Part shown: positions 1 to 64,000 of the stretch, piece after piece
How the letters are laid out: each line of letters opens with the position of its first letter
Numbering within the stretch: the stretch's first letter is position 1
Source of the DNA: Candidatus Wolfebacteria bacterium GW2011_GWB1_47_1
GTDB taxonomy: Bacteria > Patescibacteriota > Minisyncoccia > UBA6257 > UBA9933
DNA: 64,000 bases
NCBI GenBank assembly: GCA_001029635.1
Contig: CP011209.1
Span: 286,866 to 350,865, forward strand
Direction of reading: 5' to 3'
Notes under the pieces: generated by a model
Database searches by the model: none
Seen by the model: the letters and a program-made list of their open reading frames with translations, nothing else
What the model was told of the DNA's origin: nothing
Program-made: the position numbers and the translations under genes

Positions 1-1
1 G

Positions 2-1078
2 GCTGTTGTTTGGGAAACTGATTTTGAAGATGTGGCTGACTGGTCTGCACCTAGGATATCAAATGGTTTTCCTAATACTTGGACGGGCAATCCATCAAGA
101 ACCCTAGATCCCCCCAAAAAGATGAATGGGCAGTGGTTGCACCCCAGTTCATGGGTCAGAACTTCGCCTTCAACTCTTGCAGTTTCTCAAGGCCCAATGG
201 CTACTATTGGAGCGGGACAAGGTAGAGAAAGCTCAAGAGGTTTGACTTACAATTTTGAATCAGGCAAGGGTAATCCTACATATAGTACCGGGTGGGCTGG
301 AGGCAGTCCTCTTACGATGTACTTCGGCGAAGCGGGATATCCTGAGCTTTGGGTGGAGATGTGGGTGAAATATCCAAGTGATATGGATTGGTGGGATGGG
401 TCTGATATTAATTATTCCGGTATAACGAAGGCTTTTTATATTGCCAGGTTTAATGGCGAGTTGACCGTTTCAACATCCTTGGCGGATGATCATTCGGTTG
501 AGACTAGGCCTACACACCCTGCGTGGCTGCCACATATGGGAAGCTTTTATTCTAGCAGGCCTTATTTTATGCAGTATTACAACCGTTCGCAAACTTCAAA
601 TGGAACTCCTGAAGTTTATGATGAAACCGTGGATGCTTGGTACAATAATAGCAGTTATTATCCTTATCAGAATATTCTCTTAAATAATCGTTATACGTAC
701 GCACTACCCTCCAGTAATCCTACCGTTGATACTATCAGAATGGATGGACAATGGCATAAATATACCTATCATGTAAAAATGAATTCCGCACCAGGCGTAG
801 CAGATGGAATTCAAGAGGTTAGTTTGGATGACGTGCGCATGTTTCGCAAGACAAACATGGCATTCATCTTGGATGGTGGTAGTGTTGAAAATGGTTGGAA
901 CTATATTGAATTAATGGACAATCATCATGTAGCTTCGCATATGTACACTGAAAATGTCAGTTACCCCGTGCAAATCGATGATGTGGTGATAAGCACAAAT
1001 TACATCGGTCCAGATTATATAGTGGGCGGGGTTGATATGATTGCTCCTGCCGCACCAACTGGATTAGGGGTGGAATAA
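2..1078 (+). CDS. Secreted beta-jelly-roll family protein carrying the C-terminal APAAPTGLGVE tag (5' partial; the gene starts upstream of the window)
   Basis: Frame is open from nt 2 (AVVWETDFEDVADWS...) and is near-identical to the start of paralog 8653..9768. Ends ...GGVDMIAPAAPTGLGVE*. The last 38 nt lie in a 167-bp block identical to 9741..9897. Confidence 0.7.
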   Translation, partial: AVVWETDFEDVADWSAPRISNGFPNTWTGNPSRTLDPPKKMNGQWLHPSSWVRTSPSTLAVSQGPMATIGAGQGRESSRGLTYNFESGKGNPTYSTGWAGGSPLTMYFGEAGYPELWVEMWVKYPSDMDWWDGSDINYSGITKAFYIARFNGELTVSTSLADDHSVETRPTHPAWLPHMGSFYSSRPYFMQYYNRSQTSNGTPEVYDETVDAWYNNSSYYPYQNILLNNRYTYALPSSNPTVDTIRMDGQWHKYTYHVKMNSAPGVADGIQEVSLDDVRMFRKTNMAFILDGGSVENGWNYIELMDNHHVASHMYTENVSYPVQIDDVVISTNYIGPDYIVGGVDMIAPAAPTGLGVE

Positions 1079-1207
1079 TTGGATGGGCGTTAAAATAGGT
1101 GTCCAGATAGACGCCTTAATTATGCAAAAACAAATTCTTAAAATCTTTTTCTTTAGCGCGATATTTTTTGCAGTGCCTAATTCTTCCCAGGCCACGATTA
1201 TTTTTGA
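1041..1207 (+). repeat. 167-bp segment 100% identical to 9741-9897 (tag codons, stop, 4-bp spacer, signal-peptide codons of the next gene)
   Basis: Direct comparison shows identity at an offset of 8700 nt. Divergence resumes at 1208 / 9898. Confidence 0.85.
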
Positions 1208-1842
1208 GGATGATTTTGATGCGCAAGCGGATTGGCAACCAACTTGTTTGGTTTGCGGTAAAAATGAGGATGGATATAATGGCGGAGGCGACTTGTCGGG
1301 GACACCTATTAATTGGAGTTATTGGAGAAATGATGAATATTGGAATCCTGCGACTGGAGATCCGACCAAACAGCCGACTTTGAAAATCTCAACCGATCAA
1401 TATAGTGGTCAAGGTGGAAAATCTTTGCAAGTTTGGAATGAATCCAACAATGGACATAGTGGCGACGGTTGGGGAGCTGACGGCCAATTGGCTAAATATC
1501 TTGGCGGTGAATTTGATGATATTTTTCTGCAAATGAAAATAAAAATGTCGCCAACTTTTCAATTTAAACGGAATCATTAAATTTTGGCAAAATGGCAACC
1601 TTCTGTATGAGAGAAATGATATCGAGTGGGTTGGCGCTCAGGGTCAGGTTGGCGTGGGTTGGAATATGGTTTCATTGGGTGGTAATGCTTTCAATCTTTT
1701 TTCTGATACGGCAAATAAAGCTGAGCAATGGTATGCACTGGATGACGTGGTAGTGAGCACGGAATATCTGGGACCTGGTTATGTTATTGGAAGTTTGGAT
1801 GCAACAGCTCCTGCCTCGCCAACAGGACTGAGTGTGGAATAA
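1083..1842 (+). pseudogene. Short frameshifted member of the secreted tag family
   Basis: Frame 0 encodes a signal peptide plus ATIIFEDDFDAQADW (1083..1580). Frame +1 continues ...NGIIKFWQNGNLLYERNDIEWVGAQ... and ends ATAPASPTGLSVE* (..1842). A single-base indel near 1560-1575 is inferred. The probable true ATG is 1122. Confidence 0.55.
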
Positions 1843-1908
1843 AAAAGTTCATAAGGTTTATAAAGTTTATGAAGTTCGTAAGGCAGAATACAAAATACGA
1901 TATACGAA

Positions 1909-3012
1909 ATGCTAACAAAAATGCAAAAACAAATTTTCAAAATCTTTTTCTTTCTTGCAGTATTTTTTATGCTGCCTAATTTTTCCCAGGCCGCAATTAT
2001 TTTTGAGGATAATTTTGATTCTCGAGACGATTGGAGCGTGCCCTATAATGATCTGGATCAGACTTGCAATAGGGAGGTGGGATGTACCGATGTTCCTGAC
2101 GGGTATTATGGTTATTATATTTCGCATTCAGTGATAACTCCCGCGACAGGAAACGGTTTGCATCTTGATAATATCAATAAAAGAGGTAATTCCGGCAAGG
2201 GTGTTACTTTTTGGGATCAAACTGATGGAACTGGCAATTGGGCGTCTGGAATGCAAATAGGTCTGGATTTTCCGCCACAAAATGAAATATACGTTCAGTA
2301 TTGGATCAAGATGCAACCGAATTATTCATATTACAAAGGAACCTATGCATCAATGCTGCGTAAAATGAATCACATTAGTCATTATTTATATAATGGTAAG
2401 CCGTTCACATTTTTCAGCGACGGAGGTTTTTTCCCAACAACCGTAAATCAAATCAGGTTTGCCAATGCAGGCAATGCGAATATTCAGAATTTCTTTTTTA
2501 TCCGGCCTGACCCGAGTTATAGCGGAACGCAGCCAGTTCCAATTATAACCAGAGGGATAAAGGACAGCACCAATACTGGGATATATAATTATTTTGATCT
2601 GCCTTCGGATGGACTGCCGATAGGAAATTGGGAGGGAACCGGCACCGAATATAATTCCCTGGGTATGTTTGCTGACGGGCAATGGCATTTGCTGGGATAT
2701 TATTTGAAAAACAACAGTGCGCCAGGAGTAGCTGATGGAACATATAAATTCTGGTATGACGGTAATATTCAGATTGATGCGACTGGCTTCATGTTTAGAG
2801 AAGCGTCTTCGACCTTGCCGGATGATATTTGGAACTTCTTGCACATCGGCGGGAATGCAATCAATCCATTTTTGGGAGCAGGAATTTCAGGTGAGCAGTG
2901 GTATGCAGTTGATGACGTGGCAGTGAGCACGGAATATTTAGGACCCGATTATATTATTGGAAGTTTGGATGCAACAGCTCCGGCCTCGCCAAGTGGATTG
3001 AGTGTGGAATGA
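1909..3012 (+). CDS. Secreted tag-family protein (jelly-roll/lectin-like core)
   Basis: Signal peptide MQKQIFKIFFFLAVFFMLPNFSQA, then AIIFEDNFD. Conserved WH..Y..KNNSAPGVADG and C-terminal tag ATAPASPSGLSVE*. Confidence 0.75.
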   Translation: MLTKMQKQIFKIFFFLAVFFMLPNFSQAAIIFEDNFDSRDDWSVPYNDLDQTCNREVGCTDVPDGYYGYYISHSVITPATGNGLHLDNINKRGNSGKGVTFWDQTDGTGNWASGMQIGLDFPPQNEIYVQYWIKMQPNYSYYKGTYASMLRKMNHISHYLYNGKPFTFFSDGGFFPTTVNQIRFANAGNANIQNFFFIRPDPSYSGTQPVPIITRGIKDSTNTGIYNYFDLPSDGLPIGNWEGTGTEYNSLGMFADGQWHLLGYYLKNNSAPGVADGTYKFWYDGNIQIDATGFMFREASSTLPDDIWNFLHIGGNAINPFLGAGISGEQWYAVDDVAVSTEYLGPDYIIGSLDATAPASPSGLSVE

Positions 3013-3064
3013 CTCAAGTATAAAGTATTTGGTATTATGTATGATGTATAAATACAAAAGATGT
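3013..3064 (+). repeat. Conserved 3'UTR element of the tag family (copy after gene 3)
   Basis: ctcaagtataaagtatttggtattatgtatgatgtataaatacaaaagatgt. Near-identical copies at 5213-5264 and 10853-10906, and a divergent one at 12063-12118. Confidence 0.7.
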
Positions 3065-3261
3065 AGAATATATAAAAGTTTATAAGGTAGGATGCAAAAT
3101 ACAAAGATACAAGATACGGAATACTTGATAATAAATACCGGGTTCAAAATATCACTAAAAAGTGGTATAATTGAACATATAGAAATTGATTTGTTACTTA
3201 ACATGTTACGTAACTCGTCTTAACTAAAGTCGTGCCAAGGCAGGCATGCTACGTAACAAAA

Positions 3262-5181
3262 ATGCAAAAACAAATACTAAAATTATTATTCCTGTCGGTA
3301 TTTTTTTTAATGCCACTTTTTGTCAGTGCTGATGTCAACACGATTATTCCTGATCCTGCCAATGTGACTGCATGCGGCACGCTTAATCAAGCCGGCGCAA
3401 CTTATGTTTTGCAGAATGATGTCAGTTCCGAAGGGAGCTGCTTTGCGATTGTGGCCAGTGGAATAACTCTGGATCTGAACGGTCATACTGTGACTTATGA
3501 CAATGGAACGCCGATAAATATTATGAATGGAAGCTTTGAGGATGAATTGGCTGGGTCTTGGGACACGGTTAATGCGCAAAATTTCTTGAGGTCTGCTGGA
3601 ACATATGTCAGTCCGGTTTCTGTGTATGCTGGATCGTACGCGCTAAAAGCTATTACTCCGACTCCGGATCAAGTCGTTACTTCACTTGGCACGGTGACGC
3701 TGGCTCCAAATACGCGCTATAGTCTGTCGGGAATGGTCTACAATCGGGTCAGTGACAACATCTTAATGTCAATTGAATTTACCGACACCATGAAAGCTAT
3801 CCAGACTGGAATCACGGATAGGGGATTTCAATATATAACATATGAATTCGTAACTGGAGACAGTGAAGAGACATACAATATTGCATTAAAAGTGACGGGC
3901 GCCGCCGCGGTCGGCACGGGCGCGGTTTATTTTGATGATATCAAGATTCAGCGCAATCGATTGGCAGGAGTTATGGTTGGTCCTGTGGAATGGCGAGTTG
4001 CATGGCAATCGCGCGGGTTTGATATAAAGAATTATGGAGGCGCTAATAATACCACAGTTAAGGACGGCAGCATAATACAAGGCAGTGGAAAAAGTGACTG
4101 GTCACACGCCTTAGCGAGCGAAAGCAACAGCGTTTCCGGTCACACATTCAGCGGACTGAATATCACAACAAACGGCGCAAATTCCTCAGCTATTTTGATG
4201 GATAGTTTGCAGAATGGAGAAATAAAATACAATACTTTGGCTGCTAATATGCCTGCGATTAAGTCAAGAGATCAACTGGATGGAGCTGTTTTGAGAGCGG
4301 ATGGATATAATAGTTTTATACACGATAATGTCATCACAAATGGTGTTCAAGGTGGCATTTTGGCTGGCACTGCGGTCGGTCAACTTCCGCAAGAAATTTA
4401 TAACAACAACATCACTCTGCAAGGAAGATATACTAATGGTTTTGCGATTTCTGGGAATAAAAGCATTATAAGAAATAATACTATTAATTGCGGAAGCGGT
4501 AATAATTCTTGTCGAGGCATCTTTATCGGGTCTGAATCCGAAGTATTCGATAATATTGTAGAAGTTCAAGATATACCCCGCAATCAGGAATACAATGGTT
4601 GTCAGGGGTATGGAACATATGGCATTCAGATGGAGTCTGCTGAAAACAGCGATGTTTATGGAAATGTCGTTACGGCAAATTCGCCAAATGAATGCCCTGC
4701 CACTGCTTTTCGCGCCAACCCGCAAGACGGATCAATAGCTTCTATCAATAATTTGATTCATCACAATACTTTCATTGCCTATGCTTCGGGTAGTGCCAGG
4801 GCAACGTCCCTTAAGTTATCAGGTTGTGATAACTCGATGATTTCAATTTATAGCAACACCTTCAGAACAAACAGGCGATGGATTTATGCTGAATTTGATG
4901 GCATGGTCGATGGATTGCGCTTGGTTAACAACAGATGGGAGACTTTCGGATCAATTGATGAGCCTTTTTACCCGTTTGAAAATTTTGTGTGGGATGGAAG
5001 TTTCGTTAAGGATATGGTGTTTGAAAATAATGTTTATGGGGCGGGAGATAAAGAAAGATTTGAATCTGAATTTTTTAGAAAAACTACTGTTTGGCCGGAA
5101 ATAGAAACCCTTTCGAATTTCTCTGTCATATTTTCAGATGTGACAGCGCCAGCCTCGCCAACAGGTCTCGGCGTAATGTAA
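3262..5181 (+). CDS. Secreted tag-family protein with a CBM4/9-like module and parallel beta-helix repeats
   Basis: ORF track 3232..5181; the family signal peptide MQKQILKLLFL begins at 3262. NGSFEDELAGSWD is CBM-like. Repeated N.IT.N.I beta-helix motifs. Tail DVTAPASPTGLGVM*. Confidence 0.7.
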   Translation: MQKQILKLLFLSVFFLMPLFVSADVNTIIPDPANVTACGTLNQAGATYVLQNDVSSEGSCFAIVASGITLDLNGHTVTYDNGTPINIMNGSFEDELAGSWDTVNAQNFLRSAGTYVSPVSVYAGSYALKAITPTPDQVVTSLGTVTLAPNTRYSLSGMVYNRVSDNILMSIEFTDTMKAIQTGITDRGFQYITYEFVTGDSEETYNIALKVTGAAAVGTGAVYFDDIKIQRNRLAGVMVGPVEWRVAWQSRGFDIKNYGGANNTTVKDGSIIQGSGKSDWSHALASESNSVSGHTFSGLNITTNGANSSAILMDSLQNGEIKYNTLAANMPAIKSRDQLDGAVLRADGYNSFIHDNVITNGVQGGILAGTAVGQLPQEIYNNNITLQGRYTNGFAISGNKSIIRNNTINCGSGNNSCRGIFIGSESEVFDNIVEVQDIPRNQEYNGCQGYGTYGIQMESAENSDVYGNVVTANSPNECPATAFRANPQDGSIASINNLIHHNTFIAYASGSARATSLKLSGCDNSMISIYSNTFRTNRRWIYAEFDGMVDGLRLVNNRWETFGSIDEPFYPFENFVWDGSFVKDMVFENNVYGAGDKERFESEFFRKTTVWPEIETLSNFSVIFSDVTAPASPTGLGVM

Positions 5182-5212
5182 ATGAAGACGGAGCGGGCTG
5201 AGTGTGGAATGA

Positions 5213-5264
5213 CTCAAGTATAAAGTATTTAGTATTGTGTATAATGTATAAGTACAAAAGATGT
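5213..5264 (+). repeat. Conserved 3'UTR element (copy after gene 4), preceded by a vestigial second tag
   Basis: 5195-5212 gggctgagtgtggaatga (GLSVE*) is identical to the end of gene 3, out of frame and 13 nt after the real stop. Confidence 0.7.
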
Positions 5265-5331
5265 AAAATGCAATAAAAGCTTAAGAAGCTTAATACAAGA
5301 TACTAAATACAAGATACGAAATACTAACAAA

Positions 5332-6885
5332 ATGCAAAAACAAATTCTAAAATTTTTCTTCCTACTTGCAATATTTTTCTTGCTACCAAATTTTGCAAGT
5401 GCAGCTGATTTTCATATTGGGACAGGGCAACCATACGCAACTATTGGTTCCTTCGCGTGGTCTTCATTGGTCGCAGGAGATACAGTTTATATCCATGCCA
5501 GGGATAATCAGGAACCATATTACGAACATTTATATGTAAGTGCGGCATTGCAAGGAACCGAGCAGAATCCAATCAATATAATTGGTGTCAATGATGGATC
5601 AGGAAATCAGCCAATTCTCGATGGTAGAAATTCCACAACAGGTCCCAATTTTGATGCTTATGGTGATTCACAATACCATTCTCGGTTGGGTATTGTTTTT
5701 TTTGGTCCCAGTGAAACAGCAGGGTATGGTTCAGCGCCGCAATGGATAACGTTATCAAATATTAAAATTCAAAATTATAGAAATGTTTCTACTACTGATG
5801 AGATTGGGGTGACGACAAATGATGTTAGCGGCAGTTGTGTTTATTTGCAAGGAGGACAACAAATAACATTGGACAAATTAACGATCACGGGATGCGCCGA
5901 TGGTATTTTTGGCAAAGATAACGATTTTCCTGTTAGGTATATAACACTACAAAATTCATCTATTTATGATAATGGTGTTGTTGATGATTATCTTTATCAT
6001 AATATTTATACCGAAGTTAAATATCTGACAATGCAGTATAATCATTTTGGACCTACTGTTAATGGTTCTCCTGGAAACAACATTAAGGATAGAAGTGTGG
6101 GTTTCGTATTTCGTTATAATTGGGTTGACGGTGGAGCGCACCTTTTGGATATTGTGGAATGTCAAGATAACTGCGCAAATCATACTTCTGATCCTGCCTG
6201 GGATGACGTTTTTGTCTACGGTAACATCTTTTATGCTGGTCCTGGCTCTGCCTCTCAACTTTTTCATCTCGGAACAGGTGATACTGGAGCCTTAGCATCT
6301 TCTTGGCGCAAAAATTTATATTTTTATAATAATACTATTGATTATGAGAGAAATCAGAGCGACGTGTATTATATGAACATATTCCAACTTAGTGGAGATC
6401 AGCAAACTGTTTATTTTGACAATAATATATTTTTTGCGCAGCCGGAAACGGTTGGCCAGGCGCACTCTGACGTGTATTTGCAATACGATGGTTCAGCTGC
6501 TCCGTCTGCATATGGCAATATGATTATTGGAAAAAACTGGATTTCTCCTGATTGGAGTGTGACCAAGCCAGGTGTCACGCCAACTGGTATTATTTCTGGA
6601 GCGTTAAATATAATTTCACCGGCTGGAAATGATCCGTATTTTATTGATTCCGCTACGGGTGATTATCACCTCATGTCATCCTCTGGTGCAATTGGTGTTG
6701 CAAGTTCTTTACCAGCCTTGATTAGTTCAGGAAATGCGCTTGGGTATGATTTTACACCAGTAAAACAATACATAAACCATCAATTATTTGAAAATAGACT
6801 AAACATTTCAGATCTGGGCGCTTATCAATATGCTATTGATGATATTGTTGCCCCTGCCGCGCCAATGGGATTGGGTGTGATATAG
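5332..6885 (+). CDS. Secreted tag-family protein with a right-handed beta-helix (pectate-lyase-like fold)
   Basis: Signal peptide MQKQILKFFFLLAIFFLLPNFASA. NIKIQNY, TITGCADGIF and LQNSSIYDNG beta-helix repeats. Tail DDIVAPAAPMGLGVI*. Confidence 0.7.
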   Translation: MQKQILKFFFLLAIFFLLPNFASAADFHIGTGQPYATIGSFAWSSLVAGDTVYIHARDNQEPYYEHLYVSAALQGTEQNPINIIGVNDGSGNQPILDGRNSTTGPNFDAYGDSQYHSRLGIVFFGPSETAGYGSAPQWITLSNIKIQNYRNVSTTDEIGVTTNDVSGSCVYLQGGQQITLDKLTITGCADGIFGKDNDFPVRYITLQNSSIYDNGVVDDYLYHNIYTEVKYLTMQYNHFGPTVNGSPGNNIKDRSVGFVFRYNWVDGGAHLLDIVECQDNCANHTSDPAWDDVFVYGNIFYAGPGSASQLFHLGTGDTGALASSWRKNLYFYNNTIDYERNQSDVYYMNIFQLSGDQQTVYFDNNIFFAQPETVGQAHSDVYLQYDGSAAPSAYGNMIIGKNWISPDWSVTKPGVTPTGIISGALNIISPAGNDPYFIDSATGDYHLMSSSGAIGVASSLPALISSGNALGYDFTPVKQYINHQLFENRLNISDLGAYQYAIDDIVAPAAPMGLGVI

Positions 6886-6926
6886 GTAGGTGAGTATTTA
6901 AATAAGTATTTAGATTTATTATTGAG

Positions 6927-8648
6927 ATGCAAAATAAAAACTTAAAATTATATCTTTTCCTTGCGATATTCTTCTTGTTGCCTAATTTTGCGAATGCATT
7001 TGGTAATCCGGTGAGTTTTTATAATATCCAACCGTATACAAAAGGCACAAGTTCGAATTTCCCATTGTATCCAAAATCAACAGCACTGGAGCCGCAAAAG
7101 GGTCAATGTGTTTATGATGAAAATTATGGCAGTGAAGTTTGCAAAGTTGCTGATACCTCTGAATTTACAGTTGGGCAAATAGGGGATGCGGTCAGGCCTC
7201 CCTATAGTCGCTGGAGAATAGATAGTAGCGATGGAAGCAAATATTTCTTGCTTAAGGATGGTGAAACTCCCGCCGGCAGTGGAAAAGGTCAGACGGTTAT
7301 TTTTAATTCTGCGGATGATTCGATTCATAAGATAATAACTGAAATAAATAGTGGTGAGCCGCGCGAACTTCGTTGGGACTATTCAGGCACCAAGCAGAAT
7401 TCTATGTATTATGTTTCTGGATGCACCTTTTATGAATATGATATTGTTTCAGGTTTAAGTACTATTGTGCACAATTTTGGAAATGATTTTGCAAATTGTG
7501 GGAGAATTTTAAACGACGTGGAAGGCGATTCGTCCAGTGATTCCCGCTATTGGGCGTTTATGATTCAGAATCCTTATGATGGCAGTAAATATCCTATGCG
7601 TGCGATTGTTACTTATGACAAGCAAACCGATTCTATTTTAGGAACTTTGGATTATGCAGCCTATGCCGCAGCTGGGGGCACTTCAGAAAGTATGCCCACC
7701 CCTAATATGGTGGATATTTCACCGTTAGGAAATAAGGTTGTTTTGTTGAATGGGCGCTCATGGGGAGCGGTTGTGACAATTACTGGACCTTGGACAGATG
7801 AAGGTGTTGGAGTTTGGAGTTCTCCATATCAGTCCCTTACTAACGGAAATAATGCTTTTAATTGGGTTAAGGTCGATGGCGTTATATTGACTAGTAAAAC
7901 TCCTATAGATGGTGATAGACAATGGACGCGCGTAAGTGCTGAGAATAAATTGTATGTGAGATTGACTGGCGGAGAGAGTCCTGCTTCGCATAGCATCACA
8001 CTGGAATATGGGAAACGTCCTAATGATTTGAATTCAATTTTTGATGGTCCTCATGCTTTTGCTTTTGATTTTTCTAGTCCGGTGAAAGTTTGCAACGACG
8101 AAACTCACGGTGGATGGGCTTTTGATTTGAATGGTAATGAAGTGTATGTCTGTCAAGTCAATAATGGAAATTGGGCAAACGCTGATGGAGACACTATTGC
8201 TTATACTGATATTTTAACTGGGCAAACGAATACTATCATGTATCATAGCGACATTGGATGGGACGTAGGAGGATGGCACTTTGGTAGATTTTACAATAGT
8301 AACATACGTGGTTGGGTGTATATGACAAGTTATAGCAACAGTGATACAAGTTTAAGTTGGATGCGCAATCAGGCGTTTATGCTGGAGCTAAAACCATTCG
8401 CAGAACACCCCAGAGTTTGGCGCATTGCAGATACGCACAATAATTATCCTGGAGCTGCTGCTTATAAGCGTGAAGCATTTTCGCCGATAACACGTGATGG
8501 TTTGAAGATTTATTGGGGCTCGGATTGGCCTGGAGGTAATGGAACAGTGGATACATATTCAGTGCGTCTTCCTGATAATTGGTGGAATGTTCTTAATGGA
8601 AATGATGAAATTGCACCCGCTGCGCCAAGTGGTTTAGCAGTTCAATAA
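6927..8648 (+). CDS. Secreted tag-family protein with a large unknown core
   Basis: Signal peptide MQNKNLKLYLFLAIFFLLPNFANA. Tail DEIAPAAPSGLAVQ*. Confidence 0.65.
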   Translation: MQNKNLKLYLFLAIFFLLPNFANAFGNPVSFYNIQPYTKGTSSNFPLYPKSTALEPQKGQCVYDENYGSEVCKVADTSEFTVGQIGDAVRPPYSRWRIDSSDGSKYFLLKDGETPAGSGKGQTVIFNSADDSIHKIITEINSGEPRELRWDYSGTKQNSMYYVSGCTFYEYDIVSGLSTIVHNFGNDFANCGRILNDVEGDSSSDSRYWAFMIQNPYDGSKYPMRAIVTYDKQTDSILGTLDYAAYAAAGGTSESMPTPNMVDISPLGNKVVLLNGRSWGAVVTITGPWTDEGVGVWSSPYQSLTNGNNAFNWVKVDGVILTSKTPIDGDRQWTRVSAENKLYVRLTGGESPASHSITLEYGKRPNDLNSIFDGPHAFAFDFSSPVKVCNDETHGGWAFDLNGNEVYVCQVNNGNWANADGDTIAYTDILTGQTNTIMYHSDIGWDVGGWHFGRFYNSNIRGWVYMTSYSNSDTSLSWMRNQAFMLELKPFAEHPRVWRIADTHNNYPGAAAYKREAFSPITRDGLKIYWGSDWPGGNGTVDTYSVRLPDNWWNVLNGNDEIAPAAPSGLAVQ

Positions 8649-8652
8649 AATT

Positions 8653-9768
8653 ATGAAATATAAATACTGCAAAACTTTTTTCTTGGCGGCAATATTTTTC
8701 ATGCTGCCTAATTTTGCAAATGCGGCTGTTGTTTGGGAAACTGATTTTGAAGATGCGGCTGACTGGTCTGCGGTGAGACCGTCTCCTTCGGGAATATCCT
8801 TTCCGAATTCTTGGACGCTAAAGCCGGGAGGGCCAAGCGTGGAACCTCCCAAGAAAAATGACGGTTCCTGGCTTCATCCCAATAGTTGGAGCAGAATTGC
8901 GCCTTCGGTCCTTACGAATAACATTACCCCTATGGCAACTATTGGATCCGGACAGGGCAAAGACAATTCCAGGGGCATGACATACAACGTGGAAGTTTCC
9001 GGTGTTTCTGGTACTTGGAGTGGCGGAAGCCCGCTCACGATGTATTTGGGAGCTGATGGATATCCTGAGCTGTATGTTTCCATGTGGGTAAAATATGATT
9101 CAGAGTTCACTTGGCTACCTGCTAGCCCAGCTAGCGGTTCCCAGCAAAAATTAGTTTATATTTCCAGGCTTAATGTGCCGATAAGCGCTACTGCCGATGC
9201 TGATAACCATTCCAACGGACCGCTACATCCGTCCTGGCTTCCGCATTGGTATAATTATATTTCAGTTTCTCCGTACTATGCCTTTTATATGAACAGGTCA
9301 CAGCAATCCAATGGTTCCTTAGTGTCATATGATCAAACCAAGGACATGTGGTCAATACATCCTTCCTATTACCCGCTCAATGCTCCATTTAAATGGCCGG
9401 AATCCAACCCTCATATTGTGAGTGTGCAATCCGACGGGTGGTGGCACCATTACGAATATCACATTAAAATGAATTCCGCTCCCGGCGTAGCTGATGGCGT
9501 GCAGGAAGTTTGGTTGGATGGCATCAAGAGGTTTTCCAAAAGTGACATGCCTTTTGTACTGGATGGAGGAAGCACTGCAACCGGATGGAACTATGTGGAA
9601 CTTTTTGATAATACCAATATTCTTTCCCATCCTGCATCTGAAAATGTGACGTATCCTATATATATCGATGATGTAGCGATCGGCACCACGTATGCCGGTC
9701 AAAACTATGTTATTGGAGGTATTGATGTGATTGCTCCTGCCGCACCAACTGGATTAGGGGTGGAATAA
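8653..9768 (+). CDS. Secreted tag-family protein (jelly-roll), full-length paralog of the partial gene at the window start
   Basis: Signal peptide MKYKYCKTFFLAAIFFMLPNFANA plus AVVWETDFEDAADW. Tail IDVIAPAAPTGLGVE*. Sits 4 bp after the previous gene. Confidence 0.75.
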   Translation: MKYKYCKTFFLAAIFFMLPNFANAAVVWETDFEDAADWSAVRPSPSGISFPNSWTLKPGGPSVEPPKKNDGSWLHPNSWSRIAPSVLTNNITPMATIGSGQGKDNSRGMTYNVEVSGVSGTWSGGSPLTMYLGADGYPELYVSMWVKYDSEFTWLPASPASGSQQKLVYISRLNVPISATADADNHSNGPLHPSWLPHWYNYISVSPYYAFYMNRSQQSNGSLVSYDQTKDMWSIHPSYYPLNAPFKWPESNPHIVSVQSDGWWHHYEYHIKMNSAPGVADGVQEVWLDGIKRFSKSDMPFVLDGGSTATGWNYVELFDNTNILSHPASENVTYPIYIDDVAIGTTYAGQNYVIGGIDVIAPAAPTGLGVE

Positions 9769-9811
9769 TTGGATGGGCGTTAAAATAGGTGTCCAGATAG
9801 ACGCCTTAATT

Positions 9812-10852
9812 ATGCAAAAACAAATTCTTAAAATCTTTTTCTTTAGCGCGATATTTTTTGCAGTGCCTAATTCTTCCCAGGCCACGATTATTTTTGAAGA
9901 TAACTTCGATGATTCTCCTGATTGGCAGTCGCAGCAAACTGTTGCCAAATCTGTTGGTGGGAATGATCGGGCATGGCCAGCGACTTATGTCGATGCCTGC
10001 TCAAGCGCGTGTCCCCCTCAAAGATGGACGGCTTACAGAGCGAGTGCTTCTTATTTTACTGATACTCCCGGCAATGACACGTATGTTCTCAATACAGATG
10101 GTGCTCGTGGCGGCAGTGGAAAAGGCATCACGCTTAATGTTGAATCAACTGGCAGCTATGGCGATTGGGCGGGCGGATCTCTTGATTTGTCCTTAGGCTC
10201 AGTTGGATACCAAGAACTTTTTGTGAAGTACTGGCTTAAGTATGATTCAAATTGGCTTTGGACAAATCCTGGCAATACTCAACACGGTCAGCAAAAATTG
10301 ATCCGAATTTCCAGGTTTAGCGGAGACATAAATGATTATAATAATCATAATCCACAAATGTTTTTCACACCCACAGAAAATGGCCCTTCTTGGATGCCAG
10401 ATTGGTATTATAATAAGTCCTTCCCCCCAGCTTCATTTTTTTCAAGTGAGTTTTTTAACACTCAGGCGAATGGCTCAATAGGATACGGGCCGACTCAGAC
10501 ATTTGCATCACTCGTTTGGCCGTCTGACGGCGGGTGGCATAGCTATGAATTCAGGACAAAAATGAATAGTGCACCTGGTGCTGCGAATGGCGAATGGGAA
10601 ATCTGGATTGACGGTCAAAGCACCCCGGACAAGCATCAAGTGAAAACAGATGTTCTCTGGGTTGATTCAAATGGTTCAGTAACTCAAGGTTGGAATTATT
10701 TGATGTTTTTGGATAATATCACCGTGGCTCCTGCGCCACTCTCAGAAAAGAAAGAAATGCAGATATATATGGATGATGTGGTAGTGAGCACGACGCGGTT
10801 ATCTGCTGACATCATTGCTCCTGTCGCACCGAGTGGATTGAATGTGGAATAA
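9812..10852 (+). CDS. Secreted tag-family protein (jelly-roll)
   Basis: ORF track 9773..10852; the signal peptide MQKQILKIFFFSAIFFAVPNSSQA starts at 9812. Its 5' end is DNA-identical to gene 1122... Tail ADIIAPVAPSGLNVE*. Confidence 0.75.
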   Translation: MQKQILKIFFFSAIFFAVPNSSQATIIFEDNFDDSPDWQSQQTVAKSVGGNDRAWPATYVDACSSACPPQRWTAYRASASYFTDTPGNDTYVLNTDGARGGSGKGITLNVESTGSYGDWAGGSLDLSLGSVGYQELFVKYWLKYDSNWLWTNPGNTQHGQQKLIRISRFSGDINDYNNHNPQMFFTPTENGPSWMPDWYYNKSFPPASFFSSEFFNTQANGSIGYGPTQTFASLVWPSDGGWHSYEFRTKMNSAPGAANGEWEIWIDGQSTPDKHQVKTDVLWVDSNGSVTQGWNYLMFLDNITVAPAPLSEKKEMQIYMDDVVVSTTRLSADIIAPVAPSGLNVE

Positions 10853-10906
10853 CTCAAGTATAAAGTATTTGGTATTACGTATGATGTATAAATACAAAAA
10901 GATGTG
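10853..10906 (+). repeat. Conserved 3'UTR element (copy after gene 8)
   Basis: ctcaagtataaagtatttggtattacgtatgatgtataaatacaaaaagatgt. Confidence 0.7.
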
Positions 10907-11000
10907 AAATACATAAAAGTTTATAAAGTTCGTAATGTTTATAAAGCAGAATACTAAATACTAAATACGAAATACTAATAAAAAGTGGTATAATTAAGAA

Positions 11001-12062
11001 ATGATAAAACAAATGCTGAAAACTTTTCTTTTTCTCGCGATGTTTTTCTTGCTGCCAAATTTTTCCCAGGCCGCAATTATCTTTGAGGATAATTTCAATG
11101 ATTCTCCCGATTGGCAATCGGCTGAGTCTTATCCGAGCACGAATGCCGGCTGGCCAAACACCTGGAAGGATAAACCAGGTGGTCCAAGTCAGCCCCCTCC
11201 GCAAAACTGGACGGCGTACAGTGCAGCTATCCCAAGATGGGACAGGGGTCCAACTTGGAAATTAGATGCTAGTGGTGCTCGAAATTCCGGAAAGGGTATC
11301 ACTTTTGCAGTTGAGGCTGTGCATACCTGGGCGGGCGGTGGTCTGGATTTATATCTGGGAAACGTTGGATATCAAGAATTATATGTACGGGGATATTACA
11401 AATATGATCCAGTAACTTTTCATTGGCCGACTATAAACAATGAAGGCATTAATAACGGGAATTATCATAAGATTGCCAGGATTTCCAGATATCAACTGGA
11501 GCCATCCTTGGTAAATAATCCGCAGCAATTTTTAGCTCCCAGTTATCAGGCGCCAACTTTCTATCCTGAGGTTGCAGTAAACACGGGCACTGGTTATCAA
11601 AATCCGCCAGATCTCAATGCTGTCCATTTTCTTGGCGCGCGCGTTTTTGATCCTGGCGCTGGCGATGCTTCGGCGGAAGATGTTTATACTCTGCCAATGC
11701 CATCGGATGGTGGTTGGCATAGTTATGAATTTAGGGTAAAGATGAACAGCGCGCCGGGCGTTGCGGATGGCGAATGGGAGGTGTGGGTTGATGATGGCGT
11801 AAATCCTTACCAGCATCATAAGCGGACTGGGCTTGCTTGGATCGGCGCCGATTCAGTAAATGGCCTTTCTCCTGGTTGGAACTGGGTTAATGCTTTGGAT
11901 AATATAACCATAAATCAAACAGGAACCATCTACGAGAACACGGAGATGAAAATATTTCTAGATGATTTTGTGATCAGTGATTCTTTTATTGGTAAGGATT
12001 ATGTGATTGGCACTGCTGATATTACCGCACCTGCCGCACCGACAGGATTAGGGGTGACGTAA
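11001..12062 (+). CDS. Secreted tag-family protein (jelly-roll)
   Basis: Signal peptide plus AIIFEDNFNDSPDWQSAE. WHSYEFRVKMNSAPGVADGEWEVWVDDG. Tail DITAPAAPTGLGVT*. An extended -10 box TGGTATAAT lies at 10985-10993. Confidence 0.75.
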   Translation: MIKQMLKTFLFLAMFFLLPNFSQAAIIFEDNFNDSPDWQSAESYPSTNAGWPNTWKDKPGGPSQPPPQNWTAYSAAIPRWDRGPTWKLDASGARNSGKGITFAVEAVHTWAGGGLDLYLGNVGYQELYVRGYYKYDPVTFHWPTINNEGINNGNYHKIARISRYQLEPSLVNNPQQFLAPSYQAPTFYPEVAVNTGTGYQNPPDLNAVHFLGARVFDPGAGDASAEDVYTLPMPSDGGWHSYEFRVKMNSAPGVADGEWEVWVDDGVNPYQHHKRTGLAWIGADSVNGLSPGWNWVNALDNITINQTGTIYENTEMKIFLDDFVISDSFIGKDYVIGTADITAPAAPTGLGVT

Positions 12063-12150
12063 ATTCATGTATAACGTATTTGGTATTATGTATGAAGTAT
12101 GAATAATATAAAATTCAAGATTTAAATACCTATTTAATACCCAACTAAAA

Positions 12151-13287
12151 ATGCCAAAGCAAACACTAAAAGCTTTTCTTTTTCTAGCGATGTTTTTCTT
12201 GTTGCCTAATTTTTCCCAGGCCGCAATTATTTTTGAGGATAATTTCAATGATTCTCCCGATTGGCAATCGGCCGAATCAAACCCCGGTGATAATGTGGAC
12301 TGGTTCAGTTCTTCTTGGATACGCAATCCATCTGGCCCACCGGAACCTCCCATGCAAAATTGGACTTCATATCGGACAGAAATTCCATTGGGTAACTCAG
12401 TGAAAAGATATATTTTAAGTGAAGAAGGGAAACGTGGAATAAGCGGAAAAGGGGTAACTTATAATGTGGAGAGCAGCGGGACGTGGTCGGGAGGTGGTCT
12501 GGATCTTTATCTTGGAAATACTGGATATCAGGAAATTTTTGTACGCTTTTATTTGCGTTATGATCCCGCGACTTGGGTGTGGGCACTGCGTGAAACTGGT
12601 TTAAATGGGGAAAAGCAGAAACTCATACGCATCTCGAGGTTAAAGGATGAGCCTACGGCCCAAACTGCATGGAATCCTCAGTTGTTTGACACTGCAGCGT
12701 CAGGTGGACATCAGATGCCAGTTTTATATCCGGATGTCAAAGAAAATAACGGCGCTGGTTATAATACCCCATCTGTAAATGGCTTGTATGGTTTGTATCT
12801 TGAATATACCAGGCGCTTTGATCCTGAATATGGAAGCGAATCCCCATCTGAAACAAGATCATTCCCCATGCCGTCTTTAGGATTGAAAAATTTTGTTCCT
12901 CCGACTTCAGGAACTGATTCAAGTACGGATTATTATAAAACTGATGGAGATTGGCATTCCTACGAATTCCGCGTGAAAATGAATAGCGCGCCAGGGGTGG
13001 CTGATGGAGAATGGGAAACTTGGGTTGATGGTGGGGAAAATCCTGCCCAGCATACATTAAAAATCGGAGTAGCTTGGGTTTCATCTGGAGGATCAGTAAG
13101 TCCAGGATGGAACTGGTTTACAGTGCTTGATAATGTGAATACAGCTACCGGTCTGCCAAACGGTACGATTATGAAGATGTACATGGATGATTTTGTAGTC
13201 AGTGATTCCTTTATTGGTAAAGATTATATCATCGGTACAGCTGATATCACCGCACCTGCAGCACCGACAGGGTTGGAGGTAATATAA
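12151..13287 (+). CDS. Secreted tag-family protein (jelly-roll)
   Basis: Close paralog of 11001..12062. Tail DITAPAAPTGLEVI*. Confidence 0.75.
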   Translation: MPKQTLKAFLFLAMFFLLPNFSQAAIIFEDNFNDSPDWQSAESNPGDNVDWFSSSWIRNPSGPPEPPMQNWTSYRTEIPLGNSVKRYILSEEGKRGISGKGVTYNVESSGTWSGGGLDLYLGNTGYQEIFVRFYLRYDPATWVWALRETGLNGEKQKLIRISRLKDEPTAQTAWNPQLFDTAASGGHQMPVLYPDVKENNGAGYNTPSVNGLYGLYLEYTRRFDPEYGSESPSETRSFPMPSLGLKNFVPPTSGTDSSTDYYKTDGDWHSYEFRVKMNSAPGVADGEWETWVDGGENPAQHTLKIGVAWVSSGGSVSPGWNWFTVLDNVNTATGLPNGTIMKMYMDDFVVSDSFIGKDYIIGTADITAPAAPTGLEVI

Positions 13288-13330
13288 TTAGATGGGTATT
13301 TAAATAAGTATCCAGATAGACGCCTTAATT

Positions 13331-14491
13331 ATGCGAAAACAAATTTTAAAATCAATTTTATTTCTGGGTACTTTTTTAATGCTGCCTAATTCTTCCCAGG
13401 CTGCGATTATTTTTGAGGATAATTTTGACGACACTCCCAATTGGCAATCGCAGCAGCTTACTTTCGGAGGCGGAGGGATCGCTTGGGGCACGCCAACTTT
13501 CCAGGGAACTTGCATTGGATATTGTCCGCCGCAAAATTGGACTTCATATCGTACTTCGCAATCTCTCTGGACGCCAAATGCTAGAGATACGTATCTTATC
13601 GATTCAAGCGGATCGCGCACAGTTAATGGTAAGGGTTTGACATATAACGTGGAGTCTAGTGGTGAATGGGGAACTTGGGCTGGCGGAGGAATTGATAAAT
13701 ATCTCGGCGTCACCGGTTATCCCGAGCTTTATGTTAGATTCTGGCTGAAGGAGTCGGCTGAATTTTGTTGGGGATCGGAAGCGTTAAATCTCAATGCCAT
13801 GGGAAAGTTAATAAGAATCAGCGCACTAAGACGGGATCCAACTAGTAATCCGAACATTTTCAATCCGCAACTCTATCCTTCATCCGATGTAAGCCCAACG
13901 CTGATTGGGAATGCATATCGCCGATTTCAGCCAAATTATGGCGTGCCTGCTCAATTCGATATGGAAGAAAGATATGCGCCTAATTATGAATATGGACCAC
14001 AGTGCACGTTTGGTCCGCAACCTTCCTCTTGCGCATCGGAAGCTCCCAGCGCGATAACTTTTCCGCATGACAATTCTGGGTATTGCGGCGATGACCAATG
14101 GCATAGCTATGAATATTATGTGAAACTTAATTCAGCCTTGGATGCGACCGATGGAATTTATAAAGCTTGGCTGGATGGAACTTTGGTGGCGCAAAAAAGT
14201 AATATTCCTTGGGTAAAATCCGGCACTGATACTAATGGCACTGCGATGACGTTGGATACTGGTTGGAATTGGGTGATGATCGCTGACAATATCGATTCAA
14301 CCGCTTACGCTAAATCTGACAACGTTGAGATGTCTAGATATATAGACGATGTGGTTATGTATACGCCGATGAACGGTTCTGAAATGGCGTGTGGTGGGGC
14401 ATGTATTGCCGGACGACTGCCGCTAACCTATTTACAATCAGGGCTTGATAGTACCCCTCCCTCCGCCCCGACAGGGCTTAGCATAGAATAG
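13331..14491 (+). CDS. Secreted tag-family protein (jelly-roll), the most divergent tag
   Basis: Signal peptide MRKQILKSILFLGTFLMLPNSSQA. Tail GLDSTPPSAPTGLSIE*. Confidence 0.7.
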   Translation: MRKQILKSILFLGTFLMLPNSSQAAIIFEDNFDDTPNWQSQQLTFGGGGIAWGTPTFQGTCIGYCPPQNWTSYRTSQSLWTPNARDTYLIDSSGSRTVNGKGLTYNVESSGEWGTWAGGGIDKYLGVTGYPELYVRFWLKESAEFCWGSEALNLNAMGKLIRISALRRDPTSNPNIFNPQLYPSSDVSPTLIGNAYRRFQPNYGVPAQFDMEERYAPNYEYGPQCTFGPQPSSCASEAPSAITFPHDNSGYCGDDQWHSYEYYVKLNSALDATDGIYKAWLDGTLVAQKSNIPWVKSGTDTNGTAMTLDTGWNWVMIADNIDSTAYAKSDNVEMSRYIDDVVMYTPMNGSEMACGGACIAGRLPLTYLQSGLDSTPPSAPTGLSIE

Positions 14492-14670
14492 GGGTTATAT
14501 GGTATACTTATCCCAAATCCTATATCAAGGAAAACAAAGACCCACGTGTGTATGGCTCTGAATGGTTGCTTCTGAATCGTGGCGAGTTGACTGGCAAAAC
14601 CGACCTAAGAAATCTACTATGTATAGTTGATTTAGGGTCGGTTTTTACATTATATGAACATAAAAAATAA

Positions 14671-15033
14671 ATGAATATACGATCAAAAAAAACAAGGATA
14701 TATCTAGTGGCGATTATGCTCGCGGTAGCTCTGACGGCACTGATCATGACAAACAGGAATGCATCCCGGGAGGAGGGGGGTGAAGCAATATTATCATGGA
14801 ATGCAAATAAGGAAACTGATGTGATAGGGTATCGAGTTTACTACGGAACGGAAAAGCGTACGGGGGAGTGTCCCCTGGGAGGGTATGCGGATAAGATAGA
14901 TGTGGGGAATAGGACGACACATACGGTGACGAATTTGGAAAAAGGAAAGCGATATTATTTCTCTACGACATCATATAATAAAGGAGGAAAGGAAAGCTGC
15001 TTCTCTCAGGAAGTAAGTAAAGAAATAAAATGA
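14671..15033 (+). CDS. Small membrane-anchored protein consisting of one Fn3 domain that lacks the A-strand
   Basis: N-terminal TM or signal anchor, then AILSWNANKETDVIGYRVYYG...GKRYYFSTTSYNKGG. This is a fibronectin-III domain starting at the B-strand. Confidence 0.6.
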   Translation: MNIRSKKTRIYLVAIMLAVALTALIMTNRNASREEGGEAILSWNANKETDVIGYRVYYGTEKRTGECPLGGYADKIDVGNRTTHTVTNLEKGKRYYFSTTSYNKGGKESCFSQEVSKEIK

Positions 15034-15078
15034 TCGTGGGCGGGATCAATAATACAAACACTATAAAACGCAATACAT

Positions 15079-16785
15079 ATGAACAAAAAAGCATTTATCG
15101 GTTTACTGACGTTCGTTTTGGGAATGATGGCAGTATCCCATGCGCATGCCGGAACGGCAACACTTACATGGAATGCCAATAACGAGTCGGATCTGTCCGG
15201 GTATAAGGTCTATTATGACACTACGTCTCATTCCGGGAATTGTCCAAGCGGGTTTGGGCTAAATGTAGTCAGTGTCGGCAATGTAACGACGCACACGTTC
15301 AATAATCTTACGGATGGACAAACATATTACTTTCAGGTAACGGCAATCGATACATCGAGCAATGAGAGTACATGCTCGGCGCAGGTGTCAAAGGTGATTG
15401 CCGCAACGGACACTACCACACCAATAACCACCGCATCGCCACTCGGCGGATCATACGCATCTGCGCAAACGGTGACGATGTCGGTCAACGAAACAGCAAC
15501 CGTTTACTACACGCTTGATGGTTCAACCCCAACGATTGCCTCAACGCAGTACACGGGTCCTATATCGATCACATCGACAAAGACACTCAAATATTTCGCA
15601 AAAGATACGGCAGGGAATAGTGAGGCAGTGAAGACACAGGCATATACGATCACAATTCCGGACACTACCGCACCAATAACCACCGCATCACCACTCGGCG
15701 GATCATACGCATCTGCGCAAACGGTGACGATGTCGGTCAACGAAACAGCAACCGTTTACTACACGCTCGACGGGACAACTCCGACCGTTGCTTCAACACA
15801 GTACACGGGTCCTGTATCGATCACATCGACAAAGACGCTCAAATATTTCGCAAAAGATACCGCAGGGAACAGCGAGGCAATAAAATCACAGACGTATGTT
15901 ATTACGATCGTATCGAGTGACACTACTGTGCCGTCGGTCCCGGAAAATCTTACGGCAACGCCGATCGCTCCAACGCTGATCAATCTCGCATGGAGCGCGA
16001 GTACGGACGATGTGGGAGTGACGCACTATAAAGTCTATCGCCATGATGTGGAAATCGCGACAGTAACCGGGTTAGCCTATTCGGATGAAGGACTCAGTCT
16101 TTCGACAGTGTATCGATATAGGATAGCCGCAGTTGACGCAGCCCTAAACACATCCGCTCGCTCAAATGAGGTAAGCGCGACAACGAGTGCGCTTCCGGTA
16201 GCCGCATCGGGAGGAGGATCATCGAGTGGTGGTGGGGGAGGAGGCGGAGGATCGTCAGCGAGTGTGACCCAATCACAACCTACGACCCCTGTACTATCTG
16301 GTACGACGCAACAAGCTACGACTACTGCGACACCCGTTGTTACTGTGATAACGACGGGATCTCAACAGGGAACGACGGTAACTGCCGGAAGCGGGGGAGG
16401 GCAATACTCCCAGTTCGGCGCATATGTAACAAGAAAGCATCTTGTGTACGGATCGCGAGGGGAAGACGTAAAAAAGCTCCAGGAGTTTCTTAGGGTAGAT
16501 GGATACCTTAAGGAAAGCGCAACCGGCTATTACGGAAAGGCGACACAAGCCGCCATTCAAAAGTTTCAACAAGAGCACGCAATCGCTGGACCGGGAAAGG
16601 ATGGATATGGTGAGGTGGGCATAAAAACACGTTCAGTCATGAATCAGCATTTAAATGGATCGGTAGCGGGGGTCGCAACGGCTACCGATACACAGGAGTT
16701 GTTAAAAAAGCAGATCGCGCTTTTGCAGCAAAAAGTCATCGAGCTACTCAAGCAGTTGGCTGAGATGCAAAAGAAGAGTCTATGA
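15079..16785 (+). CDS. Cell-wall-associated scaffold protein: signal peptide, Fn3 lacking A-strand, 2x 84-aa chitobiase-C-like repeats, complete Fn3, G/S/T-rich linker, peptidoglycan-binding domain, coiled coil
   Basis: MNKKAFIGLLTFVLGMMAVSHAHA|GTATLTWNAN... is Fn3 from the B-strand. TQYTGPISITSTKTLKYFAKDTAGNSE occurs twice. The second Fn3 has a full A-strand (DTTVPSVPENLTAT). PG_binding_1-like (GSRGEDVKKLQEFLRVDGYL..GYYGKATQAAIQKFQ). C-terminal heptad coiled coil. Confidence 0.7.
   Translation: MNKKAFIGLLTFVLGMMAVSHAHAGTATLTWNANNESDLSGYKVYYDTTSHSGNCPSGFGLNVVSVGNVTTHTFNNLTDGQTYYFQVTAIDTSSNESTCSAQVSKVIAATDTTTPITTASPLGGSYASAQTVTMSVNETATVYYTLDGSTPTIASTQYTGPISITSTKTLKYFAKDTAGNSEAVKTQAYTITIPDTTAPITTASPLGGSYASAQTVTMSVNETATVYYTLDGTTPTVASTQYTGPVSITSTKTLKYFAKDTAGNSEAIKSQTYVITIVSSDTTVPSVPENLTATPIAPTLINLAWSASTDDVGVTHYKVYRHDVEIATVTGLAYSDEGLSLSTVYRYRIAAVDAALNTSARSNEVSATTSALPVAASGGGSSSGGGGGGGGSSASVTQSQPTTPVLSGTTQQATTTATPVVTVITTGSQQGTTVTAGSGGGQYSQFGAYVTRKHLVYGSRGEDVKKLQEFLRVDGYLKESATGYYGKATQAAIQKFQQEHAIAGPGKDGYGEVGIKTRSVMNQHLNGSVAGVATATDTQELLKKQIALLQQKVIELLKQLAEMQKKSL
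15409..15912 (+). repeat. Near-identical tandem 252-bp direct repeat inside the scaffold gene (two 84-aa domain copies)
   Basis: 15409-15660 and 15661-15912 differ by only a few nucleotides. Confidence 0.8.
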
Positions 16786-16824
16786 TAAAAAAATGCACCG
16801 GCTCAAAGCCGGTGCATTTTTTTA
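16786..16824. terminator. Bidirectional rho-independent terminator
   Basis: A-run, hairpin tgcaccggc-tcaaa-gccggtgca, then T-run. Sits between convergent genes. Confidence 0.7.
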
Positions 16825-16825
16825 T

Positions 16826-18082
16826 TTATTGTGCCTTGGTGATCTTGATTTGGATGCTCTCAGGATCGGTCTTGGCGATATCGATGTTTGATGGATGCTT
16901 GATGTCTTCCTTGTGGATGATGACACGGTGCCACCCCGGTTTCATGCCCGACACATCGGCGGATGCCTTGAGATCTCCTGGTGTAAGCGTGCTTAGCTCA
17001 TTACTCCTCCCGGAGAAGGTAACAACGACTTCTTCGGGGACGGACTCGGAGATCACATATTCCTTGGGGGCGTTGGTAAATTCGATTGGCACGACGAACT
17101 TTCGCTGGGTTATGGATGTCTGGGATGTGAAGAATGCCCAGATGACGAACGCTATCCCGAACGCGGTCAAAAGCGTGGTAAAGTTTTGTTGAAACCAACG
17201 GGTATAGTTGGAGATATGCTTCTTGGGAAACTTCTCTTCATAAAAGTCGCGCAGCAACCGCTCAAGGTCTTCGTCTGCTCTAAGCGCTCTAAGTTGCTTA
17301 TTGCGCCCGATGGAGATGGTCCCGCGCTCTTCGGATACGACAAGGGTAAGTGCATCGCACGACTCGGAAAGGCCGAGTGCTGCGCGATGACGGGTGCCAA
17401 ACTTCTTCACTGCTTCTATGTTTTCGGCCAGCGGAAGGTGGACGGAAAACTTTTTGACCTTATCTCCGTCGATGACGATGGCGCCGTCGTGTCCTGGAGT
17501 TGACTCATCGAACAAGGAGAGGAGAAGTGCCTCGGATACCTTGCCATTGAGAATAACACCACCCTCAAGAAAGCGGTCAACATTTTCCCGGCCGGGAAAT
17601 ACAATAAGGGTTCCAGTTCTTGTCTCGGAAAACCTTTTGGTCATTGCCGCAATCAGCTTGATTGTGGAATCAGTCGCGGGGAGCATGGTGCGTTTAATGC
17701 CGAGAACCCCAACAAGTTCAAAGAAGCGGCGTAGCTCGCGCTGGAAGACGATGGCCAGAATAACGAGGAACATGCTAAAGAATGCCTGGAACACAGTCTG
17801 GGTGAGTGGCAGATTGAGTAATGTGCTGATGCCGTACAGCGCAGTCAACAGCAATACGCCAATGATGATTGGCAATGATTTTGTCTTGCGAAAGAGCACG
17901 ATGATCCCGTAGATGAGGGAGGTGATAACGACAATGTCGAGAATGTTTTGAACGACAAATGCCGCGCGAATGGTATCGACGAAGGTCGATGTGAGTAAGG
18001 TGAACATGAGAACGATGGGCGACCATAGTAAGCTGCGACATGGATTGCGACGGTGTACTAAGAGGTACAGGCCTAAATGCAT
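16826..18082 (-). CDS. cdaA: Diadenylate cyclase CdaA fused to a YbbR/CdaR-like C-terminal domain
   Basis: 3 TM helices plus a DAC domain (HDGAIVI, TRHRAALGLSE). Second TM plus YbbR-like region (VPIEFTNAPKEYVISESVPEEVVVTFSG). The true start may be the internal Met at about 18004. Confidence 0.8.
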   Translation of the reverse strand: MHLGLYLLVHRRNPCRSLLWSPIVLMFTLLTSTFVDTIRAAFVVQNILDIVVITSLIYGIIVLFRKTKSLPIIIGVLLLTALYGISTLLNLPLTQTVFQAFFSMFLVILAIVFQRELRRFFELVGVLGIKRTMLPATDSTIKLIAAMTKRFSETRTGTLIVFPGRENVDRFLEGGVILNGKVSEALLLSLFDESTPGHDGAIVIDGDKVKKFSVHLPLAENIEAVKKFGTRHRAALGLSESCDALTLVVSEERGTISIGRNKQLRALRADEDLERLLRDFYEEKFPKKHISNYTRWFQQNFTTLLTAFGIAFVIWAFFTSQTSITQRKFVVPIEFTNAPKEYVISESVPEEVVVTFSGRSNELSTLTPGDLKASADVSGMKPGWHRVIIHKEDIKHPSNIDIAKTDPESIQIKITKAQ

Positions 18083-18196
18083 GACCGTTTAGATGGGCCA
18101 ATTAGAATGAAAAATAAAAAAACACGGTGAGCGTGTTCTTCGGGTGGATTCCGCCCGTTTCATGCAATATACACAAATATGGTATAATAGTCAAAT

Positions 18197-18610
18197 ATGA
18201 AGAAATATACGGTGATGGGTCATCCTGCCGAGCTGCGCATACAGGTCTTGGGAGATACAATAGAACATGTATTTATGAACGCGGCAGACGCCATGGCGGA
18301 TATTATGGCGCGCGATCGTTACGCGAGCGTTTCTTCGACGGAGCGTGTCAGTACGAAATCGGTGGATAGAGATGCGGCATTGGTGGATTTTTTAAACGAA
18401 CTATTGGCGCAAAGCCACGTTGAGCGGTCGGTGCATATCCCGGAATCCGTGGTAATTACGGAAGAAAATAAAACGGTAAAAGTAGAAGCGATTATGCGAC
18501 GGTATCTTGTCCGTGCATTCGATGAGGATATCAAAGCGGTAACACACCAGGATGTGCGTATTGAGCATAGGGAAGGAAAATGGAGAACAACCCTTGTATT
18601 TGATATTTAA
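18197..18610 (+). CDS. Archease-family protein
   Basis: MKKYTVMGHPAELRIQVLGDTIEHVFMNAADAMADIM matches the archease N-terminal signature. Extended -10 box TGGTATAAT at 18178-18186. Confidence 0.55.
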   Translation: MKKYTVMGHPAELRIQVLGDTIEHVFMNAADAMADIMARDRYASVSSTERVSTKSVDRDAALVDFLNELLAQSHVERSVHIPESVVITEENKTVKVEAIMRRYLVRAFDEDIKAVTHQDVRIEHREGKWRTTLVFDI

Positions 18611-18713
18611 TAATGGACAAAATACAGTGTAAAAACTGAGTGATGTATTATGGGAAACAAAAAACGAAATAGGAAAAATGAAAAAAAGCCCCGCATGTGC
18701 GGGGCTAGAGGAG

Positions 18714-19019
18714 CTAGTCATCGTCATCCCGATCCGCCCAGTGGCGGGGGTTGGGGATAGACCCATCTTCCTTGCGGAAGTGGGTAGTAGAACGACCTTC
18801 GTCCAGGGGAGGAGTTTCGGGGCAATATATACAGTGATGCGCAGTATGGATTTCCCGCCCATACTTGACCATTCGCGCAAAGTCGGGCTTTGGAATGTAT
18901 CCGCCTGACGTTGCCGTCTTTTGTAGTCGTCCGTCGATTAAGCGGAGCGTGATGCTCCGTTTTCCGTAGAAGACCTTTACGCAGATACCCCCTGCGTCAT
19001 GGGTGATGCGTGAATCCAT
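18714..19019 (-). CDS. Hypothetical Cys/His-containing small protein
   Basis: 101-aa ORF with a terminator hairpin downstream (18680-18705). No recognisable family. Confidence 0.35.
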   Translation of the reverse strand: MDSRITHDAGGICVKVFYGKRSITLRLIDGRLQKTATSGGYIPKPDFARMVKYGREIHTAHHCIYCPETPPLDEGRSTTHFRKEDGSIPNPRHWADRDDDD

Positions 19020-19021
19020 GC

Positions 19022-19387
19022 TTACCTCCTTTCACTGCGTCGCGCTGTGAGAATATCATAATCGACTGAGCAGTTGGTCTTTTCGAGGGTTGTCTGGGAG
19101 TCCTCTGCGCGCCACTTAAGCAGCGTTCCAAGACAGAGGAGTGATAGTCCGACCCAAAGCGCGTCGTATCGGACGCCCACCATGGTGCGGATCCAACTGT
19201 CATCGATTGTTGCAACGGTTACGGGGGTAACCGAACAGCTCATTATGTACATGGTCCCAAGGATCATGCACACGACCCCGATCCCGGCTAAGAGTAGCCC
19301 GAGGCAATAGTGGAAGTTGTTGCGATTTTCTGCTCGCCGCGCCCAGTTGCGCTCTGCTTTTACGATACAATGCATAGCACTCTCCAT
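19022..19387 (-). CDS. Hypothetical small membrane protein
   Basis: Two to three hydrophobic helices. Sits adjacent to and on the same strand as 18714..19019. Confidence 0.35.
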   Translation of the reverse strand: MESAMHCIVKAERNWARRAENRNNFHYCLGLLLAGIGVVCMILGTMYIMSCSVTPVTVATIDDSWIRTMVGVRYDALWVGLSLLCLGTLLKWRAEDSQTTLEKTNCSVDYDILTARRSERR

Positions 19388-19511
19388 ATAGATTTATTAA
19401 ATACTCTGAAATTATTGTACACCTTTTCATCACTATTGTCAATAGATATAATTTGTGGTGTAGTATGGCGGAAAAGCTGAAAAATACAGTATTTTAATCT
19501 ATACTAAAGGA

Positions 19512-20063
19512 ATGATAGAGCACTACACAGAGGCCTTCGTGCTGGACAGGGAGGATTTTAAGGAGCATGACGGCATAGTTCATCTCTATACTGAAGAGTT
19601 GGGTAAGGTGTCGGCGCGAGCGCGGGGGCTAAAGAAAATATTGTCGAAATCAAGCGCACATCTGGAGCCGCTTAATTTTGTTCGGGTAAGACTAATGAGC
19701 ATGAAGAGCGGATACTATCAGATTATCGACGTTATGCCGCATGACACGATCTCGGTACGGGAAAAGAAGAAGGATGTGCGGCGCTGTAGCGTGCTGCTCG
19801 CCATGGCAGAGTTCATTCGGAAGATGACGTATGAATTGCACCCGGATGAGTATCTCTGGGATGTAATGAAGCGACTCGCGGGGGCGGAGGCCGACGAGGG
19901 GGAAATGTACCGGGCGCTCTTGAAGGCATTTGGGTTTGATCCGCAATACGCAACATGTACGGTATGCCAACATCCGGAAGTGAGTCATTTTCTGCACGAT
20001 GATCATGGATTCTATTGTCGTCACTGTGCTTCAAAAATGTCCGCAAATGCGATAGTATTATAA
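19512..20063 (+). CDS. recO: DNA repair protein RecO (compact form)
   Basis: N-terminal OB-fold pattern (IVHLYTEELGKVSARARG...LEPLNFV). C-terminal Cys4 zinc motif CTVCQH...CRHC. Confidence 0.55.
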   Translation: MIEHYTEAFVLDREDFKEHDGIVHLYTEELGKVSARARGLKKILSKSSAHLEPLNFVRVRLMSMKSGYYQIIDVMPHDTISVREKKKDVRRCSVLLAMAEFIRKMTYELHPDEYLWDVMKRLAGAEADEGEMYRALLKAFGFDPQYATCTVCQHPEVSHFLHDDHGFYCRHCASKMSANAIVL

Positions 20064-20068
20064 TATAT

Positions 20069-21892
20069 ATGTCACTGGAAGAACTTGAGAAAAAATTATA
20101 CGGCATCGACCGCAAGGACGATGGAGAAGATCGGGTAGCACCGCAGGTAAAGCACCAAGAAGAACCGAGTGTTCAGACCACATGGGGAGATGATCTGGCG
20201 GGAGAAGATGTGGTTGCGAAAAAAATGGGGAAGGGAACAAGGGCGTTCATTATCAGCTCGATTTTTTTGCTGTTGGGAATTGGAGGAGTTTCGTATTACT
20301 ACATTTCGGAATATTACAAAACGAAGGATCTTCTTTTTGCGGCGCAGACCGAGGATAGCGTTCTGATCGCGCATCCGTTCGAAATAACCGTCGATGTTGA
20401 GAATAGATCGCAGGCGATATTACGTGAGGCAAAGATATTCATAAAGCTTCCGGATGGAGTTATTGGAATAGGAAATGACACGGAACGACAGACGATTGAA
20501 GAAGCGATCGGAGACATGGATCCGGGAGAGGTTCTGGAAAAGACCTACTCCGTAGTGGTTGTAAAGGATGCTGAGTCGACAAAAAAGCTTGACGTAAATT
20601 TTTCGTATCTGCCGCAAAATATCAATACACGCTTTGAGCGGGAAGAAACATTGGAAGTGCATGTGGGAGAGCCGGCAATAGCGCTTGATTTTACGACGCC
20701 ACAAAATGTCTTTAGTACGGAAAACTTTGATATTGGCATGCGCTACCGCAACATTTCCGACATGGAATTTAAGGACGTTGTAGTAAAATTAATCATGCCT
20801 GACAAGGTTGCCCTAAAAAGTGCCTCCCGAGAGCCGGACAGTGGCACCACCTTATGGAAGATAGATGCATTAGCTTCGCAGACAGAACAGATAATAGCGG
20901 TAAAAGCGGCCTTTGAAGGGGCAAATCAGGAATTTTTTGAATTAAGATCACAGGTGGTGGTTTTAGTGAATGGCAAAGAGTACGTGATCAACGAAAAGAC
21001 GGCAAATCTGGGGATAGCGGCATCGCCCTTGAGTCTGGATATCGTTGCGAATAGCAACCCGTCCTACATCGCACGGCCGGCAGAGGCAATTACCTATACG
21101 TTAAAATATAGGAACAATACGGATGTTGCATTAAGCGATGTCATCATGAAGGCGAAGATCAAGGGCGAGATGTTTGACCTCGCGACAGTGCAGAGCCGTG
21201 GGTCGTTTGATTCAGTCACAAACACGCTCATGTGGAACGCATCGGGTGTGCCGGAGTTGAAGCTGATCGAACCGGGGAGAGAGGGGTCGGTGGACTTTGT
21301 CATACAGACCAAAGGTGCGTATCCGATAAAACGAATGTTCGATAAAAACTTTACACTTAAGGTTGATGGGGAGATTAATTCACCGACGGTTCCTTATAAT
21401 GTTGCAAGTGATAAAACGATCGGATTTGCAAGCAATGAAACAAAGGTGAGCGGGAGTATTGGGATTGAAGCGAGAGTTGCGCAGACCTTGGGAGCGCAAG
21501 TTCCAGAGGTAAACAAGCCATTGAAGTATACGGTCACGATGACGATTAAAAACTACGCTACCGATATGCGCGACGTAAGGATAACAAGTTCATTGCAACC
21601 AGGAGTTAGGTGGACTGGAGTTGTAAAGAGCAATAGCGGGGCAGTGCCGACCTATAACGATCGGACAGGCGAGATCAATTGGACAATCGACAAGATTATT
21701 GCGACAAAGGGGGTAATCGGGACGCCTACGGAAGCAACCTTCCAGGTCGAAATAACGCCAAACGTGACGCAGATAGGAGGATCGATCGAAGTGACAAAAG
21801 ATATTAATCTAGTGGCAACGGATGACTTTACCGGTCAAACGGTCTATCAGAATACAAAGGGTCTGCAGGTGGCGGGAGTCATAAAACAATAG
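20069..21892 (+). CDS. Hypothetical large membrane-anchored, beta-rich extracytoplasmic protein
   Basis: ORF track 20015..21892; ATG at 20069. A single TM (AFIISSIFLLLGIGGVSYYYI) is followed by ~520 aa of repetitive beta-strand-like sequence. Confidence 0.5.
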   Translation: MSLEELEKKLYGIDRKDDGEDRVAPQVKHQEEPSVQTTWGDDLAGEDVVAKKMGKGTRAFIISSIFLLLGIGGVSYYYISEYYKTKDLLFAAQTEDSVLIAHPFEITVDVENRSQAILREAKIFIKLPDGVIGIGNDTERQTIEEAIGDMDPGEVLEKTYSVVVVKDAESTKKLDVNFSYLPQNINTRFEREETLEVHVGEPAIALDFTTPQNVFSTENFDIGMRYRNISDMEFKDVVVKLIMPDKVALKSASREPDSGTTLWKIDALASQTEQIIAVKAAFEGANQEFFELRSQVVVLVNGKEYVINEKTANLGIAASPLSLDIVANSNPSYIARPAEAITYTLKYRNNTDVALSDVIMKAKIKGEMFDLATVQSRGSFDSVTNTLMWNASGVPELKLIEPGREGSVDFVIQTKGAYPIKRMFDKNFTLKVDGEINSPTVPYNVASDKTIGFASNETKVSGSIGIEARVAQTLGAQVPEVNKPLKYTVTMTIKNYATDMRDVRITSSLQPGVRWTGVVKSNSGAVPTYNDRTGEINWTIDKIIATKGVIGTPTEATFQVEITPNVTQIGGSIEVTKDINLVATDDFTGQTVYQNTKGLQVAGVIKQ

Positions 21893-21947
21893 AGCTGATA
21901 GGCTCGCCGGTATGGACAAGACCATACAATGGCTGATATAAATAACC

Positions 21948-23345
21948 ATGGAAAAGAAAGAGAATGTAATCGAAAAGCTGGTGTCCTTGGCGAAACGCAG
22001 GGGGTTTATATTCCCGTCCTCGGAGATCTACGGAGGATTTGCCGCGATCTACGATTACGGCCATTATGGTATTCTGCTGAAGAATAACATTCAACAGGCA
22101 TGGTGGAAGGAAATGGTTCAATTGCGTGATGACGTACTGGGGCTCGATAGTGCTATTTTTATGCACCCGACGACCTGGGTGGCGTCAGGCCATGTGGGAG
22201 GATTTGATGACCCGCAGGTGGATTGTCGCAAGTGTAAGGCACGCATGCGCGCAGATCATATGCTCGAAGCATTCGACATCAATGCGGATAAGGCACCGAT
22301 CGACTTCATCAATAAAGAGCTGGATAAGCTGCGGGAAGCGGGAAAGCTGAAGTGTATTAACTGTGGCTCGACCGACCTGACGCCGGCGAAACAGTTTTCG
22401 TTGATGGTAAAGTCAAACATCGGTTCGCCGACGGACGCACTTTCGGAAGACAATGTGGTATATCTCCGTCCGGAAACATGCGGAGGCATCTATCTCGAAT
22501 ACAAGAATACGATGGACTCGCTCCATCCAAGTTTGCCGTTTGGTATTGCGCAGGTAGGTAAGGCGTTTCGTAATGAGATCGTCGCACGCCAGTTCATATT
22601 CCGTACTCGAGAATTTGAGCAAATGGAAATGCAGTATTTCCTGCACCCGCGTGATATGGAGACGAGCTATAAAATGTGGCAACAGACCCGATGGGATTGG
22701 TACCTCAAGTATGGCATCCCTGTAGACAAGTTGCGCTGGTACAAGCACGAAAAGTTGGCTCACTACGCATCGGAAGCATACGACATCGAATTCAATTTTC
22801 GTTCATTGGGCGGATTCAAAGAAGTCGAGGGTATTCATGCGCGCGGAGACTGGGATCTTTCGCAGCACTCTAAGTATTCGGGCGTGACGCTTGATTACTT
22901 CGATCAGGAGCGTAATGAGCGCTTTGTGCCGCACATCATGGAAACGTCGACCGGGCTTAATCGCCAGTTGTTGATGTTCCTCGATAACGCATACACCGAA
23001 GAAGCGGTGGGCGAGGGCGAGATCCGCACCGTGCTCAAGTTCGACAAGCGCTTGGCGCCGATCAAGATCGCCGTCTTTCCGTTGTTAAAGAATCGACCGG
23101 AGCTGGTCGAAAAGGCAAATGCACTCTATAAGGCATTGCGCGAAGATTGGATGGTCGAGTTCGACGACAGCGGCAACATCGGCAAGCGATACCGCCGACA
23201 GGACGAGATCGGGACCCCGTATTGCATTACCGTGGACTTCGATTCATTAGAAGATGATACTGTCACCGTTCGCGACCGCGATACAATGGAGCAGAAGCGC
23301 ATCAAGATCGACGAGCTAAAACCATTCTTCAAGGAGAATCTGTAA
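21948..23345 (+). CDS. glyQS: Glycine--tRNA ligase (class II, alpha2 dimer type)
   Basis: Full-length class II aaRS motifs and a C-terminal anticodon-binding domain. Typical GlyRS N-terminus FIFPSSEIYGG. Confidence 0.9.
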   Translation: MEKKENVIEKLVSLAKRRGFIFPSSEIYGGFAAIYDYGHYGILLKNNIQQAWWKEMVQLRDDVLGLDSAIFMHPTTWVASGHVGGFDDPQVDCRKCKARMRADHMLEAFDINADKAPIDFINKELDKLREAGKLKCINCGSTDLTPAKQFSLMVKSNIGSPTDALSEDNVVYLRPETCGGIYLEYKNTMDSLHPSLPFGIAQVGKAFRNEIVARQFIFRTREFEQMEMQYFLHPRDMETSYKMWQQTRWDWYLKYGIPVDKLRWYKHEKLAHYASEAYDIEFNFRSLGGFKEVEGIHARGDWDLSQHSKYSGVTLDYFDQERNERFVPHIMETSTGLNRQLLMFLDNAYTEEAVGEGEIRTVLKFDKRLAPIKIAVFPLLKNRPELVEKANALYKALREDWMVEFDDSGNIGKRYRRQDEIGTPYCITVDFDSLEDDTVTVRDRDTMEQKRIKIDELKPFFKENL

Positions 23346-23357
23346 GGTTTGGAAAAG

Positions 23358-23390
23358 AAAAAAGCCCCGCATCTGCGGGGCTTTTTTTGA
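23358..23390 (+). terminator. Rho-independent terminator after glyQS
   Basis: gccccgca-tct-gcggggc followed by T7. Confidence 0.7.
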
Positions 23391-23400
23391 GTCTGTGGTG

Positions 23401-23438
23401 TTTTACTTTTATCTGACGGTCGTCAGATAAAAGTAAAA
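23401..23438. promoter_or_regulatory. 38-bp near-perfect AT-rich palindrome (candidate operator)
   Basis: ttttacttttatctgacg-gt-cgtcagataaaagtaaaa. 18-bp arms with a 2-bp spacer. Confidence 0.5.
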
Positions 23439-23572
23439 TATAAGACGCAATGAATGATTGCAGGTAAAGCCCCTGCTCTTGCGAACAAGAGCTTTTTGAC
23501 AGCAATAGGGGAGCGTGATAGGGTGGCGATAGATATAATTAATAAGAGAATAGGGGAAAACGGAGGTTACAT

Positions 23573-24322
23573 ATGCCACCAAAAGTGTCTGATTTTTTGC
23601 AGGGAGTGCGTAACTGTCCGCCCGAGATCATTCCGTGGCAGTGCGGTAACTGCTCCGTGATGGATAGGCGAAACGATCAGTATCGTGATTCACTCAAGCC
23701 GCGATGCGCAGAACCGAACTTCAGGGGGAATGCGGTACTCAAGGGAGTGAATGACAAAGGTGGGTTTGATCATGAAAACATTCGGATTGCCCTGAATCCC
23801 TCGTTTGCGCCGCCGTTCTACTGCGTATGCGGAAAGAGCACGGTAATGGTCACATTTATGCAGATAGACAAATGGCACTTCCCGCAGATGAAGTTGTCAT
23901 GCACATGTGGCAGAAGTAAGACAATCATCGTGAATACGAAGAACACTGACCTTGCTGGTCCGTGGATTGGGATGCATTCGCGACGAGACGAATTTGACCT
24001 TGATCCGGATGTAAATGCGCGGTACGGACAGGCATTGTCGTGCCGGTGTGGAAGAAAGCGTCTGCGCGTATACTATGAGCGCGGCGGGGTGGCGTTTTTT
24101 CCACGAGAAGGAGAAACGATCGTGCTGTATTGTAGTCGATGTCGGCAATGGAAGAAGATCATCATCGGCACCGACATTGACGCATCGGATCCATGGCTTT
24201 GCGCGGAGATGCAAGAACGGAGAGTAGAAATCATCGTGCGAATCTCAGCCGACATGTGTCCCGACGTACGGAAGCCAGGAGAAGGAGAGACGGTATTCGT
24301 TGTCCCGCTGGTAGAAAAATGA
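23573..24322 (+). CDS. Hypothetical Cys-rich protein with repeated C-x-C-G / C-x2-C modules
   Basis: Four or five repeats, each about 40 aa, carrying CxCG..CxxC-like pairs. No family recognised. Confidence 0.4.
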   Translation: MPPKVSDFLQGVRNCPPEIIPWQCGNCSVMDRRNDQYRDSLKPRCAEPNFRGNAVLKGVNDKGGFDHENIRIALNPSFAPPFYCVCGKSTVMVTFMQIDKWHFPQMKLSCTCGRSKTIIVNTKNTDLAGPWIGMHSRRDEFDLDPDVNARYGQALSCRCGRKRLRVYYERGGVAFFPREGETIVLYCSRCRQWKKIIIGTDIDASDPWLCAEMQERRVEIIVRISADMCPDVRKPGEGETVFVVPLVEK

Positions 24323-24452
24323 TAGAAATATTGCACAGCCCCGGATTTCCGGGGCTTTTTCATTATGTACGTCATCCGATGACGTACACATGATTCACGT
24401 CACATACCTACTGCAAAAAGTGAGGGCGTGCGTATATTAAATAGGAGATGTT

Positions 24453-24890
24453 TTGATAAATGTCCTAACGGGGTATACTATAGCTATGGAGCTCGACCGC
24501 ACAATATTCAAAGCCTACGACATTCGAGGTAAATATCCGGAGCAGATCAATACGGAGGCGGTAAAAAAGGCTATTCCGGCGATCGTGCGGGCAATAGGAG
24601 CGGGAAGTGGGGTAAAAACCCTCATTTTGGGACATGATGCCCGATTGAGCTCACCTGAGCTCTATCAAGCCTGTAGGGAGGCCCTGGGGGCTGAAAAGGA
24701 TATCCAGGTGGTGCCAGTGGGTCTAATCACAACGCCAATGCTCTATTTTTTGGTAAATACGCACAAAGCTGCGGGAGGCATTACGGTAACCGCTTCGCAT
24801 AATCCAAAAGAGTATAACGGGCTCAAGATGGTCCGAGAGCAAGCGATCCCAGTAAGCGGGAAGGATGTGTTGAAAGAATTATATCAATAA
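24453..24890 (+). CDS. Phosphohexomutase (PGM/PMM) domain-I-only protein, probably a truncated fragment
   Basis: Active-site GITVTASHNPKEYNGLK is present. The ORF stops after about 145 aa and an unrelated gene follows. Confidence 0.5.
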   Translation: MINVLTGYTIAMELDRTIFKAYDIRGKYPEQINTEAVKKAIPAIVRAIGAGSGVKTLILGHDARLSSPELYQACREALGAEKDIQVVPVGLITTPMLYFLVNTHKAAGGITVTASHNPKEYNGLKMVREQAIPVSGKDVLKELYQ

Positions 24891-24899
24891 AATCCATAT

Positions 24900-25676
24900 A
24901 TGGAATCAATACCAGGAAAAAGTGAAAAAGGAGAAAGCAACGAAGAAAAATTTGAAAGACTTTCTCGGTTGGTTGAGCAAACAGACTTAACGCAGTTCGC
25001 AGAAGAAAATGAAAGGGGGTTAATGCAACGGGCGGAGCAGTCCGCAATTGCGTTGATCAGGCAGTCGGAGGGTGATCCACACATTTTTTTAACCTTATTA
25101 AAAAGTTTTGACCCAGAATTGGAAGTTATTAGAGATTCTGCATTCATGGAGGCGGTAAAAGAAATAAGCGGGTTTGCGGGTGCAGCGTTTATAGAGAAGA
25201 AGACGATCGAAAAAGTGAAGGAGATTCTGCAAACAATACTGGAACATTTACGGTTGGGGAATGCGGAAGGTCTGAGCGAGGATTTAAAGAAGCCAGTAGA
25301 GAAATTTTTAAAGTCGCCAAAAGGAATAGATTATTTTATTGATAAATTTCAAGCAGGGCTAGACCAGTTGGAGGGTTTAAAAATCGCCATAGTGTTTCCT
25401 ACGGAGAGCAAAGAGAATATACGGTTGCTATATCATGAAGGGATCCATGCAGTCCAGGATGCGGTCGGATTTTACCCGACAAGAATGATGAAGGCGACGA
25501 TGGTGGCAAAAGATTCGAAAGAGTATATGCGGCTAAAATATTTACTCGAACTGCAAGATAATAAAGTGATAATCGAGGCGCAAAAGAGCGGGCTGATCAA
25601 AATATCAGAAAGAGGTATATTAACCGAGCTGGAAGCATTTCGGCTAAATTTAGACGAAATAAAAAAGAATTTGTAA
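24900..25676 (+). CDS. Hypothetical acidic protein
   Basis: 258-aa ORF with no recognisable motif. Confidence 0.35.
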   Translation: MESIPGKSEKGESNEEKFERLSRLVEQTDLTQFAEENERGLMQRAEQSAIALIRQSEGDPHIFLTLLKSFDPELEVIRDSAFMEAVKEISGFAGAAFIEKKTIEKVKEILQTILEHLRLGNAEGLSEDLKKPVEKFLKSPKGIDYFIDKFQAGLDQLEGLKIAIVFPTESKENIRLLYHEGIHAVQDAVGFYPTRMMKATMVAKDSKEYMRLKYLLELQDNKVIIEAQKSGLIKISERGILTELEAFRLNLDEIKKNL

Positions 25677-25680
25677 GCTA

Positions 25681-26370
25681 ATGAAGGAGTTTTATAAGAA
25701 AATAGAAAAAGATTTTACTCAATTAATTGGGACGAATAACCTATTTCAGGCGTACCTTTTTTTCGGAGAAGATGAGGAGGCGATTATGGAATTTTCCCGC
25801 AGGCTCGCGCATGCGTTGGAATATAAAACATTTGAGACGGATGAAAAGTTCCTAAATGATTTTGTCGAAGTGCATCCGCTGGAAAAGGAGAGTATTGGTA
25901 TTAACGAGGTGAGAACTGTTCAAAGATTCCTCTATCAAAAGCCGACAGTCTCATCTCGTCGCATGGTTGTGCTCTATCCGGCTGACACAATAACGGACGA
26001 GGGGCAAAGCGCCCTGCTAAAGATAATCGAAGAGCCACCTAGGGATGCGTTGATTATCCTCATTGCACATGCGGCGGACAATGTGCTTCCGACAATAGCA
26101 TCGCGCGTGCACGAAGTGTATTTCGCGATGGAAGGATCAAAAATAGAAGCGGGAGACTTTTTCTCCGAAACGCTCGGGGGATTACGAAAGAATCTCGAAA
26201 AGAACAGTGCGCTTGCGCACGAGATCATTCGGAGAAAGATGGCATTGGATCGGTATAATTTGAACAAACCACTACAGATGCGTCTTTTGGAAGGCTATGC
26301 CGAGCAATATGGAATCGCAAAGAAGGCAAAAGAAGTTGTTAAAAAAAGAATCACGAGGAAAAGCAGTTAA
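25681..26370 (+). CDS. holB: DNA polymerase III delta-prime-like subunit
   Basis: QSALLKIIEEPP and LPTIASRVHEVYF motifs typical of clamp-loader delta'. Confidence 0.6.
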   Translation: MKEFYKKIEKDFTQLIGTNNLFQAYLFFGEDEEAIMEFSRRLAHALEYKTFETDEKFLNDFVEVHPLEKESIGINEVRTVQRFLYQKPTVSSRRMVVLYPADTITDEGQSALLKIIEEPPRDALIILIAHAADNVLPTIASRVHEVYFAMEGSKIEAGDFFSETLGGLRKNLEKNSALAHEIIRRKMALDRYNLNKPLQMRLLEGYAEQYGIAKKAKEVVKKRITRKSS

Positions 26371-26424
26371 GAAAAAAGCGGCACACCCGAGGGTGTGCCA
26401 TTGTGCGCCGTAGAATGACGACGG

Positions 26425-27399
26425 CTACTGTTCGATGTTGGCGATTGCGCGCAACTGATCCGTACGACCAGCGAGGATGCTGTTGATCATATACCGCTGG
26501 TCGCCATTGTTAAGATCGATGAGTATATCCAGGAGTTGTGGTGTTGAGAGATGCGCGTACCTTCTGGAAAGAAGGAGGTTGAACCAGTTGACCGCATCGG
26601 ATTGCCCCCGTTGTTCTGCGCATCTCAGCCAGTACTCGATCGTTGCGATCGAAAGGGGACACTGCTCGAGTTTTTGGAGACAGGCCTTCCGTGTCCCCTC
26701 GAACTCAGTCTCGGTTAGAAGAATTAAAAACGTTTCGCCGGCTGATATATGAGTGGCGTCGATAAACGTAACTTCTCGCAACTCAGCACCCTCAATCGTA
26801 CGGAAGAAGCTACGAAGGACGTCCACGGCGAGATCTTCGATCTGTGCGGCAGCTACTGCAAAGATGAGCTTCGTATCCATAATTACGGTTTCAGTGATCA
26901 ACTCATGGAGTTGTTCAACCGGGATCGGGTGGCAGACGATTGCCGCGGCAATTTCTTGCCCGTAGCCGTTGCATAGATGTGATTGAAACAGATTGATCAG
27001 AAGTGGCTGATGTCTTTGATCCTGCGCCAGGTGGCAGAGTACATGCGTTACTACTTCGGCACTTGCTTTCTCGAGGAACGCGCAGAGGTTATTTTGGCTA
27101 AAGTCTTTGTGCCGTAGGAGTGCGTCACCGAGTAGGTCCCCGTGATCAAAGTAGTGGGTTTTCGGAAGAATGACGAAGAGAGCTCGAAGTGTAAAGTCCT
27201 TGTGGTGGACGAACACATTAAGCCCGCGGCGCAATGCCGTTGCATCGGTGATCCTGTCGAGGACGAATAGGAGATCGTCAATGGAAGAGATCCTCCTGAG
27301 CGTTGCGCAGAATTGCGCGCGGTTGAGATTACGCCCATTGACGAGTACCGCCAATGCCATATACTTCTGCCTAGCCTGCTGGTCCATAGATCCTCCCAT
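26425..27399 (-). CDS. Hypothetical helical-repeat protein
   Basis: 324-aa Leu-rich ORF. No family recognised. Confidence 0.35.
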   Translation of the reverse strand: MGGSMDQQARQKYMALAVLVNGRNLNRAQFCATLRRISSIDDLLFVLDRITDATALRRGLNVFVHHKDFTLRALFVILPKTHYFDHGDLLGDALLRHKDFSQNNLCAFLEKASAEVVTHVLCHLAQDQRHQPLLINLFQSHLCNGYGQEIAAAIVCHPIPVEQLHELITETVIMDTKLIFAVAAAQIEDLAVDVLRSFFRTIEGAELREVTFIDATHISAGETFLILLTETEFEGTRKACLQKLEQCPLSIATIEYWLRCAEQRGQSDAVNWFNLLLSRRYAHLSTPQLLDILIDLNNGDQRYMINSILAGRTDQLRAIANIEQ

Positions 27400-27565
27400 A
27401 AATAGTTATGATGTGTTGTGAATGCTTCTGACTTAGTAGTACATTAATGTAAGATATTTGTCAAAGAAAATAAATCGCATGCGCTTTGATTTTTCCCCAA
27501 AACAACGCTATTATGGAGGAAATAAATACGGTATATTAGTAATTAGAAATTAGGCATTAGAAATT

Positions 27566-28120
27566 TTGGACATGGATATTATCAAGGAATTGGAACAAAA
27601 AATGACAAGTCTAGTGGAATTTCTTCGACAGGAGCTGATGGGTGTGAGATCGAACCGACCATCTCCGCGGCTCGTGGAAGATATTCCGGTCGAGGTATAT
27701 GGGCAACGCATGACCGTTCGCCAGGTGGGAGCAATTAGTATTCAGCCGCCAAGCTCGATCCTGATCTCGGTATGGGATAAAGATGTGGTTAATACCGTCG
27801 CCAAGGCGATCGAATCGTCTAATTTGAATGTGGTAGCCAATACGGATGGAACAACGATCCGCATCAACCTGCCGGCACTCACTGATGAGCGTCGTCAGCA
27901 GATCATTAAGATGGTCAAGAAGGAGGTTGAAGAAGCGAAGATAAAGGTTCGATCGCTGCGTGATGACGAGAATAAGCGCGTTGCACGCGAGGCGGAAGAG
28001 GGTAATCTGACGGAAGACGAGAAGTTTAAGCTCAAAGAGCAGATCCAGGAGGTTGTCGATCGAGGGAATAAGGAACTTGATCAATTACTCGAAAAGAAGA
28101 TCGTTGAGATCAACGAATGA
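27566..28120 (+). CDS. frr: Ribosome recycling factor
   Basis: Full-length RRF signature (VRSNRPSP..LVEDIPVEVYG...ISVWDKD...). Confidence 0.9.
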   Translation: MDMDIIKELEQKMTSLVEFLRQELMGVRSNRPSPRLVEDIPVEVYGQRMTVRQVGAISIQPPSSILISVWDKDVVNTVAKAIESSNLNVVANTDGTTIRINLPALTDERRQQIIKMVKKEVEEAKIKVRSLRDDENKRVAREAEEGNLTEDEKFKLKEQIQEVVDRGNKELDQLLEKKIVEINE

Positions 28121-28173
28121 CAATGGACGGGCACATGCCCGTCTCTTGGTTTATACACTAACACCTACATACC

Positions 28174-29205
28174 ATGCTGAGCGCAATAACTATCATTATC
28201 TTTCTTTCAATACTCATTCTCATTCATGAGCTAGGGCACTTTTTGCTCGCAAAACGATTTGGATTATTTGTGGGGGAATTTGGCCTGGGGTTGCCACCGC
28301 GCGCGTGGGGAAAGAAAATTGGTGAGACCATGTATAGTATTAACTGGCTACCGTTTGGGGGATACGTCAAAATAGCAGGGGAAGATGGCGATGATGAGGT
28401 TGATAAAAAGGTTCCTCATGATCGCATCTTCTATAATATTGCCCCATGGAAGCGATTTCTTATTCTGGTAGGAGGAGTGGGGGTAAATTTTCTGTTCGGA
28501 TGGATGCTATTGTCGATCGTGTTTATGATCGGGGTGAAGCCGGGAGTATTCATCAGTCAGGTGCAGGAGGGTGGTCCGGCAAGCGTTGCGGGGCTACAGA
28601 AAAACGACCGATTGGTTGAATTTACAAAATCAGATGAGTTTGTATCGTATGCGAAGATCCACGCGGGAGAGGCGATCACACTGAGAGTTGCCCGCGGTGA
28701 TGGCGAGATAGAGTTGCAGATGACCCCGCGGAAGGATCCTCCGGCGGGGCAAGGGCCGCTGGGAGTCGTGCTGGGAGAGGCAATGGGGCGCCAACAATTG
28801 GGACTTATAGCAGCAGCAAAAGAGGGATTTATCGAATCAATTGATATTGTCAAAGGGACGTTCAAGGGGATTAGTTCCCTGATTGGTGCGACGTTTGTTG
28901 GGAAGGGAAGTTTGGAAGGAGTCGCCGGACCGATCGGCATCGTAAAGATAACAGTGGATGCGAGCGAGGCAGGATTCATCTATGTTCTGAGTCTCATGGC
29001 CTTGATCTCGATTAATTTGGCGGCATTTAACATTTTGCCGTTCCCGGCGCTTGATGGCGGACGAGTGCTATTTCTTATAATTGAAAAGATAAAGGGATCG
29101 CCATTGCCAAAAAAGTTCGAGCAATACGCAAATGGCATTGGCTTACTGCTGCTCTTGGGACTGATTCTTGTGGTGAGTGTAAAAGACGTGATTAGAATTT
29201 TTTGA
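28174..29205 (+). CDS. rseP: Site-2 protease / RseP-family zinc metalloprotease (M50)
   Basis: HELGHF HExxH motif within a TM helix, PDZ domain, and LPFPALDGGRVLF. Confidence 0.85.
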   Translation: MLSAITIIIFLSILILIHELGHFLLAKRFGLFVGEFGLGLPPRAWGKKIGETMYSINWLPFGGYVKIAGEDGDDEVDKKVPHDRIFYNIAPWKRFLILVGGVGVNFLFGWMLLSIVFMIGVKPGVFISQVQEGGPASVAGLQKNDRLVEFTKSDEFVSYAKIHAGEAITLRVARGDGEIELQMTPRKDPPAGQGPLGVVLGEAMGRQQLGLIAAAKEGFIESIDIVKGTFKGISSLIGATFVGKGSLEGVAGPIGIVKITVDASEAGFIYVLSLMALISINLAAFNILPFPALDGGRVLFLIIEKIKGSPLPKKFEQYANGIGLLLLLGLILVVSVKDVIRIF

Positions 29206-29232
29206 TAAAAATCCCCGATTGATCGGGGATTT

Positions 29233-30156
29233 TTATTGCACCGTAAAAACAGGAAATGATTCACGGGGTTTGCGAATAACAAAGAGATAGTCTTCAATGC
29301 GAGTAAGCGCCGGCCCTCCATCGACAAAGGTAAGAAAGCGCGAGATTGATTGGAGATTTCCTTGTGCAACGAAAGAAACCGAGCCATCATGTGCATTACG
29401 CGCATGCCCTGTGAGTTGATAGCGTTCGGCAAGTTCTTGTATGAAATAGCGGAAGCCAACACCTTGTACCGCGCCGACAAATGTCCCGGCGACTTCGAGC
29501 GTATGCTCGAGATCGTCGGGAGAAAGCGCATCGTCGGCCAAATAGCCATTAATACGGGTACGTTTGAGTGCAGTAAGATGTGCGCCGGTACCTAGGAGAG
29601 TCCCTAGGTCATTGCCGAAGGTCCGAATATAGTAGCCCGACGACACGGCAAGGCGAATGACGAGCCGCGGGTAATCGTAGGAGATAATTGCATAGTCATG
29701 GAGCGCGACTGTTTTTGCGCGCGACACGGCAAGTGCGAGAGCTTCTTCTTTGGTTGCTATGTCGCGTAGGCGCTTACCGAATATTTTTTTGGCGGAATAG
29801 ACGGGTGGTACCTGAGTGCGTTCTCCGACGAAGTTGGCTTCGATTGCTGTCGTGATTTTTTCGAGCGAGGGCTGATACTCGGATGACGATCGGGTAATCG
29901 TACCGGTATGGTCAAAGGTGTCGGTTGATGCGCCAAGTTCAATCGTCGTAATATATTCCTTGGTGCTGGCGGTGAGGAGCGTGTGGAGCTTTCGGGTAAA
30001 TTTTCTGCCAACAGCAACGACCATGAGTCCTTCGGCAAATGGATCGAGCGTACCGGCATGGCCAAGCTTGGGGGCATTAAGCGTACGTTTAAGAAACCCA
30101 AGAATATGTTTGTTAGTCCATCCGATGGGTTTGAAGAAGAGAAATATGCCCTGCAT
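29233..30156 (-). CDS. truB: tRNA pseudouridine-55 synthase TruB fused to a C-terminal acylphosphatase-like domain
   Basis: GHAGTLDPFAEGLMVV catalytic motif. C-terminal VQGVGFRYF...GHARNAHDGSV is an acylphosphatase signature. Confidence 0.75.
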   Translation of the reverse strand: MQGIFLFFKPIGWTNKHILGFLKRTLNAPKLGHAGTLDPFAEGLMVVAVGRKFTRKLHTLLTASTKEYITTIELGASTDTFDHTGTITRSSSEYQPSLEKITTAIEANFVGERTQVPPVYSAKKIFGKRLRDIATKEEALALAVSRAKTVALHDYAIISYDYPRLVIRLAVSSGYYIRTFGNDLGTLLGTGAHLTALKRTRINGYLADDALSPDDLEHTLEVAGTFVGAVQGVGFRYFIQELAERYQLTGHARNAHDGSVSFVAQGNLQSISRFLTFVDGGPALTRIEDYLFVIRKPRESFPVFTVQ

Positions 30157-30216
30157 AGGGAAAGGATAATGAATTACGCGAACGAAATAAAGAGGTACTG
30201 CAGTCGGGGTACCTTG

Positions 30217-31485
30217 TTATTGAGCGAAGGAAGAAATAAGCTCGATGGATGAATAGGCTATGCCTCCTGCGAAGATGACAAGTAGGGTATCGATAATAAA
30301 TGGGGGTATATCATTGATGATGGAATAAACGCGATCAGGGATATAGATATTGGAGAATTTTACACTGGGAACGCTGACTTGAATGGCCTTCTTCCATGCG
30401 AGAATGATGAGGATACCCCAAATACTAAATAGAATTCCTCCTACTGCGCTGATGATCGCAATAAAATCCTGGAAGCCAAGCACATAGAGAATGAGTGGCG
30501 CGCCCGCGACAAGAAGAAACGAAGCGCTGGATGGGATACTCCACTCATACTCGAAGAGTCGGTGCAGATCGCGACCAATGGCGGCATAGGAATCCCAGAG
30601 GGAGACGATACCTAGAATGCTGATTACGAGCAGAATGGGGAACGGTGCGACATCAACAAGTCCCGAAACGGAGTCTGGCGATACCATGCGGGACATACCC
30701 CACACGGCAAGCACAAAAAGGAGATAAAAGAAGGCAGGGATGAGTGATCCGACGACAACGGCTTTTTTCATGCGATTAAATGGTACCGCTTCCTTGCGGA
30801 CATAGGCGATTAATGGGGGGATTGCCGAGAATCCAAGAAAGGAGAAAAGAACGGGTCCAAACGGTATGAGCCCCGCATTGAAGTTAAAAAGAGGGAATGC
30901 TGCTGTATTGAACGGAACGGATGAGCCCCAATAGAGAAAGATCGCTCCAATGGCTATTAGTGTAATGGTAGTGGTCATCGCGTCGAAAAGAGCGGTATGC
31001 TTGATATTGATAAAGATGACCGCAGTGGAAAGCGCCCAGAAAAAAAGAAGCGCAACAAGCGAAGATAGGCTCGGCGCAAGGATATGGGAAAAACCTATTG
31101 AAAGAATGAGATAAGCGGTAAGGGTAAAGAGAAGTGTGATGGTGACTAATATACTTGAAAAACGCCCGAGCGTATTACCAAGATATTGGCGGATGTATCC
31201 AGGAAATTGATGGCGGGTTTCGCGTGTGCGCAGTACGATATCCGCATAGATCAAATGGATAAGCGCGGCAACGATGCCAAAAAATCCAAGATAGAGTACC
31301 GCAATAACAAGTCCCGCCTGCTGGAATACAAACGGCAGCGCGAACATACCTGCGCCAATGATACTAGCAATGAGAAACCCGGCAGGGAAAACGGAATGTT
31401 TAAGGAAGTTGATCATGGCAATTAGTAAGCTGTATATGTATAGAGTATACCGCATTCGAGGCACTGAGAAAACAAAAACAGCCAT
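30217..31485 (-). CDS. Polytopic membrane transporter, probably an amino-acid permease (APC-like)
   Basis: About 11 TM helices. The start may be the internal Met (MINFLKHS) at about 31416. Confidence 0.45.
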   Translation of the reverse strand: MAVFVFSVPRMRYTLYIYSLLIAMINFLKHSVFPAGFLIASIIGAGMFALPFVFQQAGLVIAVLYLGFFGIVAALIHLIYADIVLRTRETRHQFPGYIRQYLGNTLGRFSSILVTITLLFTLTAYLILSIGFSHILAPSLSSLVALLFFWALSTAVIFINIKHTALFDAMTTTITLIAIGAIFLYWGSSVPFNTAAFPLFNFNAGLIPFGPVLFSFLGFSAIPPLIAYVRKEAVPFNRMKKAVVVGSLIPAFFYLLFVLAVWGMSRMVSPDSVSGLVDVAPFPILLVISILGIVSLWDSYAAIGRDLHRLFEYEWSIPSSASFLLVAGAPLILYVLGFQDFIAIISAVGGILFSIWGILIILAWKKAIQVSVPSVKFSNIYIPDRVYSIINDIPPFIIDTLLVIFAGGIAYSSIELISSFAQ

Positions 31486-31513
31486 TAATGGCTGTTTTTG
31501 TTACGAATACACC

Positions 31514-32128
31514 TTAGCGATTTAATGTATGACTTTCATGCGTCTGCTTTTTATCTTCGTCGATAATGGCACACAACTTATCGAGCAATTCCTTTGGGCT
31601 TGACGAGAAGACGATCTTATTTTTCATTTCTTCCGCACGATGTGACTTCTCAATCATCATACGCAGGACTTCGTCTGTTTCCCAATCTCCTTCAAGGATA
31701 CCAATTGGCTTGCTGTCTTCAAAGGCGATGGTGAATTCGTTCATGGTTCCCATGCGACCGCATCCGATGATAACGGCATCACATGAGCGGGTTAGGATCA
31801 GGTTGCGTCCGCTGTAATGGAATCCTGTGTAGACGATCATATCATGGTGGTCGGTCGGCAGATTAAATCGGTCGATGTGTTCCTTCTCGGTGGACGCAGG
31901 GGAGAACCCAAGGACGAATCCGCCCTCAAGCTTTGCACCTTTAGCTGCCCAGTACGGAAATCCGGTCGTCGCCCCGGTAACACAGACACCATTGTGACGG
32001 GTGATCTCTCGACCGACCTCTTCTCCGAGTTGGAATGCATTTTCGCCACAGTGTCTAGTTTCGGCAGCTCCGGAAACGCAAATCTTGTAGGCGAGGTTAG
32101 TATGGCATACTTGGGATTCATTGATCAT
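31514..32128 (-). CDS. LOG/SLOG-family Rossmann-fold protein (TIGR00725-like)
   Basis: KICVSGAAE...GATTG..YWAAKGA...DAVIIGCGRMGT pattern. Confidence 0.5.
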   Translation of the reverse strand: MINESQVCHTNLAYKICVSGAAETRHCGENAFQLGEEVGREITRHNGVCVTGATTGFPYWAAKGAKLEGGFVLGFSPASTEKEHIDRFNLPTDHHDMIVYTGFHYSGRNLILTRSCDAVIIGCGRMGTMNEFTIAFEDSKPIGILEGDWETDEVLRMMIEKSHRAEEMKNKIVFSSSPKELLDKLCAIIDEDKKQTHESHTLNR

Positions 32129-32232
32129 ATATTTTTTGGAACATGCGGGGCTGGCGAACTACTGCGTTGCGGATCCGCGTCTTGTATTTCGCTCAACCGT
32201 GCAAGTTCCTTGGCAGATATTAGTAGTTATAA

Positions 32233-33327
32233 TTATTTAAAAAGTGAAACCTTGATAGAAAGCTTCTTCCAACGGGGGCTCCGTAGAGCAGCTTCACGGG
32301 TAAGTATACCACGTTTTGCTCCGACGTGCTCGACGACCGAAGCACTGTTGGCGGCTGCGATTCGGATGGCTTCGCGGATATCTGCTTCGGTAAAATTGGT
32401 GAATCGGCGGCTCTTTTGTGTATGGATTAGACTGCTGACGAAACCGCTTCCATAAGCGTCTCCGGCACCAGTGGCATCGGTTACGAGCTTTTTGGGGAAT
32501 ACGGCGCAGTCATAGCGTCGTTCACGGTCAAGGACGAATGCGCCGGAAGCACCATCGGTAATAACGATGATGCCGGGGCATGCACTGTGGAGCGCAGAAA
32601 GGATGCCATCGATGTGGTCATAGGGAAGCCTGGTCATGACGGATGCTTCCTCCCTATTCACAATAAGGACATCAATTTTTGAAAGGAGCTGCTTAAGCCC
32701 CTTAAGACCCTTTTCAACGACGTGTTTGGAGGGGTTGAGTGCGATCAACGTACCTTGTTTTGAAAGTCTATTGGCTGCGTGGAGTATGGTCGGATAGGGG
32801 ATATTACCGGGGACGATATAGGCCCAGTGGCTTTGTGTAAGCGCTCCGTCTATATCTGCAGGCTTTAGCTTATCAGATGCACCACGGTGTGTGAGAATGG
32901 TGCGTTCTCCCGCAATGGGAACAAGAATGACAGAGTATGCGGTTGCGAGTGCTTTGTCGGTGATGATGCGTGAAGTGATGTGTTCTGTCTTGCACTCGGC
33001 AAGGATGCGCGCCCCGCCATCATCGGCGCCGATTTTGCCTATCGTGCAAACCTTGAGACCCATGCGGGCAAAGGTGGCTGCGGTATTAGTTGCACCTCCT
33101 CCGGTGGCAAAGATGGGTTTGTCGATCTCTACTTTTGCGCCGGGCATAAAGCAGGTCGCATCGCCGTCAAGGAATCCAAGTTTCTTAAGGTGCTTGGGGT
33201 CGTGGACGTTGGTAAAGAGCGGACTTTTGATGAACACGTCTCGTGTTGCGGTACCGATGGTAATGATGTCATACATGCCTCTATTATAACCTACAACCGA
33301 TAACCTACAACCTAGAACAAAATACAA
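32233..33327 (-). CDS. PfkB-family carbohydrate/nucleoside kinase
   Basis: DIITIGTATRD, GGGATNTAATFARMG and DATGAGDAYGSGF motifs. The probable start is MYDIITIG at about 33276. Confidence 0.75.
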   Translation of the reverse strand: MYFVLGCRLSVVGYNRGMYDIITIGTATRDVFIKSPLFTNVHDPKHLKKLGFLDGDATCFMPGAKVEIDKPIFATGGGATNTAATFARMGLKVCTIGKIGADDGGARILAECKTEHITSRIITDKALATAYSVILVPIAGERTILTHRGASDKLKPADIDGALTQSHWAYIVPGNIPYPTILHAANRLSKQGTLIALNPSKHVVEKGLKGLKQLLSKIDVLIVNREEASVMTRLPYDHIDGILSALHSACPGIIVITDGASGAFVLDRERRYDCAVFPKKLVTDATGAGDAYGSGFVSSLIHTQKSRRFTNFTEADIREAIRIAAANSASVVEHVGAKRGILTREAALRSPRWKKLSIKVSLFK

Positions 33328-33353
33328 AAAACCCGCATTGCTGCGGGGCTGTG

Positions 33354-33737
33354 TTATGAATAGAAACAGGGTGGATGGTCACCACCACGACCATTTCCGC
33401 CAATCTCGCAGCAGGGCCCCATTTCCTCGAGGCATGTTGCGATGCGGCTGACCACTACATAAAGTTCAGAATTGGATTCCTCAAACGGGCCGGCGAGTAT
33501 CCAGTTTGCTTGTAGAAAAAGGTCTACGATAGGCCAAGCCTGTAAGGGCGTAAGTTCGGAGGGTGTGCGAAGTACGGCGTAATGATTGTTACCTAGAAAT
33601 AAAAACCTACCATTCCTAGTAACACTAATCTTGATACAATCGTCTTCTTTGCGGATACAAATAATATCCCCGCATTCAAAGCCGACCGTTCTTGGCGTCT
33701 CATTCCCGCTAGTGCCTGTGTCTATGAGCTTAAGCAT
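33354..33737 (-). CDS. Hypothetical protein
   Basis: 127-aa ORF flanked by terminator hairpins. Confidence 0.3.
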   Translation of the reverse strand: MLKLIDTGTSGNETPRTVGFECGDIICIRKEDDCIKISVTRNGRFLFLGNNHYAVLRTPSELTPLQAWPIVDLFLQANWILAGPFEESNSELYVVVSRIATCLEEMGPCCEIGGNGRGGDHPPCFYS

Positions 33738-33838
33738 CGTTCGCCTCCTTTTTGCATAGATACTGATTATAATAACTAATTTTCCTATAGCATGAACAAT
33801 ATAATGCTGTCAATTTAAATAAAAAATAACCTTAAAGG

Positions 33839-34831
33839 TTATTTTTTACGTTCAATAACTTTCCTTACCGCATCCTTGATGGCGTCCTTGTCGAGCTTAT
33901 ATTTCTTGAGTAGTTCAGCGGGTTTGCCGCTTTCGCCAAATATATCGTGCATGCCCACGAATTCGATCGGGGTGGGCTGGTGTTTTGCTAAACACTCGGC
34001 AACCGCTCCACCAAGACCGCCGATGATACTGTGCTCTTCGACGGTCACGACTGCGCCGTATTTCTTGGCGAGCGCCGCGATCTTCTTTTCATCGAGTGGC
34101 TTGATGGTGTGGCTGTTCAATACCACGGTGCCGATCTTTTCCTTTTCCAGTTCCTGGGCGGCGAGCAGCGCCTGGTAGAGGATGGGGCCGCACCCGATGA
34201 TGACGACCTGCGGCTTCTTCGATTCCCAGAGCTCGTACGCCTTACCGGGAACGAAGTTGGTCTGTTCCGTGGTTATGATCGAGGATTTTTCGCGCGTAAA
34301 GCGGAGATACATCGGACCCCAAATATGGGAAGCGGCAACCGTCGCCTTATGTGCTTCGATGAAATCAACTGGGACGATAACCTTCATATTTGGCATGGCG
34401 CGCATGGTGGCGATATCTTCGATCGCCTGATGTGTTGCACCATCGGGGCCGGTCGAGATGCCTGCATGATGCCCGGCTATTTTTACGTTGGCATCGTTGT
34501 AGGCTATGGTAGTGCGGATTTGTTCCCAATTACGCCCTGGTGAGAATACTGCATATGAAGCTGCGAAGGGGATCTTGTTTGAAACGCCCAACCCGGCGGC
34601 GATAGTGATCATGTTCTGCTCGGCAACGCCACACTCAAAGAACCGGCTTGGATATTTGGCGGCGAACGCCTCGCACCGGGTAGATTCTTTCAGGTCGGCT
34701 GAAAGTGCGACTACATCGGGATTGGTTTCGCCGAGCTGTAATAGCCCGGTGCCGAACCCATCCCGGGTCGGCTTCATTTCAACATCAGATGCAAATGTAT
34801 TTTCGAGAATATGATTGTCTGCGGATAACAT
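33839..34831 (-). CDS. Transketolase C-terminal subunit of a split transketolase
   Basis: Pyrimidine-binding and C-terminal domains (FECGVAEQNMITIAAGL...GPDGATHQAIEDIA). No N-terminal subunit is encoded nearby. Confidence 0.8.
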   Translation of the reverse strand: MLSADNHILENTFASDVEMKPTRDGFGTGLLQLGETNPDVVALSADLKESTRCEAFAAKYPSRFFECGVAEQNMITIAAGLGVSNKIPFAASYAVFSPGRNWEQIRTTIAYNDANVKIAGHHAGISTGPDGATHQAIEDIATMRAMPNMKVIVPVDFIEAHKATVAASHIWGPMYLRFTREKSSIITTEQTNFVPGKAYELWESKKPQVVIIGCGPILYQALLAAQELEKEKIGTVVLNSHTIKPLDEKKIAALAKKYGAVVTVEEHSIIGGLGGAVAECLAKHQPTPIEFVGMHDIFGESGKPAELLKKYKLDKDAIKDAVRKVIERKK

Positions 34832-34863
34832 ATGTATATAGTATATAAGACAAGTGGCTAGTT

Positions 34864-34988
34864 GTCATTCCGACTCCGCAGTACTATCATTCCGGCCCAC
34901 GATCCAGAATCTCGTTGCCTATCCACGAGATCCTGAATCCGCCAGTTGGCGGATCAGGATGACAAAGGAGTGGCATTTAGAATGACAC
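34864..34988. repeat. MITE/REP-like element cluster with GTCATTCC...GGAATGACA termini
   Basis: gtcattccgactccgc...ggatcaggatgacaaagg...gaatgacacc. Shares termini and internal hairpins with copies at 38557, 40489 and 54718. Confidence 0.55.
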
Positions 34989-35066
34989 CATAAAAACCGC
35001 TTACGCGGTTTTTATGGTGAGTCGAATATTGATCTGTGATCTATGAACTATTGACCGTGAACCGTA

Positions 35067-36428
35067 TTACAGTGTTATCTTCAATCCATACGCTGGGATG
35101 ACCGCATCAAGGGCGAATTCATCGCGAAGCTTTTGCGCAAATGGTTCCATCTGATCCATGTCGCCGTGGACAAGAAAGACCTTTTTAAGCGATCGGCGCA
35201 TAGGGGATATCCATTGTAAGAGGAGCGGTTGGTCTGCATGCGCAGAGTAGCCCGAGATAGTCGCCATCTTGCAGCGGACGGGGATTTCTTCTCCCATGAT
35301 ACGAACAACTTTCGCGCCATCAAGGATCGCGCGTCCCATGGTTCCCTGCGCCTGATACCCGATGAACAGAATGGTCGTGTTCGGGTCGGGGAGATAGCGG
35401 AGCTCGTGATGCAGGATGCGACCGCCGTTGGACATGCCGGAACCGGCGATAATGATCTTCGGCATGGGCGCATCGTTGATCGCTTTCGATTGCTCGGTAG
35501 TAAGAGTAAAGTGTAAGCGGGGAAAATCAAAAAATTCCTTACCCGCAGTGGCTTCCTTTATCGCTTCTTCGTCGAAGTAGTTTGAGTCCTGGGAATATTT
35601 CTTATATATGGCGGTAAGTTTGATGGCAAGCGGACTGTCGACGTAGACAGGGGCTTCAGGGACTCGGCCATTTTCAACGAGGGTATCCATCTCGTAAAGC
35701 AATTCTTGGGTGCGCTCCATGGCAAAGGCAGGAATAAGGAGAGCACCTTTGAGTTGCATGGCATCTTCGATGACGTCCTCGAGGCGGTCCTTACGGCTTG
35801 CCGGGTCATCGTGGACACGGTCGCCATAGGTGGTTTCTACCAGAAGGTAATCTATGTCTTCAACCTGCTCTGTATCCTTTACGAGTGGAGCGGGTTGGTT
35901 GCCAAGATCTCCAGAGAAGGCGATCCGCTTACCGGTTTCCTTTTCTGTTACGACAATAAATGCAGATCCGAGAATATGTCCGGCATCGAAGTATTCAATC
36001 TCAAAATCCTTAAGGTGAATTTTTTCATGATACGCAACTTCCTTCCACAACTTCATGGAGTGGTTGATATCGTCGAGGCTGTAGATCGGGTCGATATGCT
36101 GTTCAAGCGCGTCGCGACGGAGAAGGTGTTCCGAGTCAATGAGGAGCTGCTCCGCAAAATCCTTAGTGGGTGCGGTTGAATGGATTGTACCGCGAAAACC
36201 GTCCTTGTAGAGCTTAGGTATCTTCCCGGTATGGTCGATGTGGGCGTGGGTAATGAATACGGCATCGATCGCCGTTGCATCGAAGGGGAATGGCTGATAA
36301 TTTTCAGGATTGACGAAGCGTCCGCCTTGTAAAAGGCCGCAATCGATCAGGATTTTAGTATTGGCGGTCTCGAGAAGAAAATTAGATCCAGTAACCTCTT
36401 GAGATGCTCCAAAAAATGTAAGTTCCAT
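35067..36428 (-). CDS. Beta-CASP metallo-beta-lactamase-fold ribonuclease (RNase J-like)
   Basis: HAHIDHTG MBL motif, plus beta-CASP and RMMBL C-terminal region. Confidence 0.75.
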   Translation of the reverse strand: MELTFFGASQEVTGSNFLLETANTKILIDCGLLQGGRFVNPENYQPFPFDATAIDAVFITHAHIDHTGKIPKLYKDGFRGTIHSTAPTKDFAEQLLIDSEHLLRRDALEQHIDPIYSLDDINHSMKLWKEVAYHEKIHLKDFEIEYFDAGHILGSAFIVVTEKETGKRIAFSGDLGNQPAPLVKDTEQVEDIDYLLVETTYGDRVHDDPASRKDRLEDVIEDAMQLKGALLIPAFAMERTQELLYEMDTLVENGRVPEAPVYVDSPLAIKLTAIYKKYSQDSNYFDEEAIKEATAGKEFFDFPRLHFTLTTEQSKAINDAPMPKIIIAGSGMSNGGRILHHELRYLPDPNTTILFIGYQAQGTMGRAILDGAKVVRIMGEEIPVRCKMATISGYSAHADQPLLLQWISPMRRSLKKVFLVHGDMDQMEPFAQKLRDEFALDAVIPAYGLKITL

Positions 36429-36659
36429 GGCAGTAATGTTAGATTGATTACTATACAGTATACCCCGTTAGAAACGTTACGCCAACGCTAACAGTGATTT
36501 TACTAAGGGCAAGTTAATGCGCAGTACAATAGGGAGGATATATAGTTAAAGTTTCCGACGGACATAGCGGGAAACAGAGGAAAAGGAGAGGATTGACATA
36601 GATAAATGAACGGGTTATGGTACGAATAGTTATTTTCACTGCGCGGTAAGGAGGTAGGT

Positions 36660-37346
36660 ATGAAGGGAGTGGTATTGGCATACGGCAAAGGCGAGACGCA
36701 GCAATATGCAGCGGCGCGAAGACGCGAAGCGATCGACAAGATGATCGCTGTTACGAGTGCTCATGTGGATCTGCTGATACAGGTCGGATTGGTCAAGGCA
36801 TGTGCGACGAATGAGGCCGAATTTGTCCGGCATATCGGCTTGCTGCGACTCGGCGCAATGGAGCTTGATCTGCGGATCGAGCGACGGTATATTCCGGCGG
36901 TGATCATGATCCCTAACGCTCGAGTGTCGTTACAGCAAAAGCTGATGATGCTTGGAGTCGAAGAGGTCGTAAACATCGACGGCGAGCAGAAAGGGATCAA
37001 GACTCTCGAACCGTACGCAGCGATCAATGTGACGCTGAAGAAGGTGGATAAGTCGGAGATCCTTACGGGAATAAATGGTCGGTTTGCGGGCGTCTTCCCA
37101 CGGATGGAGACTATGTCGCTCTCAGAGGTGGTCATGCTCGCGACCTATTACCCGGCGCTGTTTGACGGATTTGCTACGGTCATCACCGATCCGGAAATGG
37201 AGTCCGTGTTTGTCCTGGAGGGTAGCCGCGAAGAAAAAAGTGACAGAACCTGCTTTACGGTGACAGAAGGGAGTCGAAGGGATCTGAGCTGGATGACCTG
37301 GAAGAAGTACCAGGTACCGCTCTGCGAAGTGCGTGTCGGCAGGTAA
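36660..37346 (+). CDS. Hypothetical protein
   Basis: 228-aa ORF with no family signature. Confidence 0.35.
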   Translation: MKGVVLAYGKGETQQYAAARRREAIDKMIAVTSAHVDLLIQVGLVKACATNEAEFVRHIGLLRLGAMELDLRIERRYIPAVIMIPNARVSLQQKLMMLGVEEVVNIDGEQKGIKTLEPYAAINVTLKKVDKSEILTGINGRFAGVFPRMETMSLSEVVMLATYYPALFDGFATVITDPEMESVFVLEGSREEKSDRTCFTVTEGSRRDLSWMTWKKYQVPLCEVRVGR

Positions 37347-37378
37347 AAGACAGGCGGGTCATATGGCCCGCTTTTTTG

Positions 37379-37407
37379 TTGACGAGGGGTGGGCGGGGGT
37401 GTATAAA
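37379..37407 (+). promoter_or_regulatory. Sigma70-like promoter fused to the preceding terminator T-run
   Basis: TTGACG-17-TATAAA immediately after hairpin gggtcatatggcccgc. Confidence 0.5.
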
Positions 37408-37447
37408 TAAGGCAGTTGTTTAAGGATATTTATGAAAGGAGCCTGAT

Positions 37448-38011
37448 ATGGCGCGGATACGGAAGGTGGTAGAAGATTTTCCCGAATTATTTTCTTCGGG
37501 AGATATTGTACTGCTATCACCGATGCTGTATGCATCGGTGGTGAGCTGTATCAATCGAAGGATTGGCAAGGACCTGAAAAAGATAACGGCATCCTATCTG
37601 ACAGAGCTGTGTCGGCATCATGCGCAAGGGAATGCTTCAATTGTACTGCCGCTTGGTATGTGCACGAAAGCAATGCTCAAAGCTGATCCAGAGCTGACGC
37701 TGGAGGCGCGCGATGTAGACGGTTCATTCGTCACGGTCGGGCTGGGGTTTTCTCTGACCGGGGAAATAGCTCGGCTTAACGCATTTTTTGCCGAGGTTAT
37801 CCGGGATTTTGATCTGGAGCGTCGTGTTGAAGCGGTTGAGGGCCAGATGCAGATAGTCGTGCAGCTCGGGGGAGGAGATGTTCCGAATCTTGACCCGCGG
37901 GGCATTACGGATCGTCATCGCAGGAGGTCGTATTGCTGCGCCCGCGAGGTGAAGCAACTCGAAGAAGAGAAATGGTTTCTCGACGAGTGCGCTCGCAGGA
38001 TGGGAAGATAG
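37448..38011 (+). CDS. Hypothetical protein
   Basis: 187-aa ORF downstream of the promoter at 37379. Confidence 0.35.
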   Translation: MARIRKVVEDFPELFSSGDIVLLSPMLYASVVSCINRRIGKDLKKITASYLTELCRHHAQGNASIVLPLGMCTKAMLKADPELTLEARDVDGSFVTVGLGFSLTGEIARLNAFFAEVIRDFDLERRVEAVEGQMQIVVQLGGGDVPNLDPRGITDRHRRRSYCCAREVKQLEEEKWFLDECARRMGR

Positions 38012-38121
38012 TCCCGGATCGAATTTCCGGGACTTTTTTGCCCCTATTGACAAATATCTGAATTACTATATAGTGAAGAAGCTTTGCTTTGACAAGGAAG
38101 AGAGGAGTGTGTTATAGCCTC

Positions 38122-38149
38122 TTGACAAATAAAATTTATCTGTTATAAT
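38122..38149 (+). promoter_or_regulatory. Near-consensus sigma70 promoter with extended -10
   Basis: TTGACA-16 nt-TGTTATAAT. Two weaker TTGACA boxes lie upstream at 38048 and 38089. Confidence 0.65.
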
Positions 38150-38155
38150 ATATTT

Positions 38156-38398
38156 ATAACAGTGAAACATCGGTGGCTTGCACTGAGCTTGCCGAAGTGG
38201 AAGAAAGACTATTTGGTTCTGTGGGTTCTTAAGGAATTTCTCTTAGGCTTAGGATGTTCTGGTTTCGGCTGGGGCACTCCTCGGAGAAATTCTAAATTTC
38301 TTACTGGTGTAAGATTTCAAAAATTTTTACACCCACAGAACCAAGGAGTGTTTCTCCGGTGAAAGTAACCAAAACCCCCGCGTAAGCGGGGGTTTTGG
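38156..38398 (+). ncRNA. Candidate ~240-nt structured small RNA (rod-like, class unknown)
   Basis: Begins just after the consensus promoter. Long-range 14-bp pairing ttggttctgtgggt / acccacagaaccaa and inner pairing ggaatttctc / gagaaattcc. Ends with intrinsic terminator cccccgc-gtaa-gcggggg-TTTT at 38375-38398. The overlapping 66-aa ORF is unconvincing. Confidence 0.45.
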
Positions 38399-38556
38399 TT
38401 AAATGGTATCTGCGAACTATAAAAATGGCGGACTAAATGGCTGATGAAAATTCCCTGGGAGCGAAAATTCGAGGTCTCGGCAGGTAGGCAGGCAGGGGTT
38501 TGGTTTCGTAAGGAATTTTGAGTCCATTCGCCACTTTTATTTCGGTTCGCGATTTC

Positions 38557-38716
38557 GCCCTTGGCATTGTTAACGATCCGTCAGCAGGAGGAGGATATGC
38601 AACGGGCCGGGCTGTCGGATTCGATTTTTCCGACACGAATTCGACGGACATACTTTTTATAAAAAATAAGTTATTTTAAAAAAAGAAGTGGATTCCCGCC
38701 TCCGCGGGGATGACAA
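38557..38716. repeat. MITE/REP-like element copy
   Basis: ccct(t/c)ggc.ttg.ta..gatccgtcag...gcaacg.gccggg is shared with 54744-54795. Ends ggattcccgcctccgcggggatgaca. Confidence 0.5.
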
Positions 38717-38737
38717 GTGCGAAGCGAAATATAAACT

Positions 38738-38775
38738 AAAACGCGCGGTCCTATTAATAGGACCGCGCGTTTTTC
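38738..38775 (-). terminator. Rho-independent terminator downstream of pilB
   Basis: gcgcggtcc-tattaat-aggaccgcgc with flanking A and T runs. Confidence 0.65.
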
Positions 38776-38798
38776 GTACCTCTTCCATATTCCATTTT

Positions 38799-40481
38799 TC
38801 ATATTTCGTTTTTCGAGTCCGTTGGCCATTCGATCGGGCCGGTCACCCCCTCGACTTCATCAAACGTGGTCATGCCAGCGATGACCTTGAGAATGCCGTC
38901 CTCCTGCATGGTTGTCATGCCGTTTTCTCGGGCAAACTTGAGGAAGGTCTGTTCGCCTGCCATATTCGCGATCAATTCTTCAAGTCCAGGTTGCTTAGTA
39001 AAGAGCTCGTAGATGGCGACGCGCCCCTTGTATCCGGTATTGTTGCAGACATCGCATCCGATGGGAGCGAATAGAGTCGGCGTGTTATAAGTTGCGCGGT
39101 TGACGCGAGTGGGGAGCGCGGCGACAAACTGGTCAAACTTGCTCTTCAGATCGGCATCGAGCGGCATTGGTGTCTTGCAGTTAGTGCAGAGGCGGCGGAT
39201 GAGTCGTTGCGCGATGACGAGCGTAAGTGCCGGTCCGATGGACTGCGGCTTCACGTTTAGATCGAGCAAGCGGGGGACGGCTCCCGCGGCAGAGTTGGTA
39301 TGCAGTGTCGAGAAGACCAAATGTCCGGTGAGGGCCGCTTGGATGGCGATCTCTGCGGTTTCCTGGTCGCGTATTTCTCCGACCAGAATAACGTCAGGGT
39401 CTTGGCGCATTAATGAGCGAAGACCATTGGCAAAGGTGTATCCGCTTGCATTGTTGATCTGCGTCTGCTCGATTCCCTCGAGGTGATATTCGATTGGATC
39501 TTCAATGGTGATGATCTTTTCGGTCGGGTCCGCCTTTGCGCCGAGAAACGTATAGAGCGTGGTCGTCTTACCGGATCCGGTAGGCCCGGTATTGAGAATC
39601 ATGCCATTGGGACGGTTAAGCTCGACATTGATGATCGCAAGGTCGTCCTCGCGCAACCCAAGCTGCGGGAGCGTGATCTTGATCGCATCAGGGTCGAGTA
39701 GGCGCATAACGGCGACTTCGCCAAACTGGGCAGGGGCGATGGCAACGCGGACCTCGACATCTTTCTGGGGAAAGCGGATGGTGAAGCGGCCATCCTGCGC
39801 TTCCTTGGTAACGTTTAGTTTCAAACTTGAAAGAAGTTTGATGCGGGTCAGGAGAAACGGATAAAAATCCTTCGTAAAGGTAAAAATATCATGGAGATTA
39901 CCATCGATGCGTAGGCGTAGCTTTCCATCATGTTCACTTGGCTCAAGATGGATGTCAGATGCACGGGTGCCCATGGCACCGCGAGAAATGATCTCAAGCA
40001 CTTCGCCTGCCTTACTGGGGGAGAACTCTTCTTCGCTAAGAACTTCTTTGAGACCAGCGATTGAATTGAGTCGATCAGCGAGTTCGATGACGCGCTGTTC
40101 GATCTGCACCTTGCCAGTGATCTTCTCGGTTTCCTTTGCGACATAGCGATAATAGCTCAAGGCATAGTCCATACTGGATGGACTGACGATATAATCGGTA
40201 ACGGTATATCCCTTTGCAACAAGGTCATCCAGTGCTTGCTTTGTTTTTGCGCGGGTCGGATCCAGAGTGACAACGGCGAGCTGGTTCACCTTGCGCTCGA
40301 TGGCAGCAACAGATGCTTCGCGGGCAGTCGTTTCGGGAATCACCGAAAGAGCCTCGATATTGATCGGGGTTTTTGTAAGGGTTATATACTTTTTATTGAG
40401 CGCAACGGCACGATGCTGCGCTTCGCGCTCCTGCGCTTCCTTTTTGATGCGATCTAACTTTTGGGTTAATGTTTCTTCCAT
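38799..40481 (-). CDS. pilB: Type II/IV secretion system ATPase (PilB/GspE family)
   Basis: N-terminal GSPII_E_N region, Walker A GPTGSGKTTTLY, and the Asp/His boxes of secretion ATPases. Confidence 0.9.
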   Translation of the reverse strand: MEETLTQKLDRIKKEAQEREAQHRAVALNKKYITLTKTPINIEALSVIPETTAREASVAAIERKVNQLAVVTLDPTRAKTKQALDDLVAKGYTVTDYIVSPSSMDYALSYYRYVAKETEKITGKVQIEQRVIELADRLNSIAGLKEVLSEEEFSPSKAGEVLEIISRGAMGTRASDIHLEPSEHDGKLRLRIDGNLHDIFTFTKDFYPFLLTRIKLLSSLKLNVTKEAQDGRFTIRFPQKDVEVRVAIAPAQFGEVAVMRLLDPDAIKITLPQLGLREDDLAIINVELNRPNGMILNTGPTGSGKTTTLYTFLGAKADPTEKIITIEDPIEYHLEGIEQTQINNASGYTFANGLRSLMRQDPDVILVGEIRDQETAEIAIQAALTGHLVFSTLHTNSAAGAVPRLLDLNVKPQSIGPALTLVIAQRLIRRLCTNCKTPMPLDADLKSKFDQFVAALPTRVNRATYNTPTLFAPIGCDVCNNTGYKGRVAIYELFTKQPGLEELIANMAGEQTFLKFARENGMTTMQEDGILKVIAGMTTFDEVEGVTGPIEWPTDSKNEI

Positions 40482-40488
40482 ATTTGGT

Positions 40489-40516
40489 TTGTCATTCCCG
40501 CCTCCGCGAGAATGAC
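40489..40516. repeat. Minimal REP-like hairpin copy
   Basis: gtcattcccgcctccgcgagaatgacac, the same motif as at 38694-38716. Confidence 0.55.
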
Positions 40517-40678
40517 ACTGCGTTGCTTGTATTATAGAGAATTTTGAGATTTCTTACGAGCCCCGTTAGAGACATCTATATATCTAAAATAAATTTTATT
40601 CTATAAGTATATGTAATGGAGGTTTATAACGGGGGGGCGAGGGCAATCAAAAAAGCCCTTGTGGACTTTTTGTGATGT

Positions 40679-40963
40679 TTACATTTCCTGCGTTTCGCGC
40701 GGGATTCTCGTGGAACCTTCCGGTTCGACGATTTTAAGATTTACGCGTGCGTGGTTTTTGACACCCACGATGCGAAGGAGGGAGCGGATCGCTTTTGCGG
40801 TGGATCCTTGTCGTCCGACGATCTGACCCATGTCGAGCGGGTTTACTCGCAAACTAAGGAGTACCCCCATCTCATCGACCTTGCGCTCGACTACTACCTC
40901 TTCAGGGTGATCGACGATTGACTTGACGAGAAACTCGAGGAATGCCTGGTCTTTTTCTTCCAT
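40679..40963 (-). CDS. KH-domain RNA-binding protein (YlqC/KhpA-like)
   Basis: IVGRQGSTAKAIRSL KH GxxG motif. Conserved position downstream of rpsP. Confidence 0.75.
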   Translation of the reverse strand: MEEKDQAFLEFLVKSIVDHPEEVVVERKVDEMGVLLSLRVNPLDMGQIVGRQGSTAKAIRSLLRIVGVKNHARVNLKIVEPEGSTRIPRETQEM

Positions 40964-41100
40964 GTCTCTGATTGCTGTTCGTATGCTACGTTCGTGCTAT
41001 GCGACCTTTGAATTTTAAATATGGTATAAGTATACGGATTATCGAAAAATATTACAATAAAAAATCCTCCGCGCTGGGCGGAGGATTTTTTAAATGGAAA

Positions 41101-41556
41101 TTATTCAGTAGGAGCTTCTTCGGCTGCTTCAACTGGTGCGTCTTCTACAGCTTCTTGTGCTGCGGCTGCAGCCTCTGCTTCGGCAGCTTTGGCAGCCTTG
41201 GCTTCTTCTGAGGCCTTTGCTTCAGCTTCGGCCTTGGCCTTTGCTGCAGCTTCAGCTGCCTTGCGCGGAGCATCTAATGCTTCCTGATGTGCCTTGATAT
41301 CGTGTGAGGACTTTTTCTTGCCCTTAATAACGCCATCCTTCACAAAGATGTTGTGTACGGTGTCGGTCGGCTGGGCTCCTACACTGATCCAATAGGCTGC
41401 ACGCTCCTTGTTTACGGAATGCGCTTTATCGCGCGGATTCCAGAATCCAAGGTCTTCAACATATTTCCCACCCATTTTTGATCGCTTTTCTGCGACTACG
41501 ATGCGGAAGGTCGGCTGGTGCTTCTTCCCGATTCGATTTAACTTTATTGCTAACAT
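41101..41556 (-). CDS. rpsP: 30S ribosomal protein S16 with an Ala/Glu/Lys-rich C-terminal extension
   Basis: MLAIKLNRIGKKHQPTFRIVVAEKRSKMGGKYVEDLGFWNP. The ORF track extends to 41700 but the S16 start is the Met at 41556. Confidence 0.85.
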   Translation of the reverse strand: MLAIKLNRIGKKHQPTFRIVVAEKRSKMGGKYVEDLGFWNPRDKAHSVNKERAAYWISVGAQPTDTVHNIFVKDGVIKGKKKSSHDIKAHQEALDAPRKAAEAAAKAKAEAEAKASEEAKAAKAAEAEAAAAAQEAVEDAPVEAAEEAPTE

Positions 41557-41684
41557 AGTTGTAGTAGAATACTGAATAACCGGAAAAAATGCAAGGGCTA
41601 GGCGATATAATTGACCAAAAGCAAAGAATGTGGTAATTATGAATACAGCACGCAAAAACATGAACAAAAAGGGAGGTCGGTAGT

Positions 41685-42047
41685 ATGGTACGAGAAACAA
41701 TTTTAGTGGTAAGTGGAAAAAGTGAGATGGTCACAGGCGTGATCACGGCGCTAGGATGCAATGAGATTAATACGGCAGCCAATAGGGCGATTCGGGTAGT
41801 TGAGCGTTTCATTGGTGAGTTCGGACAGGGGATCCCTGTTGCTATCGTACATGAGGAGAATCCGGATACCGTGAGTGTACTTGCGGACAGGCTAAAGCGC
41901 GTCTGCGGCAGTACGCATGTCATCGTGATGTCGTCGAGGATTGGGTATCCGACTCGCGACGCCGATCGAGAATACGATGCGATCATCCCGTATAGCGAGG
42001 GGGCCTTGAGGGATATAGTAGAGTCCTTCCTGGATATAAAGGGGTAA
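41685..42047 (+). CDS. Small CheY-like receiver-domain-only protein (paralog 1; acceptor Asp apparently replaced)
   Basis: Flavodoxin-like beta-alpha pattern ILVVSGKSEM...VAIVHEENPD. SD AGGGAGG upstream. Confidence 0.35.
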   Translation: MVRETILVVSGKSEMVTGVITALGCNEINTAANRAIRVVERFIGEFGQGIPVAIVHEENPDTVSVLADRLKRVCGSTHVIVMSSRIGYPTRDADREYDAIIPYSEGALRDIVESFLDIKG

Positions 42048-42144
42048 TGATACGGCGGGCTTTAGCCCGCTTTTTTGTTGACTAAGTATTTGAATGTGTG
42101 GTATTCCTAAGGCAGCTATTATTGTTACGAATAAAGGAGGGGCT

Positions 42145-42510
42145 ATGCGAGCGAGTGTTCTGGTTGTCGGGGATGAAATCGTAAAGACGGGGGAAGGCGA
42201 GTTGTTTCACTGCCTTGCGGGGGATGCGTTCGAGCGGGTGTATCATGTTGGCTTTATAGATGCGTTCGAGCAGTACCGGGAGACAGCCGAGGACGGCTGG
42301 AGTATGGTCATCATCGACGGCGGTCTGAATGAAAATATTATGCAGCTGATGAATCAACTGCGCGATGTGAATGCAGACCAGCAGATCGTCGTGGTTGACA
42401 AAGGGTTCGCAGAGATCGTTGAGTTCTCTCGCGCAGGCATTATCGTCCCGCGTGATGGGGAGATCCTGTCGCGTGCATTGCGGGAGCTCGGAATGGGAGC
42501 CTCGGTATAA
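42145..42510 (+). CDS. Small CheY-like receiver-domain-only protein (paralog 2)
   Basis: VLVVGDE...MVIIDGGL...IVVVDKG. SD AAAGGAGG 7 nt upstream of the ATG at 42145 (ORF track starts at 42094). Has its own terminator-promoter module. Confidence 0.4.
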   Translation: MRASVLVVGDEIVKTGEGELFHCLAGDAFERVYHVGFIDAFEQYRETAEDGWSMVIIDGGLNENIMQLMNQLRDVNADQQIVVVDKGFAEIVEFSRAGIIVPRDGEILSRALRELGMGASV

Positions 42511-42578
42511 TCGACTAGTAGGAAACCCTCGGTGGGTATACAAAAACGCCGGTCCAAGACCGGCGCTTTTTTTATTTG

Positions 42579-44780
42579 TCATACGACTTCGGGAGACCCG
42601 AACTGTACGGAGAGGAGTTTTGACGTGCCATCCTCATTCATGGTGACGCCATAGAGCACGTCGGCAACTTCCATGATCGTGCGGTTGTGGGTCACGACGA
42701 TGAATTGTACCTTGTGCGCGAACTCCTTGATGAGATGAGCGAACCGTTCGGAGTTTCGTTCATCGAGTGGCGCGTCAATCTCATCGAGTACAAGAAATGG
42801 GGGAGGGCTGACGGATATGAGCGCAAAAAGCGCTGCGATCGAGACGAGACTCTTCTCTCCTCCCGAAAGGACATCAAGACTATTGATGCGCTTTTTTGGA
42901 AGGGATAGCTCGATCTCGATGCCTGCCTGGAGCGGCTCGTCATTCTGTCGAGATTCCTCCAGTTCGGATACTTCCCCGCTCAGTTCTTCGACGATATGCT
43001 CGATGCTGTGCGTTTTGATCTTCATCTTCGCCGATCCGCCACCGAACATCAAACGGAAGAAATGATTAAACTGGTCGTTAATGTCCTTGAACGCATTGTT
43101 GAATTTTCCGCTTACATCGCGCTTGAGTTCTTCGACAAGTTCGGCAAGGTCGACGGATGCCTTCTCAAGATCGGCCGACTGGGTGGTTAGGTGTGTATGA
43201 TGTGCTTCTACCTCATTTGCCTCGGTGATAAGCGTTTCATCAACGTCTCCGATCGAAAGCAGTTCTGCACGAAGGCGGAATATCTGACGCTCCAAGTCTA
43301 AAAGATCCTGGTCGCTGAGTCCTTCGGTCGCGATAAGCATATCAAACTGTGATTCGGCGCGATCGTTGCGGATCCATTCCGATCGAAGATCATCGAGACG
43401 GATAGACAACTTTTCGTTTTCAAAGGCGAGGTGTTGGATGCGACTTTCGATGGCCCGGATTTCTTCCCGTTTTATTTCCTTGCGTCCGAAGGCTTCGCGG
43501 AAGCGACTGTTAAAATCTTCCAGTCCCTGTGAAAGGGATTCCTGTGTAGAGCGGACTGTGGCTAATTGCTCGTCGAGTTCGGCGAGTGACGTAAGGAGGG
43601 TTGTCTTTTCGCGTTCGATCTCTTCTTGTGCCGCGGAATAATCGGGCTTGGGAAGGTCGAGTTTCGGGGGATTGAGATAGGATTCGATCTTCGCAATAAC
43701 TGATTTAATGGTTTGGGAAAGATGGGCAGAATCTTCAGAATCGGCGCTGGTATCGAGTGCGTGCTTGATCTGGCGGATGAGGGCGAGCATCTCGTCCTTG
43801 CGATAGACTACGCCCTGATCGGATGTCGTATCGGTTGAGAATTCAAGCTTTGCTTCAAGGCGCGCAATGTCCTTTTGTAGCTGAAATCGCTTAGTAAGTA
43901 ATTCGGTTTCCTGCGCCTTGAGCGCTGATGTTTCCGTGTGCTGATCCTTAGTTGATTCGATTGTTGTGAGTGTATGCTCGAGTTCGGTCAATTCGTGTTG
44001 CTTTGCGCCGATACTATTCTGGAGATCGTGCAGTACGGAATTGTTCTGCCGCAGTGCGAATTTGAGAGCAATGGTTTTGGTTCCAAAGTACGTATTCTCG
44101 GACGCGATGAGCTCGTCCTGTTTTTGGTCACGGGTCTGGTACTTTGCGACCTGCCGCTTGAGCATGCGCAGACGGGGAGTGACTTCCTCGATCATGATCC
44201 GGACCTTTTCAAGATTATTAGCCGTATTCTTGAGCTTGCGCTCTGCCTCGAGCTTCTTGAGCTGATATTCCTTAAGTCCGAGAATCTCTTCGATCATAAA
44301 TCGGCGCTCCTGGGGAGTGGCACGGACAAAAAGATCACTCGATCCTTGATTGATGATAGTGAGTCCACGGGTGCCGAGACGCGCGCGGGCAAAGAAATCG
44401 ATGATATCCTTTGCGCGAACATCGGATTTGTTCAATGCGTAGGTCGAGTTGCCGTCGCGGGAGATTTCCCGACTGACGGATACTTCGTCAAAGTCGAGCG
44501 GAAAGAATTTCTCGCTGTTGTCGAAGTTGATGCTGACCTGTGCTATTCCGGAGCGTGCACGTTTTGGGGTGCCGGCGAAGATAAGATCCTCCGCTTTGGC
44601 TCCGCGAAGATTCTTCGCTTCCCGTTCGCCAAGGATCCACCGGATCGCATCGATGACGTTTGACTTGCCACTTCCGTTCGGTCCGACGATGGCAGTAATG
44701 CCGCCGGGGAATTCCAATACGGTCTTTTGTGCAAACGATTTAAATCCATTCAGTTCAAGTGATTTCAATAACATATCCAT
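42579..44780 (-). CDS. smc: SMC-family chromosome segregation ATPase (compact, 733 aa)
   Basis: N-terminus FKSFAQKTVLEFPGGITAIVGPNGSGKSNVIDAIRWILGE. C-terminal LSGGEKSLVSIAALFALI signature plus Walker B LVLDEIDAPLD. Long coiled coils. Confidence 0.75.
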   Translation of the reverse strand: MDMLLKSLELNGFKSFAQKTVLEFPGGITAIVGPNGSGKSNVIDAIRWILGEREAKNLRGAKAEDLIFAGTPKRARSGIAQVSINFDNSEKFFPLDFDEVSVSREISRDGNSTYALNKSDVRAKDIIDFFARARLGTRGLTIINQGSSDLFVRATPQERRFMIEEILGLKEYQLKKLEAERKLKNTANNLEKVRIMIEEVTPRLRMLKRQVAKYQTRDQKQDELIASENTYFGTKTIALKFALRQNNSVLHDLQNSIGAKQHELTELEHTLTTIESTKDQHTETSALKAQETELLTKRFQLQKDIARLEAKLEFSTDTTSDQGVVYRKDEMLALIRQIKHALDTSADSEDSAHLSQTIKSVIAKIESYLNPPKLDLPKPDYSAAQEEIEREKTTLLTSLAELDEQLATVRSTQESLSQGLEDFNSRFREAFGRKEIKREEIRAIESRIQHLAFENEKLSIRLDDLRSEWIRNDRAESQFDMLIATEGLSDQDLLDLERQIFRLRAELLSIGDVDETLITEANEVEAHHTHLTTQSADLEKASVDLAELVEELKRDVSGKFNNAFKDINDQFNHFFRLMFGGGSAKMKIKTHSIEHIVEELSGEVSELEESRQNDEPLQAGIEIELSLPKKRINSLDVLSGGEKSLVSIAALFALISVSPPPFLVLDEIDAPLDERNSERFAHLIKEFAHKVQFIVVTHNRTIMEVADVLYGVTMNEDGTSKLLSVQFGSPEVV

Positions 44781-44976
44781 TCAAGAATACCAGGGAAAGG
44801 GGGATAAGGAAATAGGAAAATGAGCAAATGCTTGACTGAGTTGATAAATCGTTGCATACTACTGGCAGAATAATTTATCAATTGAGGAGAAGCTATTCGG
44901 TCGCGAAGTACGAGCGGGTATGCCATACATCGGGCTTCGATGGGTCGCCAAACTAAATAGAAAGGAGCTACATATG

Positions 44977-45315
44977 CAAACCAGTACCACATTGGACGGG
45001 TTCAGTATCGTAGTCGGCGGAGAGATTGCGGGAACGTTGTACTTCCTCGGCGTTGAGGTAGTAAGCGGCGCATACAACTTCCTGCTCTGTTCGAATGGGG
45101 AGGTGGACGGGCTCACGTATATTTGCGAGGGTGCTTTTGATGAGGTTGTTCGCCTTGTCGATCACCGGGGTGGCTCCGGGAATGTCTTTATCGGGAAGCG
45201 GGTCATCGGACGGAACCTCGGCCTTGAGGTGTTCGACGAGCAGATGCGGTTTGCAGGTGAGCTCGTCAGGCACCTGGAACACAAGATCGAAGCGCAGCAG
45301 CCCAAAAAGAAGTGA
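44977..45315 (+). CDS. Hypothetical protein
   Basis: SD AAAGGAGC plus ATG at 44977 (ORF track starts at 44920). Ends at the bidirectional terminator. Confidence 0.35.
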   Translation, partial: QTSTTLDGFSIVVGGEIAGTLYFLGVEVVSGAYNFLLCSNGEVDGLTYICEGAFDEVVRLVDHRGGSGNVFIGKRVIGRNLGLEVFDEQMRFAGELVRHLEHKIEAQQPKKK

Positions 45316-45329
45316 TAGGCCTTGACCTA

Positions 45330-45360
45330 CCAAAAGCCCCGTCGGCGCGACGGGGCTTTA
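45330..45360. terminator. Bidirectional terminator
   Basis: gccccgtcg-gcg-cgacggggc flanked by A4 and T3. Confidence 0.6.
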
Positions 45361-45371
45361 TCATAAGCGTA

Positions 45372-46082
45372 TTATTCGGTTTCAAACTTCTTTAATGCAT
45401 TTTTTGCGGCTTCGATCTCCGCCTCCTGCTTGGAAAATCCCTTTCCTCGGGCGGCGAATTCTTCTCCGAAGTAGACACCGATCTCGAATATCTTGTTATG
45501 GTCAGGGCCTTCTTCGCTCAGTACGACATAGCGCGGGGTCAGCTTGTATCGTTCCTGTACGATTTCCTGCAAATGACTCTTGGGATCCTTGTGTAGCTTC
45601 TTCTCGACGATCTCGTCGGAATGAGTGAGAACATGTTCGGTTATGAACGCTGCTACAGGCGTATAGCCCTGGTCGAGATAAATTGCACCGATCAATGATT
45701 CGAATGCGTTGGCGAGGATAACTTCCTTGGCGCGCGCAGTGTCCTTTGCCTCGCCGCGGGAGAGGAGGATAGATCCGTGCATCTTGATGCTATCGGCAAT
45801 ACGGGCAAGGATCTGATAATTTACGAGTGCCGCGCGGATACTGGTCAATTCTCCCTCGGGAGAGTTGGGGTAGGCATGGAACAGGTGTTCGGTCACGACG
45901 AGCTCCAATACGGCATCGCCTAAAAACTCAAGCCGTTCGTTGTGCGGAACGCCCCATTTTGGATTTTCGTTGAGATAGGAACGGTGAGTAAGAGCTTCTT
46001 TAAGGAGGTCGAGATTTTTAAATTGAATCCCGATTGTTTGCTGTAGTTTTTCAAACTGATTCATGATTAAACCATTGTTCAA
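45372..46082 (-). CDS. rnc: Ribonuclease III
   Basis: ERLEFLGDAVLELVVTEHLF RNase III signature plus a C-terminal dsRBD. Confidence 0.9.
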   Translation of the reverse strand: MNNGLIMNQFEKLQQTIGIQFKNLDLLKEALTHRSYLNENPKWGVPHNERLEFLGDAVLELVVTEHLFHAYPNSPEGELTSIRAALVNYQILARIADSIKMHGSILLSRGEAKDTARAKEVILANAFESLIGAIYLDQGYTPVAAFITEHVLTHSDEIVEKKLHKDPKSHLQEIVQERYKLTPRYVVLSEEGPDHNKIFEIGVYFGEEFAARGKGFSKQEAEIEAAKNALKKFETE

Positions 46083-46169
46083 TTACGCATTACGGATTGC
46101 GAATTGAAATTCGTAATACGTAATCCGCAATAAAGCAATAAATAATGTATTGATATTACGGTAAGTTGT

Positions 46170-46652
46170 TTACTCGGCTGCCGGATCCTGCTCGGGTGTT
46201 GACGCGGATTCCTGGACAGGGTGCATTTCTTTGAATACGGTGCCAAGTACGCCGTTGATGAACTTGCCGGAATTCGGGCCACCAAAATTCTTCGCAAGCT
46301 CGATGGCTTCGTTGATAGCAACCTTCTCGGGAATCTCGTCGTGATCAGCAAAAAGCAGTTCATATAATCCGATACGGAGTACGTTGCGATCGATGACCGG
46401 AATCTGATCAATCGGCCACTGCGGAGCTGCTCGGCGAATGATATCGTCGATCTCGGTCATGTGAGAGATGATGCCATTGATAAGCTTCCATGCAAATTCA
46501 GGCTCATCGATGCCTGCGCCGAATTCGGTAAGGTTTCGTTCGATGACCGTGGTTAATTCTTCTTTCTGTTTATAAAAATCCCATTCGTACAATGACTGTA
46601 ATATGATAGACCGAATTAAGTGTCGTGTTGCCATAAAATGTGCTATCGCCAT
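46170..46652 (-). CDS. nusB: Transcription antitermination factor NusB
   Basis: [23 protein letters not shown] and INEAIELAK motifs. The ORF track extends to 46817 but the NusB start is at about 46634-46652. Confidence 0.75.
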
Positions 46653-46829
46653 GCGCGGCCGACGAACTGCTGCGTTGAGGAGCTTCGGTACTGCGGTCGT
46701 CGTACCGGTAAGTACGCCTTTCTTGTACCGTCTCCGCGCCTTGCATTTCATTCGGCGGCACATGCCGCTGATATCTATCTCTTTAGTATAGAATAAAATT
46801 GCCGACAGCAAAAGCAATCGGCAATAATA

Positions 46830-47036
46830 TTATTTCGTTGCTTCTTTTTTGACGCGCAATCGAGGAGCCTTTACGACAGATCCCTTGTAGCTTCCGCAGT
46901 TTCCGCACATACGGTGCGGCATAACAGGGGCCTGGCAGCTCGGGCAGACTGCGATCTGGCTCGGCTTAAGGGCTAAGTGTGATCGTCGTCGTCCAACTTT
47001 TGATTTAGTGTGATGTTTTACTGGTACTCCACCCAT
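46830..47036 (-). CDS. rpmF: 50S ribosomal protein L32
   Basis: KSKVGRRRSHLAL...CPSC...CGNCGSYKG zinc-ribbon L32. Confidence 0.85.
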   Translation of the reverse strand: MGGVPVKHHTKSKVGRRRSHLALKPSQIAVCPSCQAPVMPHRMCGNCGSYKGSVVKAPRLRVKKEATK

Positions 47037-47162
47037 AGTGATTGAACTCTAGTGAATAAATGAGCCCTTAGGCCCGTATCTAGAGAATAATAGGGAAATA
47101 AAGGGCAAATGTCAAATAAAACTGCCCGCGCAAGGCGAGCAGTGAGAAAACGATAAGGAAGA

Positions 47163-47507
47163 TTACGCCCCAGTACCACTTTTGGATTCGTAGCCGGCTC
47201 CATCCAGCCTGGATAGGGAATAGAAATCGCAACGCGACTTTCCCCAGATCATGGCCCAGAATAGTGTAGTAGAGGCCCAGCCGGCAATCGTGAACACTTT
47301 GGTATTGGGCGTGGACATGGCGATGAGAAAAGTGGTCCATGCCAGTAAGAGTGGCCATTTGGGGGCTATGACCCATTGGCCATATCCCCAAGGGGAATGT
47401 CCCTCATCGCAGCCGACCTCGCAGAACCCGCGAGCGGCGAGTCGAATCAGGATCCACATACAGGAAACGACTGTTACGGTGTGTAGTAGAATGAAAACGA
47501 AGCGCAT
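47163..47507 (-). CDS. Hypothetical small membrane protein (~114 aa, 3 TM)
   Basis: SD GGAGGTAGCC plus ATG at 47507. The longer ORF-track version (to 47798) would overlap ruvB and is rejected. Confidence 0.4.
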   Translation of the reverse strand: MRFVFILLHTVTVVSCMWILIRLAARGFCEVGCDEGHSPWGYGQWVIAPKWPLLLAWTTFLIAMSTPNTKVFTIAGWASTTLFWAMIWGKSRCDFYSLSRLDGAGYESKSGTGA

Positions 47508-47600
47508 GACGGCTACCTCCTTAATACGATAGAGAAATTTCTGCTTGTACGATACGGGAGATTGACATAAAAAACAAGACTCCTGTGTGGGTGCAACTTT

Positions 47601-48638
47601 TTGTTTCCCATCTCCTATGATAGGATAAAACCAATGAACGGGAACCCGATGGAACAAAAGAAAGGAGAGCAAGATTTTCAGATCGACACGTTGTTGCGAC
47701 CGGATAATTGGGATTCCTATATAGGACAGGAGCGTATTAAGGCGAACGTGAAGATCATGATCGAGGCCGCGCAAAAGCGCGGGGAGCGACCTGATCACCT
47801 ACTCTTCTATGGCCCGCAGGGGCTAGGCAAGACGACGATCGCGAATCTGATCGCAAAGGAAATGGGTGCGCAGTTACGTATTACTTCGGGTGTAAACCTG
47901 GAAAAGACGGGAGACCTAGTGTCGACGCTTGCGAATCTCGAAGAAGGGGATATTTTGTTCGTTGATGAAGCACACCGCATCAACCGAACAATCGAGGAAA
48001 TTCTCTACCCGGCGATGGAGAGTAGAAAGCTTCATATGATGGTAGGGAAGGGGCCGGCGGCACGGCAGCTGACGCTCGACTTGCCGGCATTCACGCTGAT
48101 CGCAGCGACAACGCGCGTAAATTTGTTGTCCGCTCCGCTCCGCTCCCGTTTTGGCGCGATCTTCAGTATGGACTATTATGAGCAGGCGCATATCGAAGAG
48201 ATTATCCGTCGATCGGCGGGGATTCTCGGATTACAGATCGAAAGTGGTGCGGTTGCGTCGATTGCTCGTGCTGCGCGTTTTACGCCGCGAACGGCAAACC
48301 GGTTACTCAAGCGTGTGCGCGATTATGCCCAGGTGCACAACATGGCGACGATCGGGGAGGAGGCGGTCTACGACACGCTCGAGATGCTGGAGATCGATGA
48401 ACTTGGCCTGGAGAAATGGGATAGAAAGTTACTGGAAAGCATCATTAAGAAGTTTAAAGGAGGTCCAGTTGGTCTCAATACACTAGTTGCCATTCTAGGT
48501 GAGGATAAAGGGACGGTTGAGGAGATCTATGAACCCTTCCTTATTAAGATGGGATTGTTGCAGAAGACGCCATCAGGACGTGTGGTCACCGACGAGGCGT
48601 ATGATCATTTGAATTTAAGACAGTTTAAGGTACAATGA
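47601..48638 (+). CDS. ruvB: Holliday junction branch-migration helicase RuvB
   Basis: LRP..W..YIGQE, Walker A GPQGLGKTT, sensor and arginine finger, C-terminal winged helix. Confidence 0.9.
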   Translation: MFPISYDRIKPMNGNPMEQKKGEQDFQIDTLLRPDNWDSYIGQERIKANVKIMIEAAQKRGERPDHLLFYGPQGLGKTTIANLIAKEMGAQLRITSGVNLEKTGDLVSTLANLEEGDILFVDEAHRINRTIEEILYPAMESRKLHMMVGKGPAARQLTLDLPAFTLIAATTRVNLLSAPLRSRFGAIFSMDYYEQAHIEEIIRRSAGILGLQIESGAVASIARAARFTPRTANRLLKRVRDYAQVHNMATIGEEAVYDTLEMLEIDELGLEKWDRKLLESIIKKFKGGPVGLNTLVAILGEDKGTVEEIYEPFLIKMGLLQKTPSGRVVTDEAYDHLNLRQFKVQ

Positions 48639-48651
48639 CCACTACACGATT

Positions 48652-49389
48652 ATGAGTTATTTATTCAATACCTATCTATATATACCGTTATACAACGCAT
48701 TGATCTATCTCTACGACAAGGCGTCGTGGGGAGACTTAGGCATTGCGATCATCGTATTGACGATACTGGTCCGTATCGTACTCTATCCGTTCTTCTACAA
48801 AGGGGCGAAGGATCAGGCGATCATGCAAAAGATCGCACCGAAGCTCAAGGAGATTCAAACGAAGCTTAAGGATGACAAACAGAAGCAGGTTGAGCAGATG
48901 ATGGCGCTCTATAAGGAGCATAAGGTAAATCCGTTTTCCGCATTCTTCCTATTATTGGTAGTGCAGTTGCCGATCCTATTCGCAATGTTCAAAGTGTTTA
49001 CGACGGGGCTTAAGACAATGCCTCAGGATATTCTCTATGCATTTGTCCCACACGTTGAAACATTAAATTATTCGTTCTTGGGCATCATGGACCTTTCTCA
49101 AAAGAATATGCTCTTGATCGTATTGACCGCAGTTGCGCAATATTATCAGGCGAAGTTGACCTTGCCTAAAAGTAACAAGGCATTCAAAGATCTTGAAATG
49201 GCGGAAATGATGGGGAGGCAGATGATGTATATGGGGCCAATATTGACGGTGGTCGTATTACTCGCCATGCCATCGGCGATCGCATTGTACTGGCTGACAA
49301 CAACCTTGTTTTCTATCGGACAACAGGTCATAATCAACAAAAAGATAAACATCGTTAAGGATCATGGAAAACTCACTGTCGCTGAATGA
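48652..49389 (+). CDS. yidC: Membrane protein insertase YidC (short form)
   Basis: 5-TM Oxa1/YidC core with KLKEIQTKLKDDKQKQVEQMMALYKEHKVNP. Confidence 0.8.
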   Translation: MSYLFNTYLYIPLYNALIYLYDKASWGDLGIAIIVLTILVRIVLYPFFYKGAKDQAIMQKIAPKLKEIQTKLKDDKQKQVEQMMALYKEHKVNPFSAFFLLLVVQLPILFAMFKVFTTGLKTMPQDILYAFVPHVETLNYSFLGIMDLSQKNMLLIVLTAVAQYYQAKLTLPKSNKAFKDLEMAEMMGRQMMYMGPILTVVVLLAMPSAIALYWLTTTLFSIGQQVIINKKINIVKDHGKLTVAE

Positions 49390-49801
49390 TACAATCAAAG
49401 CATTGATCGAAAAGATGGGATTTCGGGACTACTCTGTCAGTTACGATGAAGAGAAGCGGAGATTCAGCATTCTGATCGAAGATGGAAAGTTTCTGGAAAA
49501 GAATCTGCAGGGATTTATTGCCGACCTTAACTACCTGGTAAAGTTGATCACGAAAAAGTATGACTGGGAGCCGGTGATGCTCGACGTGAACAACTATCGC
49601 CGACAGCGCGAAGATCTGATCGTCGAGCTGGCAAAGGCGGCGGCCCGCAAGGTTGCGGCAACGCAGACCGAGATATCGCTTCCGCCGATGAATGCATATG
49701 AGCGACGTTTGATCCATGCCGAGCTCGCAGAGCGTCCCGATCTCAAGACTGAAAGCAAGGGAGAAGGAAAGGAGCGCGCGGTAGTGATTAAGCCATTATG
49801 A
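49364..49801 (+). CDS. Jag/KhpB-like RNA-binding protein (KH plus R3H)
   Basis: R3H motif YERRLIHAELA. Canonical position after yidC. Confidence 0.75.
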   Translation: MENSLSLNDTIKALIEKMGFRDYSVSYDEEKRRFSILIEDGKFLEKNLQGFIADLNYLVKLITKKYDWEPVMLDVNNYRRQREDLIVELAKAAARKVAATQTEISLPPMNAYERRLIHAELAERPDLKTESKGEGKERAVVIKPL

Positions 49802-49828
49802 AAAAAAACGCCTCTGGGCGTTTTTTTG
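49801..49828 (+). terminator. Terminator whose T-run feeds into a TTGACA -35 box at 49830
   Basis: cgcc-tctg-ggcg plus T7, then GTTTGACA. Confidence 0.55.
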
Positions 49829-49899
49829 TTTGACAGGGAGGTTAGGTATGGTATTTACTGGACTCAGAACAATACAAGGTAAAACACAGGGGGTGCATA

Positions 49900-50454
49900 A
49901 TGGATACCAAGCAAAGGATATCAAATTATTCGATGCTACTGGGGATGTGCGTGGTAGGAAACTCCGGCAAGTGGCGGGATGAGGTTTGTCATCTCGATTT
50001 CGACACTGCGGTTGAGCAGTATCGGGTGTTCAAGAAGGCGGGATACAGGGATGTATCGCTGGTCCCGACCTATTTCGTGATGGATGTGTACGGGGAGTAT
50101 CACGTGGTGACCGCAGGGAACCCCATTGCAGTTGCTGAGCATCCGATTCCGGCGCGGTATTCGCGCGCCGACCTCAATCCTGGAATATCGGTATATGACT
50201 ACGACAGAGACGTACTCAAGCGGGGAATATCCTTCGTAGAAGGGCTGATTTCTGTGGCTGTTTCTTTACTCCTCTTCGGTGGATCGATTGCAGCGTTCAT
50301 GCGGATCTTGAGGTGGCTGGTAGGACCACTCGAACTGGGCTACGGACTGTTGGTTTGCGTATTGGTACTTACCGGCTTCGCCATGATTGTAAGAAGGTGG
50401 TTTTGTCTGTGTCTGCAGGTAGGGGAATGGTTCGTGGGGCATAGCGAAAAGTGA
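49900..50454 (+). CDS. Paralogous membrane-protein family member A (unknown function)
   Basis: Shares P[AS]RYSRADL.PGI.V.YDRDVLKR followed by 2 TM helices with the next two genes. Confidence 0.5.
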   Translation: MDTKQRISNYSMLLGMCVVGNSGKWRDEVCHLDFDTAVEQYRVFKKAGYRDVSLVPTYFVMDVYGEYHVVTAGNPIAVAEHPIPARYSRADLNPGISVYDYDRDVLKRGISFVEGLISVAVSLLLFGGSIAAFMRILRWLVGPLELGYGLLVCVLVLTGFAMIVRRWFCLCLQVGEWFVGHSEK

Positions 50455-50577
50455 AAGCGGGTGAACCTCGCATAAGGCAAGGGGCTATCGAAAGGCGGCC
50501 TCTTTTTTTGTTGACAAAAATAGTAAAAATATATTAGATAAGAAACAGTACTAACAAAACAGAGAAAAGGAGGATAC

Positions 50578-51399
50578 GTGAATAACATGTTGGAGGCAAA
50601 GGCTCAGGGCGGAGGCAAGGTATATTTGAATATCTCGGAAGATACATGCATGAGGTTTGGCTTCAAGCATGGTCAGCGCATTATCGATCCGCATTATGAC
50701 AAGGGTGTCGTCATGGGGGTTGCGCCTGCAGAGCCGGGAGCGTCGGATGTGCTCTGGTTCGCGTTCGACTGCGATGAAGGCGAGATTCGTTACTGGGATG
50801 AGCACGTGGATCTCGTACAGGAAGGGTTTAAGCGCATCGATCTCACAACCGAAGAAGTACTCAACGAGACGGTAGTGTGCTTTCGGGTGACTGCCACAAC
50901 GAACGGAAAGGCGGAGTCAGTGATCGTGCGCGACGTGGTGGTCGCTGCGGCACAGGGGAAGGTGTTTCTCCGGGCAGGGCATAAGGAGTTCATGACGAAT
51001 CCGGTCATGGTGCTTTTCGATAAGAGTGGTGATCGCGGCGATGTGTTCGGGGACAAGTTTATCGAGACGGCGGAGGTGCATGGTGCGCCGATTCCTTCGC
51101 GGTATTCGCGCGCCGACCTTTATCCCGGTATTACGGTTAAAGCCTACGATCGTGACGTCCTCAAGCGCAGAGTAACCTGGGTACAGGTTGTAGTCGTAAT
51201 GCTCGTTGCGCTTGTGATTATGGCAGCAGGCATGGGGATGGCGGCGGCTCTGGTGATCGTATTGAGTAGGTTCTTTGATCCGTTATTTGCTAGCCTGGGC
51301 CTGTTCGTAGCGGTTAGCATACTGCTCCTGAGTAAAAAAGATCAGACGCTAATAATGGCCTGCGGCATGTGGGTTGCGGGCATCCAGGAAGGCGATTAG
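50578..51399 (+). CDS. Paralogous membrane-protein family member B (unknown function)
   Basis: TNGKAESVIVRDVVVAAAQGKVFLRAGH...PSRYSRADLYPGITVKAYDRDVLKRR plus 2 TM. Own terminator and TTGACA promoter upstream. Confidence 0.55.
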   Translation: MNNMLEAKAQGGGKVYLNISEDTCMRFGFKHGQRIIDPHYDKGVVMGVAPAEPGASDVLWFAFDCDEGEIRYWDEHVDLVQEGFKRIDLTTEEVLNETVVCFRVTATTNGKAESVIVRDVVVAAAQGKVFLRAGHKEFMTNPVMVLFDKSGDRGDVFGDKFIETAEVHGAPIPSRYSRADLYPGITVKAYDRDVLKRRVTWVQVVVVMLVALVIMAAGMGMAAALVIVLSRFFDPLFASLGLFVAVSILLLSKKDQTLIMACGMWVAGIQEGD

Positions 51400-51519
51400 A
51401 ACGGTATGAAGCCGCGCGTACAAACGCGCGGCTTTTTTGTTGTTGACAAAAAAGCAGAAAAAAGTGTTAACTAATACCAGTTATTTAAACGCAACACAAA
51501 AATACGCACGGGAGGAGCT

Positions 51520-52119
51520 ATGGGAGAATGGTTACCGGGAGCCGCGATAGGTTCGAGTTTCGAGCATTGTTTGGAAGTATGCGCCTGTACGAACGGAAAG
51601 GCGGAACGCGTGGTGGTAATCGATGATGTGGCTGTCGCAGCCGAGCAGGGTAGGGTGTTCCTACGCGCTGGGCATACGATGTTCTATGTCGAACCGGTCA
51701 TGCTTTTCCTGAACAATTGGGGAGAGTATTTTGTGGAAACTAGCGACGGCAAGGTGGATATCGGTAGGGTTTATGAGGGAGTGGTCCCGTCTCGGTACCA
51801 CCGGGCGGATATATGGCCCGGCATCAAGGTGCGTATCTATGATCGGGATGTGCTGAAGCGTAAACGCGCAACTCAGGCAGAGAATTTCTGCGTGGTATTT
51901 CTGGAAATGGCACTCGCAGCGTTAACGGTCTTCCCGGCCGTCCAGGCCGTGATGAATGTAGGGGAGATGCTTCACGTGGGAATCGGAGCGAGGAGCCTCA
52001 TGGTCGTTGCGATCGGAATGCTTATGCGCAAGCCCGCATTGCGCTGGATGGAAGATGTCGACAGGAGAGTAGAAAGGTTCATGGGCATCCCCTCGATCGA
52101 AGAGTGGAAAGCCAACTAA
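51520..52119 (+). CDS. Paralogous membrane-protein family member C (unknown function)
   Basis: TNGKAERVVVIDDVAVAAEQGRVFLRAGH...PSRYHRADIWPGIKVRIYDRDVLKRK plus 2 TM. Confidence 0.55.
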   Translation: MGEWLPGAAIGSSFEHCLEVCACTNGKAERVVVIDDVAVAAEQGRVFLRAGHTMFYVEPVMLFLNNWGEYFVETSDGKVDIGRVYEGVVPSRYHRADIWPGIKVRIYDRDVLKRKRATQAENFCVVFLEMALAALTVFPAVQAVMNVGEMLHVGIGARSLMVVAIGMLMRKPALRWMEDVDRRVERFMGIPSIEEWKAN

Positions 52120-52502
52120 AAACGACAAAAACCGGGCACCCAAGGCGCCCGGCTTTTTTGCATATGAATTTGCACCCGACTGCAAACTGTAAAAATAGAG
52201 ATCAGATAAGTGAAGAAAATTTCCCCCGTATTCTTTCGCGAGCTGTAAAAAAGCGATCAGAATGAACGCAAAAAATTCCCACAGAATCCGAGGTGCGGGG
52301 ACCCGTTGAAAAACGGGCGCACCCTCGGACTTCGTAAGAAATTTTTAAGGTTATTCCGATTTTTTATTTTGCTCGCAGGCTTTTTGGTGCTTTTTCCAGA
52401 AAAAGCACAAGAAACATTTCTTTCAAATAGAAGTGGATTTAGTCTATTTCGTAATAATTTATTTTTCTAAACCTAGAAATTTTTAAAATGCCTTACGGCA
52501 TT

Positions 52503-54722
52503 TTAAAGTTCTCCCCAGTTATCTCCAATCTCCACATTGACGGTCAAAGGAACTTTGAGTGTATAGATTGATTCGAGAACACTCTTTATTTCTTCGACAA
52601 TCTTTGGCAATCGATCAGTGTCCTTGATTTCAAACACCAATTCATCGTGAACGGTGAGGAGCATTTTTACGTCAGTACCCCAAAGATTTTCGGCGGAAAG
52701 ATATTCCTTTATCTTAACCATGGAAGACTTAATGATATCCGCTCCGACGCTTTGAATAGGGAAGTTGATGGCCATGCGCTCTGCTTCGGATTGGAGCATT
52801 TTGTTGAATGATGTGATTTCGGGAAGTGGACGTATGCGTCCGTTGATATTTTCAACAAATCCCTGCTCCCGCACCTTCGCAAGGATGGTGTCTTGCCATT
52901 GCTTGATGGTTGAGAAGTCCTTGAAATATTCATCAATGAATTGCTTAGCCTCCTTGGGCGTAAGACCACTTTGTTGGGCAAGTGCTCGTGCACCCATGCC
53001 ATAAATAACCCCAAAATTAAGTGTCTTGGCGACCTTGCGCATTGTTGGGGTCACATCATTAAGCGAGACATTATAGATCTTACTCGCGGTGATCTGATGG
53101 ATGTCGGAATTGCTCTTGAACGCGCGCATCATTTCCGGGTCTTCCGTTAATGAAGCAAGAATGCGCAACTCGATCTGAGAATAATCGAGCGAGACAAGTT
53201 TGTATCCTCTTTGCGAGACAAAGATCTCGCGCACTGAGGGAGGAATATTCTGCAGGTTCGGGTTTTCGCACGTAATGCGACCCGTTGCCGCCTTCATTTG
53301 GACGAATGTGGGATGGATTCGACCGTCGCCACCTTGTGCTACTTCTACCGAAGGGTCGGTCATGCGCTTGATCGGCTCAAGATAGGTCGATTTCAACTTG
53401 AAGAGTTCTCGATATTTAAGCAGAAGGTCGACAAACGGTACAGTATCGCGGAAGGGTTCGATCTTGTCGATATTAGTAGACTTGATCTTAAGTCCATAGT
53501 TCGTTTTAAGGATTGTAAGGATCTGCTTCGGTGAGTTTGGATTGAATACCTGTCCGGCTTCCGCATAAAGTTCTTTGGTTAGTGCGTCAATATCGCGATT
53601 GAGAACAACTTCTTTTTCCGTAAGACGGGTACGGTCGACCATGATGCCCCACTGCTTCATTTCTTCAAGAATGGGGACGAGCGGGCGCTCGACATCCTCG
53701 AGAAGCTCTTTGGAAAGCGTCTGCTGGTTGTCCAAGAAGGAGAGTTGTCCTTGAGTCTCTCGTGCATCGGGTCTTGTGCCTCGTATCGCATGTTCTCCCG
53801 GAGTGAGCCTTTTAATAATGGAATTAAATCCAAGATCCTTTAAATACGAGATGATCGTTTCGATGGGGAATTGCGTATATTCGATTTCAGAAATGTCGGT
53901 GATGGCAAGCGGCGCATCGCGGCGAATAGTCGCTAGATGTTTTGAAAGTAGAGCGATATCTTCGTGCTCGATAAGCTTTTTATAGGAAAGCATTTTTTTA
54001 TCCGTGGCGTCGGATGACTTGATTGCGGAAAAAAATGATTCAATGGTGCCGAATTGTTTAATGATGGCCAGTGCGGTAACTTCGCCAACCTTCGGAACTC
54101 CCGGAATATTGTCGGACGTATCTCCGGTTAGCCCCTTGTAGTCGACAAAAAGAGACGGAGAAAATCCATACCGTTCTTCAAATGCGATCTGATCATAGGT
54201 GATCGTCTCGCTGATGCCTTGTTTGAGCGTTTCGACGACAACCCGCTTGTCGTCGATCAGTTGGAACATATCCTTATCGCCGGTCAAGATGACGATTTGA
54301 ATATCCTTTTCATGCTTAAATAGTTCGATCGCGGTACCGATGAGATCGTCCCCCTCAAAGCCGGGAATCTCGTATGTTTTTACGCCAAAGGTGTCGAAGA
54401 GGTTGTGCGCTTCAATAATCTGTGCCACAAGTCCGTCATCGGCTTTAGGGCGGTGTGCTTTGTATTGGTCATACAACTCCTTGCGAAACGTAGGTTCCGG
54501 ACGGTCAAAGAATGCTACGGCATATTCGGGGTGTTCTTCCTTGAATATCTTGATCAGAACATTGGAAAGGCCATAGAGCGCTCCACTCGGACGCCCATCG
54601 GGCGTGGTAAGATTGGGGATGGCGTGAAATGCCCGATGGATGAGCGCATTCGCATCAATAAGCAATAACTTCTTCATGTGCATAGTATAACATAGAGTCG
54701 TCGTTCCCTCCCGTATTGTCAT
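52503..54722 (-). CDS. polA: DNA polymerase I (5'-3' exonuclease plus polymerase; no room for a full 3'-5' exonuclease domain)
   Basis: N-terminal FEN-like KKLLLIDANALIHRAF. Pol A motifs RKVAKTLNFGVIYGMGA and VHDELVFE. The probable start is MKKLL at about 54677. Confidence 0.9.
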   Translation of the reverse strand: MTIREGTTTLCYTMHMKKLLLIDANALIHRAFHAIPNLTTPDGRPSGALYGLSNVLIKIFKEEHPEYAVAFFDRPEPTFRKELYDQYKAHRPKADDGLVAQIIEAHNLFDTFGVKTYEIPGFEGDDLIGTAIELFKHEKDIQIVILTGDKDMFQLIDDKRVVVETLKQGISETITYDQIAFEERYGFSPSLFVDYKGLTGDTSDNIPGVPKVGEVTALAIIKQFGTIESFFSAIKSSDATDKKMLSYKKLIEHEDIALLSKHLATIRRDAPLAITDISEIEYTQFPIETIISYLKDLGFNSIIKRLTPGEHAIRGTRPDARETQGQLSFLDNQQTLSKELLEDVERPLVPILEEMKQWGIMVDRTRLTEKEVVLNRDIDALTKELYAEAGQVFNPNSPKQILTILKTNYGLKIKSTNIDKIEPFRDTVPFVDLLLKYRELFKLKSTYLEPIKRMTDPSVEVAQGGDGRIHPTFVQMKAATGRITCENPNLQNIPPSVREIFVSQRGYKLVSLDYSQIELRILASLTEDPEMMRAFKSNSDIHQITASKIYNVSLNDVTPTMRKVAKTLNFGVIYGMGARALAQQSGLTPKEAKQFIDEYFKDFSTIKQWQDTILAKVREQGFVENINGRIRPLPEITSFNKMLQSEAERMAINFPIQSVGADIIKSSMVKIKEYLSAENLWGTDVKMLLTVHDELVFEIKDTDRLPKIVEEIKSVLESIYTLKVPLTVNVEIGDNWGEL

Positions 54723-54918
54723 TCCAGACTTAACCCTCGGCGTTGCTAGTGATCCGTCAGACGACGGAGAGCGTGCAACGTGCCGGGATACTCGAAGTGC
54801 GTAAGGTTTCTGCGCTTCAAGTGATCCGGAATCCAGAGTCTGAACACTTAAACACCATCATTGCAGAAAACTCTGGATCCCGGCATTCGCCGGGATGACA
54901 CCAGCCCTCCTCACATTG
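54718..54918. repeat. MITE/REP-like element (~200 bp) with GTCATTCC / GGGATGACA termini
   Basis: gtcattccagac...ggatcccggcattcgccgggatgacacc. The internal segment matches 38557-38611. Confidence 0.55.
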
Positions 54919-54942
54919 TTTGGTACGTGATATACTAACAAG

Positions 54943-56208
54943 ATGAAATCAAATCGCGGATTTTCATTATTGGAAACTCTCCTATATCTCGGGATTTTTG
55001 CTATCGTAGGCGGTTCGCTGTTCGGTATCCTTACTAATGTTGTAAGGATGACGACACGGGAAATATCGGGAGATGAAATCGCGGGGCAGTTGCAGTTTAC
55101 GATAGGAACCATTACACGACTAGTACGAGAATCATCGGCAATAGAGATGGCGACAAGCACGGCGACAACGACCATTAAGCTAAGAATGACAAATAGTATG
55201 CAGGATCCCACATGCATTTCGCTGGTTGGCGGGGTATTGAAGCTTGCGCAAGGCCCCGATCCGTTTCAACCGCAAAATTGTACTGCAACGACCACGGATA
55301 TTACGACCAGTAAGGTTGTTGTAGATAGTGCGTTGTTTAAGCGCCTGGAATTTCCGGGCGGGCACGATCAGATCGCGATCGATCTGCAGATTTCCAATAC
55401 GGGAATAGGGACAAATAAGATATCACGAGCGCTGCGCTCGGGCGTTTCCCGCGCATCTGCGGCAACATTTGACGCAGACCTGCTTCCCAATGCCGATGCG
55501 GTATATGAAGTGGGGTCATCCATTCCCGGAGGAAAACGATGGAAGAACGCTGCATTTTCTGGCAACCTTACCGTTGCAGGGAATATGGGGGTTGGAGTGA
55601 CTAATCCAGGGACAAAACTGACCCTCTCGGGAGGAGACGATGCGGCTAGTACGGGAATATTGCAATTGATAACCGCAGGCGGAACAAATCTTAAGTTGGG
55701 AGGTAATACGACATATAGTTGGATACAAAGTCACGCTACGAAGCCATTGTACATCAATCAATTGGGGAATAATGTGGTTCTTAACTTAGGCGCAGGGAAT
55801 GTAGGTATTGGTACGGCGGGGCCGACGTATAAGCTACAGGTGAATGGCAATGCGGCAAATACGACCGGCGTATGGGCGGTTGCGTCGGATGAACGACTAA
55901 AGCGTGACATACTACCGATCGAAGGGGCATTGCAGATGGTCACGGCGCTGCAGGGAGTGGGATTTAATTGGAGGGACGACATAAAAAACGAGCAGTTTGG
56001 ACAGGTTATGGGCTTTATCGCGCAAGATGTCGAAAGGGTGTTGCCGCAATGGGTAAAGACCGATGCGGATGGATATAAACGCATCGAAGCAATCGGCATA
56101 GATGCATTGCTTGTAGAAGCGATCAAAGAGCAACAACAGCAGATACTGAATCAGAAAAAGGAAATAGAGGTACTTAAAGAAATGATGATGCAGATACAGA
56201 ATAGATAA
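54943..56208 (+). CDS. Type IV pilin-like (class III signal peptide) protein with a C-terminal endosialidase-type intramolecular-chaperone domain
   Basis: MKSNRGFSLLETLLYLGIFAIVGG is a prepilin leader with G|F and E5. Tail-fibre-like VGIGT..P..KL.V.G motifs. C-terminus GFIAQDVERVLPQWV...LLVEAIKEQQQQI resembles Peptidase_S74 chaperone regions. Confidence 0.6.
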   Translation: MKSNRGFSLLETLLYLGIFAIVGGSLFGILTNVVRMTTREISGDEIAGQLQFTIGTITRLVRESSAIEMATSTATTTIKLRMTNSMQDPTCISLVGGVLKLAQGPDPFQPQNCTATTTDITTSKVVVDSALFKRLEFPGGHDQIAIDLQISNTGIGTNKISRALRSGVSRASAATFDADLLPNADAVYEVGSSIPGGKRWKNAAFSGNLTVAGNMGVGVTNPGTKLTLSGGDDAASTGILQLITAGGTNLKLGGNTTYSWIQSHATKPLYINQLGNNVVLNLGAGNVGIGTAGPTYKLQVNGNAANTTGVWAVASDERLKRDILPIEGALQMVTALQGVGFNWRDDIKNEQFGQVMGFIAQDVERVLPQWVKTDADGYKRIEAIGIDALLVEAIKEQQQQILNQKKEIEVLKEMMMQIQNR

Positions 56209-56210
56209 GG

Positions 56211-56246
56211 AAAAACCCGCCCGTCAGCTGACGGGCGGGTTTTTAA
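56211..56246 (+). terminator. Rho-independent terminator
   Basis: acccgcccgtcagctgacgggcgggt plus T5. Confidence 0.7.
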
Positions 56247-56296
56247 TTATAAGAAGTAATATGATATAGTAAGGGTACTACAAGTCAAATATACAT

Positions 56297-57526
56297 ATGA
56301 AAATACATGACATTGCAATAAAAATAATCCAGGATTCGCGAGGGCAAGATACGCTCGAGGCGACGATTTCCTGGGATAATAATGGACAGGTCATGTCCGC
56401 AAGTGCAAGTGCTCCGAGTGGGAAGAGTACAGGGACACACGAAGCATTCGTACTTGAGCCATCAAAAGCATTGGCGATGTTCGATACCACCAAGCAGGAC
56501 ATTCTTACTAAGGAGTTTGCAAGTCAAAAAGAATTCGATGATTTTTTGATCGCGATCGACGGCACTGAGAACAAGGGGCGATTGGGAGGAAATCTTATTT
56601 TGGTGTTGTCGCTGGCTTTTGCGCGCATAAAGGCGCAGGAAGAGGGGAAGGAATTATTTCGCTATATCCGAGACATTAGCGGATTGGAGATCGTCGGCAA
56701 TCGCATGGTGCGATACCCGATCTTTAACGTGATCAACGGAGGAGCGCATGCAGAAAATCAGCTAGACTTCCAGGAATTTCAGGTTATTCCAATGGGAGAA
56801 GGTTTTGCAGAAGCACTGCGCGTCGGTAAGGAATTTTATGAAAAGCTAGGCGAAGCAATACGGCAGAAGTTTGGAGAAGAACATGTGACGCTGGGAGATG
56901 AAGCAGGATACTCCGCGCCATTTACAAGTAACGAAGAAGCGATTGCGCTGATGAAGTCGGTTATTGCGGCAGGAAACTTTCCATTGCGCATCGGCCTTGA
57001 TGTTGCGGCAACGGGATTCTTCCAGGACGGAGGATATATGGTAGAAGGCAGACGCCTTTCATCACAGGAGTTGTTGGGCATGTATTACGACCTGATCTAT
57101 CGATACAACATATTGTCGCTCGAGGATCCATTCGAAGAAGAGGCATTCGAGGACTTCAAGACGCTGTATCAGCGATTAAACCAAGGGAACTTGGACACGA
57201 TGCTGATAACCGATGATCTTACGACAACGAATCCAAAAAGATTCGAACATGCGATAACGGAACAGGTAGGCAATACGATTCTGGTAAAGTTGAACCAGAT
57301 TGGCTCATTGTCTGAAACATTACGTGTCGTGCGTATGGCATATAGCAATAATTGGAAGGTCATTATATCGCACCGCAGTGGCGAGACGATGGATGATTTT
57401 ATTGCCGATCTCGCAGTTGCCGTCGGTGCATGGGGATTGAAGTCTGGTGCGCCGGGCAAGTCGGAGCGATTGGTTAAGTACGAACGCGTCATTGCGATCG
57501 AAGAAAAAATAAAACAAGGAAAATAA
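56297..57526 (+). CDS. eno: Enolase
   Basis: C-terminal SHRSGETMDDFIADLAVAVGAWGLKSGAPGKSERLVKYER signature and an N-terminal enolase barrel. Confidence 0.85.
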   Translation: MKIHDIAIKIIQDSRGQDTLEATISWDNNGQVMSASASAPSGKSTGTHEAFVLEPSKALAMFDTTKQDILTKEFASQKEFDDFLIAIDGTENKGRLGGNLILVLSLAFARIKAQEEGKELFRYIRDISGLEIVGNRMVRYPIFNVINGGAHAENQLDFQEFQVIPMGEGFAEALRVGKEFYEKLGEAIRQKFGEEHVTLGDEAGYSAPFTSNEEAIALMKSVIAAGNFPLRIGLDVAATGFFQDGGYMVEGRRLSSQELLGMYYDLIYRYNILSLEDPFEEEAFEDFKTLYQRLNQGNLDTMLITDDLTTTNPKRFEHAITEQVGNTILVKLNQIGSLSETLRVVRMAYSNNWKVIISHRSGETMDDFIADLAVAVGAWGLKSGAPGKSERLVKYERVIAIEEKIKQGK

Positions 57527-57590
57527 CAAAAGAGGCGCAAGCCTCTTTTGTTATGTTTACCTAATTATTTTTGTGATATACTAAATACAT

Positions 57591-59606
57591 ATGCAGACAA
57601 AGAATATCATTCATCTGTCAGGAGTCGCAATTGCGATCATACTATCGTTGGTCATTGCGCAAGAGGGATTCGCATGGACGAGTCCAACGAGCAACCCACC
57701 GATAAGCACACCGGCAATAGCGGTATCAGGAAGCAGTGTCGGTATTGGTACTGTAAACCCGCAAGAAAAACTCGAAGTCATCGGAAACATTCGATTTCCG
57801 GATAACACTGCATGGACGCTGACCAAGCGTGCAGACAATGTACAACCCTTGATTCGCACATCTCGTACGGATAATTCTCAGGTGGGGTTATTTCAAATCA
57901 ATGGATGGGGAGACTATTCTTTTGACCGCTCACTCGGCATCGGCTATGACCTCGCAGGAGGGACTATGGGGGCAGGTAATGTATTCATTGCTGGACGACA
58001 GACGATCGGCACCGCAACGCCTGACGCAAACTATCGCCTCACCACCAGCGGTGGCGGTATTAAGGCAGAAAACAACAGCGCAACCCAGCCTGCCGGCTAT
58101 TTCAATAATGCAGGCGGAGGCCCTGCCATTACCGTCGGCACGGGAGGTCTTACGTTGGGAGGTGTGAATCGCACAACATGGGGGAGTGGAGACAATCTCG
58201 GCAACCATACCGCAACCGCTGCCTTGAATATGTCAGGCAATGATATTACCGCATTGCGTAACCTAACCCTGAGTGGGACTATGACCCCGAACGGGGTTGG
58301 ATTTGATTCGGGTCTCACCGGCGACCGTGCCTATCAGTTCGGCTATCAGGAGGGAGGCGCGTGGGCGTTCCCGTATCCTGATCTGATCTTTGGCTATCAT
58401 ACCGGTGTTAAAATCGGTGGATATTATGGCTATGGCGGAACCCGTTTTTATAACGACCATCCATCTCGCGCTGGCGCAACGGAGATCCTTTCCGTAGGCA
58501 ATGGCGACAACCACGTACGTGTTGCGAATAATCTGTATGTTACGGGCAATGTCGGCATCGGCACATCCGCGCCTGCCGTAAAGCTGCATGTGAACGGATC
58601 AGTGCGAGGCGATCAGGCTGGCGCATTGCGCATCGACAGCGGAAGCGGAGTGCTTGATATTGGCGCGATGAACGCAGGCTATGCGCATTTCCAGACCGAT
58701 CGACCCTCATTCTATTTGAATAAAACAACAGCCATAGATGGCGCATTGACCAACTATTCCAATGCGTATCATTTGGCGCAGAGCGGCGTCTCTTATTTGA
58801 ATGGCGGCAATATCGGTATCGGTACGACAGATCCAACTTCCCAAATGGCGGGAACGCAAGGTATCGGTATCTTCAAGAATAACTACCCCGCGATCGGATT
58901 CAAGAACGATTCGTCTTCATGGCTTTGGTATGCCAGTGGTGTAACATTTCGCTTGTGGAATGCCTCTGCGGGAGATTTATTGACCGCGAATACTTCCGGC
59001 AATGTTGGGATTGGTACCATAACTCCAGCGCAAAAATTAGATGTAAATGGATATATTAAAGGGTCTGGATTATGTATTGGAACCGACTGTAAGACGGCAT
59101 GGAATCAGGTAGTTGTAGTCCCCGTGGCAACTGCATCAACAACATGCATTACTCCGAATTATTGCATCACTCCGGTAACGGACATTATCTATAATCTAGC
59201 TGCGGTACCGAATACATTGCGTTCGCAAAATACACCAGGAACAACGAATGAATCGAACGTTATTTGTTTGAGTGTGAATTATTGTATCGTGGCTGCGACC
59301 AATAAGATTTACCTATTAGATGCGGCAACGAATGCAATACGCTCACAGAACACTTCCGGAACGGTCGGGAAGTCAAAAATCATTTGCCTTTCGACTAATT
59401 ATTGCGTCAGTACGGGAACGGATATTATCTATACGCTCGATGCGGTAACGAATATATTGCGTTCTCAGCCTGCTCCAGGCGTAAGCGCTACGTCACCGTT
59501 TACTTGTAGTACCGTGAATTATTGCGTCATATTAGGAACAAATAAGACGTATGTGTATGATGCGCAGGTAAACACACTGCGTTCTCAAAATACTCCCGGA
59601 ACGTAA
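57591..59606 (+). CDS. Secreted tail-fibre-like repeat protein with five C-terminal ~37-aa Cys-containing repeats
   Basis: Signal peptide, then repeated (V/I)GIGT..P..KL.VNG motifs shared with 54943..56208. C-terminal repeats C..NYC......IY.LDA.TN.LRSQNT.GT x5. Confidence 0.55.
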   Translation: MQTKNIIHLSGVAIAIILSLVIAQEGFAWTSPTSNPPISTPAIAVSGSSVGIGTVNPQEKLEVIGNIRFPDNTAWTLTKRADNVQPLIRTSRTDNSQVGLFQINGWGDYSFDRSLGIGYDLAGGTMGAGNVFIAGRQTIGTATPDANYRLTTSGGGIKAENNSATQPAGYFNNAGGGPAITVGTGGLTLGGVNRTTWGSGDNLGNHTATAALNMSGNDITALRNLTLSGTMTPNGVGFDSGLTGDRAYQFGYQEGGAWAFPYPDLIFGYHTGVKIGGYYGYGGTRFYNDHPSRAGATEILSVGNGDNHVRVANNLYVTGNVGIGTSAPAVKLHVNGSVRGDQAGALRIDSGSGVLDIGAMNAGYAHFQTDRPSFYLNKTTAIDGALTNYSNAYHLAQSGVSYLNGGNIGIGTTDPTSQMAGTQGIGIFKNNYPAIGFKNDSSSWLWYASGVTFRLWNASAGDLLTANTSGNVGIGTITPAQKLDVNGYIKGSGLCIGTDCKTAWNQVVVVPVATASTTCITPNYCITPVTDIIYNLAAVPNTLRSQNTPGTTNESNVICLSVNYCIVAATNKIYLLDAATNAIRSQNTSGTVGKSKIICLSTNYCVSTGTDIIYTLDAVTNILRSQPAPGVSATSPFTCSTVNYCVILGTNKTYVYDAQVNTLRSQNTPGT

Positions 59607-59751
59607 ATCATCGTATGTGTGAGGTTTGTTCGCGATTGGCATCAAATGGGCTTTCGCGTCGATCTGGGGCCTGGTAAGGCCCCTTGCTTTTTTTGGGCAT
59701 TTTCCGTACACTATCTGCACATTCCTTTAGTAATAAGGAATTTATTAATTT

Positions 59752-60489
59752 ATGGATAATAAAATAACCACAGAAGCAGTCGAGGGGATGACCCACACCG
59801 ACGAGATCGATGTCGACATGAACCTGATCAAGGAAATGGCCGACAATGGGTTGTTGTATGGACACAAGAAACAGCGGACTCATCCGCGTTTTAAGCAGTT
59901 CATCTACACCACTCGTAATGGTGTCGAGATCATCGACTTGGCGAAAACGTCGAAAAAGATCGACGAAGCAGTAGCGTTTTTGAACGCACAACTGAAAGAG
60001 AACAAAACCGTACTCGTGGTCGGGACTCAGGCAGCGAGCTGGGACGCGGTTGAGTCATTTGCGAAGAAATTCGACATGCCGTACGTAAAGAACGGTTGGA
60101 TCGGCGGACTCGTCACCAACTTTAAAGTCGTCGGACAGCGTTTGGACTATCTCCGCAAGGCACTTGTGTCTATTGAGAAGGGCGAATTCGACAAGTACAC
60201 TAAGAAGGAGCGCGTGACCATTAACCGAAAGATCGACAAGATGAAGATCATGTTCGAGGGAATGGACAATTTGACCAAGACCCCGGACGTCATGTTCGTC
60301 ATCGACGGTTCACTCCGCAATCACATCACTGCGATCAAGGAGGCTGCAACGTTGAAGATCCCGGTAGTTGCCATCATCGATAGTGATGACAATCCCGATC
60401 TGGTAACGTACCCGATCCCGGCAAATGACCATGCCAAGTTGAGCATCACTTGGATGTTGAACCATCTCGGCGATAGGCTTAAGGTATAA
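59752..60489 (+). CDS. rpsB: 30S ribosomal protein S2
   Basis: LLYGHKKQRTHPRFKQFIYTTRNGVEIIDL and later S2 motifs. Confidence 0.9.
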   Translation: MDNKITTEAVEGMTHTDEIDVDMNLIKEMADNGLLYGHKKQRTHPRFKQFIYTTRNGVEIIDLAKTSKKIDEAVAFLNAQLKENKTVLVVGTQAASWDAVESFAKKFDMPYVKNGWIGGLVTNFKVVGQRLDYLRKALVSIEKGEFDKYTKKERVTINRKIDKMKIMFEGMDNLTKTPDVMFVIDGSLRNHITAIKEAATLKIPVVAIIDSDDNPDLVTYPIPANDHAKLSITWMLNHLGDRLKV

Positions 60490-60495
60490 GCTAAA

Positions 60496-60620
60496 ATACG
60501 TGAGATTTGCGAACTACTTTGTTGCGGGCCCCTGCCGACTCGGTCGATGTGCAGCTAGCACACCCCCTCGTCGGCTTTCCCGCGCCGCGTATTTCATCAA
60601 ATCTCGCGTATTTTTTAAAA
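60496..60620 (+). repeat. ~125-nt GC-rich rod-like hairpin element plus T-run (copy 1), between rpsB and tsf
   Basis: Outer stem acgtgagatttg / caaatctcgcgt. Core gttgcgggcccctgccgactcggtcgatgtgca...ttcccgcgcc. Ends ttttttaaaa. A paralogous copy lies at 63136-63260. Confidence 0.55.
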
Positions 60621-60669
60621 TCGACAAAAGGTTCTATAATTAATCTATTCACATAATATTTTTACTAGT

Positions 60670-61113
60670 ATGGCAATGGAAGATATCGCAAAATTGCGTG
60701 AATTGACTGGGGCTGGCGTTGTAGAATGCAAAAAAGCATTCGATGAAGCTGAGGGTGATTTTGATCGGGCAAAGGATATTTTGTTCGAGCGCGGCATTGC
60801 CCGCGCTGAAAAGAAGAGTGATCGCGCGACTGGAGCGGGATTGTTGCAGACTTATACCCACAACGGACGTGTTTCCGTCATGGTTGAGTTGCGCTGCGAG
60901 ACCGACTTCGTCGCCCGTAATGAAAAATTCCAGGATATGGCGCATGGTATTGCGATGCACATCGCGGCTATGGCCCCGGAAACCGTCGAGGAGCTTTACG
61001 GACAGCAGTTCGTCAAGGATCCGTCCATGACCGTCGAGGAGCTCGTCAAGAGTATGATTGGCACCATCGGAGAGAACATTAAGGTGGAGAAGTTTGCTCG
61101 ATTCGAGATTTGA
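60670..61113 (+). CDS. tsf: Elongation factor Ts (short form)
   Basis: N-terminal UBA-like region LRELTGAGVVECKKAF plus the dimerisation core. Confidence 0.85.
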   Translation: MAMEDIAKLRELTGAGVVECKKAFDEAEGDFDRAKDILFERGIARAEKKSDRATGAGLLQTYTHNGRVSVMVELRCETDFVARNEKFQDMAHGIAMHIAAMAPETVEELYGQQFVKDPSMTVEELVKSMIGTIGENIKVEKFARFEI

Positions 61114-61217
61114 GCTTAGAGCCTCGAGATATGAGGACAGACAAATCCCAGCCCGTCGCATGATAGGCTGGGATTTGTTTTTACGGCAATTTTTAACGTA
61201 TAATATAGATATTAACT

Positions 61218-61673
61218 ATGTATCACTTCGTACTACAAATCATCATCATGCTCTCGCTGGGCATGTTGGTCTACATGGCTGCGCGGAAGATTCCGCAGAT
61301 ATCCGATACGGTTCCTGAAGAGAATATCGGCCATCCGAAGGGGTTCTGGCATCAGATCGAGCTTATCCTTGGTAAGTTGCCTTTAGATAAGTTTGATTTT
61401 GCGGTAAGTCAGTTTCTTGAAAAGAACATCCGAAAGATGAAGTTGTTCCTTGCGCGATTGGATAATTATTTGACGCACCATCTGGAACAGTTCAAAAAGG
61501 TTAAGCAGCGTGCACATCGTAAGCAAGAAAAGAAGTTTGCCCTATTTGAGTCTACTGAGACCTCTGAGAGACAGGAAGATCTTGTAACGACCGCTGAGCG
61601 GGAAGAAGGGCAATCTCGCTCTACTGAATCCTCCGAGACCCTTAAAAAGGAGGAATCAGGTCTTGCAAAATAA
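61218..61673 (+). CDS. Hypothetical membrane-anchored protein with a charged tail
   Basis: N-terminal TM then a Lys/Glu-rich region. 151 aa. Confidence 0.35.
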   Translation: MYHFVLQIIIMLSLGMLVYMAARKIPQISDTVPEENIGHPKGFWHQIELILGKLPLDKFDFAVSQFLEKNIRKMKLFLARLDNYLTHHLEQFKKVKQRAHRKQEKKFALFESTETSERQEDLVTTAEREEGQSRSTESSETLKKEESGLAK

Positions 61674-61700
61674 TTTCCAATAAGGCATTATTGGAAAACT

Positions 61701-61787
61701 GGGTGGGTAGTCCCGTAGGGGCCGGGAGCAGACTGTAAATCTGTCAGGCATGTACTCGCGTGAGTTCGACTCTCACCTCACCCACCA
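61701..61787 (+). tRNA. tRNA-Tyr (anticodon GTA), type II with a long variable arm and encoded CCA
   Basis: Acceptor GGGTGGG / CTCACCC. Anticodon arm gcaga-CTGTAAA-tctgt. T-arm gtgag-TTCGACT-ctcac, then A-CCA. There is one extra nucleotide between the acceptor and D stems, which needs a covariance-model check. Confidence 0.7.
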
Positions 61788-61871
61788 AAACAAAAAGCCC
61801 GAAAGGGCTTTTATTTTTAGGAGGATTTTCTAGTCTAGTTATATGATTTTAACAACTGGTTTGTTATAATA

Positions 61872-62492
61872 TTGTATATGAAAACTCTGAAAGACGAACA
61901 GCGAGAAATCGCGAGACTTTATATGGATGAGGGATATTCTATGATGCAAATCGCTCAGCAATTTAAATGTTCGGTATCCACTATTAGGTATTGGTTAGAC
62001 AAAAATAATGTTAAAAGGCGTTCTATAAACGAAGCAATAAACAATATATATAGTACGAAGTTTAATAAAGACCCTTTTTATTTAAATAAAAATCTATCTA
62101 AAAAAGATGAAGAGTTAAAAATAGCTGGCACCATGCTTTATTGGGGAGAAGGTGCAAAAACAGGGAATGCTGTTAAATTTGCTAATAGTGATCCGGAAAT
62201 GATCGTTTTATTTATAAATTTTCTTATTAAAGTTTGTGGAATTTCTCAAAATCGATTAAAGGTTTTAATGCATATATACCCTGACCATGATGAAGAGGCT
62301 CTAAAGGCTTTTTGGTCGCGAACTACACATATCCCGACGGATAGGTTTTATAAGTCCCATGTTCATATAGGGAAGATTGGGACATATAAGCGAAAATCGC
62401 CCTATGGGACGCTTGCGGTCAGTTATTCGGATAAAAAATTACTAAACATCCTTTTGTCTTGGATAGATCAATGTAAGCAAGATCTTCAATAA
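61872..62492 (+). CDS. AT-rich ORF: N-terminal HTH plus a LAGLIDADG-like motif; putative homing-endonuclease-like protein
   Basis: EQREIARLYMDEGYSMMQIAQQFKCSVSTIRYWL is a sigma-r4/HTH_23-type helix-turn-helix. GTMLYWGEGAKTG..VKFANSD resembles a single LAGLIDADG motif. Lower GC than its flanks. Confidence 0.4.
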   Translation: MYMKTLKDEQREIARLYMDEGYSMMQIAQQFKCSVSTIRYWLDKNNVKRRSINEAINNIYSTKFNKDPFYLNKNLSKKDEELKIAGTMLYWGEGAKTGNAVKFANSDPEMIVLFINFLIKVCGISQNRLKVLMHIYPDHDEEALKAFWSRTTHIPTDRFYKSHVHIGKIGTYKRKSPYGTLAVSYSDKKLLNILLSWIDQCKQDLQ

Positions 62493-62554
62493 TTGATACT
62501 TTGACAATTTTGATCAGGTATATTAAACTTGAAAAATAATTTAATGGCATTAGT

Positions 62555-62833
62555 GCCGATGTAGCTCAGTTGGTAGAGCAGCTCCATGGTGGGTCGCAAA
62601 CCCCCGCCCACTCCGATAGGAATATCGAAGTGAATCCCGAATAACGGTTAAAGTCCGCCTAAGGCGGATCAGACCGTGGCGCTCCGGCGCCCGAACGACT
62701 GACAAGGGGATCCTTACTCGTTGTAAAACGAACGGTTCAAGATACAGTCTAGCCCGTCTATAATTCGCCTTGTGCGATGAAATGAAGGTGTAAGCGAAGG
62801 AGCAGGTCGAAGGTTCGAATCCTTTCATCGGCT
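62555..62833 (+). tRNA. tRNA-Thr (anticodon GGT) interrupted by a ~206-nt group-I-like intron between positions 36 and 37
   Basis: 5' exon GCCGATGTAGCTCAGTTGGTAGAGCAGCTCCATGGT (62555-62590). 3' exon AAGGAGCAGGTCGAAGGTTCGAATCCTTTCATCGGCT (62797-62833). The two exons reconstitute perfect acceptor (GCCGATG / CATCGGC) and anticodon (GCTCC / GGAGC) stems. Confidence 0.7.
62591..62796 (+). ncRNA. Group-I-like intron in the tRNA-Thr anticodon loop
   Basis: The 5' exon ends in U and the insert ends in G (omegaG). Internal hairpins ccgcctaaggcgg and ggcgctccggcgcc. P3-like ggatc...gatcc. P7-like gactg...cagtc, with caagatacagtcta resembling the conserved S element AAGATATAGTC. Confidence 0.5.
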
Positions 62834-62845
62834 CATTTTTTGTTG

Positions 62846-62921
62846 GCCAGCATAGCTCAGTTGGTAGAGCAGTTGCTTTGTAAGCATCAGGTCGTGGGTT
62901 CGAATCCCTCTGCTGGCTCCA
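62846..62921 (+). tRNA. tRNA-Thr (anticodon TGT) with encoded CCA
   Basis: GCCAGCA-TA-GCTC-AGTTGGTA-GAGC-A-GTTGC-TTTGTAA-GCATC-AGGTC-GTGGG-TTCGAAT-CCCTC-TGCTGGC-T-CCA. Two U.U mismatches in the stems. Confidence 0.7.
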
Positions 62922-62962
62922 GGGTTGCAAAATATAAAGAACCGTGATATATAATAAAGACT

Positions 62963-63133
62963 ATGGCGAAATCAAAGCTTAAAGAACAACTGACCCGTCT
63001 GCGCTGTGCAACCTGTAAGCACGTCAATTACCATACCCGGAAGAACAAAAAGTCTGTTTCCCGGAAGATCGAACTGAACAAGTTCTGTGATTGGTGCAGG
63101 GTTCATACTACGCATAAGGAGGCACGCAAATAA
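62963..63133 (+). CDS. rpmG: 50S ribosomal protein L33
   Basis: MAKSKLKEQLTRLRCATCKHVNYHTRKNKKSVSRKIELNKFCDWCRVHTTHKEARK (56 aa; too short for the ORF track). Confidence 0.85.
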   Translation: MAKSKLKEQLTRLRCATCKHVNYHTRKNKKSVSRKIELNKFCDWCRVHTTHKEARK

Positions 63134-63135
63134 AA

Positions 63136-63260
63136 AACTCTGGTATTTTGCGAATCGCTGTGTTGCGGGGCCCTGCCGGCTTGGTCGGTGTGCAATGAGT
63201 ACACCTTCCGCGCCGGCCTTCCCGCGCCTTGCGCTTCATCAAAATACCAAAGTTTTTTAA
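63136..63260 (+). repeat. ~125-nt GC-rich rod-like hairpin element plus T-run (copy 2), after rpmG
   Basis: Outer stem ctctggtattttg / caaaataccaaag. Core gttgcggggccctgccggcttggtcggtgtgca...ttcccgcgcc. Ends ttttttaaaa. Confidence 0.55.
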
Positions 63261-63340
63261 AATATTTGTATTGCATAAACAATGCGTCATAAGTATACTG
63301 AATATGCTTTTGGCGCATTTTTTATAAGAGCGTTTATAAC

Positions 63341-63411
63341 GGGGGATTAGTTAAATGGTATAATTTCTCTCTCCAAAAGAGAAGTCGAGGGTTCGATTCC
63401 TTCATCCCCCG
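63341..63411 (+). tRNA. tRNA-Trp (anticodon CCA)
   Basis: GGGGGAT-TA-GTTA-AATGGTA-TAAT-T-TCTCT-CTCCAAA-AGAGA-AGTC-GAGGG-TTCGATT-CCTTC-ATCCCCC-G. Confidence 0.75.
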
Positions 63412-63645
63412 CAATTTAGAAAATAGACCTTATAGGGTCTATTTTCTCGTCAGGAATTATATAAAAGTCATTATGTATTTAGTAGCGGCACCCGGCTCAT
63501 TTTCTAACGGGGCCCGCACACAAGCAAAAGAGAATCCGTAATGGGTTCTTTTTGTGTCGGTATTGACATATTTATACAAATGTGGTAGTTTATATCCAGA
63601 TCATCAAATTCGTCCATTGGACGTTAAACAGCAAGGAGACTTCAT

Positions 63646-63987
63646 ATGGTAGAAAGGCAGATTAAGACGCTCATATTAGCATTCCTCTTTGCCCTGACTT
63701 CTTCTGTCTGTACCTACTTGGTTACAGACGAACTTGTTGGGGAAAAGCAATTCGCTATGGGGCTGGAAGCCGGCAAGGGGCAGCTCAAGGAAGCAATGAC
63801 CGGCGATGTCTACGAGCTGAAGATGGTAGGGGTGAAGGACGGGAAGGTCTATGATGTGGAGAGCTCATATGGCTACTCCGTTAATGGCCAGTCCGTCGTG
63901 AAACGCATCCCTACTGAGGCGGTGGTCGGCGATAATGTAGTGTGCGTACGGGCGGGTGATGAAATCCGAATCATCTCCCACCCATAG
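63646..63987 (+). CDS. Hypothetical small secreted or membrane-anchored protein
   Basis: N-terminal hydrophobic segment. 113 aa. Not SecE-like despite sitting after tRNA-Trp. Confidence 0.35.
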   Translation: MVERQIKTLILAFLFALTSSVCTYLVTDELVGEKQFAMGLEAGKGQLKEAMTGDVYELKMVGVKDGKVYDVESSYGYSVNGQSVVKRIPTEAVVGDNVVCVRAGDEIRIISHP

Positions 63988-64000
63988 GTAGCTTCCCGGC

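What the first reader, a model, noticed from the sequence alone, without database searches (positions are those of the whole stretch)
2..14491. Tandem array of 11 secreted-protein genes sharing a near-identical signal peptide and an invariant extreme C-terminal tag
Eleven consecutive same-strand genes encode proteins with different cores: a ~360-aa WH.YEF.KMNSAPGVADG jelly-roll family, CBM plus beta-helix proteins, and an unknown 573-aa core. All begin with the same leader, MQKQILKIFFFLAIFFLLPNF(S/A)QA. All terminate within one residue of a conserved 12-14-aa tail: MIAPAAPTGLGVE, ATAPASPTGLSVE, ATAPASPSGLSVE, VTAPASPTGLGVM, IVAPAAPMGLGVI, EIAPAAPSGLAVQ, VIAPAAPTGLGVE, IIAPVAPSGLNVE, ITAPAAPTGLGVT, ITAPAAPTGLEVI, STPPSAPTGLSIE. 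The tail has no TM segment or charged anchor after it, so it is not a sortase, PEP-CTERM or GlyGly-CTERM signal. TAA, TAG and TGA are all used as stops, so this is not recoding. A shared extreme-C-terminal peptide on enzymes or lectins of different folds points to a dedicated recognition, docking or sorting function that is not a described system.
Basis: seen in the sequence. Interest (0 to 1): 0.85.

Follow-up and report, generated by a model that had tools for sequence, protein, structure and literature searches.

The report
Split Fn3 strand tag on secreted enzymes
A row of secreted, probably sugar-degrading proteins in a tiny groundwater bacterium all end in the same 14-residue peptide, which is the missing first strand of fibronectin-type-III domains encoded next door on membrane- and wall-anchored proteins. 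This suggests an undescribed "snap-in strand" way of docking enzymes to the cell surface.

Summary
Ten intact genes and one pseudogene in window 2-14491 end in D-x-x-A-P-x-x-P-x-G-L-x-V-x-stop. The full genome (Candidatus Wolfebacteria) has three more such genes upstream, 14 in all.

- **Selection:** the tail is under strong peptide-level selection. At the six motif positions, codon pairs are 335 synonymous against 26 nonsynonymous.
- **Fixed end:** it always stops exactly one residue after V, in 41 of 41 ORFs from 11 Candidate Phyla Radiation (CPR) loci.
- **Diverse cores:** it sits on unrelated cores: a polysaccharide-lyase-like jelly roll, beta-helices and an unknown 573-aa core. It is predicted to be unpacked from the core.
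- **Identity:** the tail is the linker plus A strand of a fibronectin type III (Fn3) domain.
- **Partners:** the two genes directly downstream (14671-15033, 15079-16785) encode Fn3 domains that start at strand B. One is membrane-anchored and one carries a peptidoglycan-binding domain.
- **Synteny:** the order tail genes, then TM-anchored A-less Fn3, then signal-peptide A-less Fn3, recurs in six independent loci. Some homologues fuse core, complete Fn3 and a dockerin-like C-terminal segment in one chain.

Best explanation (about 0.5): a split-Fn3, donor-strand docking system for surface display. This mechanism is inferred, not shown. No family model or paper searched describes it.

The parts
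2..1078 (+). Tail gene 1, with its 5' end cut by the window; the full protein is 386 aa (P0005). Jelly-roll family. Tail DMIAPAAPTGLGVE at 1034-1075.
1083..1842 (+). Tail gene 2, a pseudogene. The ORF stops at 1580, the rest is in the +1 frame, and there is an internal deletion. Tail DATAPASPTGLSVE at 1798-1839.
1909..3012 (+). Tail gene 3, 367 aa, a divergent jelly-roll family member with a weak PL14 hit. Tail at 2968-3009, TGA stop.
3262..5181 (+). Tail gene 4, 639 aa. Public records name cluster members 'Right handed beta helix domain-containing protein'; only sub-threshold Pfam hits here (HpiC1-like, DUF4397). Tail DVTAPASPTGLGVM at 5137-5178.
5195..5212 (+). Remnant of an older tail end plus stop (GGGCTGAGTGTGGAATGA, reading GLSVE*), followed by the conserved AT-rich spacer. 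It marks cassette replacement at the tail junction.
5332..6885 (+). Tail gene 5, 517 aa, right-handed beta-helix (sub-threshold Pfam Beta_helix hit; public record name). Tail DIVAPAAPMGLGVI at 6841-6882, TAG stop.
6927..8648 (+). Tail gene 6, 573 aa, core of unknown fold. Tail DEIAPAAPSGLAVQ at 8604-8645.
8653..9768 (+). Tail gene 7, 371 aa, jelly roll modelled with AlphaFold2. Tail at 9724-9765; residues 366-371 have pLDDT below 50.
9812..10852 (+). Tail gene 8, 346 aa from the MQKQ start, jelly-roll family. Tail DIIAPVAPSGLNVE at 10808-10849.
11001..12062 (+). Tail gene 9, 353 aa, jelly-roll family. Tail at 12018-12059.
12151..13287 (+). Tail gene 10, 378 aa (P0009), jelly-roll family. Tail at 13243-13284.
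13331..14491 (+). Tail gene 11, 386 aa, jelly-roll family. Tail DSTPPSAPTGLSIE at 14447-14488, TAG stop.
14596..14645 (+). Long hairpin followed by a U run, terminator-like, lying between the array and the acceptor genes.
   Evidence: -22.8 kcal/mol, z = -3.96
14671..15033 (+). Proposed acceptor 1, 120 aa: an N-terminal TM anchor and an Fn3 that begins at strand B (Pfam fn3 positions 9-81).
15079..16785 (+). Proposed acceptor 2, 568 aa: signal peptide, then Fn3 starting at strand B right after the predicted cleavage site (AHA|GTATLTW), 2x CHB_HEX_C, one complete Fn3 and PG_binding_1.

Best explanation
[quoted passage not shown] The rest of the domain (strands B to G, 'A-less Fn3') is encoded separately at the mature N-terminus of anchoring proteins.

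Three kinds of anchor are seen:
- a ~125-aa protein with an N-terminal TM helix (window 14671-15033);
- a secreted protein whose A-less Fn3 is followed by a peptidoglycan-binding domain (window 15079-16785);
- in another genome, a secreted protein whose A-less Fn3 is followed by a dockerin.

Proposed mechanism:
1. The enzymes are exported by Sec using their signal peptides.
2. The tail is the last part to leave the translocon.
3. The tail inserts as the missing edge strand next to strand B of an A-less Fn3. Its free C-terminus lies next to the acceptor's N-terminal end, recreating the geometry of a normal core-Fn3 tandem.
4. This tethers a changeable set of polysaccharide-lyase-like and beta-helix proteins to the surface of a cell that has no outer membrane.

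Shown here: tail identity, conservation, selection, fixed register, modularity across cores, absence of strand A in the neighbouring Fn3s, conserved gene order, and fused (Rosetta-stone) homologues.

Inferred: physical binding by strand complementation and the surface-display role.
For: 1. **Tail equals the Fn3 A strand.** In homologue P0003 the same alignment columns continue into a complete Fn3, where the Pfam fn3 match starts at profile position 3 inside 'PENISAT'. Internal repeats of the acceptor's Fn3 subfamily carry D..[AP]P..P.[ILVF] exactly 21 residues before the strand-B tryptophan motif, in 21 of 21 cases.
2. **Neighbours lack strand A.** Pfam fn3 matches start at profile position 9 in both downstream proteins. 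The mature N-terminus is 'GTATLTW'.
3. **Selection.** At the positions A,P,P,G,L,V of 14 tails, codon pairs are 185 identical, 335 synonymous and 26 nonsynonymous. Ten codons further upstream give 102, 83 and 725.
4. **Register.** All 41 distinct tail ORFs from 11 CPR loci end one residue after V. There are only 3 internal motif matches in 182 ORFs.
5. **Not part of the core.** AlphaFold2 of 8653-9768 gives pLDDT averaging 45 (residues 361-370) and 34 (residue 371), below 50 for residues 366-371, against 65-93 in the well-modelled parts of the core.
6. **Modular.** The tail is found on diverse cores in about 30 long metagenomic ORFs, located by a DNA pattern that did not specify the conserved Asp that most of them nevertheless carry.
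7. **Synteny.** The order tail genes, then TM-anchored A-less Fn3, then signal-peptide A-less Fn3-X occurs in the window, L061 and L154 (found from tails). It also occurs in L158/159, L160 and L161 (found independently from acceptor homologues). No other neighbour is conserved.
8. **Rosetta stones.** P0003 and L011 are core + complete Fn3 + a dockerin-like C-terminal segment (assigned by eye; no Pfam dockerin hit) in one chain. L042 encodes an A-less Fn3 + Dockerin_1 protein on the same 81.5-kb contig as a tail array. The P0041 family has an A-less Fn3 at the N-terminus and the tail at the C-terminus of one protein.
9. **Feasibility.** Fragment complementation of an Fn3 domain has been reported in vitro (Dutta et al. 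2005). I saw it only as a title in the reference list of PMC11666773.
Against:
- AlphaFold2 of P0048, a natural protein carrying both parts, did not place the tail into its own A-less Fn3. A cis fit is sterically unlikely, so this is inconclusive rather than negative.
- Tail arrays exist with no acceptor within the sequence retrieved (L002, L010, L017, L048).
- More distant acceptor homologues have no tail genes nearby (L162-L164). The reverse test is therefore 3 of 6.
- N-terminal A-less Fn3 domains are widespread. There are 13,485 hits, and the first domain of giant multi-Fn3 proteins also lacks strand A. The missing strand may simply be dispensable in a first domain.
- Proteobacterial and Bacteroidales homologues have similar but looser tails (1-5 residues after the motif) and no nearby acceptors, apart from one weak hit in L039.
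- A terminator-like hairpin separates the array from the acceptor genes.
Confidence: 0.5

Rival explanations
1. The tail is a sorting or processing signal read by an enzyme, such as an unrecognised transpeptidase, protease or glycosyltransferase. That enzyme cleaves, modifies or covalently attaches the protein. The A-less Fn3 proteins are either the acceptor substrate (their mature N-terminus is Gly, 'A|GTATLTW') or merely co-regulated surface proteins.
For: - The register to the free C-terminus is strict, 41 of 41.
- An Asp is conserved three residues before A-P.
- Signal-peptide-type acceptors have an N-terminal Gly after predicted cleavage.
- Known C-terminal signals are usually enzyme-read.
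Against: - No enzyme gene is conserved next to tail arrays in six syntenic loci; only A-less Fn3 genes recur.
- No sortase-like or other candidate was seen among the window ORFs scanned.
- No TM or basic retention segment follows the tail.
- TM-anchored acceptors have no free N-terminus.
Confidence: 0.15
2. The tail has an autonomous role without a protein partner. Examples are a proline-rich protective cap or stalk, a wall- or polysaccharide-binding peptide, or a contact with the host cell of this episymbiont. On this view its similarity to the Fn3 A strand only reflects descent from a truncated Fn3, and the neighbouring Fn3 genes belong to the same surface-protein island for unrelated reasons.
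For: - Similar tails occur on homologues in Proteobacteria and Bacteroidales with no nearby acceptors.
- Several CPR arrays lack adjacent acceptors.
- N-terminal A-less Fn3 domains are common in general.
Against: - It does not explain the recurrent gene order in six loci whose other flanks are unrelated.
- It does not explain the exact complementarity of the split point (tail covers fn3 profile positions ~1-9, acceptors start at 9).
- It does not explain the fused homologues.
- It does not explain the one-residue register.
Confidence: 0.2
3. The shared ends are a by-product of recent duplication and gene conversion between cassettes, that is DNA-level homogenisation of the junction (tail + spacer + leader), or of truncated genes. 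There would be no selected function.
For: - Spacers fall into two conserved classes.
- One junction (1078-1122 versus 9768-9812) is identical.
- There is a tail remnant after 5181, and one gene is a pseudogene.
Against: - Tail codons differ mostly at synonymous sites (335 synonymous against 26 nonsynonymous), whereas flanking codons are mostly nonsynonymous.
- The tail is conserved across different genomes, phyla and cores.
- Three upstream tail genes have unrelated leaders.
Confidence: 0.03

Closest known systems
Donor-strand complementation and exchange in chaperone-usher pili (also type V pili, TasA fibres and archaeal threads)
   Same: An Ig-like beta-sandwich is encoded without one edge strand. 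A short terminal peptide from another polypeptide is proposed to supply that strand.
   Different: - The fold here is Fn3 and the missing strand is A (N-terminal), not G.
- The donor is the extreme C-terminus of enzymes, not an extension of the next pilin.
- No chaperone or usher is present.
- The proposed outcome is docking of diverse enzymes to anchors rather than fibre growth. The P0041 family, which carries both parts, could polymerise.
Cohesin-dockerin docking (cellulosomes)
   Same: - Many secreted carbohydrate-active proteins share one small C-terminal module.
- A few anchoring proteins carry the receptor.
- One homologue set uses a real dockerin on the A-less Fn3 adaptor (L042), and P0003 carries a dockerin-like segment.
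   Different: - The tag is 14 residues with no Ca-binding repeats.
- The receptor is an incomplete Fn3, not a cohesin.
- Binding would be by completing a fold rather than by a domain-domain interface.
SpyTag/SpyCatcher and in-vitro Fn3 fragment complementation
   Same: A 13-14-residue peptide strand is split from an Ig-like domain and reconstitutes it in trans.
   Different: Those systems are engineered. SpyTag forms an isopeptide bond, and nothing here shows covalent chemistry. This would be a natural, genome-encoded split.
C-terminal sorting signals (LPXTG/sortase, PEP-CTERM, GlyGly-CTERM, PGF-CTERM, MYXO-CTERM, T9SS CTD)
   Same: A conserved C-terminal element is shared by many secreted proteins of unrelated function.
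   Different: - There is no TM helix, no basic cluster and no ~80-aa CTD.
- The protein ends one residue after the motif.
- No cognate sorting enzyme lies nearby.
- Some distant homologues of the jelly-roll family do carry a MYXO-CTERM-like end instead (L020, L037).
Polysaccharide lyases with a jelly-roll fold (PL20 glucuronan lyase 2ZZJ, PL36 Aly36B, PL14)
   Same: The commonest core of the array has this fold by Foldseek (E 3.5e-9 to 1e-7) and weak Pfam PL14/Polysacc_lyase hits.
   Different: - Sequence hits are below the Pfam thresholds.
- TM-scores are only 0.35-0.58.
- Catalytic residues were not checked, and no activity is known.

Membership tests
Fibronectin type III domain (PF00041), as a split domain | The tail corresponds to the N-terminal linker and A strand (profile positions ~1-9). 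| tested here: met
   The tail is too short to score alone (no fn3 hit). It aligns column-for-column with the start of the complete Fn3 of P0003, whose Pfam match begins at profile position 3. It also matches the D..[AP]P..P.[ILV] segment found 21 residues before strand B in 21 internal repeats.
Fibronectin type III domain (PF00041), as a split domain | The partner proteins contain strands B-G but not A. | tested here: met
   Pfam fn3 matches cover profile positions 9-81 and 9-76. Only 1-3 residues are predicted to precede strand B in the mature protein. AlphaFold2 of the related P0048 shows six strands.
Donor-strand complementation systems | Physical insertion of the donor peptide into the incomplete sandwich. 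| not testable with these tools
The cis test on P0048 was inconclusive.
Donor-strand complementation systems | Dedicated chaperone and usher (chaperone-usher pili). | tested here: not met
   No such genes were seen in the Pfam gene tables or ORF lists of the window or the syntenic loci (L061 and L154 were inspected as ORF termini only).
Sortase LPXTG signal | LPXTG-type motif followed by a hydrophobic segment and a basic tail. | tested here: not met
   The protein ends one residue after ...P.GL.V. There is no NCBIfam hit.
PEP-CTERM / GlyGly-CTERM / PGF-CTERM / MYXO-CTERM | Signature motif plus a TM helix plus an Arg/Lys cluster at the C-terminus. | tested here: not met
   No residues are available for a TM segment. 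There is no NCBIfam hit.
T9SS C-terminal domain | A C-terminal beta-sandwich domain of roughly 80-100 aa. | tested here: not met
   The tail is 14 aa and predicted disordered. There is no Pfam or NCBIfam hit.
Dockerin (PF00404) | Two Ca-binding repeats in ~60 aa. | tested here: not met
   Absent from the window proteins. Present only in the L042 adaptor protein.
Polysaccharide lyase families PL14/PL20/PL36 (the jelly-roll cores) | Sequence membership above curated thresholds, and catalytic residues. | tested here: inconclusive
   PF21294 scores 15.4 bits against a cutoff of 27. PF14099 scores 17 against 29.9 on P0003. Fold similarity only. The active site was not examined.

The most novel reading that the evidence does not exclude
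A natural split-Fn3 docking system. A 14-residue C-terminal 'A-strand tag' on many unrelated secreted proteins completes A-less Fn3 receptor domains on membrane-, wall- or scaffold-anchored proteins.

This would give CPR bacteria, and probably other phyla and some phage-like elements, a cellulosome-like exchangeable surface display.

In proteins that carry both parts (the P0041 family) it would give head-to-tail polymerisation. It might be sealed covalently between the free C-terminus and the N-terminal Gly of the acceptor.
Probability: 0.45. Interest if true: 0.9.

Novelty: new variant of a known kind. Interest (0 to 1): 0.8.

Why it matters
- **CPR biology.** CPR/Patescibacteria are tiny, mostly uncultured episymbionts with one membrane. 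How they keep secreted enzymes and adhesins on their surface is poorly understood. A genome-encoded split-domain tag and receptor pair would explain the retention of a whole battery of putative polysaccharide-degrading proteins.
- **Annotation.** It would give a sequence rule (ends in D..AP..P.GL.V.-COOH) for annotating dozens, and likely many more, 'hypothetical' or mis-named 'Fn3 domain-containing' proteins.
- **Biotechnology.** It would provide a natural, very small peptide tag and catcher pair of biotechnological interest.
- **Fn3 domains.** It would give a function to the widespread N-terminal Fn3 domains that lack strand A.

Tried and rejected
- **AlphaFold2 of P0048, which carries both parts:** the tail was not inserted in cis, so the result is inconclusive. 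Foldseek of that model only shows tandem Fn3-like domains.
- **Pfam and NCBIfam on all tail proteins:** no model covers the tail, and there are only sub-threshold hits for the cores.
- **Recoding or read-through:** rejected. All three stop codons are used, the window's intergenic sequences carry no TM-encoding extension, and gene calls are identical in four assemblies.
- **Gene conversion as the sole cause:** rejected by the codon test.
- **Tail as part of the jelly-roll fold:** rejected. pLDDT averages 45 over residues 361-370 and is below 50 for 366-371 (34 at residue 371), and the tail is present on non-jelly-roll cores.
- **Consensus promoter/terminator scan:** not informative; counts are at shuffle level.
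- **Searching for acceptors near proteobacterial and other tail loci:** none apart from one weak hit in L039.
- **More distant acceptor homologues:** no tail genes nearby.
- **Metagenome DNA pattern:** 69 of the 115 hits were noise, most of them an unrelated human-gut sequence reading ...APAAPTGLPVYW (TGG, not a stop).
- **Five literature searches:** found no description.

Full report
**1. Observation**

Window 2-14491 carries eleven consecutive plus-strand ORFs. Ten are intact. The second (1083-1842) is a pseudogene: its ORF stops at 1580, the tail continues in the +1 frame, and the central WH.YEF.KMNSAPG region is missing.

Most start with an MQKQILK...LPNF(S/A)(Q/N)A-type Sec signal peptide, with some variants. 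All end in D-x-x-A-P-x-x-P-x-G-L-x-[VI]-x followed by TAA (8), TAG (2) or TGA (1).

A regex for the tail adjacent to a stop codon matches only these 11 places in all six frames of the 64-kb window. Nothing that could encode a TM anchor follows any stop. Four independent assemblies call the same gene lengths, so the stops are real.

The source is a Candidatus Wolfebacteria (Parcubacteria/CPR) genome. In the full contig the array starts three genes before the window. These 471-, 475- and 379-aa proteins have unrelated signal peptides but the same tail, giving 14 tail genes bounded upstream by a Mur ligase gene.

**2. The tail is selected as a peptide and is fixed to the C-terminus**

Across the 14 tails, codon pairs at the six motif positions (A,P,P,G,L,V) are 185 identical, 335 synonymous-different and 26 nonsynonymous. 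Ten codons further upstream give 102, 83 and 725. This excludes recent gene conversion as the cause.

Orthologous arrays in other CPR genomes carry the same tail: L002 has 5 genes, L009 has 4, L010 has 3 and L017 has 6. In 11 CPR loci, 41 of 41 distinct tail ORFs end exactly one residue after the motif. There are only three internal matches in 182 ORFs of at least 150 aa.

**3. The tail is modular and not part of the core**

AlphaFold2 of 8653-9768 gives a jelly roll (mean pLDDT 73, pTM 0.78). Its nearest solved folds are polysaccharide lyases: PL20 2ZZJ, PL36 Aly36B and PL14. The extreme C-terminus (residues 366-371) has pLDDT below 50, and the preceding ten residues average 45.

Other window genes with the tail include a 517-aa protein with a sub-threshold Beta_helix hit, a 639-aa protein named beta-helix in public records, and an unassigned 573-aa protein.

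I scanned metagenome contigs for DNA encoding A-P-A-A-P-x-G-L-x-V-x-stop. After removing an unrelated recurrent human-gut sequence, this returned about 30 long ORFs from low- and high-GC lineages with many different cores. Most also carry the unspecified Asp three residues upstream.

Distant jelly-roll homologues in Marinobacter, Motilimonas, Salinibius, deltaproteobacterial and Bacteroidales genomes end in looser versions, P..P.n[LIV].[VI] plus 1-5 residues.

**4. What the tail is**

It is the inter-domain linker plus A strand of an Fn3 domain.
- In homologue P0003 the same alignment columns run on into a complete Fn3 and a dockerin-like end (assigned by eye; no Pfam dockerin hit). The Pfam fn3 match there starts at profile position 3 within 'PENISAT'.
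- L011, L012, L015 and L018 also have core plus complete Fn3 in cis.
- In giant multi-Fn3 proteins of the same Fn3 subfamily, every internal repeat has D..[AP]P..P.[ILVF] exactly 21 residues before the strand-B motif (21 of 21). The first repeat follows the signal peptide directly and lacks it.

**5. The partners**

The two genes directly after the array encode Fn3 domains whose Pfam match starts at profile position 9.
- 14671-15033 (120 aa) is an N-terminal TM anchor followed by '...GGEAILSWNAN'.
- 15079-16785 (568 aa) is a signal peptide ending AHA, then 'GTATLTWNAN', then 2x CHB_HEX_C, a normal Fn3 with its own 'DTTVPSVPENL' strand, and a PG_binding_1 domain.

Homologues of the small protein consistently go from a TM helix or lipobox straight into strand B.

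**6. Gene-context tests**

I built an HMM from these acceptor domains and ran it on all fetched loci. It found the same order (tail genes, then TM-anchored A-less Fn3, then signal-peptide A-less Fn3-X) in two loci that had been fetched only because of the tail DNA pattern, L061 and L154.

In the reverse direction, contigs were fetched via three close acceptor homologues: P0021, P0026 and P0019. All show two or three tail-bearing genes immediately upstream (L158/159, L160, L161). Three more distant homologues do not (L162-L164).

The other flanking genes differ between loci (NUDIX, gyrase, RelA/SpoT, CdaA). The A-less Fn3 genes are therefore the only conserved neighbours.

In L042 the pair is TM-anchored A-less Fn3 plus signal-peptide A-less Fn3-Dockerin_1. 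It lies on the same 81.5-kb contig as tail array L009 and next to an 816-aa Ig-rich surface protein.

Taken with P0003 and L011, this is a Rosetta-stone relation. One chain (core + A strand + B-G + dockerin-like segment) corresponds to two chains (core + A strand, and B-G + dockerin). A further family (P0041, P0048, P0055) has an A-less Fn3 at the N-terminus and the tail at the C-terminus of the same protein.

**7. Mechanism proposed**

I propose a split-Fn3 donor-strand docking system.
1. The enzymes are exported by Sec.
2. The C-terminal tail inserts beside strand B of an anchored A-less Fn3.
3. The one-residue register leaves the donor's carboxyl end abutting the acceptor's N-terminal end.
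4. The enzymes are thereby tethered to the membrane, to the wall, or via dockerin to a scaffold.

The binding step is inferred. I could not model a complex. AlphaFold2 of P0048 left the tail unpaired and the Fn3 with six strands, which says little because a cis fit is geometrically unlikely. In-vitro fragment complementation of an Fn3 has been published (reference seen), so the idea is physically reasonable.

**8. Points against, and limits**

- Several tail arrays have no acceptor within the retrieved sequence.
- N-terminal A-less Fn3 domains are very common (13,485 hits at E<=1e-3) and may exist for other reasons.
- Non-CPR tails are looser and had no nearby acceptors apart from one weak hit in L039.
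- A strong hairpin with a U run (14596-14645, z = -3.96) separates the array from the acceptor genes.

The rivals are an enzyme-read sorting signal, an autonomous tail function, and DNA-level homogenisation. The first two are not excluded. The third is essentially excluded.

**9. Comparison with known systems**

It works like donor-strand complementation in pili and like cohesin-dockerin docking, but it is a member of neither. The fold is Fn3, the missing strand is A, there is no chaperone or usher, and the tag has no Ca-binding repeats.

It fails every defining feature of LPXTG, PEP-CTERM-type and T9SS signals.

Public records name these proteins 'hypothetical', 'Repeat-containing' or 'fibronectin type III domain-containing'. 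Five full-text searches found no description.

**10. Verdict**

- It is most likely a new variant of strand-complementation docking.
- Confidence in the specific mechanism is about 0.5.
- Confidence that the tail is a selected functional module is above 0.9.
- Confidence that it is functionally linked to the A-less Fn3 proteins is about 0.7.

Noticed in passing
window 1083-1842, compared with 8653-10852: Gene 2 is a decayed copy. Its first ~45 residues and the preceding 43-nt spacer (1079-1121) are identical to those of gene 8 (9769-9811). Genes 1-2 and 7-8 are therefore a segmental duplication, and copy 2 has since been frameshifted and internally deleted.
   Followed up: partly
window 5195-5212: Fourteen bases after the stop codon of gene 4 lies an orphan 'GLSVE-stop' coding remnant, followed by the conserved AT-rich spacer. 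It looks as if a beta-helix cassette with its own tail was inserted in front of an older tail end.
   Followed up: partly
window intergenic spacers after 1078, 6885, 9768, 13287 versus after 3012, 5181, 10852, 12062: There are two conserved spacer classes. One is a ~41-43-nt 'TTGGATGGGCGTTAAAATAGGTGTCCAGATAGACGCCTTAATT' type. The other is an AT-rich 'CTCAAGTATAAAGTATTTGGTATTATGTATGATGTATAAA' type. Their function (promoter, RNA element or recombination site) is unknown.
   Followed up: no
window 14596-14645: A long hairpin (-22.8 kcal/mol, z = -3.96) followed by UUUUU lies between the last tail gene and the first acceptor gene. It is probably an intrinsic terminator.
   Followed up: partly
L124 768-1703 (minus strand) and proteins P0041-P0080: A high-GC family has a signal peptide and A-less Fn3 at the N-terminus. 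Its C-terminus is either the bare tail or the tail plus a ~45-aa two-Cys mini-domain. The neighbours in L124 and L137 look phage-like. It may form a head-to-tail polymer.
   Followed up: partly
L042 1427-4816: A CPR locus encodes a TM-anchored A-less Fn3, then an A-less Fn3-Dockerin_1 protein, then an 816-aa Ig-rich surface protein. The N-terminus of the last looks cohesin-like by eye but has no Pfam hit.
   Followed up: partly
L002 5548-17417: In Parcubacteria GWC1_38_22 the five-gene tail array sits between MacB/FtsX-type ABC transporter genes and a HlyD-like gene. No A-less Fn3 lies within 10 kb.
   Followed up: no
P0161, P0185, P0192: These are multi-Fn3 proteins of 379 to 2,612 aa; the two full-length ones (P0161, P0185) have T9SS-like C-terminal ends. 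Only the first Fn3 in each, right after the signal peptide, lacks the A strand. So A-less N-terminal Fn3 domains are common outside CPR.
   Followed up: partly
L039 4426-6531: In Marinobacter daqiaonensis a 701-aa protein has a C-terminal Fn3 entered directly from a Pro-rich linker. It lies about 3 kb upstream of a jelly-roll homologue that ends in ...PSPPSNLAVQ.
   Followed up: no
window 16826-18082 (-), 18197-18610, 19512-20063, 20015-21892, 38799-40481 (-): The rest of the window is mostly housekeeping: CdaA diadenylate cyclase with a YbbR domain, archease and RecO. It also holds a 625-aa DUF11 surface-type protein and a PilB/T2SSE ATPase. No sortase was seen among the ORFs scanned.
   Followed up: partly
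L044-L157 (about 69 loci, human-gut contigs): A highly recurrent short sequence reading PAPHFRHTAPQGAAYTAAPAAPTGLPVYW matched the DNA pattern by chance (TGG rather than a stop). It is unrelated to the finding. Its abundance suggests a common gut-bacterial or phage gene.
   Followed up: no

What the first reader, a model, noticed from the sequence alone, without database searches (positions are those of the whole stretch)
3013..5264. Conserved intergenic module and a vestigial duplicated tag show cassette-style recombination among family members
After several family stops there is the same ~52-nt element (CTCAAGTATAAAGTATTTGGTATTATGTATGATGTATAAATACAAAAGATGT). It is followed by AT-rich degenerate octamer repeats (AATACNAA / AAGATACG) and in places an extended -10 box (TGGTATAAT at 3160 and 10985). 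After gene 4, the true tag plus stop (GLGVM*, 5179-5181) is followed 13 nt later by an out-of-frame relic GGGCTGAGTGTGGAATGA (GLSVE*), identical to the end of gene 3, and then the 3'UTR element. This looks like a recombination junction. Conserved 5' leaders plus conserved 3' tag and UTR flanking variable cores is the architecture used for gene conversion or shuffling in variable surface-protein systems.
Basis: seen in the sequence. Interest (0 to 1): 0.55.

Follow-up and report, generated by a model that had tools for sequence, protein, structure and literature searches.

The report
Recombination scar in secreted-enzyme gene array
In a tiny groundwater bacterium (Candidatus Wolfebacteria), a row of about 15 secreted-enzyme genes share the same start signal, the same short end-tag and the same spacer DNA. 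The leftover tag after gene 4 is a real scar of past recombination between these genes, and there is no sign of an active gene-switching system.

Summary
A vestigial tag end (GGGCTGAGTGTGGAATGA, GLSVE*) lies at 5195-5212, 13 nt after gene 4's own stop and out of frame. The 52-nt element follows it directly, and 10 independent assemblies carry it identically.

The window comes from Candidatus Wolfebacteria (CPR). Positions 1-14491 belong to a ~19-kb tandem array of 14 tagged ORFs, one of them the tail of a broken gene. The proteins are secreted and have at least four unrelated cores.

The "52-nt element" is five GTATNNN heptamers. The "octamers" are ATACNNN heptamers. The two arrays can pair as a long weak hairpin placed ahead of the next gene's extended -10 promoter.

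Recombination at gene boundaries is well supported:
- a 168-nt perfectly identical tract spans tag, spacer and signal peptide, with ~70% identical flanks;
- synonymous sites are more alike than expected only at gene termini;
- one orthologue in a sister species has a replaced tail;
- gene 4's tail and flank recur on a different core in that sister species.

Nothing indicates programmed cassette switching. All copies are full-length and cores are saturated at synonymous sites. Assemblies are uniform, and the tag and signal peptide are conserved across CPR lineages, so they are functional.

The most interesting lead is that the tag equals strand A of an Fn3 domain, and neighbouring anchor proteins carry Fn3 domains that lack strand A.

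The parts
1040..1207 (+). Gene-conversion tract, copy 1. It covers the last 39 nt of gene 1 (tag plus stop), the 43-nt short spacer, and the signal peptide with the first codons of gene 2.
   Evidence: 100% identical over 168 nt to 9730-9897, while flanking sequence is ~65-70% identical.
1083..1842 (+). Gene 2, a broken family member. The N-terminal 165 codons run into a stop, and the C-terminal 62 codons with the tag are in another frame. The cause is an internal deletion of about 450 bp.
   Evidence: ORF list and translations. Its 3' part, 1678-1840, is 82% identical to 2848-3010 of gene 3.
1888..1905 (+). ATACNNN heptamer run (3 units) ending 15 nt before the gene 3 start. This spacer has no GTAT arm.
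   Evidence: sequence read.
1921..3012 (+). Gene 3, a secreted jelly-roll protein of the polysaccharide-lyase/GH16-like fold. It ends in the tag ...DATAPASPSGLSVE*.
   Evidence: AF2 model with pTM 0.75. Foldseek best hits are PL36 and PL14 alginate lyases and GH16 laminarinases. The tag is disordered in the model.
3013..3064 (+). 52-nt element, copy 1. It is five GTATNNN heptamers (3018-3052) starting 5 nt after the stop, and forms the 5' arm of the hairpin.
3107..3138 (+). ATACNNN heptamer run, the 3' arm of the hairpin.
   Evidence: In the RNAfold structure 3014-3128 pair, z = -3.0.
3163..3171 (+). Extended -10 promoter-like box TGGTATAAT ahead of gene 4.
   Evidence: 7 found versus 0.6 expected in the window.
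3172..3261 (+). 90-nt leader of gene 4, with direct copies CATGTTACGTAAC (3202-3214) and CATGCTACGTAAC (3245-3257). These are half-sites of the palindrome GTTACGTAGCATGCTACGTAAC seen in leaders of sister species.
   Evidence: Sequence read; sister-species spacers.
3262..5181 (+). Gene 4, a secreted protein whose homologues match right-handed beta-helix families, 639 aa. Its own tag is ...SDVTAPASPTGLGVM* (the 'M-type' tail).
   Evidence: Homologues at 36-51% identity occur in other lineages (the named ones include Moranbacteria), and 11 of 46 end in the same kind of tag.
5182..5194 (+). 13-nt remnant of the M-type 3' flank (ATGAAGACGGAGC).
   Evidence: Its best match by far is the flank after a gene with a different core in the sister species: L078:12619, ATGAAGACATGGATGG, 9/13 ungapped against at most 5/13 for 24 other junctions.
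5195..5212 (+). The relic: the last five codons plus the stop codon (18 nt) of an 'E-type' family member (GLSVE*), out of frame with gene 4.
   Evidence: 16/18 nt to the end of gene 3. It is the only such extra tag end in the window. Identical in 10 assemblies.
5213..5264 (+). 52-nt element, copy 2 (GTAT heptamers 5218-5252).
5293..5324 (+). ATACNNN heptamer run (5 units) ending 7 nt before the gene 5 start. There is no -10 box here.
   Evidence: Hairpin 5218-5316, z = -5.8.
5332..6885 (+). Gene 5, a secreted beta-helix protein with tag ...APAAPMGLGVI*.
   Evidence: Found as an exact sequence in 39 blocks of the collection.
9730..9897 (+). Gene-conversion tract, copy 2 (end of gene 8653-9768, spacer, start of gene 9812-10852).
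10853..10905 (+). 52-nt element, copy 3 (GTAT heptamers 10858-10892).
10951..10975 (+). ATACNNN heptamer run (4 units), the 3' arm.
   Evidence: Hairpin z = -3.2.
10986..10994 (+). Extended -10 box TGGTATAAT. Exactly 6 nt separate TATAAT from the ATG at 11001, which is the spacing expected for a leaderless mRNA.
   Evidence: Three spacers of a third related population (L084) show the same 6-nt spacing.
12065..12105 (+). Diverged partial copy of the 52-nt element (GTAT heptamers 12069-12103).

Best explanation
SETTING (shown). The region lies in a ~19-kb tandem array in a Candidatus Wolfebacteria genome. The array holds 14 tagged ORFs, one of them the tail of a broken gene, and its first three genes lie upstream of the window. 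The proteins have at least four unrelated cores: a jelly-roll lyase/glucanase-like fold, beta-helix, a ~470-aa family, and a 573-aa protein. All share a Sec signal peptide (MQKQILKIFFF..PNFSQA) and a C-terminal tag, D-x-[TI]-A-P-[AS]-x-P-[TS]-G-L-x-V-x-COOH.

TAG (shown). The tag is the linker plus first beta-strand of an Fn3 domain. It is conserved on homologues from other CPR lineages, so it is a functional module and not a recombination handle.

SPACER UNIT (shown). The long spacers are modular: stop, then five GTATNNN heptamers (the '52-nt element'), a variable loop with 9-mer repeats, then 3-5 ATACNNN heptamers (the 'octamers'), and in the complete form AATAAAAAGTGGTATAAT plus 6 nt plus ATG. 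The two heptamer arrays are reverse complements and can pair.

SPACER FUNCTION (inferred). The hairpin forms on read-through RNA or on single-stranded DNA. It acts as an inter-gene insulator or 3'-end stabiliser just ahead of the next gene's own, probably leaderless, promoter.

RECOMBINATION (shown). Boundary units (tag end, spacer, signal peptide) are alike in DNA, so homologous recombination occasionally copies them between paralogues.

THE RELIC (junction shown; order of events inferred). It is a scar. Gene 4 kept its own 'M-type' tail and 13 nt of its original flank. A deletion or illegitimate join then fused this to the last 18 nt of an 'E-type' family member and its spacer. The simplest history is loss of a whole paralogue that once lay between genes 4 and 5, possibly refreshed later by gene conversion from another spacer copy.

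OVERALL. The array evolves by ordinary duplication, deletion and boundary conversion over evolutionary time. It is not a programmed switching system.
For: - Organism and array extent.
- Tag on all 14 tagged ORFs of the array and nowhere else in the 64 kb.
- Tag on 11 of 46 gene-4 homologues and on gene-3 homologues from other lineages.
- Gene-3 homologues P0142 and P0143 continue from the tag position into a complete Fn3.
- Heptamer nature of the repeats and their restriction to the array spacers.
- Hairpin folding, z = -3.0 to -5.8. Pairing kept in 96% of cells across 7 copies from two species.
- Complete unit with 6-nt promoter-to-ATG spacing in a third population.
- TGGTATAMT enrichment.
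- 168-nt perfect tract.
- Terminus-specific excess of synonymous identity.
- Replaced tail in an otherwise 95-98% identical orthologue.
- Gene 4 tail and flank homologous to the tail of an unrelated core in the sister species.
- Relic unique in the window and contiguous with a 128-nt, 84% repeat.
- Relic identical in 10 assemblies.
- A second decay product in the same array, the gene 2 pseudogene.
Against: - There is no transcript data, so promoter use, leaderless starts and RNA hairpin formation are inferences.
- Covariation in the hairpin is not significant, because the paired columns are nearly invariant GTAT/ATAC. Pairing could be a by-product of two arrays of protein-binding sites.
- Sequence alone cannot separate the deletion-of-a-paralogue history from replacement of a resident core by gene 4.
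- The homology of the 13-nt stub rests on 8 contiguous bases plus 3 gapped bases.
- Uniformity was tested at the level of assemblies, not reads, and all assemblies come from one aquifer population.
Confidence: 0.7

Rival explanations
1. Programmed cassette recombination. Conserved leaders and tag/UTR modules are recombination handles that let variable cores be swapped into expressed positions at high frequency to vary surface proteins, as in pilE/pilS, vlsE or msp2.
For: Conserved boundary DNA around divergent cores. A perfect 168-nt conversion tract. Tails exchanged between unrelated cores.
Against: There is no expression site with silent, truncated cassettes. All copies but one are complete genes with start codon and signal peptide, and several have their own -10 box. 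Core synonymous sites are saturated, so cores are old and stable. Ten assemblies are identical, and the apparent variants are scaffold gaps. Array content differs between sister species by whole genes, not by mosaic cores. No recombinase gene was seen among the flanking genes that were scanned.
Confidence: 0.07
2. Selection only, with no recombination. The shared ends are kept alike purely because signal peptide, tag and spacer are functional, and the relic arose by a small local tandem duplication (slippage) of gene 4's own tag followed by decay.
For: Tag and signal peptide are conserved in other lineages (the named ones are Moranbacteria). Spacer modules are conserved in sister species.
Against: Selection on protein cannot give 168 identical bases including synonymous sites and spacer, nor the terminus-specific excess of synonymous identity. 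The relic matches the gene 3 end at 16/18 nt, but gene 4's own tag end aligned in register with the relic matches at only 10/21 (my own count from the sequence). The relic is also continuous with the spacer repeat. An orthologue tail has been replaced.
Confidence: 0.1
3. Mobile spacer element. The GTAT/ATAC inverted-array unit is a small non-autonomous mobile element (MITE- or REP-like) that carries the last codons of a tag at its left end and inserts after family genes. The relic would then be the element's own end, not a stump of a lost gene.
For: Inverted-repeat architecture. Multiple copies per genome. GTAT-heptamer arrays, 16 of 63 followed by an ATAC array, occur in many CPR and Bacteroidota genomes.
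Against: No target-site duplications. Copies in the window occur only inside the array. The bases between the stop and the first heptamer vary (CTCAA, TGCAT, TTGAT, TACAT), and arm lengths vary as expected from slippage. No transposase or RAYT gene was seen in the window genes that were scanned.
Confidence: 0.08
4. Assembly artefact. The relic and repeated modules come from mis-joined reads of similar paralogues.
For: Some 2015 draft assemblies do show missing stretches at the repeated junctions.
Against: Those stretches are collapsed scaffold gaps, not alternative sequence; NNNNNN is still present in one of them. The relic region is identical in all ten assemblies from different samples and pipelines, and the same proteins are also recorded on a 984,447-bp contig.
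Confidence: 0.02

Closest known systems
Tandem multigene families evolving by birth-and-death with boundary gene conversion (concerted evolution of paralogue ends)
   Same: Duplicated genes in a head-to-tail array. Conversion tracts have sharp edges. Pseudogenes and deletion scars are present. Gene content differs between sister species.
   Different: Here conversion is concentrated on the unit of tag end, spacer and signal peptide, while cores of unrelated folds sit between the same ends.
Antigenic-variation cassette systems (Neisseria pilE/pilS, Borrelia vlsE, Anaplasma msp2); from my own knowledge
   Same: Conserved flanks around variable cores, and gene conversion as the mechanism.
   Different: No single expression site, no silent truncated cassettes, no population heterogeneity. 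The cores are different enzyme folds, not variants of one antigen.
Intergenic heptamer direct repeats: TAACTGA repeats of Beggiatoaceae, Cyanobacteria and Bacteroidetes (PMC4679880), and cyanobacterial STRR heptamers (the latter from my own knowledge)
   Same: Tandem 7-nt units in intergenic DNA, often ending a few bases before a start codon. [quoted passage not shown]
   Different: The unit is different (GTATNNN/ATACNNN, with only 4 fixed bases). Two arrays lie in inverted orientation and form a hairpin. Here they are tied to one gene family.
REP/BIME-type intergenic palindromes of enterobacteria (from my own knowledge)
   Same: Repeated imperfect palindromes between genes of one transcription unit, thought to stabilise upstream mRNA and to act as recombination substrates.
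   Different: REPs are short and GC-rich, have a GTAG head, and are associated with RAYT transposases. These are long, AU-rich and built of heptamers, and no RAYT was seen.
Cellulosome dockerin-cohesin system (from my own knowledge; papers listed)
   Same: Many polysaccharide-degrading enzymes of unrelated folds carry one common C-terminal module. Anchor proteins are encoded nearby. A sister species has an Fn3-dockerin protein.
   Different: The common module here is only ~14 residues, a single beta-strand, not a ~60-70-residue Ca-binding dockerin. Binding to a partner has not been tested.
Donor-strand complementation (chaperone-usher pili; archaeal threads and cannulae, PMC9715654, PMC12518558)
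   Same: An Ig-like domain lacking an edge strand, and a terminal peptide on another protein that could supply it.
   Different: It has not been described for Fn3 domains or for enzyme docking, and here it is only inferred from sequence and single-chain models.
C-terminal sorting signals (LPXTG/sortase, PEP-CTERM/exosortase, T9SS CTD); from my own knowledge
   Same: A conserved C-terminal signature on many secreted proteins of one genome.
   Different: No hydrophobic helix or basic tail follows the motif, and there is no ~80-aa CTD. There is no NCBIfam or Pfam hit.

Membership tests
Programmed antigenic/phase-variation cassette system | One expressed locus plus promoterless or truncated silent cassettes | tested here: not met
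   13 of the 14 genes are complete ORFs with start codon and signal peptide, and the only truncated one is a frameshifted pseudogene. Several have their own TGGTATAAT box.
Programmed antigenic/phase-variation cassette system | Conserved repeats flanking variable cores that serve as recombination sites | tested here: met
   DNA similarity between paralogues is confined to gene ends and spacers. A 168-nt perfect tract is present.
Programmed antigenic/phase-variation cassette system | Sequence heterogeneity at the locus within a population | tested here: not met
   Ten assemblies are 99.7-100% identical wherever they hold sequence, and the gaps are scaffold artefacts. Read-level data could not be tested.
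Intrinsic (Rho-independent) terminator | GC-rich stem-loop followed by a U tract | tested here: not met
   The scan finds none in the array spacers. The hairpin is AU-rich and is followed by an A-rich tract.
Structured RNA family (Rfam) | Match to a curated covariance model | tested here: not met
   No hit in the window at gathering score. No relevant hit at E <= 1 on the whole array.
Conserved RNA/DNA hairpin | Base pairs maintained by compensatory changes | tested here: inconclusive
   96% of cells are paired in 7 copies, but only 1 pair has double changes and the score does not exceed shuffles.
Intergenic heptamer repeats (TAACTGA/STRR-like class) | Tandem 7-nt units in intergenic DNA close to start codons | tested here: met
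   Period-7 runs of 3-5 units. Two of the four ATAC runs end 7 and 15 nt before an ATG (5293-5324 and 1888-1905), and the other two end just upstream of a -10 box.
Intergenic heptamer repeats (TAACTGA/STRR-like class) | Same repeat unit as the described classes | tested here: not met
   The unit is GTATNNN/ATACNNN, not TAACTGA.
Fibronectin type III domain (for the tag) | Complete seven-strand beta-sandwich recognised by PF00041 | tested here: not met
   No Pfam hit on tagged proteins. The tag is ~14 residues and disordered in the model.
Fibronectin type III domain (for the tag) | Homology of the tag to the linker plus strand A of an Fn3 | tested here: met
   Gene-3 homologues at 58-67% identity run from the same alignment position into a PF00041 domain.
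Sortase/exosortase-type C-terminal sorting signal | Motif followed by a hydrophobic helix and a basic tail | tested here: not met
   Proteins end 2-3 residues after G-L-x-V. No NCBIfam match.
Dockerin module | Duplicated Ca-binding repeat recognised by PF00404 | tested here: not met
   Absent from the tagged proteins that were scanned. PF00404 is found only on an Fn3 protein of the sister species.
Polysaccharide lyase / GH16-like jelly-roll enzymes (for the commonest core) | Concanavalin-like beta-jelly-roll fold | tested here: met
   AF2 model with pTM 0.75. Foldseek E = 3e-8 to PL36 alginate lyase, with further hits to PL14, PL13 and GH16.
Polysaccharide lyase / GH16-like jelly-roll enzymes (for the commonest core) | Catalytic residues and activity | not tested
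   Sequence identity to solved enzymes is ~10% and there is no sequence-level PDB hit.

The most novel reading that the evidence does not exclude
The shared C-terminal tag is a docking peptide. It would supply the missing first strand (A) of the incomplete Fn3 domains on neighbouring anchor proteins: ORF 14671-15033 (membrane helix plus Fn3 without strand A), ORF 15079-16785 (Fn3 without strand A plus a peptidoglycan-binding domain), and an Fn3-dockerin protein in a sister species. A dozen enzymes of unrelated folds would thus be tethered to the cell surface, giving a cellulosome-like assembly built on strand complementation in a CPR bacterium. The same ~130-nt leader precedes the enzyme operons and the anchor operon, which would co-regulate them.
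Probability: 0.3. Interest if true: 0.8.

Novelty: new variant of a known kind. Interest (0 to 1): 0.45.

Why it matters
As recombination biology the finding is ordinary. A tandem paralogue array shows boundary gene conversion, a pseudogene and a deletion scar, and it is not a switching system.

Its value lies in what the conserved ends reveal. CPR bacteria have tiny genomes and are thought to live attached to other cells. Here ~2% of a 0.98-Mb genome is spent on a battery of secreted polysaccharide-degrading enzymes, and all carry one 14-residue end-tag that equals a single Fn3 strand. Next to them lie anchor proteins whose Fn3 lacks that strand.

If the tag docks enzymes to the surface, that would be a new and very compact protein-tethering principle, and a natural analogue of engineered split-domain tags.

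The paired GTAT/ATAC heptamer arrays and the fixed 6-nt promoter-to-ATG spacing also give concrete, testable handles on how transcription units are delimited in CPR genomes. Almost nothing is known about this experimentally.

Tried and rejected
- Rfam on the window (gathering score) and on the whole array (E <= 1): nothing for the spacer modules or for the 130-nt leader.
- Pfam and NCBIfam on ten array proteins: no family for the tag or for the jelly-roll core. Profile search of PDB sequences: no hit.
- Genome-collection scan with a degenerate GTAT-array pattern: 63 hits, of which only two (L025, L052) are homologous modules. The rest showed that GTAT heptamer arrays are common in CPR and Bacteroidota but are unrelated loci.
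- Metagenome scan for the gene 4 tail/flank junction (GCGTAATGTARATGAAGAC): 4 chance hits and no relatives, so there are no intermediate states of the relic.
- Apparent strain variants (50-140-nt deletions, and a 713-aa fusion gene) in four 2015 draft genomes: rejected as collapsed scaffold gaps. Three assemblies share the same right edge in the perfect repeat, and one still holds NNNNNN.
- Intrinsic terminators in the spacers: none.
- Covariation test of the hairpin: uninformative.
- Reading the relic as a tandem duplication of gene 4's own tag: rejected. Aligned in register, the two tag ends share only 10/21 nt.
- Treating the 13-nt stub as the start of a lost gene: no family member starts with ATGAAGAC, so this is not claimed.
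- Literature searches for heptamer repeats in Patescibacteria, for a Wolfebacteria Fn3 tag, for CPR cellulosomes and for Fn3 donor-strand docking: no prior description found.
Full report
WHAT IS THERE. The window begins inside a tandem array of + strand genes that runs to 14491. Fetching the same locus from public assemblies shows three more array genes upstream, directly after a Mur ligase gene. Window position equals L002 position minus 4669. The proteins are recorded as Candidatus Wolfebacteria (CPR/Parcubacteria, Rifle aquifer) and occur on a 984,447-bp contig. Flanking genes are housekeeping: CdaA, RecO, a class II aminoacyl-tRNA synthetase, a DNA polymerase III subunit, an M50 peptidase and TruB. 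All 14 tagged ORFs of the array, one of them the tail of broken gene 2, end in D-x-[TI]-A-P-[AS]-x-P-[TS]-G-L-x-V-x-stop. Nothing else in the 64 kb does. Most of them begin with a signal peptide such as MQKQILKIFFF..PNFSQA.

The cores are unrelated. Eight genes are a ~360-aa family with no Pfam or NCBIfam match. Its AF2 model (pTM 0.75) is a beta-jelly roll closest to PL36 and PL14 alginate lyases, heparin lyase I and GH16 glucanases. Gene 5 gives a weak right-handed beta-helix match, and gene 4's homologues carry beta-helix families. The remaining genes belong to other families. Gene 2 (1083-1842) is broken by an internal deletion and frameshift.

CHECK OF THE OBSERVATION. The 52-nt element is exact at 3013-3064. 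It is 48/52 at 5213-5264, has one substitution plus one inserted base at 10853-10905, and is partial at 12065-12105. Gene 4 stops at 5179-5181. Thirteen bases later, in another frame, lies GGGCTGAGTGTGGAATGA (5195-5212). It encodes GLSVE* like the end of gene 3 and matches it at 16 of 18 bases, both differences synonymous. It is the only extra tag end in the window. It forms the left edge of a 128-nt repeat (2999-3125 versus 5199-5325, 84%). TGGTATAAT lies at 3163 and 10986, and the motif TGGTATAMT is 11-fold enriched in the window. The relic region is identical in ten assemblies from different samples and pipelines. The one real correction concerns the repeats.

THE SPACER MODULE. The '52-nt element' is five tandem GTATNNN heptamers beginning 5 nt after the stop. 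The 'octamers' are 3-5 ATACNNN heptamers, so the period is 7. In the 64 kb such runs occur only in the four long spacers of the array, always GTAT first and ATAC second, and almost never in shuffles. ATAC is the reverse complement of GTAT, so the two arrays can pair. Each full spacer folds into one long imperfect hairpin, with z = -3.0, -5.8 and -3.2. In seven copies from two species, 96% of the 16 consensus pairs are kept. Almost all paired columns are invariant, however, so covariation is uninformative. No intrinsic terminator and no Rfam family match the spacers.

A sister species and a third related population carry the same module after their tagged genes. The sister species is GCA_964609855.1, labelled Bdellovibrionales but carrying an array gene whose core is 95-98% identical to gene 1 of the window. 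The third population is represented by L083 and L084. These give the complete unit: stop, GTAT arm, loop with 9-mer repeats, ATAC arm, AATAAAAAGTGGTATAAT, exactly 6 nt, ATG. That spacing places the expected transcription start on the A of the start codon, so these genes are probably leaderless. Window copy 3 (10853-11000) is of this type. Copy 1 has a 90-nt leader inserted before gene 4. Copy 2 and the spacer before gene 3 have lost the -10 box.

A genome-wide pattern scan shows that GTAT-heptamer arrays are widespread in CPR and Bacteroidota intergenic DNA. Sixteen of 63 are followed by an ATAC array, none is preceded by one, and many lie next to a start codon on the opposite strand (by my reading of the flanks). 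The closest described things are the intergenic TAACTGA heptamer repeats of Beggiatoaceae, Cyanobacteria and Bacteroidetes. [quoted passage not shown]

IS THERE RECOMBINATION? Yes, at evolutionary scale. Four lines of evidence support it.
1. DNA similarity between paralogues is confined to the last ~100 nt of a gene, the spacer and the first ~100 nt of the next gene.
2. Positions 1040-1207 and 9730-9897 are identical for 168 nt, covering tag, stop, spacer, signal peptide and first codons, while the flanks are only ~65-70% identical. With 30% divergence, a chance run of that length is about 0.7^168.
3. At aligned identical amino acids, the fraction using the same codon equals the codon-usage expectation in cores (0.42 versus 0.41). 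It exceeds expectation at N-termini (0.66 versus 0.47) and C-termini (0.51 versus 0.34). Cores are therefore anciently diverged, and termini have been copied more recently.
4. The sister-species orthologue of gene 1 is 95-98% identical from the signal peptide to about position 990. It then loses similarity for the last ~85 nt and the spacer, so a tail was replaced after the species split.

THE RELIC. Gene 4's own end (SDVTAPASPTGLGVM*, then ATGAAGACGGAGC) is homologous to the end of a sister-species gene with an unrelated ~470-aa core (SDVISPASPTGLSVM*, then ATGAAGACATGGATGG). This is by far the best of 25 junction comparisons. So gene 4 carries an 'M-type' tail with 13 nt of its native flank, joined abruptly to the last 18 nt of an 'E-type' tag and its spacer. 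In the sister species an M-tail gene is followed by its own spacer and then an E-tail gene with the GTAT module. One deletion, running from 13 nt past the M stop into the next gene's tag, would produce exactly the window's structure. I regard loss of a paralogue between genes 4 and 5 as the simplest history. Replacement of a resident core by gene 4 cannot be excluded. The sister-species flank (GGTGGGATGAATC) weakly resembles the relic (TGTGGAATGACTC), so the junction may be old and later refreshed by conversion. This last point is speculation.

WHY THE CASSETTE-SYSTEM READING FAILS.
- There is no expression site with silent cassettes, and cores are not mosaics.
- Assemblies are uniform. The 50-140-nt 'deletions' in four 2015 drafts, including a predicted 713-aa fusion, share edges in the perfect repeat. 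One retains NNNNNN, so they are collapsed scaffold gaps.
- The shared ends are functional and old. Eleven of 46 gene-4 homologues (36-51% identity; the named ones include Moranbacteria) end in the same tag, and P0003 and P0004 carry an MQ[KR]Q-type signal peptide. Gene-3 homologues behave likewise.

WHAT THE TAG IS. Gene-3 homologues P0142 and P0143 (67% and 58% identity) continue from the tag position into a complete Fn3 domain, and P0143 then ends in another tag. The tag is thus the linker plus strand A of an Fn3. In the gene 3 model it is disordered. Immediately downstream of the array, ORF 14671-15033 (membrane helix plus Fn3) and ORF 15079-16785 have a first Fn3 that begins at strand B. 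ORF 15079-16785 consists of a signal peptide, Fn3, two CHB_HEX_C domains, a second Fn3 and a PG_binding_1 domain. Pfam matches both first Fn3 domains only from profile position 9. The AF2 model of the small protein has six strands and no strand A. The 16 homologues of the small protein all start the domain at G-x-x-x-L-[STD]-W, mostly straight after an N-terminal hydrophobic stretch. In the sister species the second such protein is Fn3 plus dockerin. The same promoter and ~130-nt leader precede two enzyme operons and the anchor operon. These facts suggest, but do not show, docking by strand complementation. I give this as the novel case at 0.3.

VERDICT. The relic is a genuine recombination or deletion scar in a paralogue array whose boundaries undergo gene conversion. 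It does not indicate a programmed shuffling system. The case is a new variant of a known kind. Its interest lies mainly in the undescribed modules it exposed: the Fn3-strand tag, the paired heptamer arrays and the leaderless promoter unit.

Noticed in passing
window 14497-14655; also L002 224-375 and L002 3246-3400 (upstream of the window): Three copies share an extended -10 box (TATGGTATAMT) followed by a ~130-nt leader that ends in a strong intrinsic terminator (AAAACCGACCTAAG...TTTAGGGTCGGTTTTT). The two L002 copies are 98% identical; the window copy is 84-88% identical to them. They precede two operons of tagged enzymes and the Fn3 anchor operon. There is no Rfam match at E <= 1. This is a candidate riboswitch or attenuator.
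   Followed up: partly
window 14671-15033 and 15079-16785; L085 1427-2335: These anchor-type proteins have a first Fn3 domain lacking strand A. One is membrane helix plus Fn3. The other is signal peptide, Fn3, two CHB_HEX_C domains, Fn3 and PG_binding_1. In the sister species the second such protein is Fn3 plus Dockerin_1 (PF00404, 23.9 bits).
   Followed up: partly
window 10989-11003; L084 spacers before the genes at 1041, 2282 and 4701: Exactly 6 nt lie between the TATAAT of the extended -10 box and the ATG. This is conserved in several genes of two populations and implies leaderless mRNAs.
   Followed up: partly
window 3202-3214 and 3245-3257; L052 and L084 leaders: The palindrome GTTACGTAGCATGCTACGTAAC, or its half-sites CATG[TC]TACGTAAC, lies downstream of TGGTATAAT promoters in the leaders of some array genes in three populations. 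It may be an operator or a 5' hairpin.
   Followed up: no
window 1083-1842: Gene 2 is a pseudogene. Its first 165 codons run into a stop, and its tail (1654-1842) with the tag is in another frame after an internal deletion of about 450 bp. It is conserved in every assembly that holds sequence across it.
   Followed up: partly
window 1079-1121, 6886-6926, 9769-9811, 13288-13330: There is a second, short (~41-43 nt) spacer type with the motif GGGTATTTAAATAAGTATCC / GGGCGTTAAAATAGGTGTCC. A similar motif follows the MacB gene in L083.
   Followed up: no
L025, L052, L076, L078, L085 (GCA_964609855.1): The assembly is labelled 'uncultured Bdellovibrionales', but its contigs carry Wolfebacteria-type arrays with an array gene whose core is 95-98% identical in nucleotides to gene 1 of the window. 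It is probably misclassified or mis-binned. Its arrays sit at two other genomic sites, after NDK and before the ATP synthase operon.
   Followed up: partly
L074 4194-5447; L075 119-3990 and 9213-10466; L083 4283-5536: In Moranbacteria and in the third related population, tagged genes lie next to MacB/FtsX-type ABC transporter genes, with a YknX-like adaptor and an ATPase in L075. This may point to a link with export.
   Followed up: no
protein P0171: This small protein has a signal peptide, an Fn3 without strand A, and a C-terminal KPSAPSGCSIK tag. That is the arrangement expected for head-to-tail polymerisation by strand exchange.
   Followed up: no
window 15407-15908: A 250-nt tandem duplication (89% identity) lies inside ORF 15079-16785 and corresponds to its two CHB_HEX_C/Fn3_assoc domains.
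   Followed up: no
window 18682-18706, 23358-23382, 33326-33350 and others: GC-rich hairpins of the type AAAAAAGCCCCGCATGTGCGGGGCT recur across the rest of the window (repeat finder family D11). They look like ordinary intrinsic terminators and contrast with the AU-rich array hairpins.
   Followed up: no
window 1-16000 versus 16000-64000: The array is lower in G+C (39-44%) than the rest of the window (45-52%).
   Followed up: no

What the first reader, a model, noticed from the sequence alone, without database searches (positions are those of the whole stretch)
14671..16785. C-terminal tag equals an Fn3 A-strand, and the two adjacent Fn3 proteins start at the B-strand: candidate strand-complementation docking/display system
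The tag pattern D-x-x-A-P-x-x-P-x-G-L-x-V matches the canonical first strand of bacterial fibronectin-III domains (PsAPtnLtvt). The internal complete Fn3 of the scaffold protein starts SDTTVPSVPENLTAT, the same register as ADITAPAAPTGLGVT. Both downstream proteins (14671, TM-anchored; 15079, signal peptide then GTATLTWNAN...) begin their N-terminal Fn3 exactly at the ..TLTWNAN.. B-strand, so they lack an A-strand. The 15079 protein also carries a peptidoglycan-binding domain and a coiled coil. The arrangement suggests the cargo proteins donate the missing beta-strand to anchored Fn3 domains lacking the A-strand, analogous to pilus donor-strand complementation or cohesin-dockerin display. It would be a cellulosome-like surface-display system built on a split Fn3.
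Basis: inference. Interest (0 to 1): 0.9.

Follow-up and report, generated by a model that had tools for sequence, protein, structure and literature searches.

The report
Orphan Fn3 strand tag and strandless Fn3 anchors
Eleven secreted proteins of a tiny Wolfebacteria-like bacterium each end in a conserved 14-residue piece that is the first strand of a fibronectin-III domain. The next two genes encode surface-anchored fibronectin-III domains that lack exactly that strand, so this is probably an undescribed way of clipping enzymes onto the cell surface, though binding has not been shown.

Summary
The window (Candidatus Wolfebacteria-like, CPR) holds 10 intact tandem genes plus one disrupted copy. 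Their N-terminal modules are unrelated, and all end in D-x-x-[AP]-P-x-[AS]-P-x-G-L-x-[VI]-x-stop. The next two genes (14671, 15079) encode Fn3 domains that start at strand B, right after a membrane helix or a signal-peptide cleavage site; an AF2 model shows six strands and no A strand.

Evidence linking the two parts:
- A non-CPR homologue (P0009) carries the cargo module, the A strand and the same Fn3 subtype in one chain. The window's break point falls in the A-B loop.
- Tagged genes sit next to TM- or SP-Fn3ΔA genes in at least 15 independent loci.
- At least 20 Desulfobacterales-type proteins carry an N-terminal Fn3ΔA and the C-terminal tag in one chain. AF2 predicts that tag as a confident β-strand.
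- Neither Pfam nor NCBIfam has a model for the tag, and no paper I found describes it.

Evidence against:
- A-strand-less N-terminal Fn3 domains of this subtype are common in many phyla that show no tags.
- Some internal repeats also lack strand A.
- No complex could be modelled.

Verdict: docking by β-strand complementation is the best explanation (about 0.5), but unproven. It would be a new variant of a known principle.

The parts
32..1078 (+). Tagged cargo gene, 5' end cut by the window edge. Tag DMIAPAAPTGLGVE at 1034-1075.
1083..1842 (+). Disrupted (frameshifted) cargo copy. A 165-aa ORF runs 1083-1580; the tag DATAPASPTGLSVE at 1798-1839 is in another frame.
1909..3012 (+). Tagged cargo, 367 aa, weak PL14-like match. 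Tag at 2968-3009.
3232..5181 (+). Tagged cargo, 649 aa, module unrelated to the ~350-aa family. Tag at 5137-5178.
5332..6885 (+). Tagged cargo, 517 aa, weak right-handed beta-helix match. Tag at 6841-6882.
6927..8648 (+). Tagged cargo, 573 aa. Tag at 8604-8645.
8653..9768 (+). Tagged cargo, 371 aa. Tag at 9724-9765.
9773..10852 (+). Tagged cargo, 359 aa. Tag at 10808-10849.
11001..12062 (+). Tagged cargo, 353 aa, used as the query for homologues. Tag at 12018-12059.
12151..13287 (+). Tagged cargo, 378 aa. Tag at 13243-13284.
13331..14491 (+). Tagged cargo, 386 aa, the last of the array. Tag DSTPPSAPTGLSIE at 14447-14488.
14671..15033 (+). Candidate membrane anchor, 120 aa. N-terminal TM helix at aa 4-29 in the model. 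The Fn3 lacking strand A spans aa 37-120 (nt 14779-15030).
15079..16785 (+). Candidate wall-bound scaffold, 568 aa. Signal peptide aa 1-24; the Fn3 lacking strand A starts at G25 (nt 15151). Then two CHB_HEX_C domains, a complete Fn3 from about aa 280, a G/S/T-rich linker, PG_binding_1 at aa 460-501 and a C-terminal coiled-coil-like tail.

Best explanation
This is a two-part surface-display system built from a split fibronectin-III domain.

1. The cargo proteins are probably polysaccharide-active enzymes or binders. They are exported by Sec, using a conserved cleavable signal peptide.
2. Each cargo ends in a Pro-rich spacer (D-T-T-P-P-A-A-P) followed by a five-residue β-strand (G-L-x-V-x) and the free C-terminus. 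This is the linker plus A strand of an Fn3 domain.
3. The acceptors are Fn3 domains that begin at strand B. One is held on the membrane by an N-terminal TM helix (14671). The other is held on peptidoglycan through a PG_binding_1 domain (15079).
4. The tag is proposed to lie antiparallel along the free edge of strand B. Its L and V side chains would complete the hydrophobic core. This would tether the cargo non-covalently, with the cargo body at the pole of the Fn3 that points away from the membrane.

Shown: the anatomy, the homology of the tag to an A strand, the absence of strand A in the acceptors, the gene fission/fusion relationship, and the conserved neighbourhood.

Inferred: the physical insertion of the tag, its geometry, and surface retention as the purpose.
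For: 1. The tag is an A strand and the split lies in the A-B loop.
   - P0009 residues 40-299 match cargo 11001 (52% identity, E = 6e-82).
   - P0009 residues 317-377 match 14671 from AILSW onward (E = 4e-9).
   - The 17 residues between them (PPPSPTSVTVQSTTAAT) correspond to the tag region.
   - Joining the tag to the 14671 domain through a 3-aa spacer extends the Pfam fn3 match from profile position 17 to position 2 and raises the score from 33.2 to 39.5 bits. A scrambled tag joined directly (without the spacer) gives 35.0 bits with the match starting at position 11; the real tag joined directly, which is the like-for-like comparison, gives 34.1 bits starting at position 15, so the gain needs the spacer.
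2. The acceptors lack strand A.
3. The neighbourhood is conserved, on the same strand and usually directly adjacent.
   - Loci seeded from the anchor: window, L003, L007, L012, L015, L016, L060, L009.
   - Loci seeded from the tag: L099, L114, L120, L122, L124, L098, L097/L149, L168.
4. Both halves occur in one protein.
   - At least 20 proteins of ~210-310 aa have the architecture SP-Fn3ΔA-Big_7(x1-2)-DTTAPxPPxGVTVE-stop.
   - L084, L130/L142 and P0070 are further examples.
   - In the AF2 model of P0113 the tag is a β-strand (205-209). Its 10-residue block has pLDDT 92, equal to the Fn3ΔA part (90-95) and above Big_7 (73-84).
5. The tag is under selection. In 130 unique tails D, P, P, G, L and V are nearly invariant while the four residues before them vary freely. 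Codons differ between copies, and the cargo modules are unrelated.
6. The parts are interchangeable with a known docking pair. Cargo homologue P0015 carries a dockerin where the window has the tag. SP-Fn3ΔA-dockerin fusions exist in CPR.
7. Donor-strand exchange has just been shown by cryo-EM in CPR pili (bioRxiv 10.64898/2026.03.03.709456).
Against:
- The same Fn3 subtype starts at strand B right after the signal peptide in most of ~64 non-CPR loci. Those proteins end in T9SS-like tails (by eye), dockerin-like repeats or TM anchors rather than being near tags.
- Some internal repeats of this subtype have no A strand at all (P0267, P0325), and AF2 folds 14671 confidently without one. The domain may therefore be stable and closed on its own.
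- About half of the CPR anchor loci show no tagged gene within 10 kb (L001/2, L006, L008, L010, L011, L013, L014, L017).
- One 8-gene tag array (L089) ends without an anchor on its visible side.
- Tags outnumber acceptor domains 11 to 2 in the window.
- No covariation between tag and anchor residues is visible in 12 loci.
- In the P0113 model the partner strand of the tag cannot be read, because no coordinates are returned. It could be the Big_7 domain, whose own first strand is modelled poorly.
Confidence: 0.5

Rival explanations
1. The tag and the Fn3ΔA proteins belong to one surface system, but the tag does not fill the A-strand position. It may bind another site, or another partner such as peptidoglycan, an S-layer or the CHB_HEX_C domains. 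Alternatively the small TM-Fn3ΔA protein may have a different role, such as a spacer or an assembly factor.
For: - The conserved synteny shows a link, not a binding mode.
- Fn3ΔA appears stable on its own and is widespread without tags.
- Many tag arrays have no visible anchor nearby.
Against: - The tag is homologous to the very strand that the neighbouring domain lacks.
- Both halves recur together in single proteins of other phyla.
- No other conserved partner gene is seen across the loci.
Confidence: 0.2
2. The tag is a sorting, processing or modification signal, or simply a glycosylated Pro/Thr linker end. It would be read by an enzyme or by the envelope, not by a docking domain. The adjacency to Fn3 genes would reflect only a shared surface-protein gene cluster.
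For: - The D-T-T-P-P-A-A-P-S/T segment resembles O-glycosylated linkers (my own knowledge).
- Both the tag and the signal peptide are conserved across unrelated cargos, as in dedicated sorting systems.
- Tags are very abundant in metagenomes.
Against: - No TM segment or basic tail follows the motif, unlike LPXTG, PEP-CTERM, GlyGly-CTERM and similar signals (sequence).
- No NCBIfam or Pfam sorting-signal model matches.
- No sortase-, exosortase- or protease-like gene recurs beside the arrays.
- The most conserved positions are the alternating L and V of a β-strand.
Confidence: 0.15
3. The tag is an evolutionary relic. An ancestral module-Fn3 protein lost strands B to G through a premature stop, and the stub was inherited by the paralogues without a function of its own.
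For: Homologues with the full Fn3 exist. Part of the array consists of paralogues, and there are signs of recent duplication or gene conversion.
Against: - The stub is present on non-homologous modules and ends at the same residue in 130 distinct tails from many lineages.
- Six positions are near-invariant while the flanking residues vary.
- Codons have diverged. A functionless 14-aa tail would not be kept like this.
Confidence: 0.07
4. The tag is an artefact or a recoding product. The stop after the tag would be read through, or a frameshift or recombination would join the cargo to a downstream Fn3, so the true products are ordinary module-Fn3 proteins.
For: None beyond the resemblance to a truncated domain.
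Against: - All three stop codons are used.
- The next gene starts 4-150 nt later with its own signal peptide.
- No frame downstream of any tag continues an Fn3.
- The tag DNA is not conserved enough to act as a recombination site.
Confidence: 0.02

Closest known systems
Chaperone-usher pilus donor-strand complementation/exchange (Pap/Fim; established knowledge)
   Same: An incomplete Ig-like β-sandwich is completed in trans by a short terminal strand from another polypeptide, giving a very stable non-covalent link.
   Different: In those pili the missing strand is the C-terminal G strand and the donor is an N-terminal extension. Here the missing strand is the N-terminal A strand and the donor is a C-terminal tail. 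No chaperone or usher is seen. The product would be enzyme display, not a fibre.
Type V pili of Bacteroidia (FimA/Mfa1; established knowledge)
   Same: A C-terminal strand of one subunit fills the groove left by a missing N-terminal strand of the next. This is the same polarity as proposed here.
   Different: In type V pili the vacancy is created by gingipain cleavage of a lipoprotein precursor, and the subunits polymerise. Here the acceptor is encoded without the strand and the donors are unrelated enzymes.
Pam pili of CPR bacteria (bioRxiv 10.64898/2026.03.03.709456)
   Same: Donor-strand exchange between Ig-like domains, shown by cryo-EM in CPR cells that have no outer membrane. The proposed chaperones and anchor are membrane-anchored, and the proposed anchor (PamR) has an Fn3-like fold.
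   Different: Those are two-domain pilins with a linker strand and a truncated C-terminal Ig domain, found in Saccharimonadia and Microgenomatia, and they form filaments. No sequence relation to the window's proteins was tested.
Cohesin-dockerin (cellulosome)
   Same: A small C-terminal module on many different enzymes plugs into a receptor module on a membrane- or wall-anchored scaffold. Cargo homologue P0015 carries a dockerin at the tag position, and CPR relatives fuse Fn3ΔA to dockerins.
   Different: A dockerin is a ~60-aa Ca-binding fold that binds the face of a complete cohesin. Here a 14-aa peptide would complete an incomplete domain. No dockerin or cohesin was found in the window by Pfam on the cluster proteins or by a crude dockerin-motif scan.
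Engineered split-domain pairs: SpyTag/SpyCatcher, and fragment complementation of Fn3 (monobody scaffold). Also anastellin, an Fn3 fragment lacking strands A and B that binds other Fn3 modules. All from my own knowledge; none was retrieved here.
   Same: A β-sandwich lacking one strand binds that strand when it is supplied as a peptide tag.
   Different: Those are man-made or proteolytic fragments. SpyTag additionally forms an isopeptide bond. The system here would be natural, genomically encoded and non-covalent.

Membership tests
Fibronectin type III domain (PF00041) | Significant match to the fn3 profile and a seven-strand β-sandwich | tested here: met
   14671 matches at E = 4.9e-8 and 15079 at E = 2.5e-14. 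The best PDB fold matches are Fn3 domains. However, only six strands are present: the profile match starts at position 9 and the model has no A strand.
Chaperone-usher donor-strand systems | Acceptor lacks the C-terminal G strand; donor is an N-terminal extension | tested here: not met
   The acceptor lacks the N-terminal A strand and the candidate donor is C-terminal.
Chaperone-usher donor-strand systems | Dedicated periplasmic chaperone and outer-membrane usher encoded alongside | tested here: not met
   No such genes lie in the cluster at 1-16785 or beside the related arrays, and Pfam finds none among the cluster proteins. The rest of the window was not scanned for them.
Cohesin-dockerin | Dockerin (duplicated Ca-binding loop-helix) on the cargo | tested here: not met
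   No Dockerin_1 match on any window cargo, and no dockerin-like motif in six frames. Homologues elsewhere do carry dockerins.
Cohesin-dockerin | Cohesin module on the scaffold | tested here: not met
   15079 holds Fn3, CHB_HEX_C and PG_binding_1 only. ORFs in L002 and L009 that looked cohesin-like by eye gave no Pfam or PDB match.
Known C-terminal sorting signals (LPXTG/sortase, PEP-CTERM/exosortase, GlyGly-CTERM, MYXO-CTERM, T9SS CTD) | Signature motif followed by a TM helix and basic tail, or an ~80-aa β-sandwich CTD | tested here: not met
   The protein ends one residue after the V of the tag, and no NCBIfam or Pfam model matches.
Type V pilus strand exchange | Lipoprotein precursor whose N-terminal strand is removed by a protease to open the groove | tested here: not met
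   14671 has an uncleaved TM anchor. 15079 has an ordinary A-x-A signal peptide and no lipobox. Strand A is absent from the gene, not removed afterwards.
Proposed split-Fn3 tag/acceptor pair (this report) | The tag physically occupies the A-strand position of Fn3ΔA | not testable with these tools
The AF2 model of the natural one-chain version shows the tag as a confident strand, but its partner cannot be read.
Proposed split-Fn3 tag/acceptor pair (this report) | Genomic co-occurrence of tags and Fn3ΔA genes | tested here: inconclusive
   Direct adjacency in at least 15 independent loci. About half of the CPR anchor loci, and most short tag-seeded contigs, show only one of the two parts. Whole-genome counts were not possible.

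The most novel reading that the evidence does not exclude
Patescibacteria (CPR), and in a one-chain form Desulfobacterales and others, use a natural 'tag/catcher' made from a split fibronectin-III domain.

- A 14-residue C-terminal orphan A strand, present on hundreds of secreted enzymes, completes A-strand-less Fn3 domains on membrane, wall or dockerin-bearing adaptors. This would be a new family of protein-docking modules that works alongside cohesin-dockerin.
- Where both halves sit on one subunit, the result would be head-to-tail fibres.
- The very common signal-peptide-then-strand-B Fn3 domains of Gram-negative phyla might then also be open acceptor sites.
Probability: 0.45. Interest if true: 0.88.

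Novelty: new variant of a known kind. Interest (0 to 1): 0.72.

Why it matters
CPR bacteria have tiny genomes and live attached to other cells. How they hold enzymes and adhesins on a surface that has no outer membrane is largely unknown.

- A single 14-aa tag shared by many unrelated secreted proteins, read by one or two small anchor proteins, would be an economical display system.
- It would give a function to a very abundant unannotated C-terminal motif.
- It would also give a function to a family of about 120-aa 'Fn3 domain proteins'.
- It would be a natural, small, non-covalent peptide/domain pair that could be useful for protein engineering.
- The idea is directly testable with a peptide and an ~85-residue domain.

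Tried and rejected
- **Library searches.** Pfam and NCBIfam have no model for the tag or the cargo family; only weak PL14 and beta-helix hits appear. PDB sequence searches found nothing for the cargos and no close solved structure of this Fn3 subtype.
- **Recombination site (shufflon-like cassette).** Rejected. The tags differ at synonymous sites and the acceptor genes have their own export signals.
- **Read-through or frameshift into an Fn3.** Rejected.
- **Cohesin in neighbouring genes.** ORFs in L002 and L009 looked cohesin-like by eye but have no Pfam or PDB support, so I dropped the claim.
- **Reciprocal test from the tag side.** Only 3-4 of 34-46 loci with enough downstream DNA show an anchor downstream. 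The test is weak because tagged genes come in long arrays and most contigs are 1-6 kb.
- **Covariation between tag end residue and anchor strands.** Searched in 12 loci; nothing visible.
- **The second short C-terminal tag (..L-x-x-P-T/S-F-stop) on cargo homologues.** One member checked (P0027) lies in a Gram-negative exosortase/EPS locus and is a different matter.
- **Literature.** Four full-text searches found no description of the tag.
Full report
**What is in the window**

The first 16.8 kb is one + strand gene cluster. Proteins identical or nearly identical to those of the window carry source names from Candidatus Wolfebacteria MAGs (GW2011_GWE1_48_7, GW2011_GWC1_47_10). The organism is therefore a Wolfebacteria-like member of the Candidate Phyla Radiation.

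Ten intact ORFs plus one disrupted copy encode secreted proteins. They share a strongly conserved signal peptide (MQKQILKxFFFLAxFFxLPNFSQA|A) and heterologous mature parts:
- a ~350-aa family with only a weak PL14-like match;
- two beta-helix-like proteins of 517 and 649 aa;
- a 573-aa protein.

Every one ends in D-x-x-[AP]-P-x-[AS]-P-x-G-L-x-[VI]-x and then a stop. A six-frame scan finds the motif nowhere else in the 64 kb. The copies differ at synonymous sites, so the peptide is conserved, not the DNA.

Two genes follow directly.
- **14671-15033** encodes 120 aa: a TM helix and one Fn3.
- **15079-16785** encodes 568 aa: signal peptide, Fn3, two CHB_HEX_C domains, a complete Fn3, a G/S/T-rich linker, PG_binding_1 and a coiled-coil-like tail.

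In both proteins the Pfam fn3 match starts at profile position 9 of 84. Mature 15079 begins GTATLTWNAN right after the AHA cleavage site. In 14671 only about ten residues separate the TM helix from GEAILSWNAN.

An AF2 model of 14671, built with an alignment of 21 homologues, has mean pLDDT 86. It shows a helix at 4-29 and six strands at 37-42, 51-59, 74-79, 83-89, 94-103 and 115-118. These are B, C, C', E, F and G; there is no A strand. Foldseek places the model among Fn3 domains. Neither ORF can be extended upstream.

**The tag is an Fn3 A strand, and the split lies in the A-B loop**

Homologues of cargo 11001 from other organisms (P0008, P0009, P0010, P0043) continue after the module into a full Fn3...YSGPPPSPTSVTVQSTTAATAQLSWTAG...GYRVYYG.

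For P0009, two pairwise comparisons define the break point.
- Residues 40-299 match the cargo (52% identity, E = 6e-82).
- Residues 317-377 match 14671 starting exactly at AQLSW/AILSW (37% identity, E = 4e-9).
- The 17 residues in between are the linker, the A strand and the A-B loop, which is the region the window's tag occupies.

P0009 is therefore a single-chain version of cargo plus acceptor.

Two further points agree with this.
- The tag is almost indistinguishable from the start of complete internal Fn3 domains in neighbouring scaffold proteins. An example is DTTAPTAPSGLSATAVSSSQINLTW in L122, next to the tags DTTAPAAPSGLSVQ.
- Joining the tag to the 14671 domain through three residues extends the Pfam match to profile position 2 and adds about 6 bits. 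A scrambled tag does not extend the match, but it was joined directly without the spacer; the real tag joined directly also fails to extend it (34.1 bits from position 15), so this small effect depends on the spacer.

**Evidence for a functional link**

*Seeding from the acceptor.* A genome scan with an Fn3ΔA alignment returned 80 loci. About 16 are CPR. Seven of them (L007, L009, L012, L015, L016, L060 and, via an earlier look-up, L003) carry 1-5 tag-terminated ORFs on the same strand as a TM- or SP-Fn3ΔA gene. In six of the seven the two are directly adjacent.

- 90 contigs have validated tag ORFs, often in tandem arrays of up to eight (L089).
- 10 also hold an Fn3ΔA gene on the same strand, again mostly adjacent (L099, L114, L120, L122, L124, L098, L097/L149, L168).
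- Across 130 distinct tails the consensus is D-[TIV]-[TVI]-[PA]-P-[AS]-[AS]-P-[ST]-G-L-x-V-x-COOH. D, P, P, G, L and V are nearly invariant, and the four preceding residues vary.

**Both halves in one chain**

A Desulfobacterales protein found in the genome scan (L020) has the architecture SP-Fn3ΔA-Big_7-DTTAPAPPRGVTVE-stop. No Fn3 continues in any frame after the stop.

Its homologues include at least 20 proteins of ~210-310 aa with the same architecture and an invariant tag. Some have two Big_7 domains between the halves. Further one-chain cases are L084, the ~100-aa proteins of L130/L142, and P0070. P0113 stands alone among housekeeping genes, so it needs no neighbour.

In the AF2 model of P0113:
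- the last residues (205-209, GVTVE) form a β-strand, and the last ten-residue block has pLDDT 92;
- this equals the Fn3ΔA part (90-95) and exceeds the Big_7 part (73-84);
- the interdomain linker scores about 40.

The tool returns no coordinates, so I cannot say which strand the tag pairs with. This result is supportive, not decisive.

**Connection with cohesin-dockerin logic**

One cargo homologue (P0015) has a dockerin where the window has the tag. In other CPR loci, small SP-Fn3ΔA-dockerin proteins sit beside other dockerin-bearing proteins (L001, L010, L014, L017). So the tag and the Fn3ΔA domain occupy positions that docking modules occupy elsewhere.

**What weakens the interpretation**

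- The Fn3 subtype (xxLxWxANxExDxxGY[KR][IV]YYG) begins two to four residues after a signal-peptide cleavage site in most of the ~64 non-CPR loci, which come from Deltaproteobacteria, Nitrospirota, KSB1, Acidobacteriota and others. Those proteins end in T9SS-like tails (by eye), dockerin-like repeats or TM anchors, and only two end in a tag.
- In long tandem arrays of the subtype the first copy lacks strand A while internal copies have it (P0192). In P0267 and P0325, however, internal copies lack it too. A six-stranded version of this domain is therefore common and probably stable, and AF2 is confident about it.
- About half of the CPR anchor loci show no tag within 10 kb. From the tag side the test is limited by short contigs and long arrays.
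- Tags outnumber acceptors 11 to 2 in the window.
- No covariation between tags and anchors was visible.

**Mechanism proposed**

Export is by Sec. The acceptor sits with its membrane-proximal pole holding both the start of strand B and the end of strand G, next to the TM helix. The cargo's Pro-rich spacer runs along the domain. The G-L-x-V-x strand pairs antiparallel with strand B and ends at the A-B loop position with the free carboxylate, leaving the cargo at the distal pole.

Everything after export is inference from Fn3 topology (established knowledge). No chaperone or catalyst is evident.

**Comparison with known systems**

It would work like donor-strand complementation in chaperone-usher pili. 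In polarity it is closer to type V pili, where a C-terminal donor fills an N-terminal-strand vacancy. In purpose it resembles cohesin-dockerin. It is a member of none of these; their defining features were tested and not met (see the membership table).

Donor-strand exchange in CPR itself was reported in 2026 for Pam pili, which use different proteins. No Pfam or NCBIfam model and no retrieved paper describes the tag.

**Verdict**

- The functional link between tag and Fn3ΔA genes is well supported.
- Strand complementation is the most economical mechanism, at about 0.5, but it is unproven.
- If true, it is a new variant of a known principle and a widespread one.
- Interest 0.72.

Noticed in passing
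window 1083-1842, compared with 9773-10852 and with the junctions 1075-1110 and 9765-9800: One cargo copy is disrupted: a 165-aa ORF is followed by a tag in another frame. Its first ~43 codons, and the preceding gene end plus spacer, are identical to those at 9768/9773. This points to a recent segmental duplication or gene conversion inside the array.
   Followed up: partly
window, first ~25 codons of all cargo genes (e.g. 1909, 5332, 11001, 12151, 13331): The signal peptide (MQKQILKxFFFLAxFFxLPNFSQA|AIIFEDNF) is about as conserved across unrelated cargo modules as the C-terminal tag. Both protein ends look like shared cassettes around variable middles.
   Followed up: no
P0017, P0018, P0020, P0022-P0027, P0029-P0032, P0036, P0039; locus L004/L005 10001-11035: A second group of cargo-module homologues ends in a different short tail (..L-x-x-P-[TS]-F-stop). 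The one member whose context was checked (P0027) lies in a Gram-negative exopolysaccharide locus with exosortase EpsH/EpsI genes.
   Followed up: partly
L020 9905-10558; P0072-P0113; L202 8001-8633: A Desulfobacterales-type family of ~210-aa proteins has the architecture signal peptide - Fn3 without strand A - Big_7 - invariant DTTAPxPPxGVTVE-stop. These could be self-complementing or head-to-tail polymerising subunits. In L020 the gene follows genes that by eye look like a T2SS/type IV pilus cluster. In L202 it stands alone among housekeeping genes.
   Followed up: partly
L001 1832-2335, L014 4594-5094, L017 7663-8163, L010 10901-11524: CPR genomes encode small proteins of signal peptide - Fn3 without strand A - dockerin, next to other dockerin-bearing proteins. 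They could act as adaptors between the two docking systems.
   Followed up: partly
P0051, P0053-P0057; L006 8009-8386, L009 9908-10297, L010 9845-10297, L013 9890-10288, L016 9881-10303, L114, L122: Many TM-anchored Fn3ΔA proteins carry a short conserved C-terminal tail ([IL]-S-[IF]-[FWL]-D-[KR]-[IV]-[KR]-x-[LF]-[FL]) after strand G. The window's 14671 lacks it. Its role is unknown; it may be an amphipathic membrane-binding helix.
   Followed up: no
window 14671-15033 (C61, C111 of the protein) and 15079-16785 (C54, C100); alignment A1: The CPR-type Fn3ΔA domains have a Cys in a GxCPxGGY insertion and, in most, a second in the ESCFS motif. The non-CPR relatives lack both. They probably form a disulfide.
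   Followed up: no
L007 1395-2681, L015 3901-4551, L127 4872-6136, L161 1-1259, L158 1223-2132: The same pair of small cytoplasmic-looking genes (~190 aa and ~230 aa; the second contains GFKGGTMFYYF...RFSVDLDFD) recurs between tagged cargo genes in several unrelated arrays. It may be a toxin-antitoxin or abortive-infection-like pair riding in these clusters.
   Followed up: no
L097 5716-6260, L149, L168 1-305: In G+C-rich non-CPR contigs, a protein ends in an Fn3 without strand A that follows a long Pro/Ala-rich linker. It lies upstream of a tag-terminated gene: directly adjacent in L168 (Fn3ΔA at position 63, tag ORF from 306) but about 2.7 kb away in L097/L149 (Fn3ΔA at 6028, tag ORF from 8761). 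The pairing is therefore not restricted to CPR.
   Followed up: no
P0192 (2612 aa), P0193 and other top hits: Giant proteins hold 19-47 tandem copies of this Fn3 subtype. In P0192 the first copy, right after the signal peptide, lacks strand A, while internal copies have D-x-T-P-P-x-x-P-x-I-... before strand B.
   Followed up: partly
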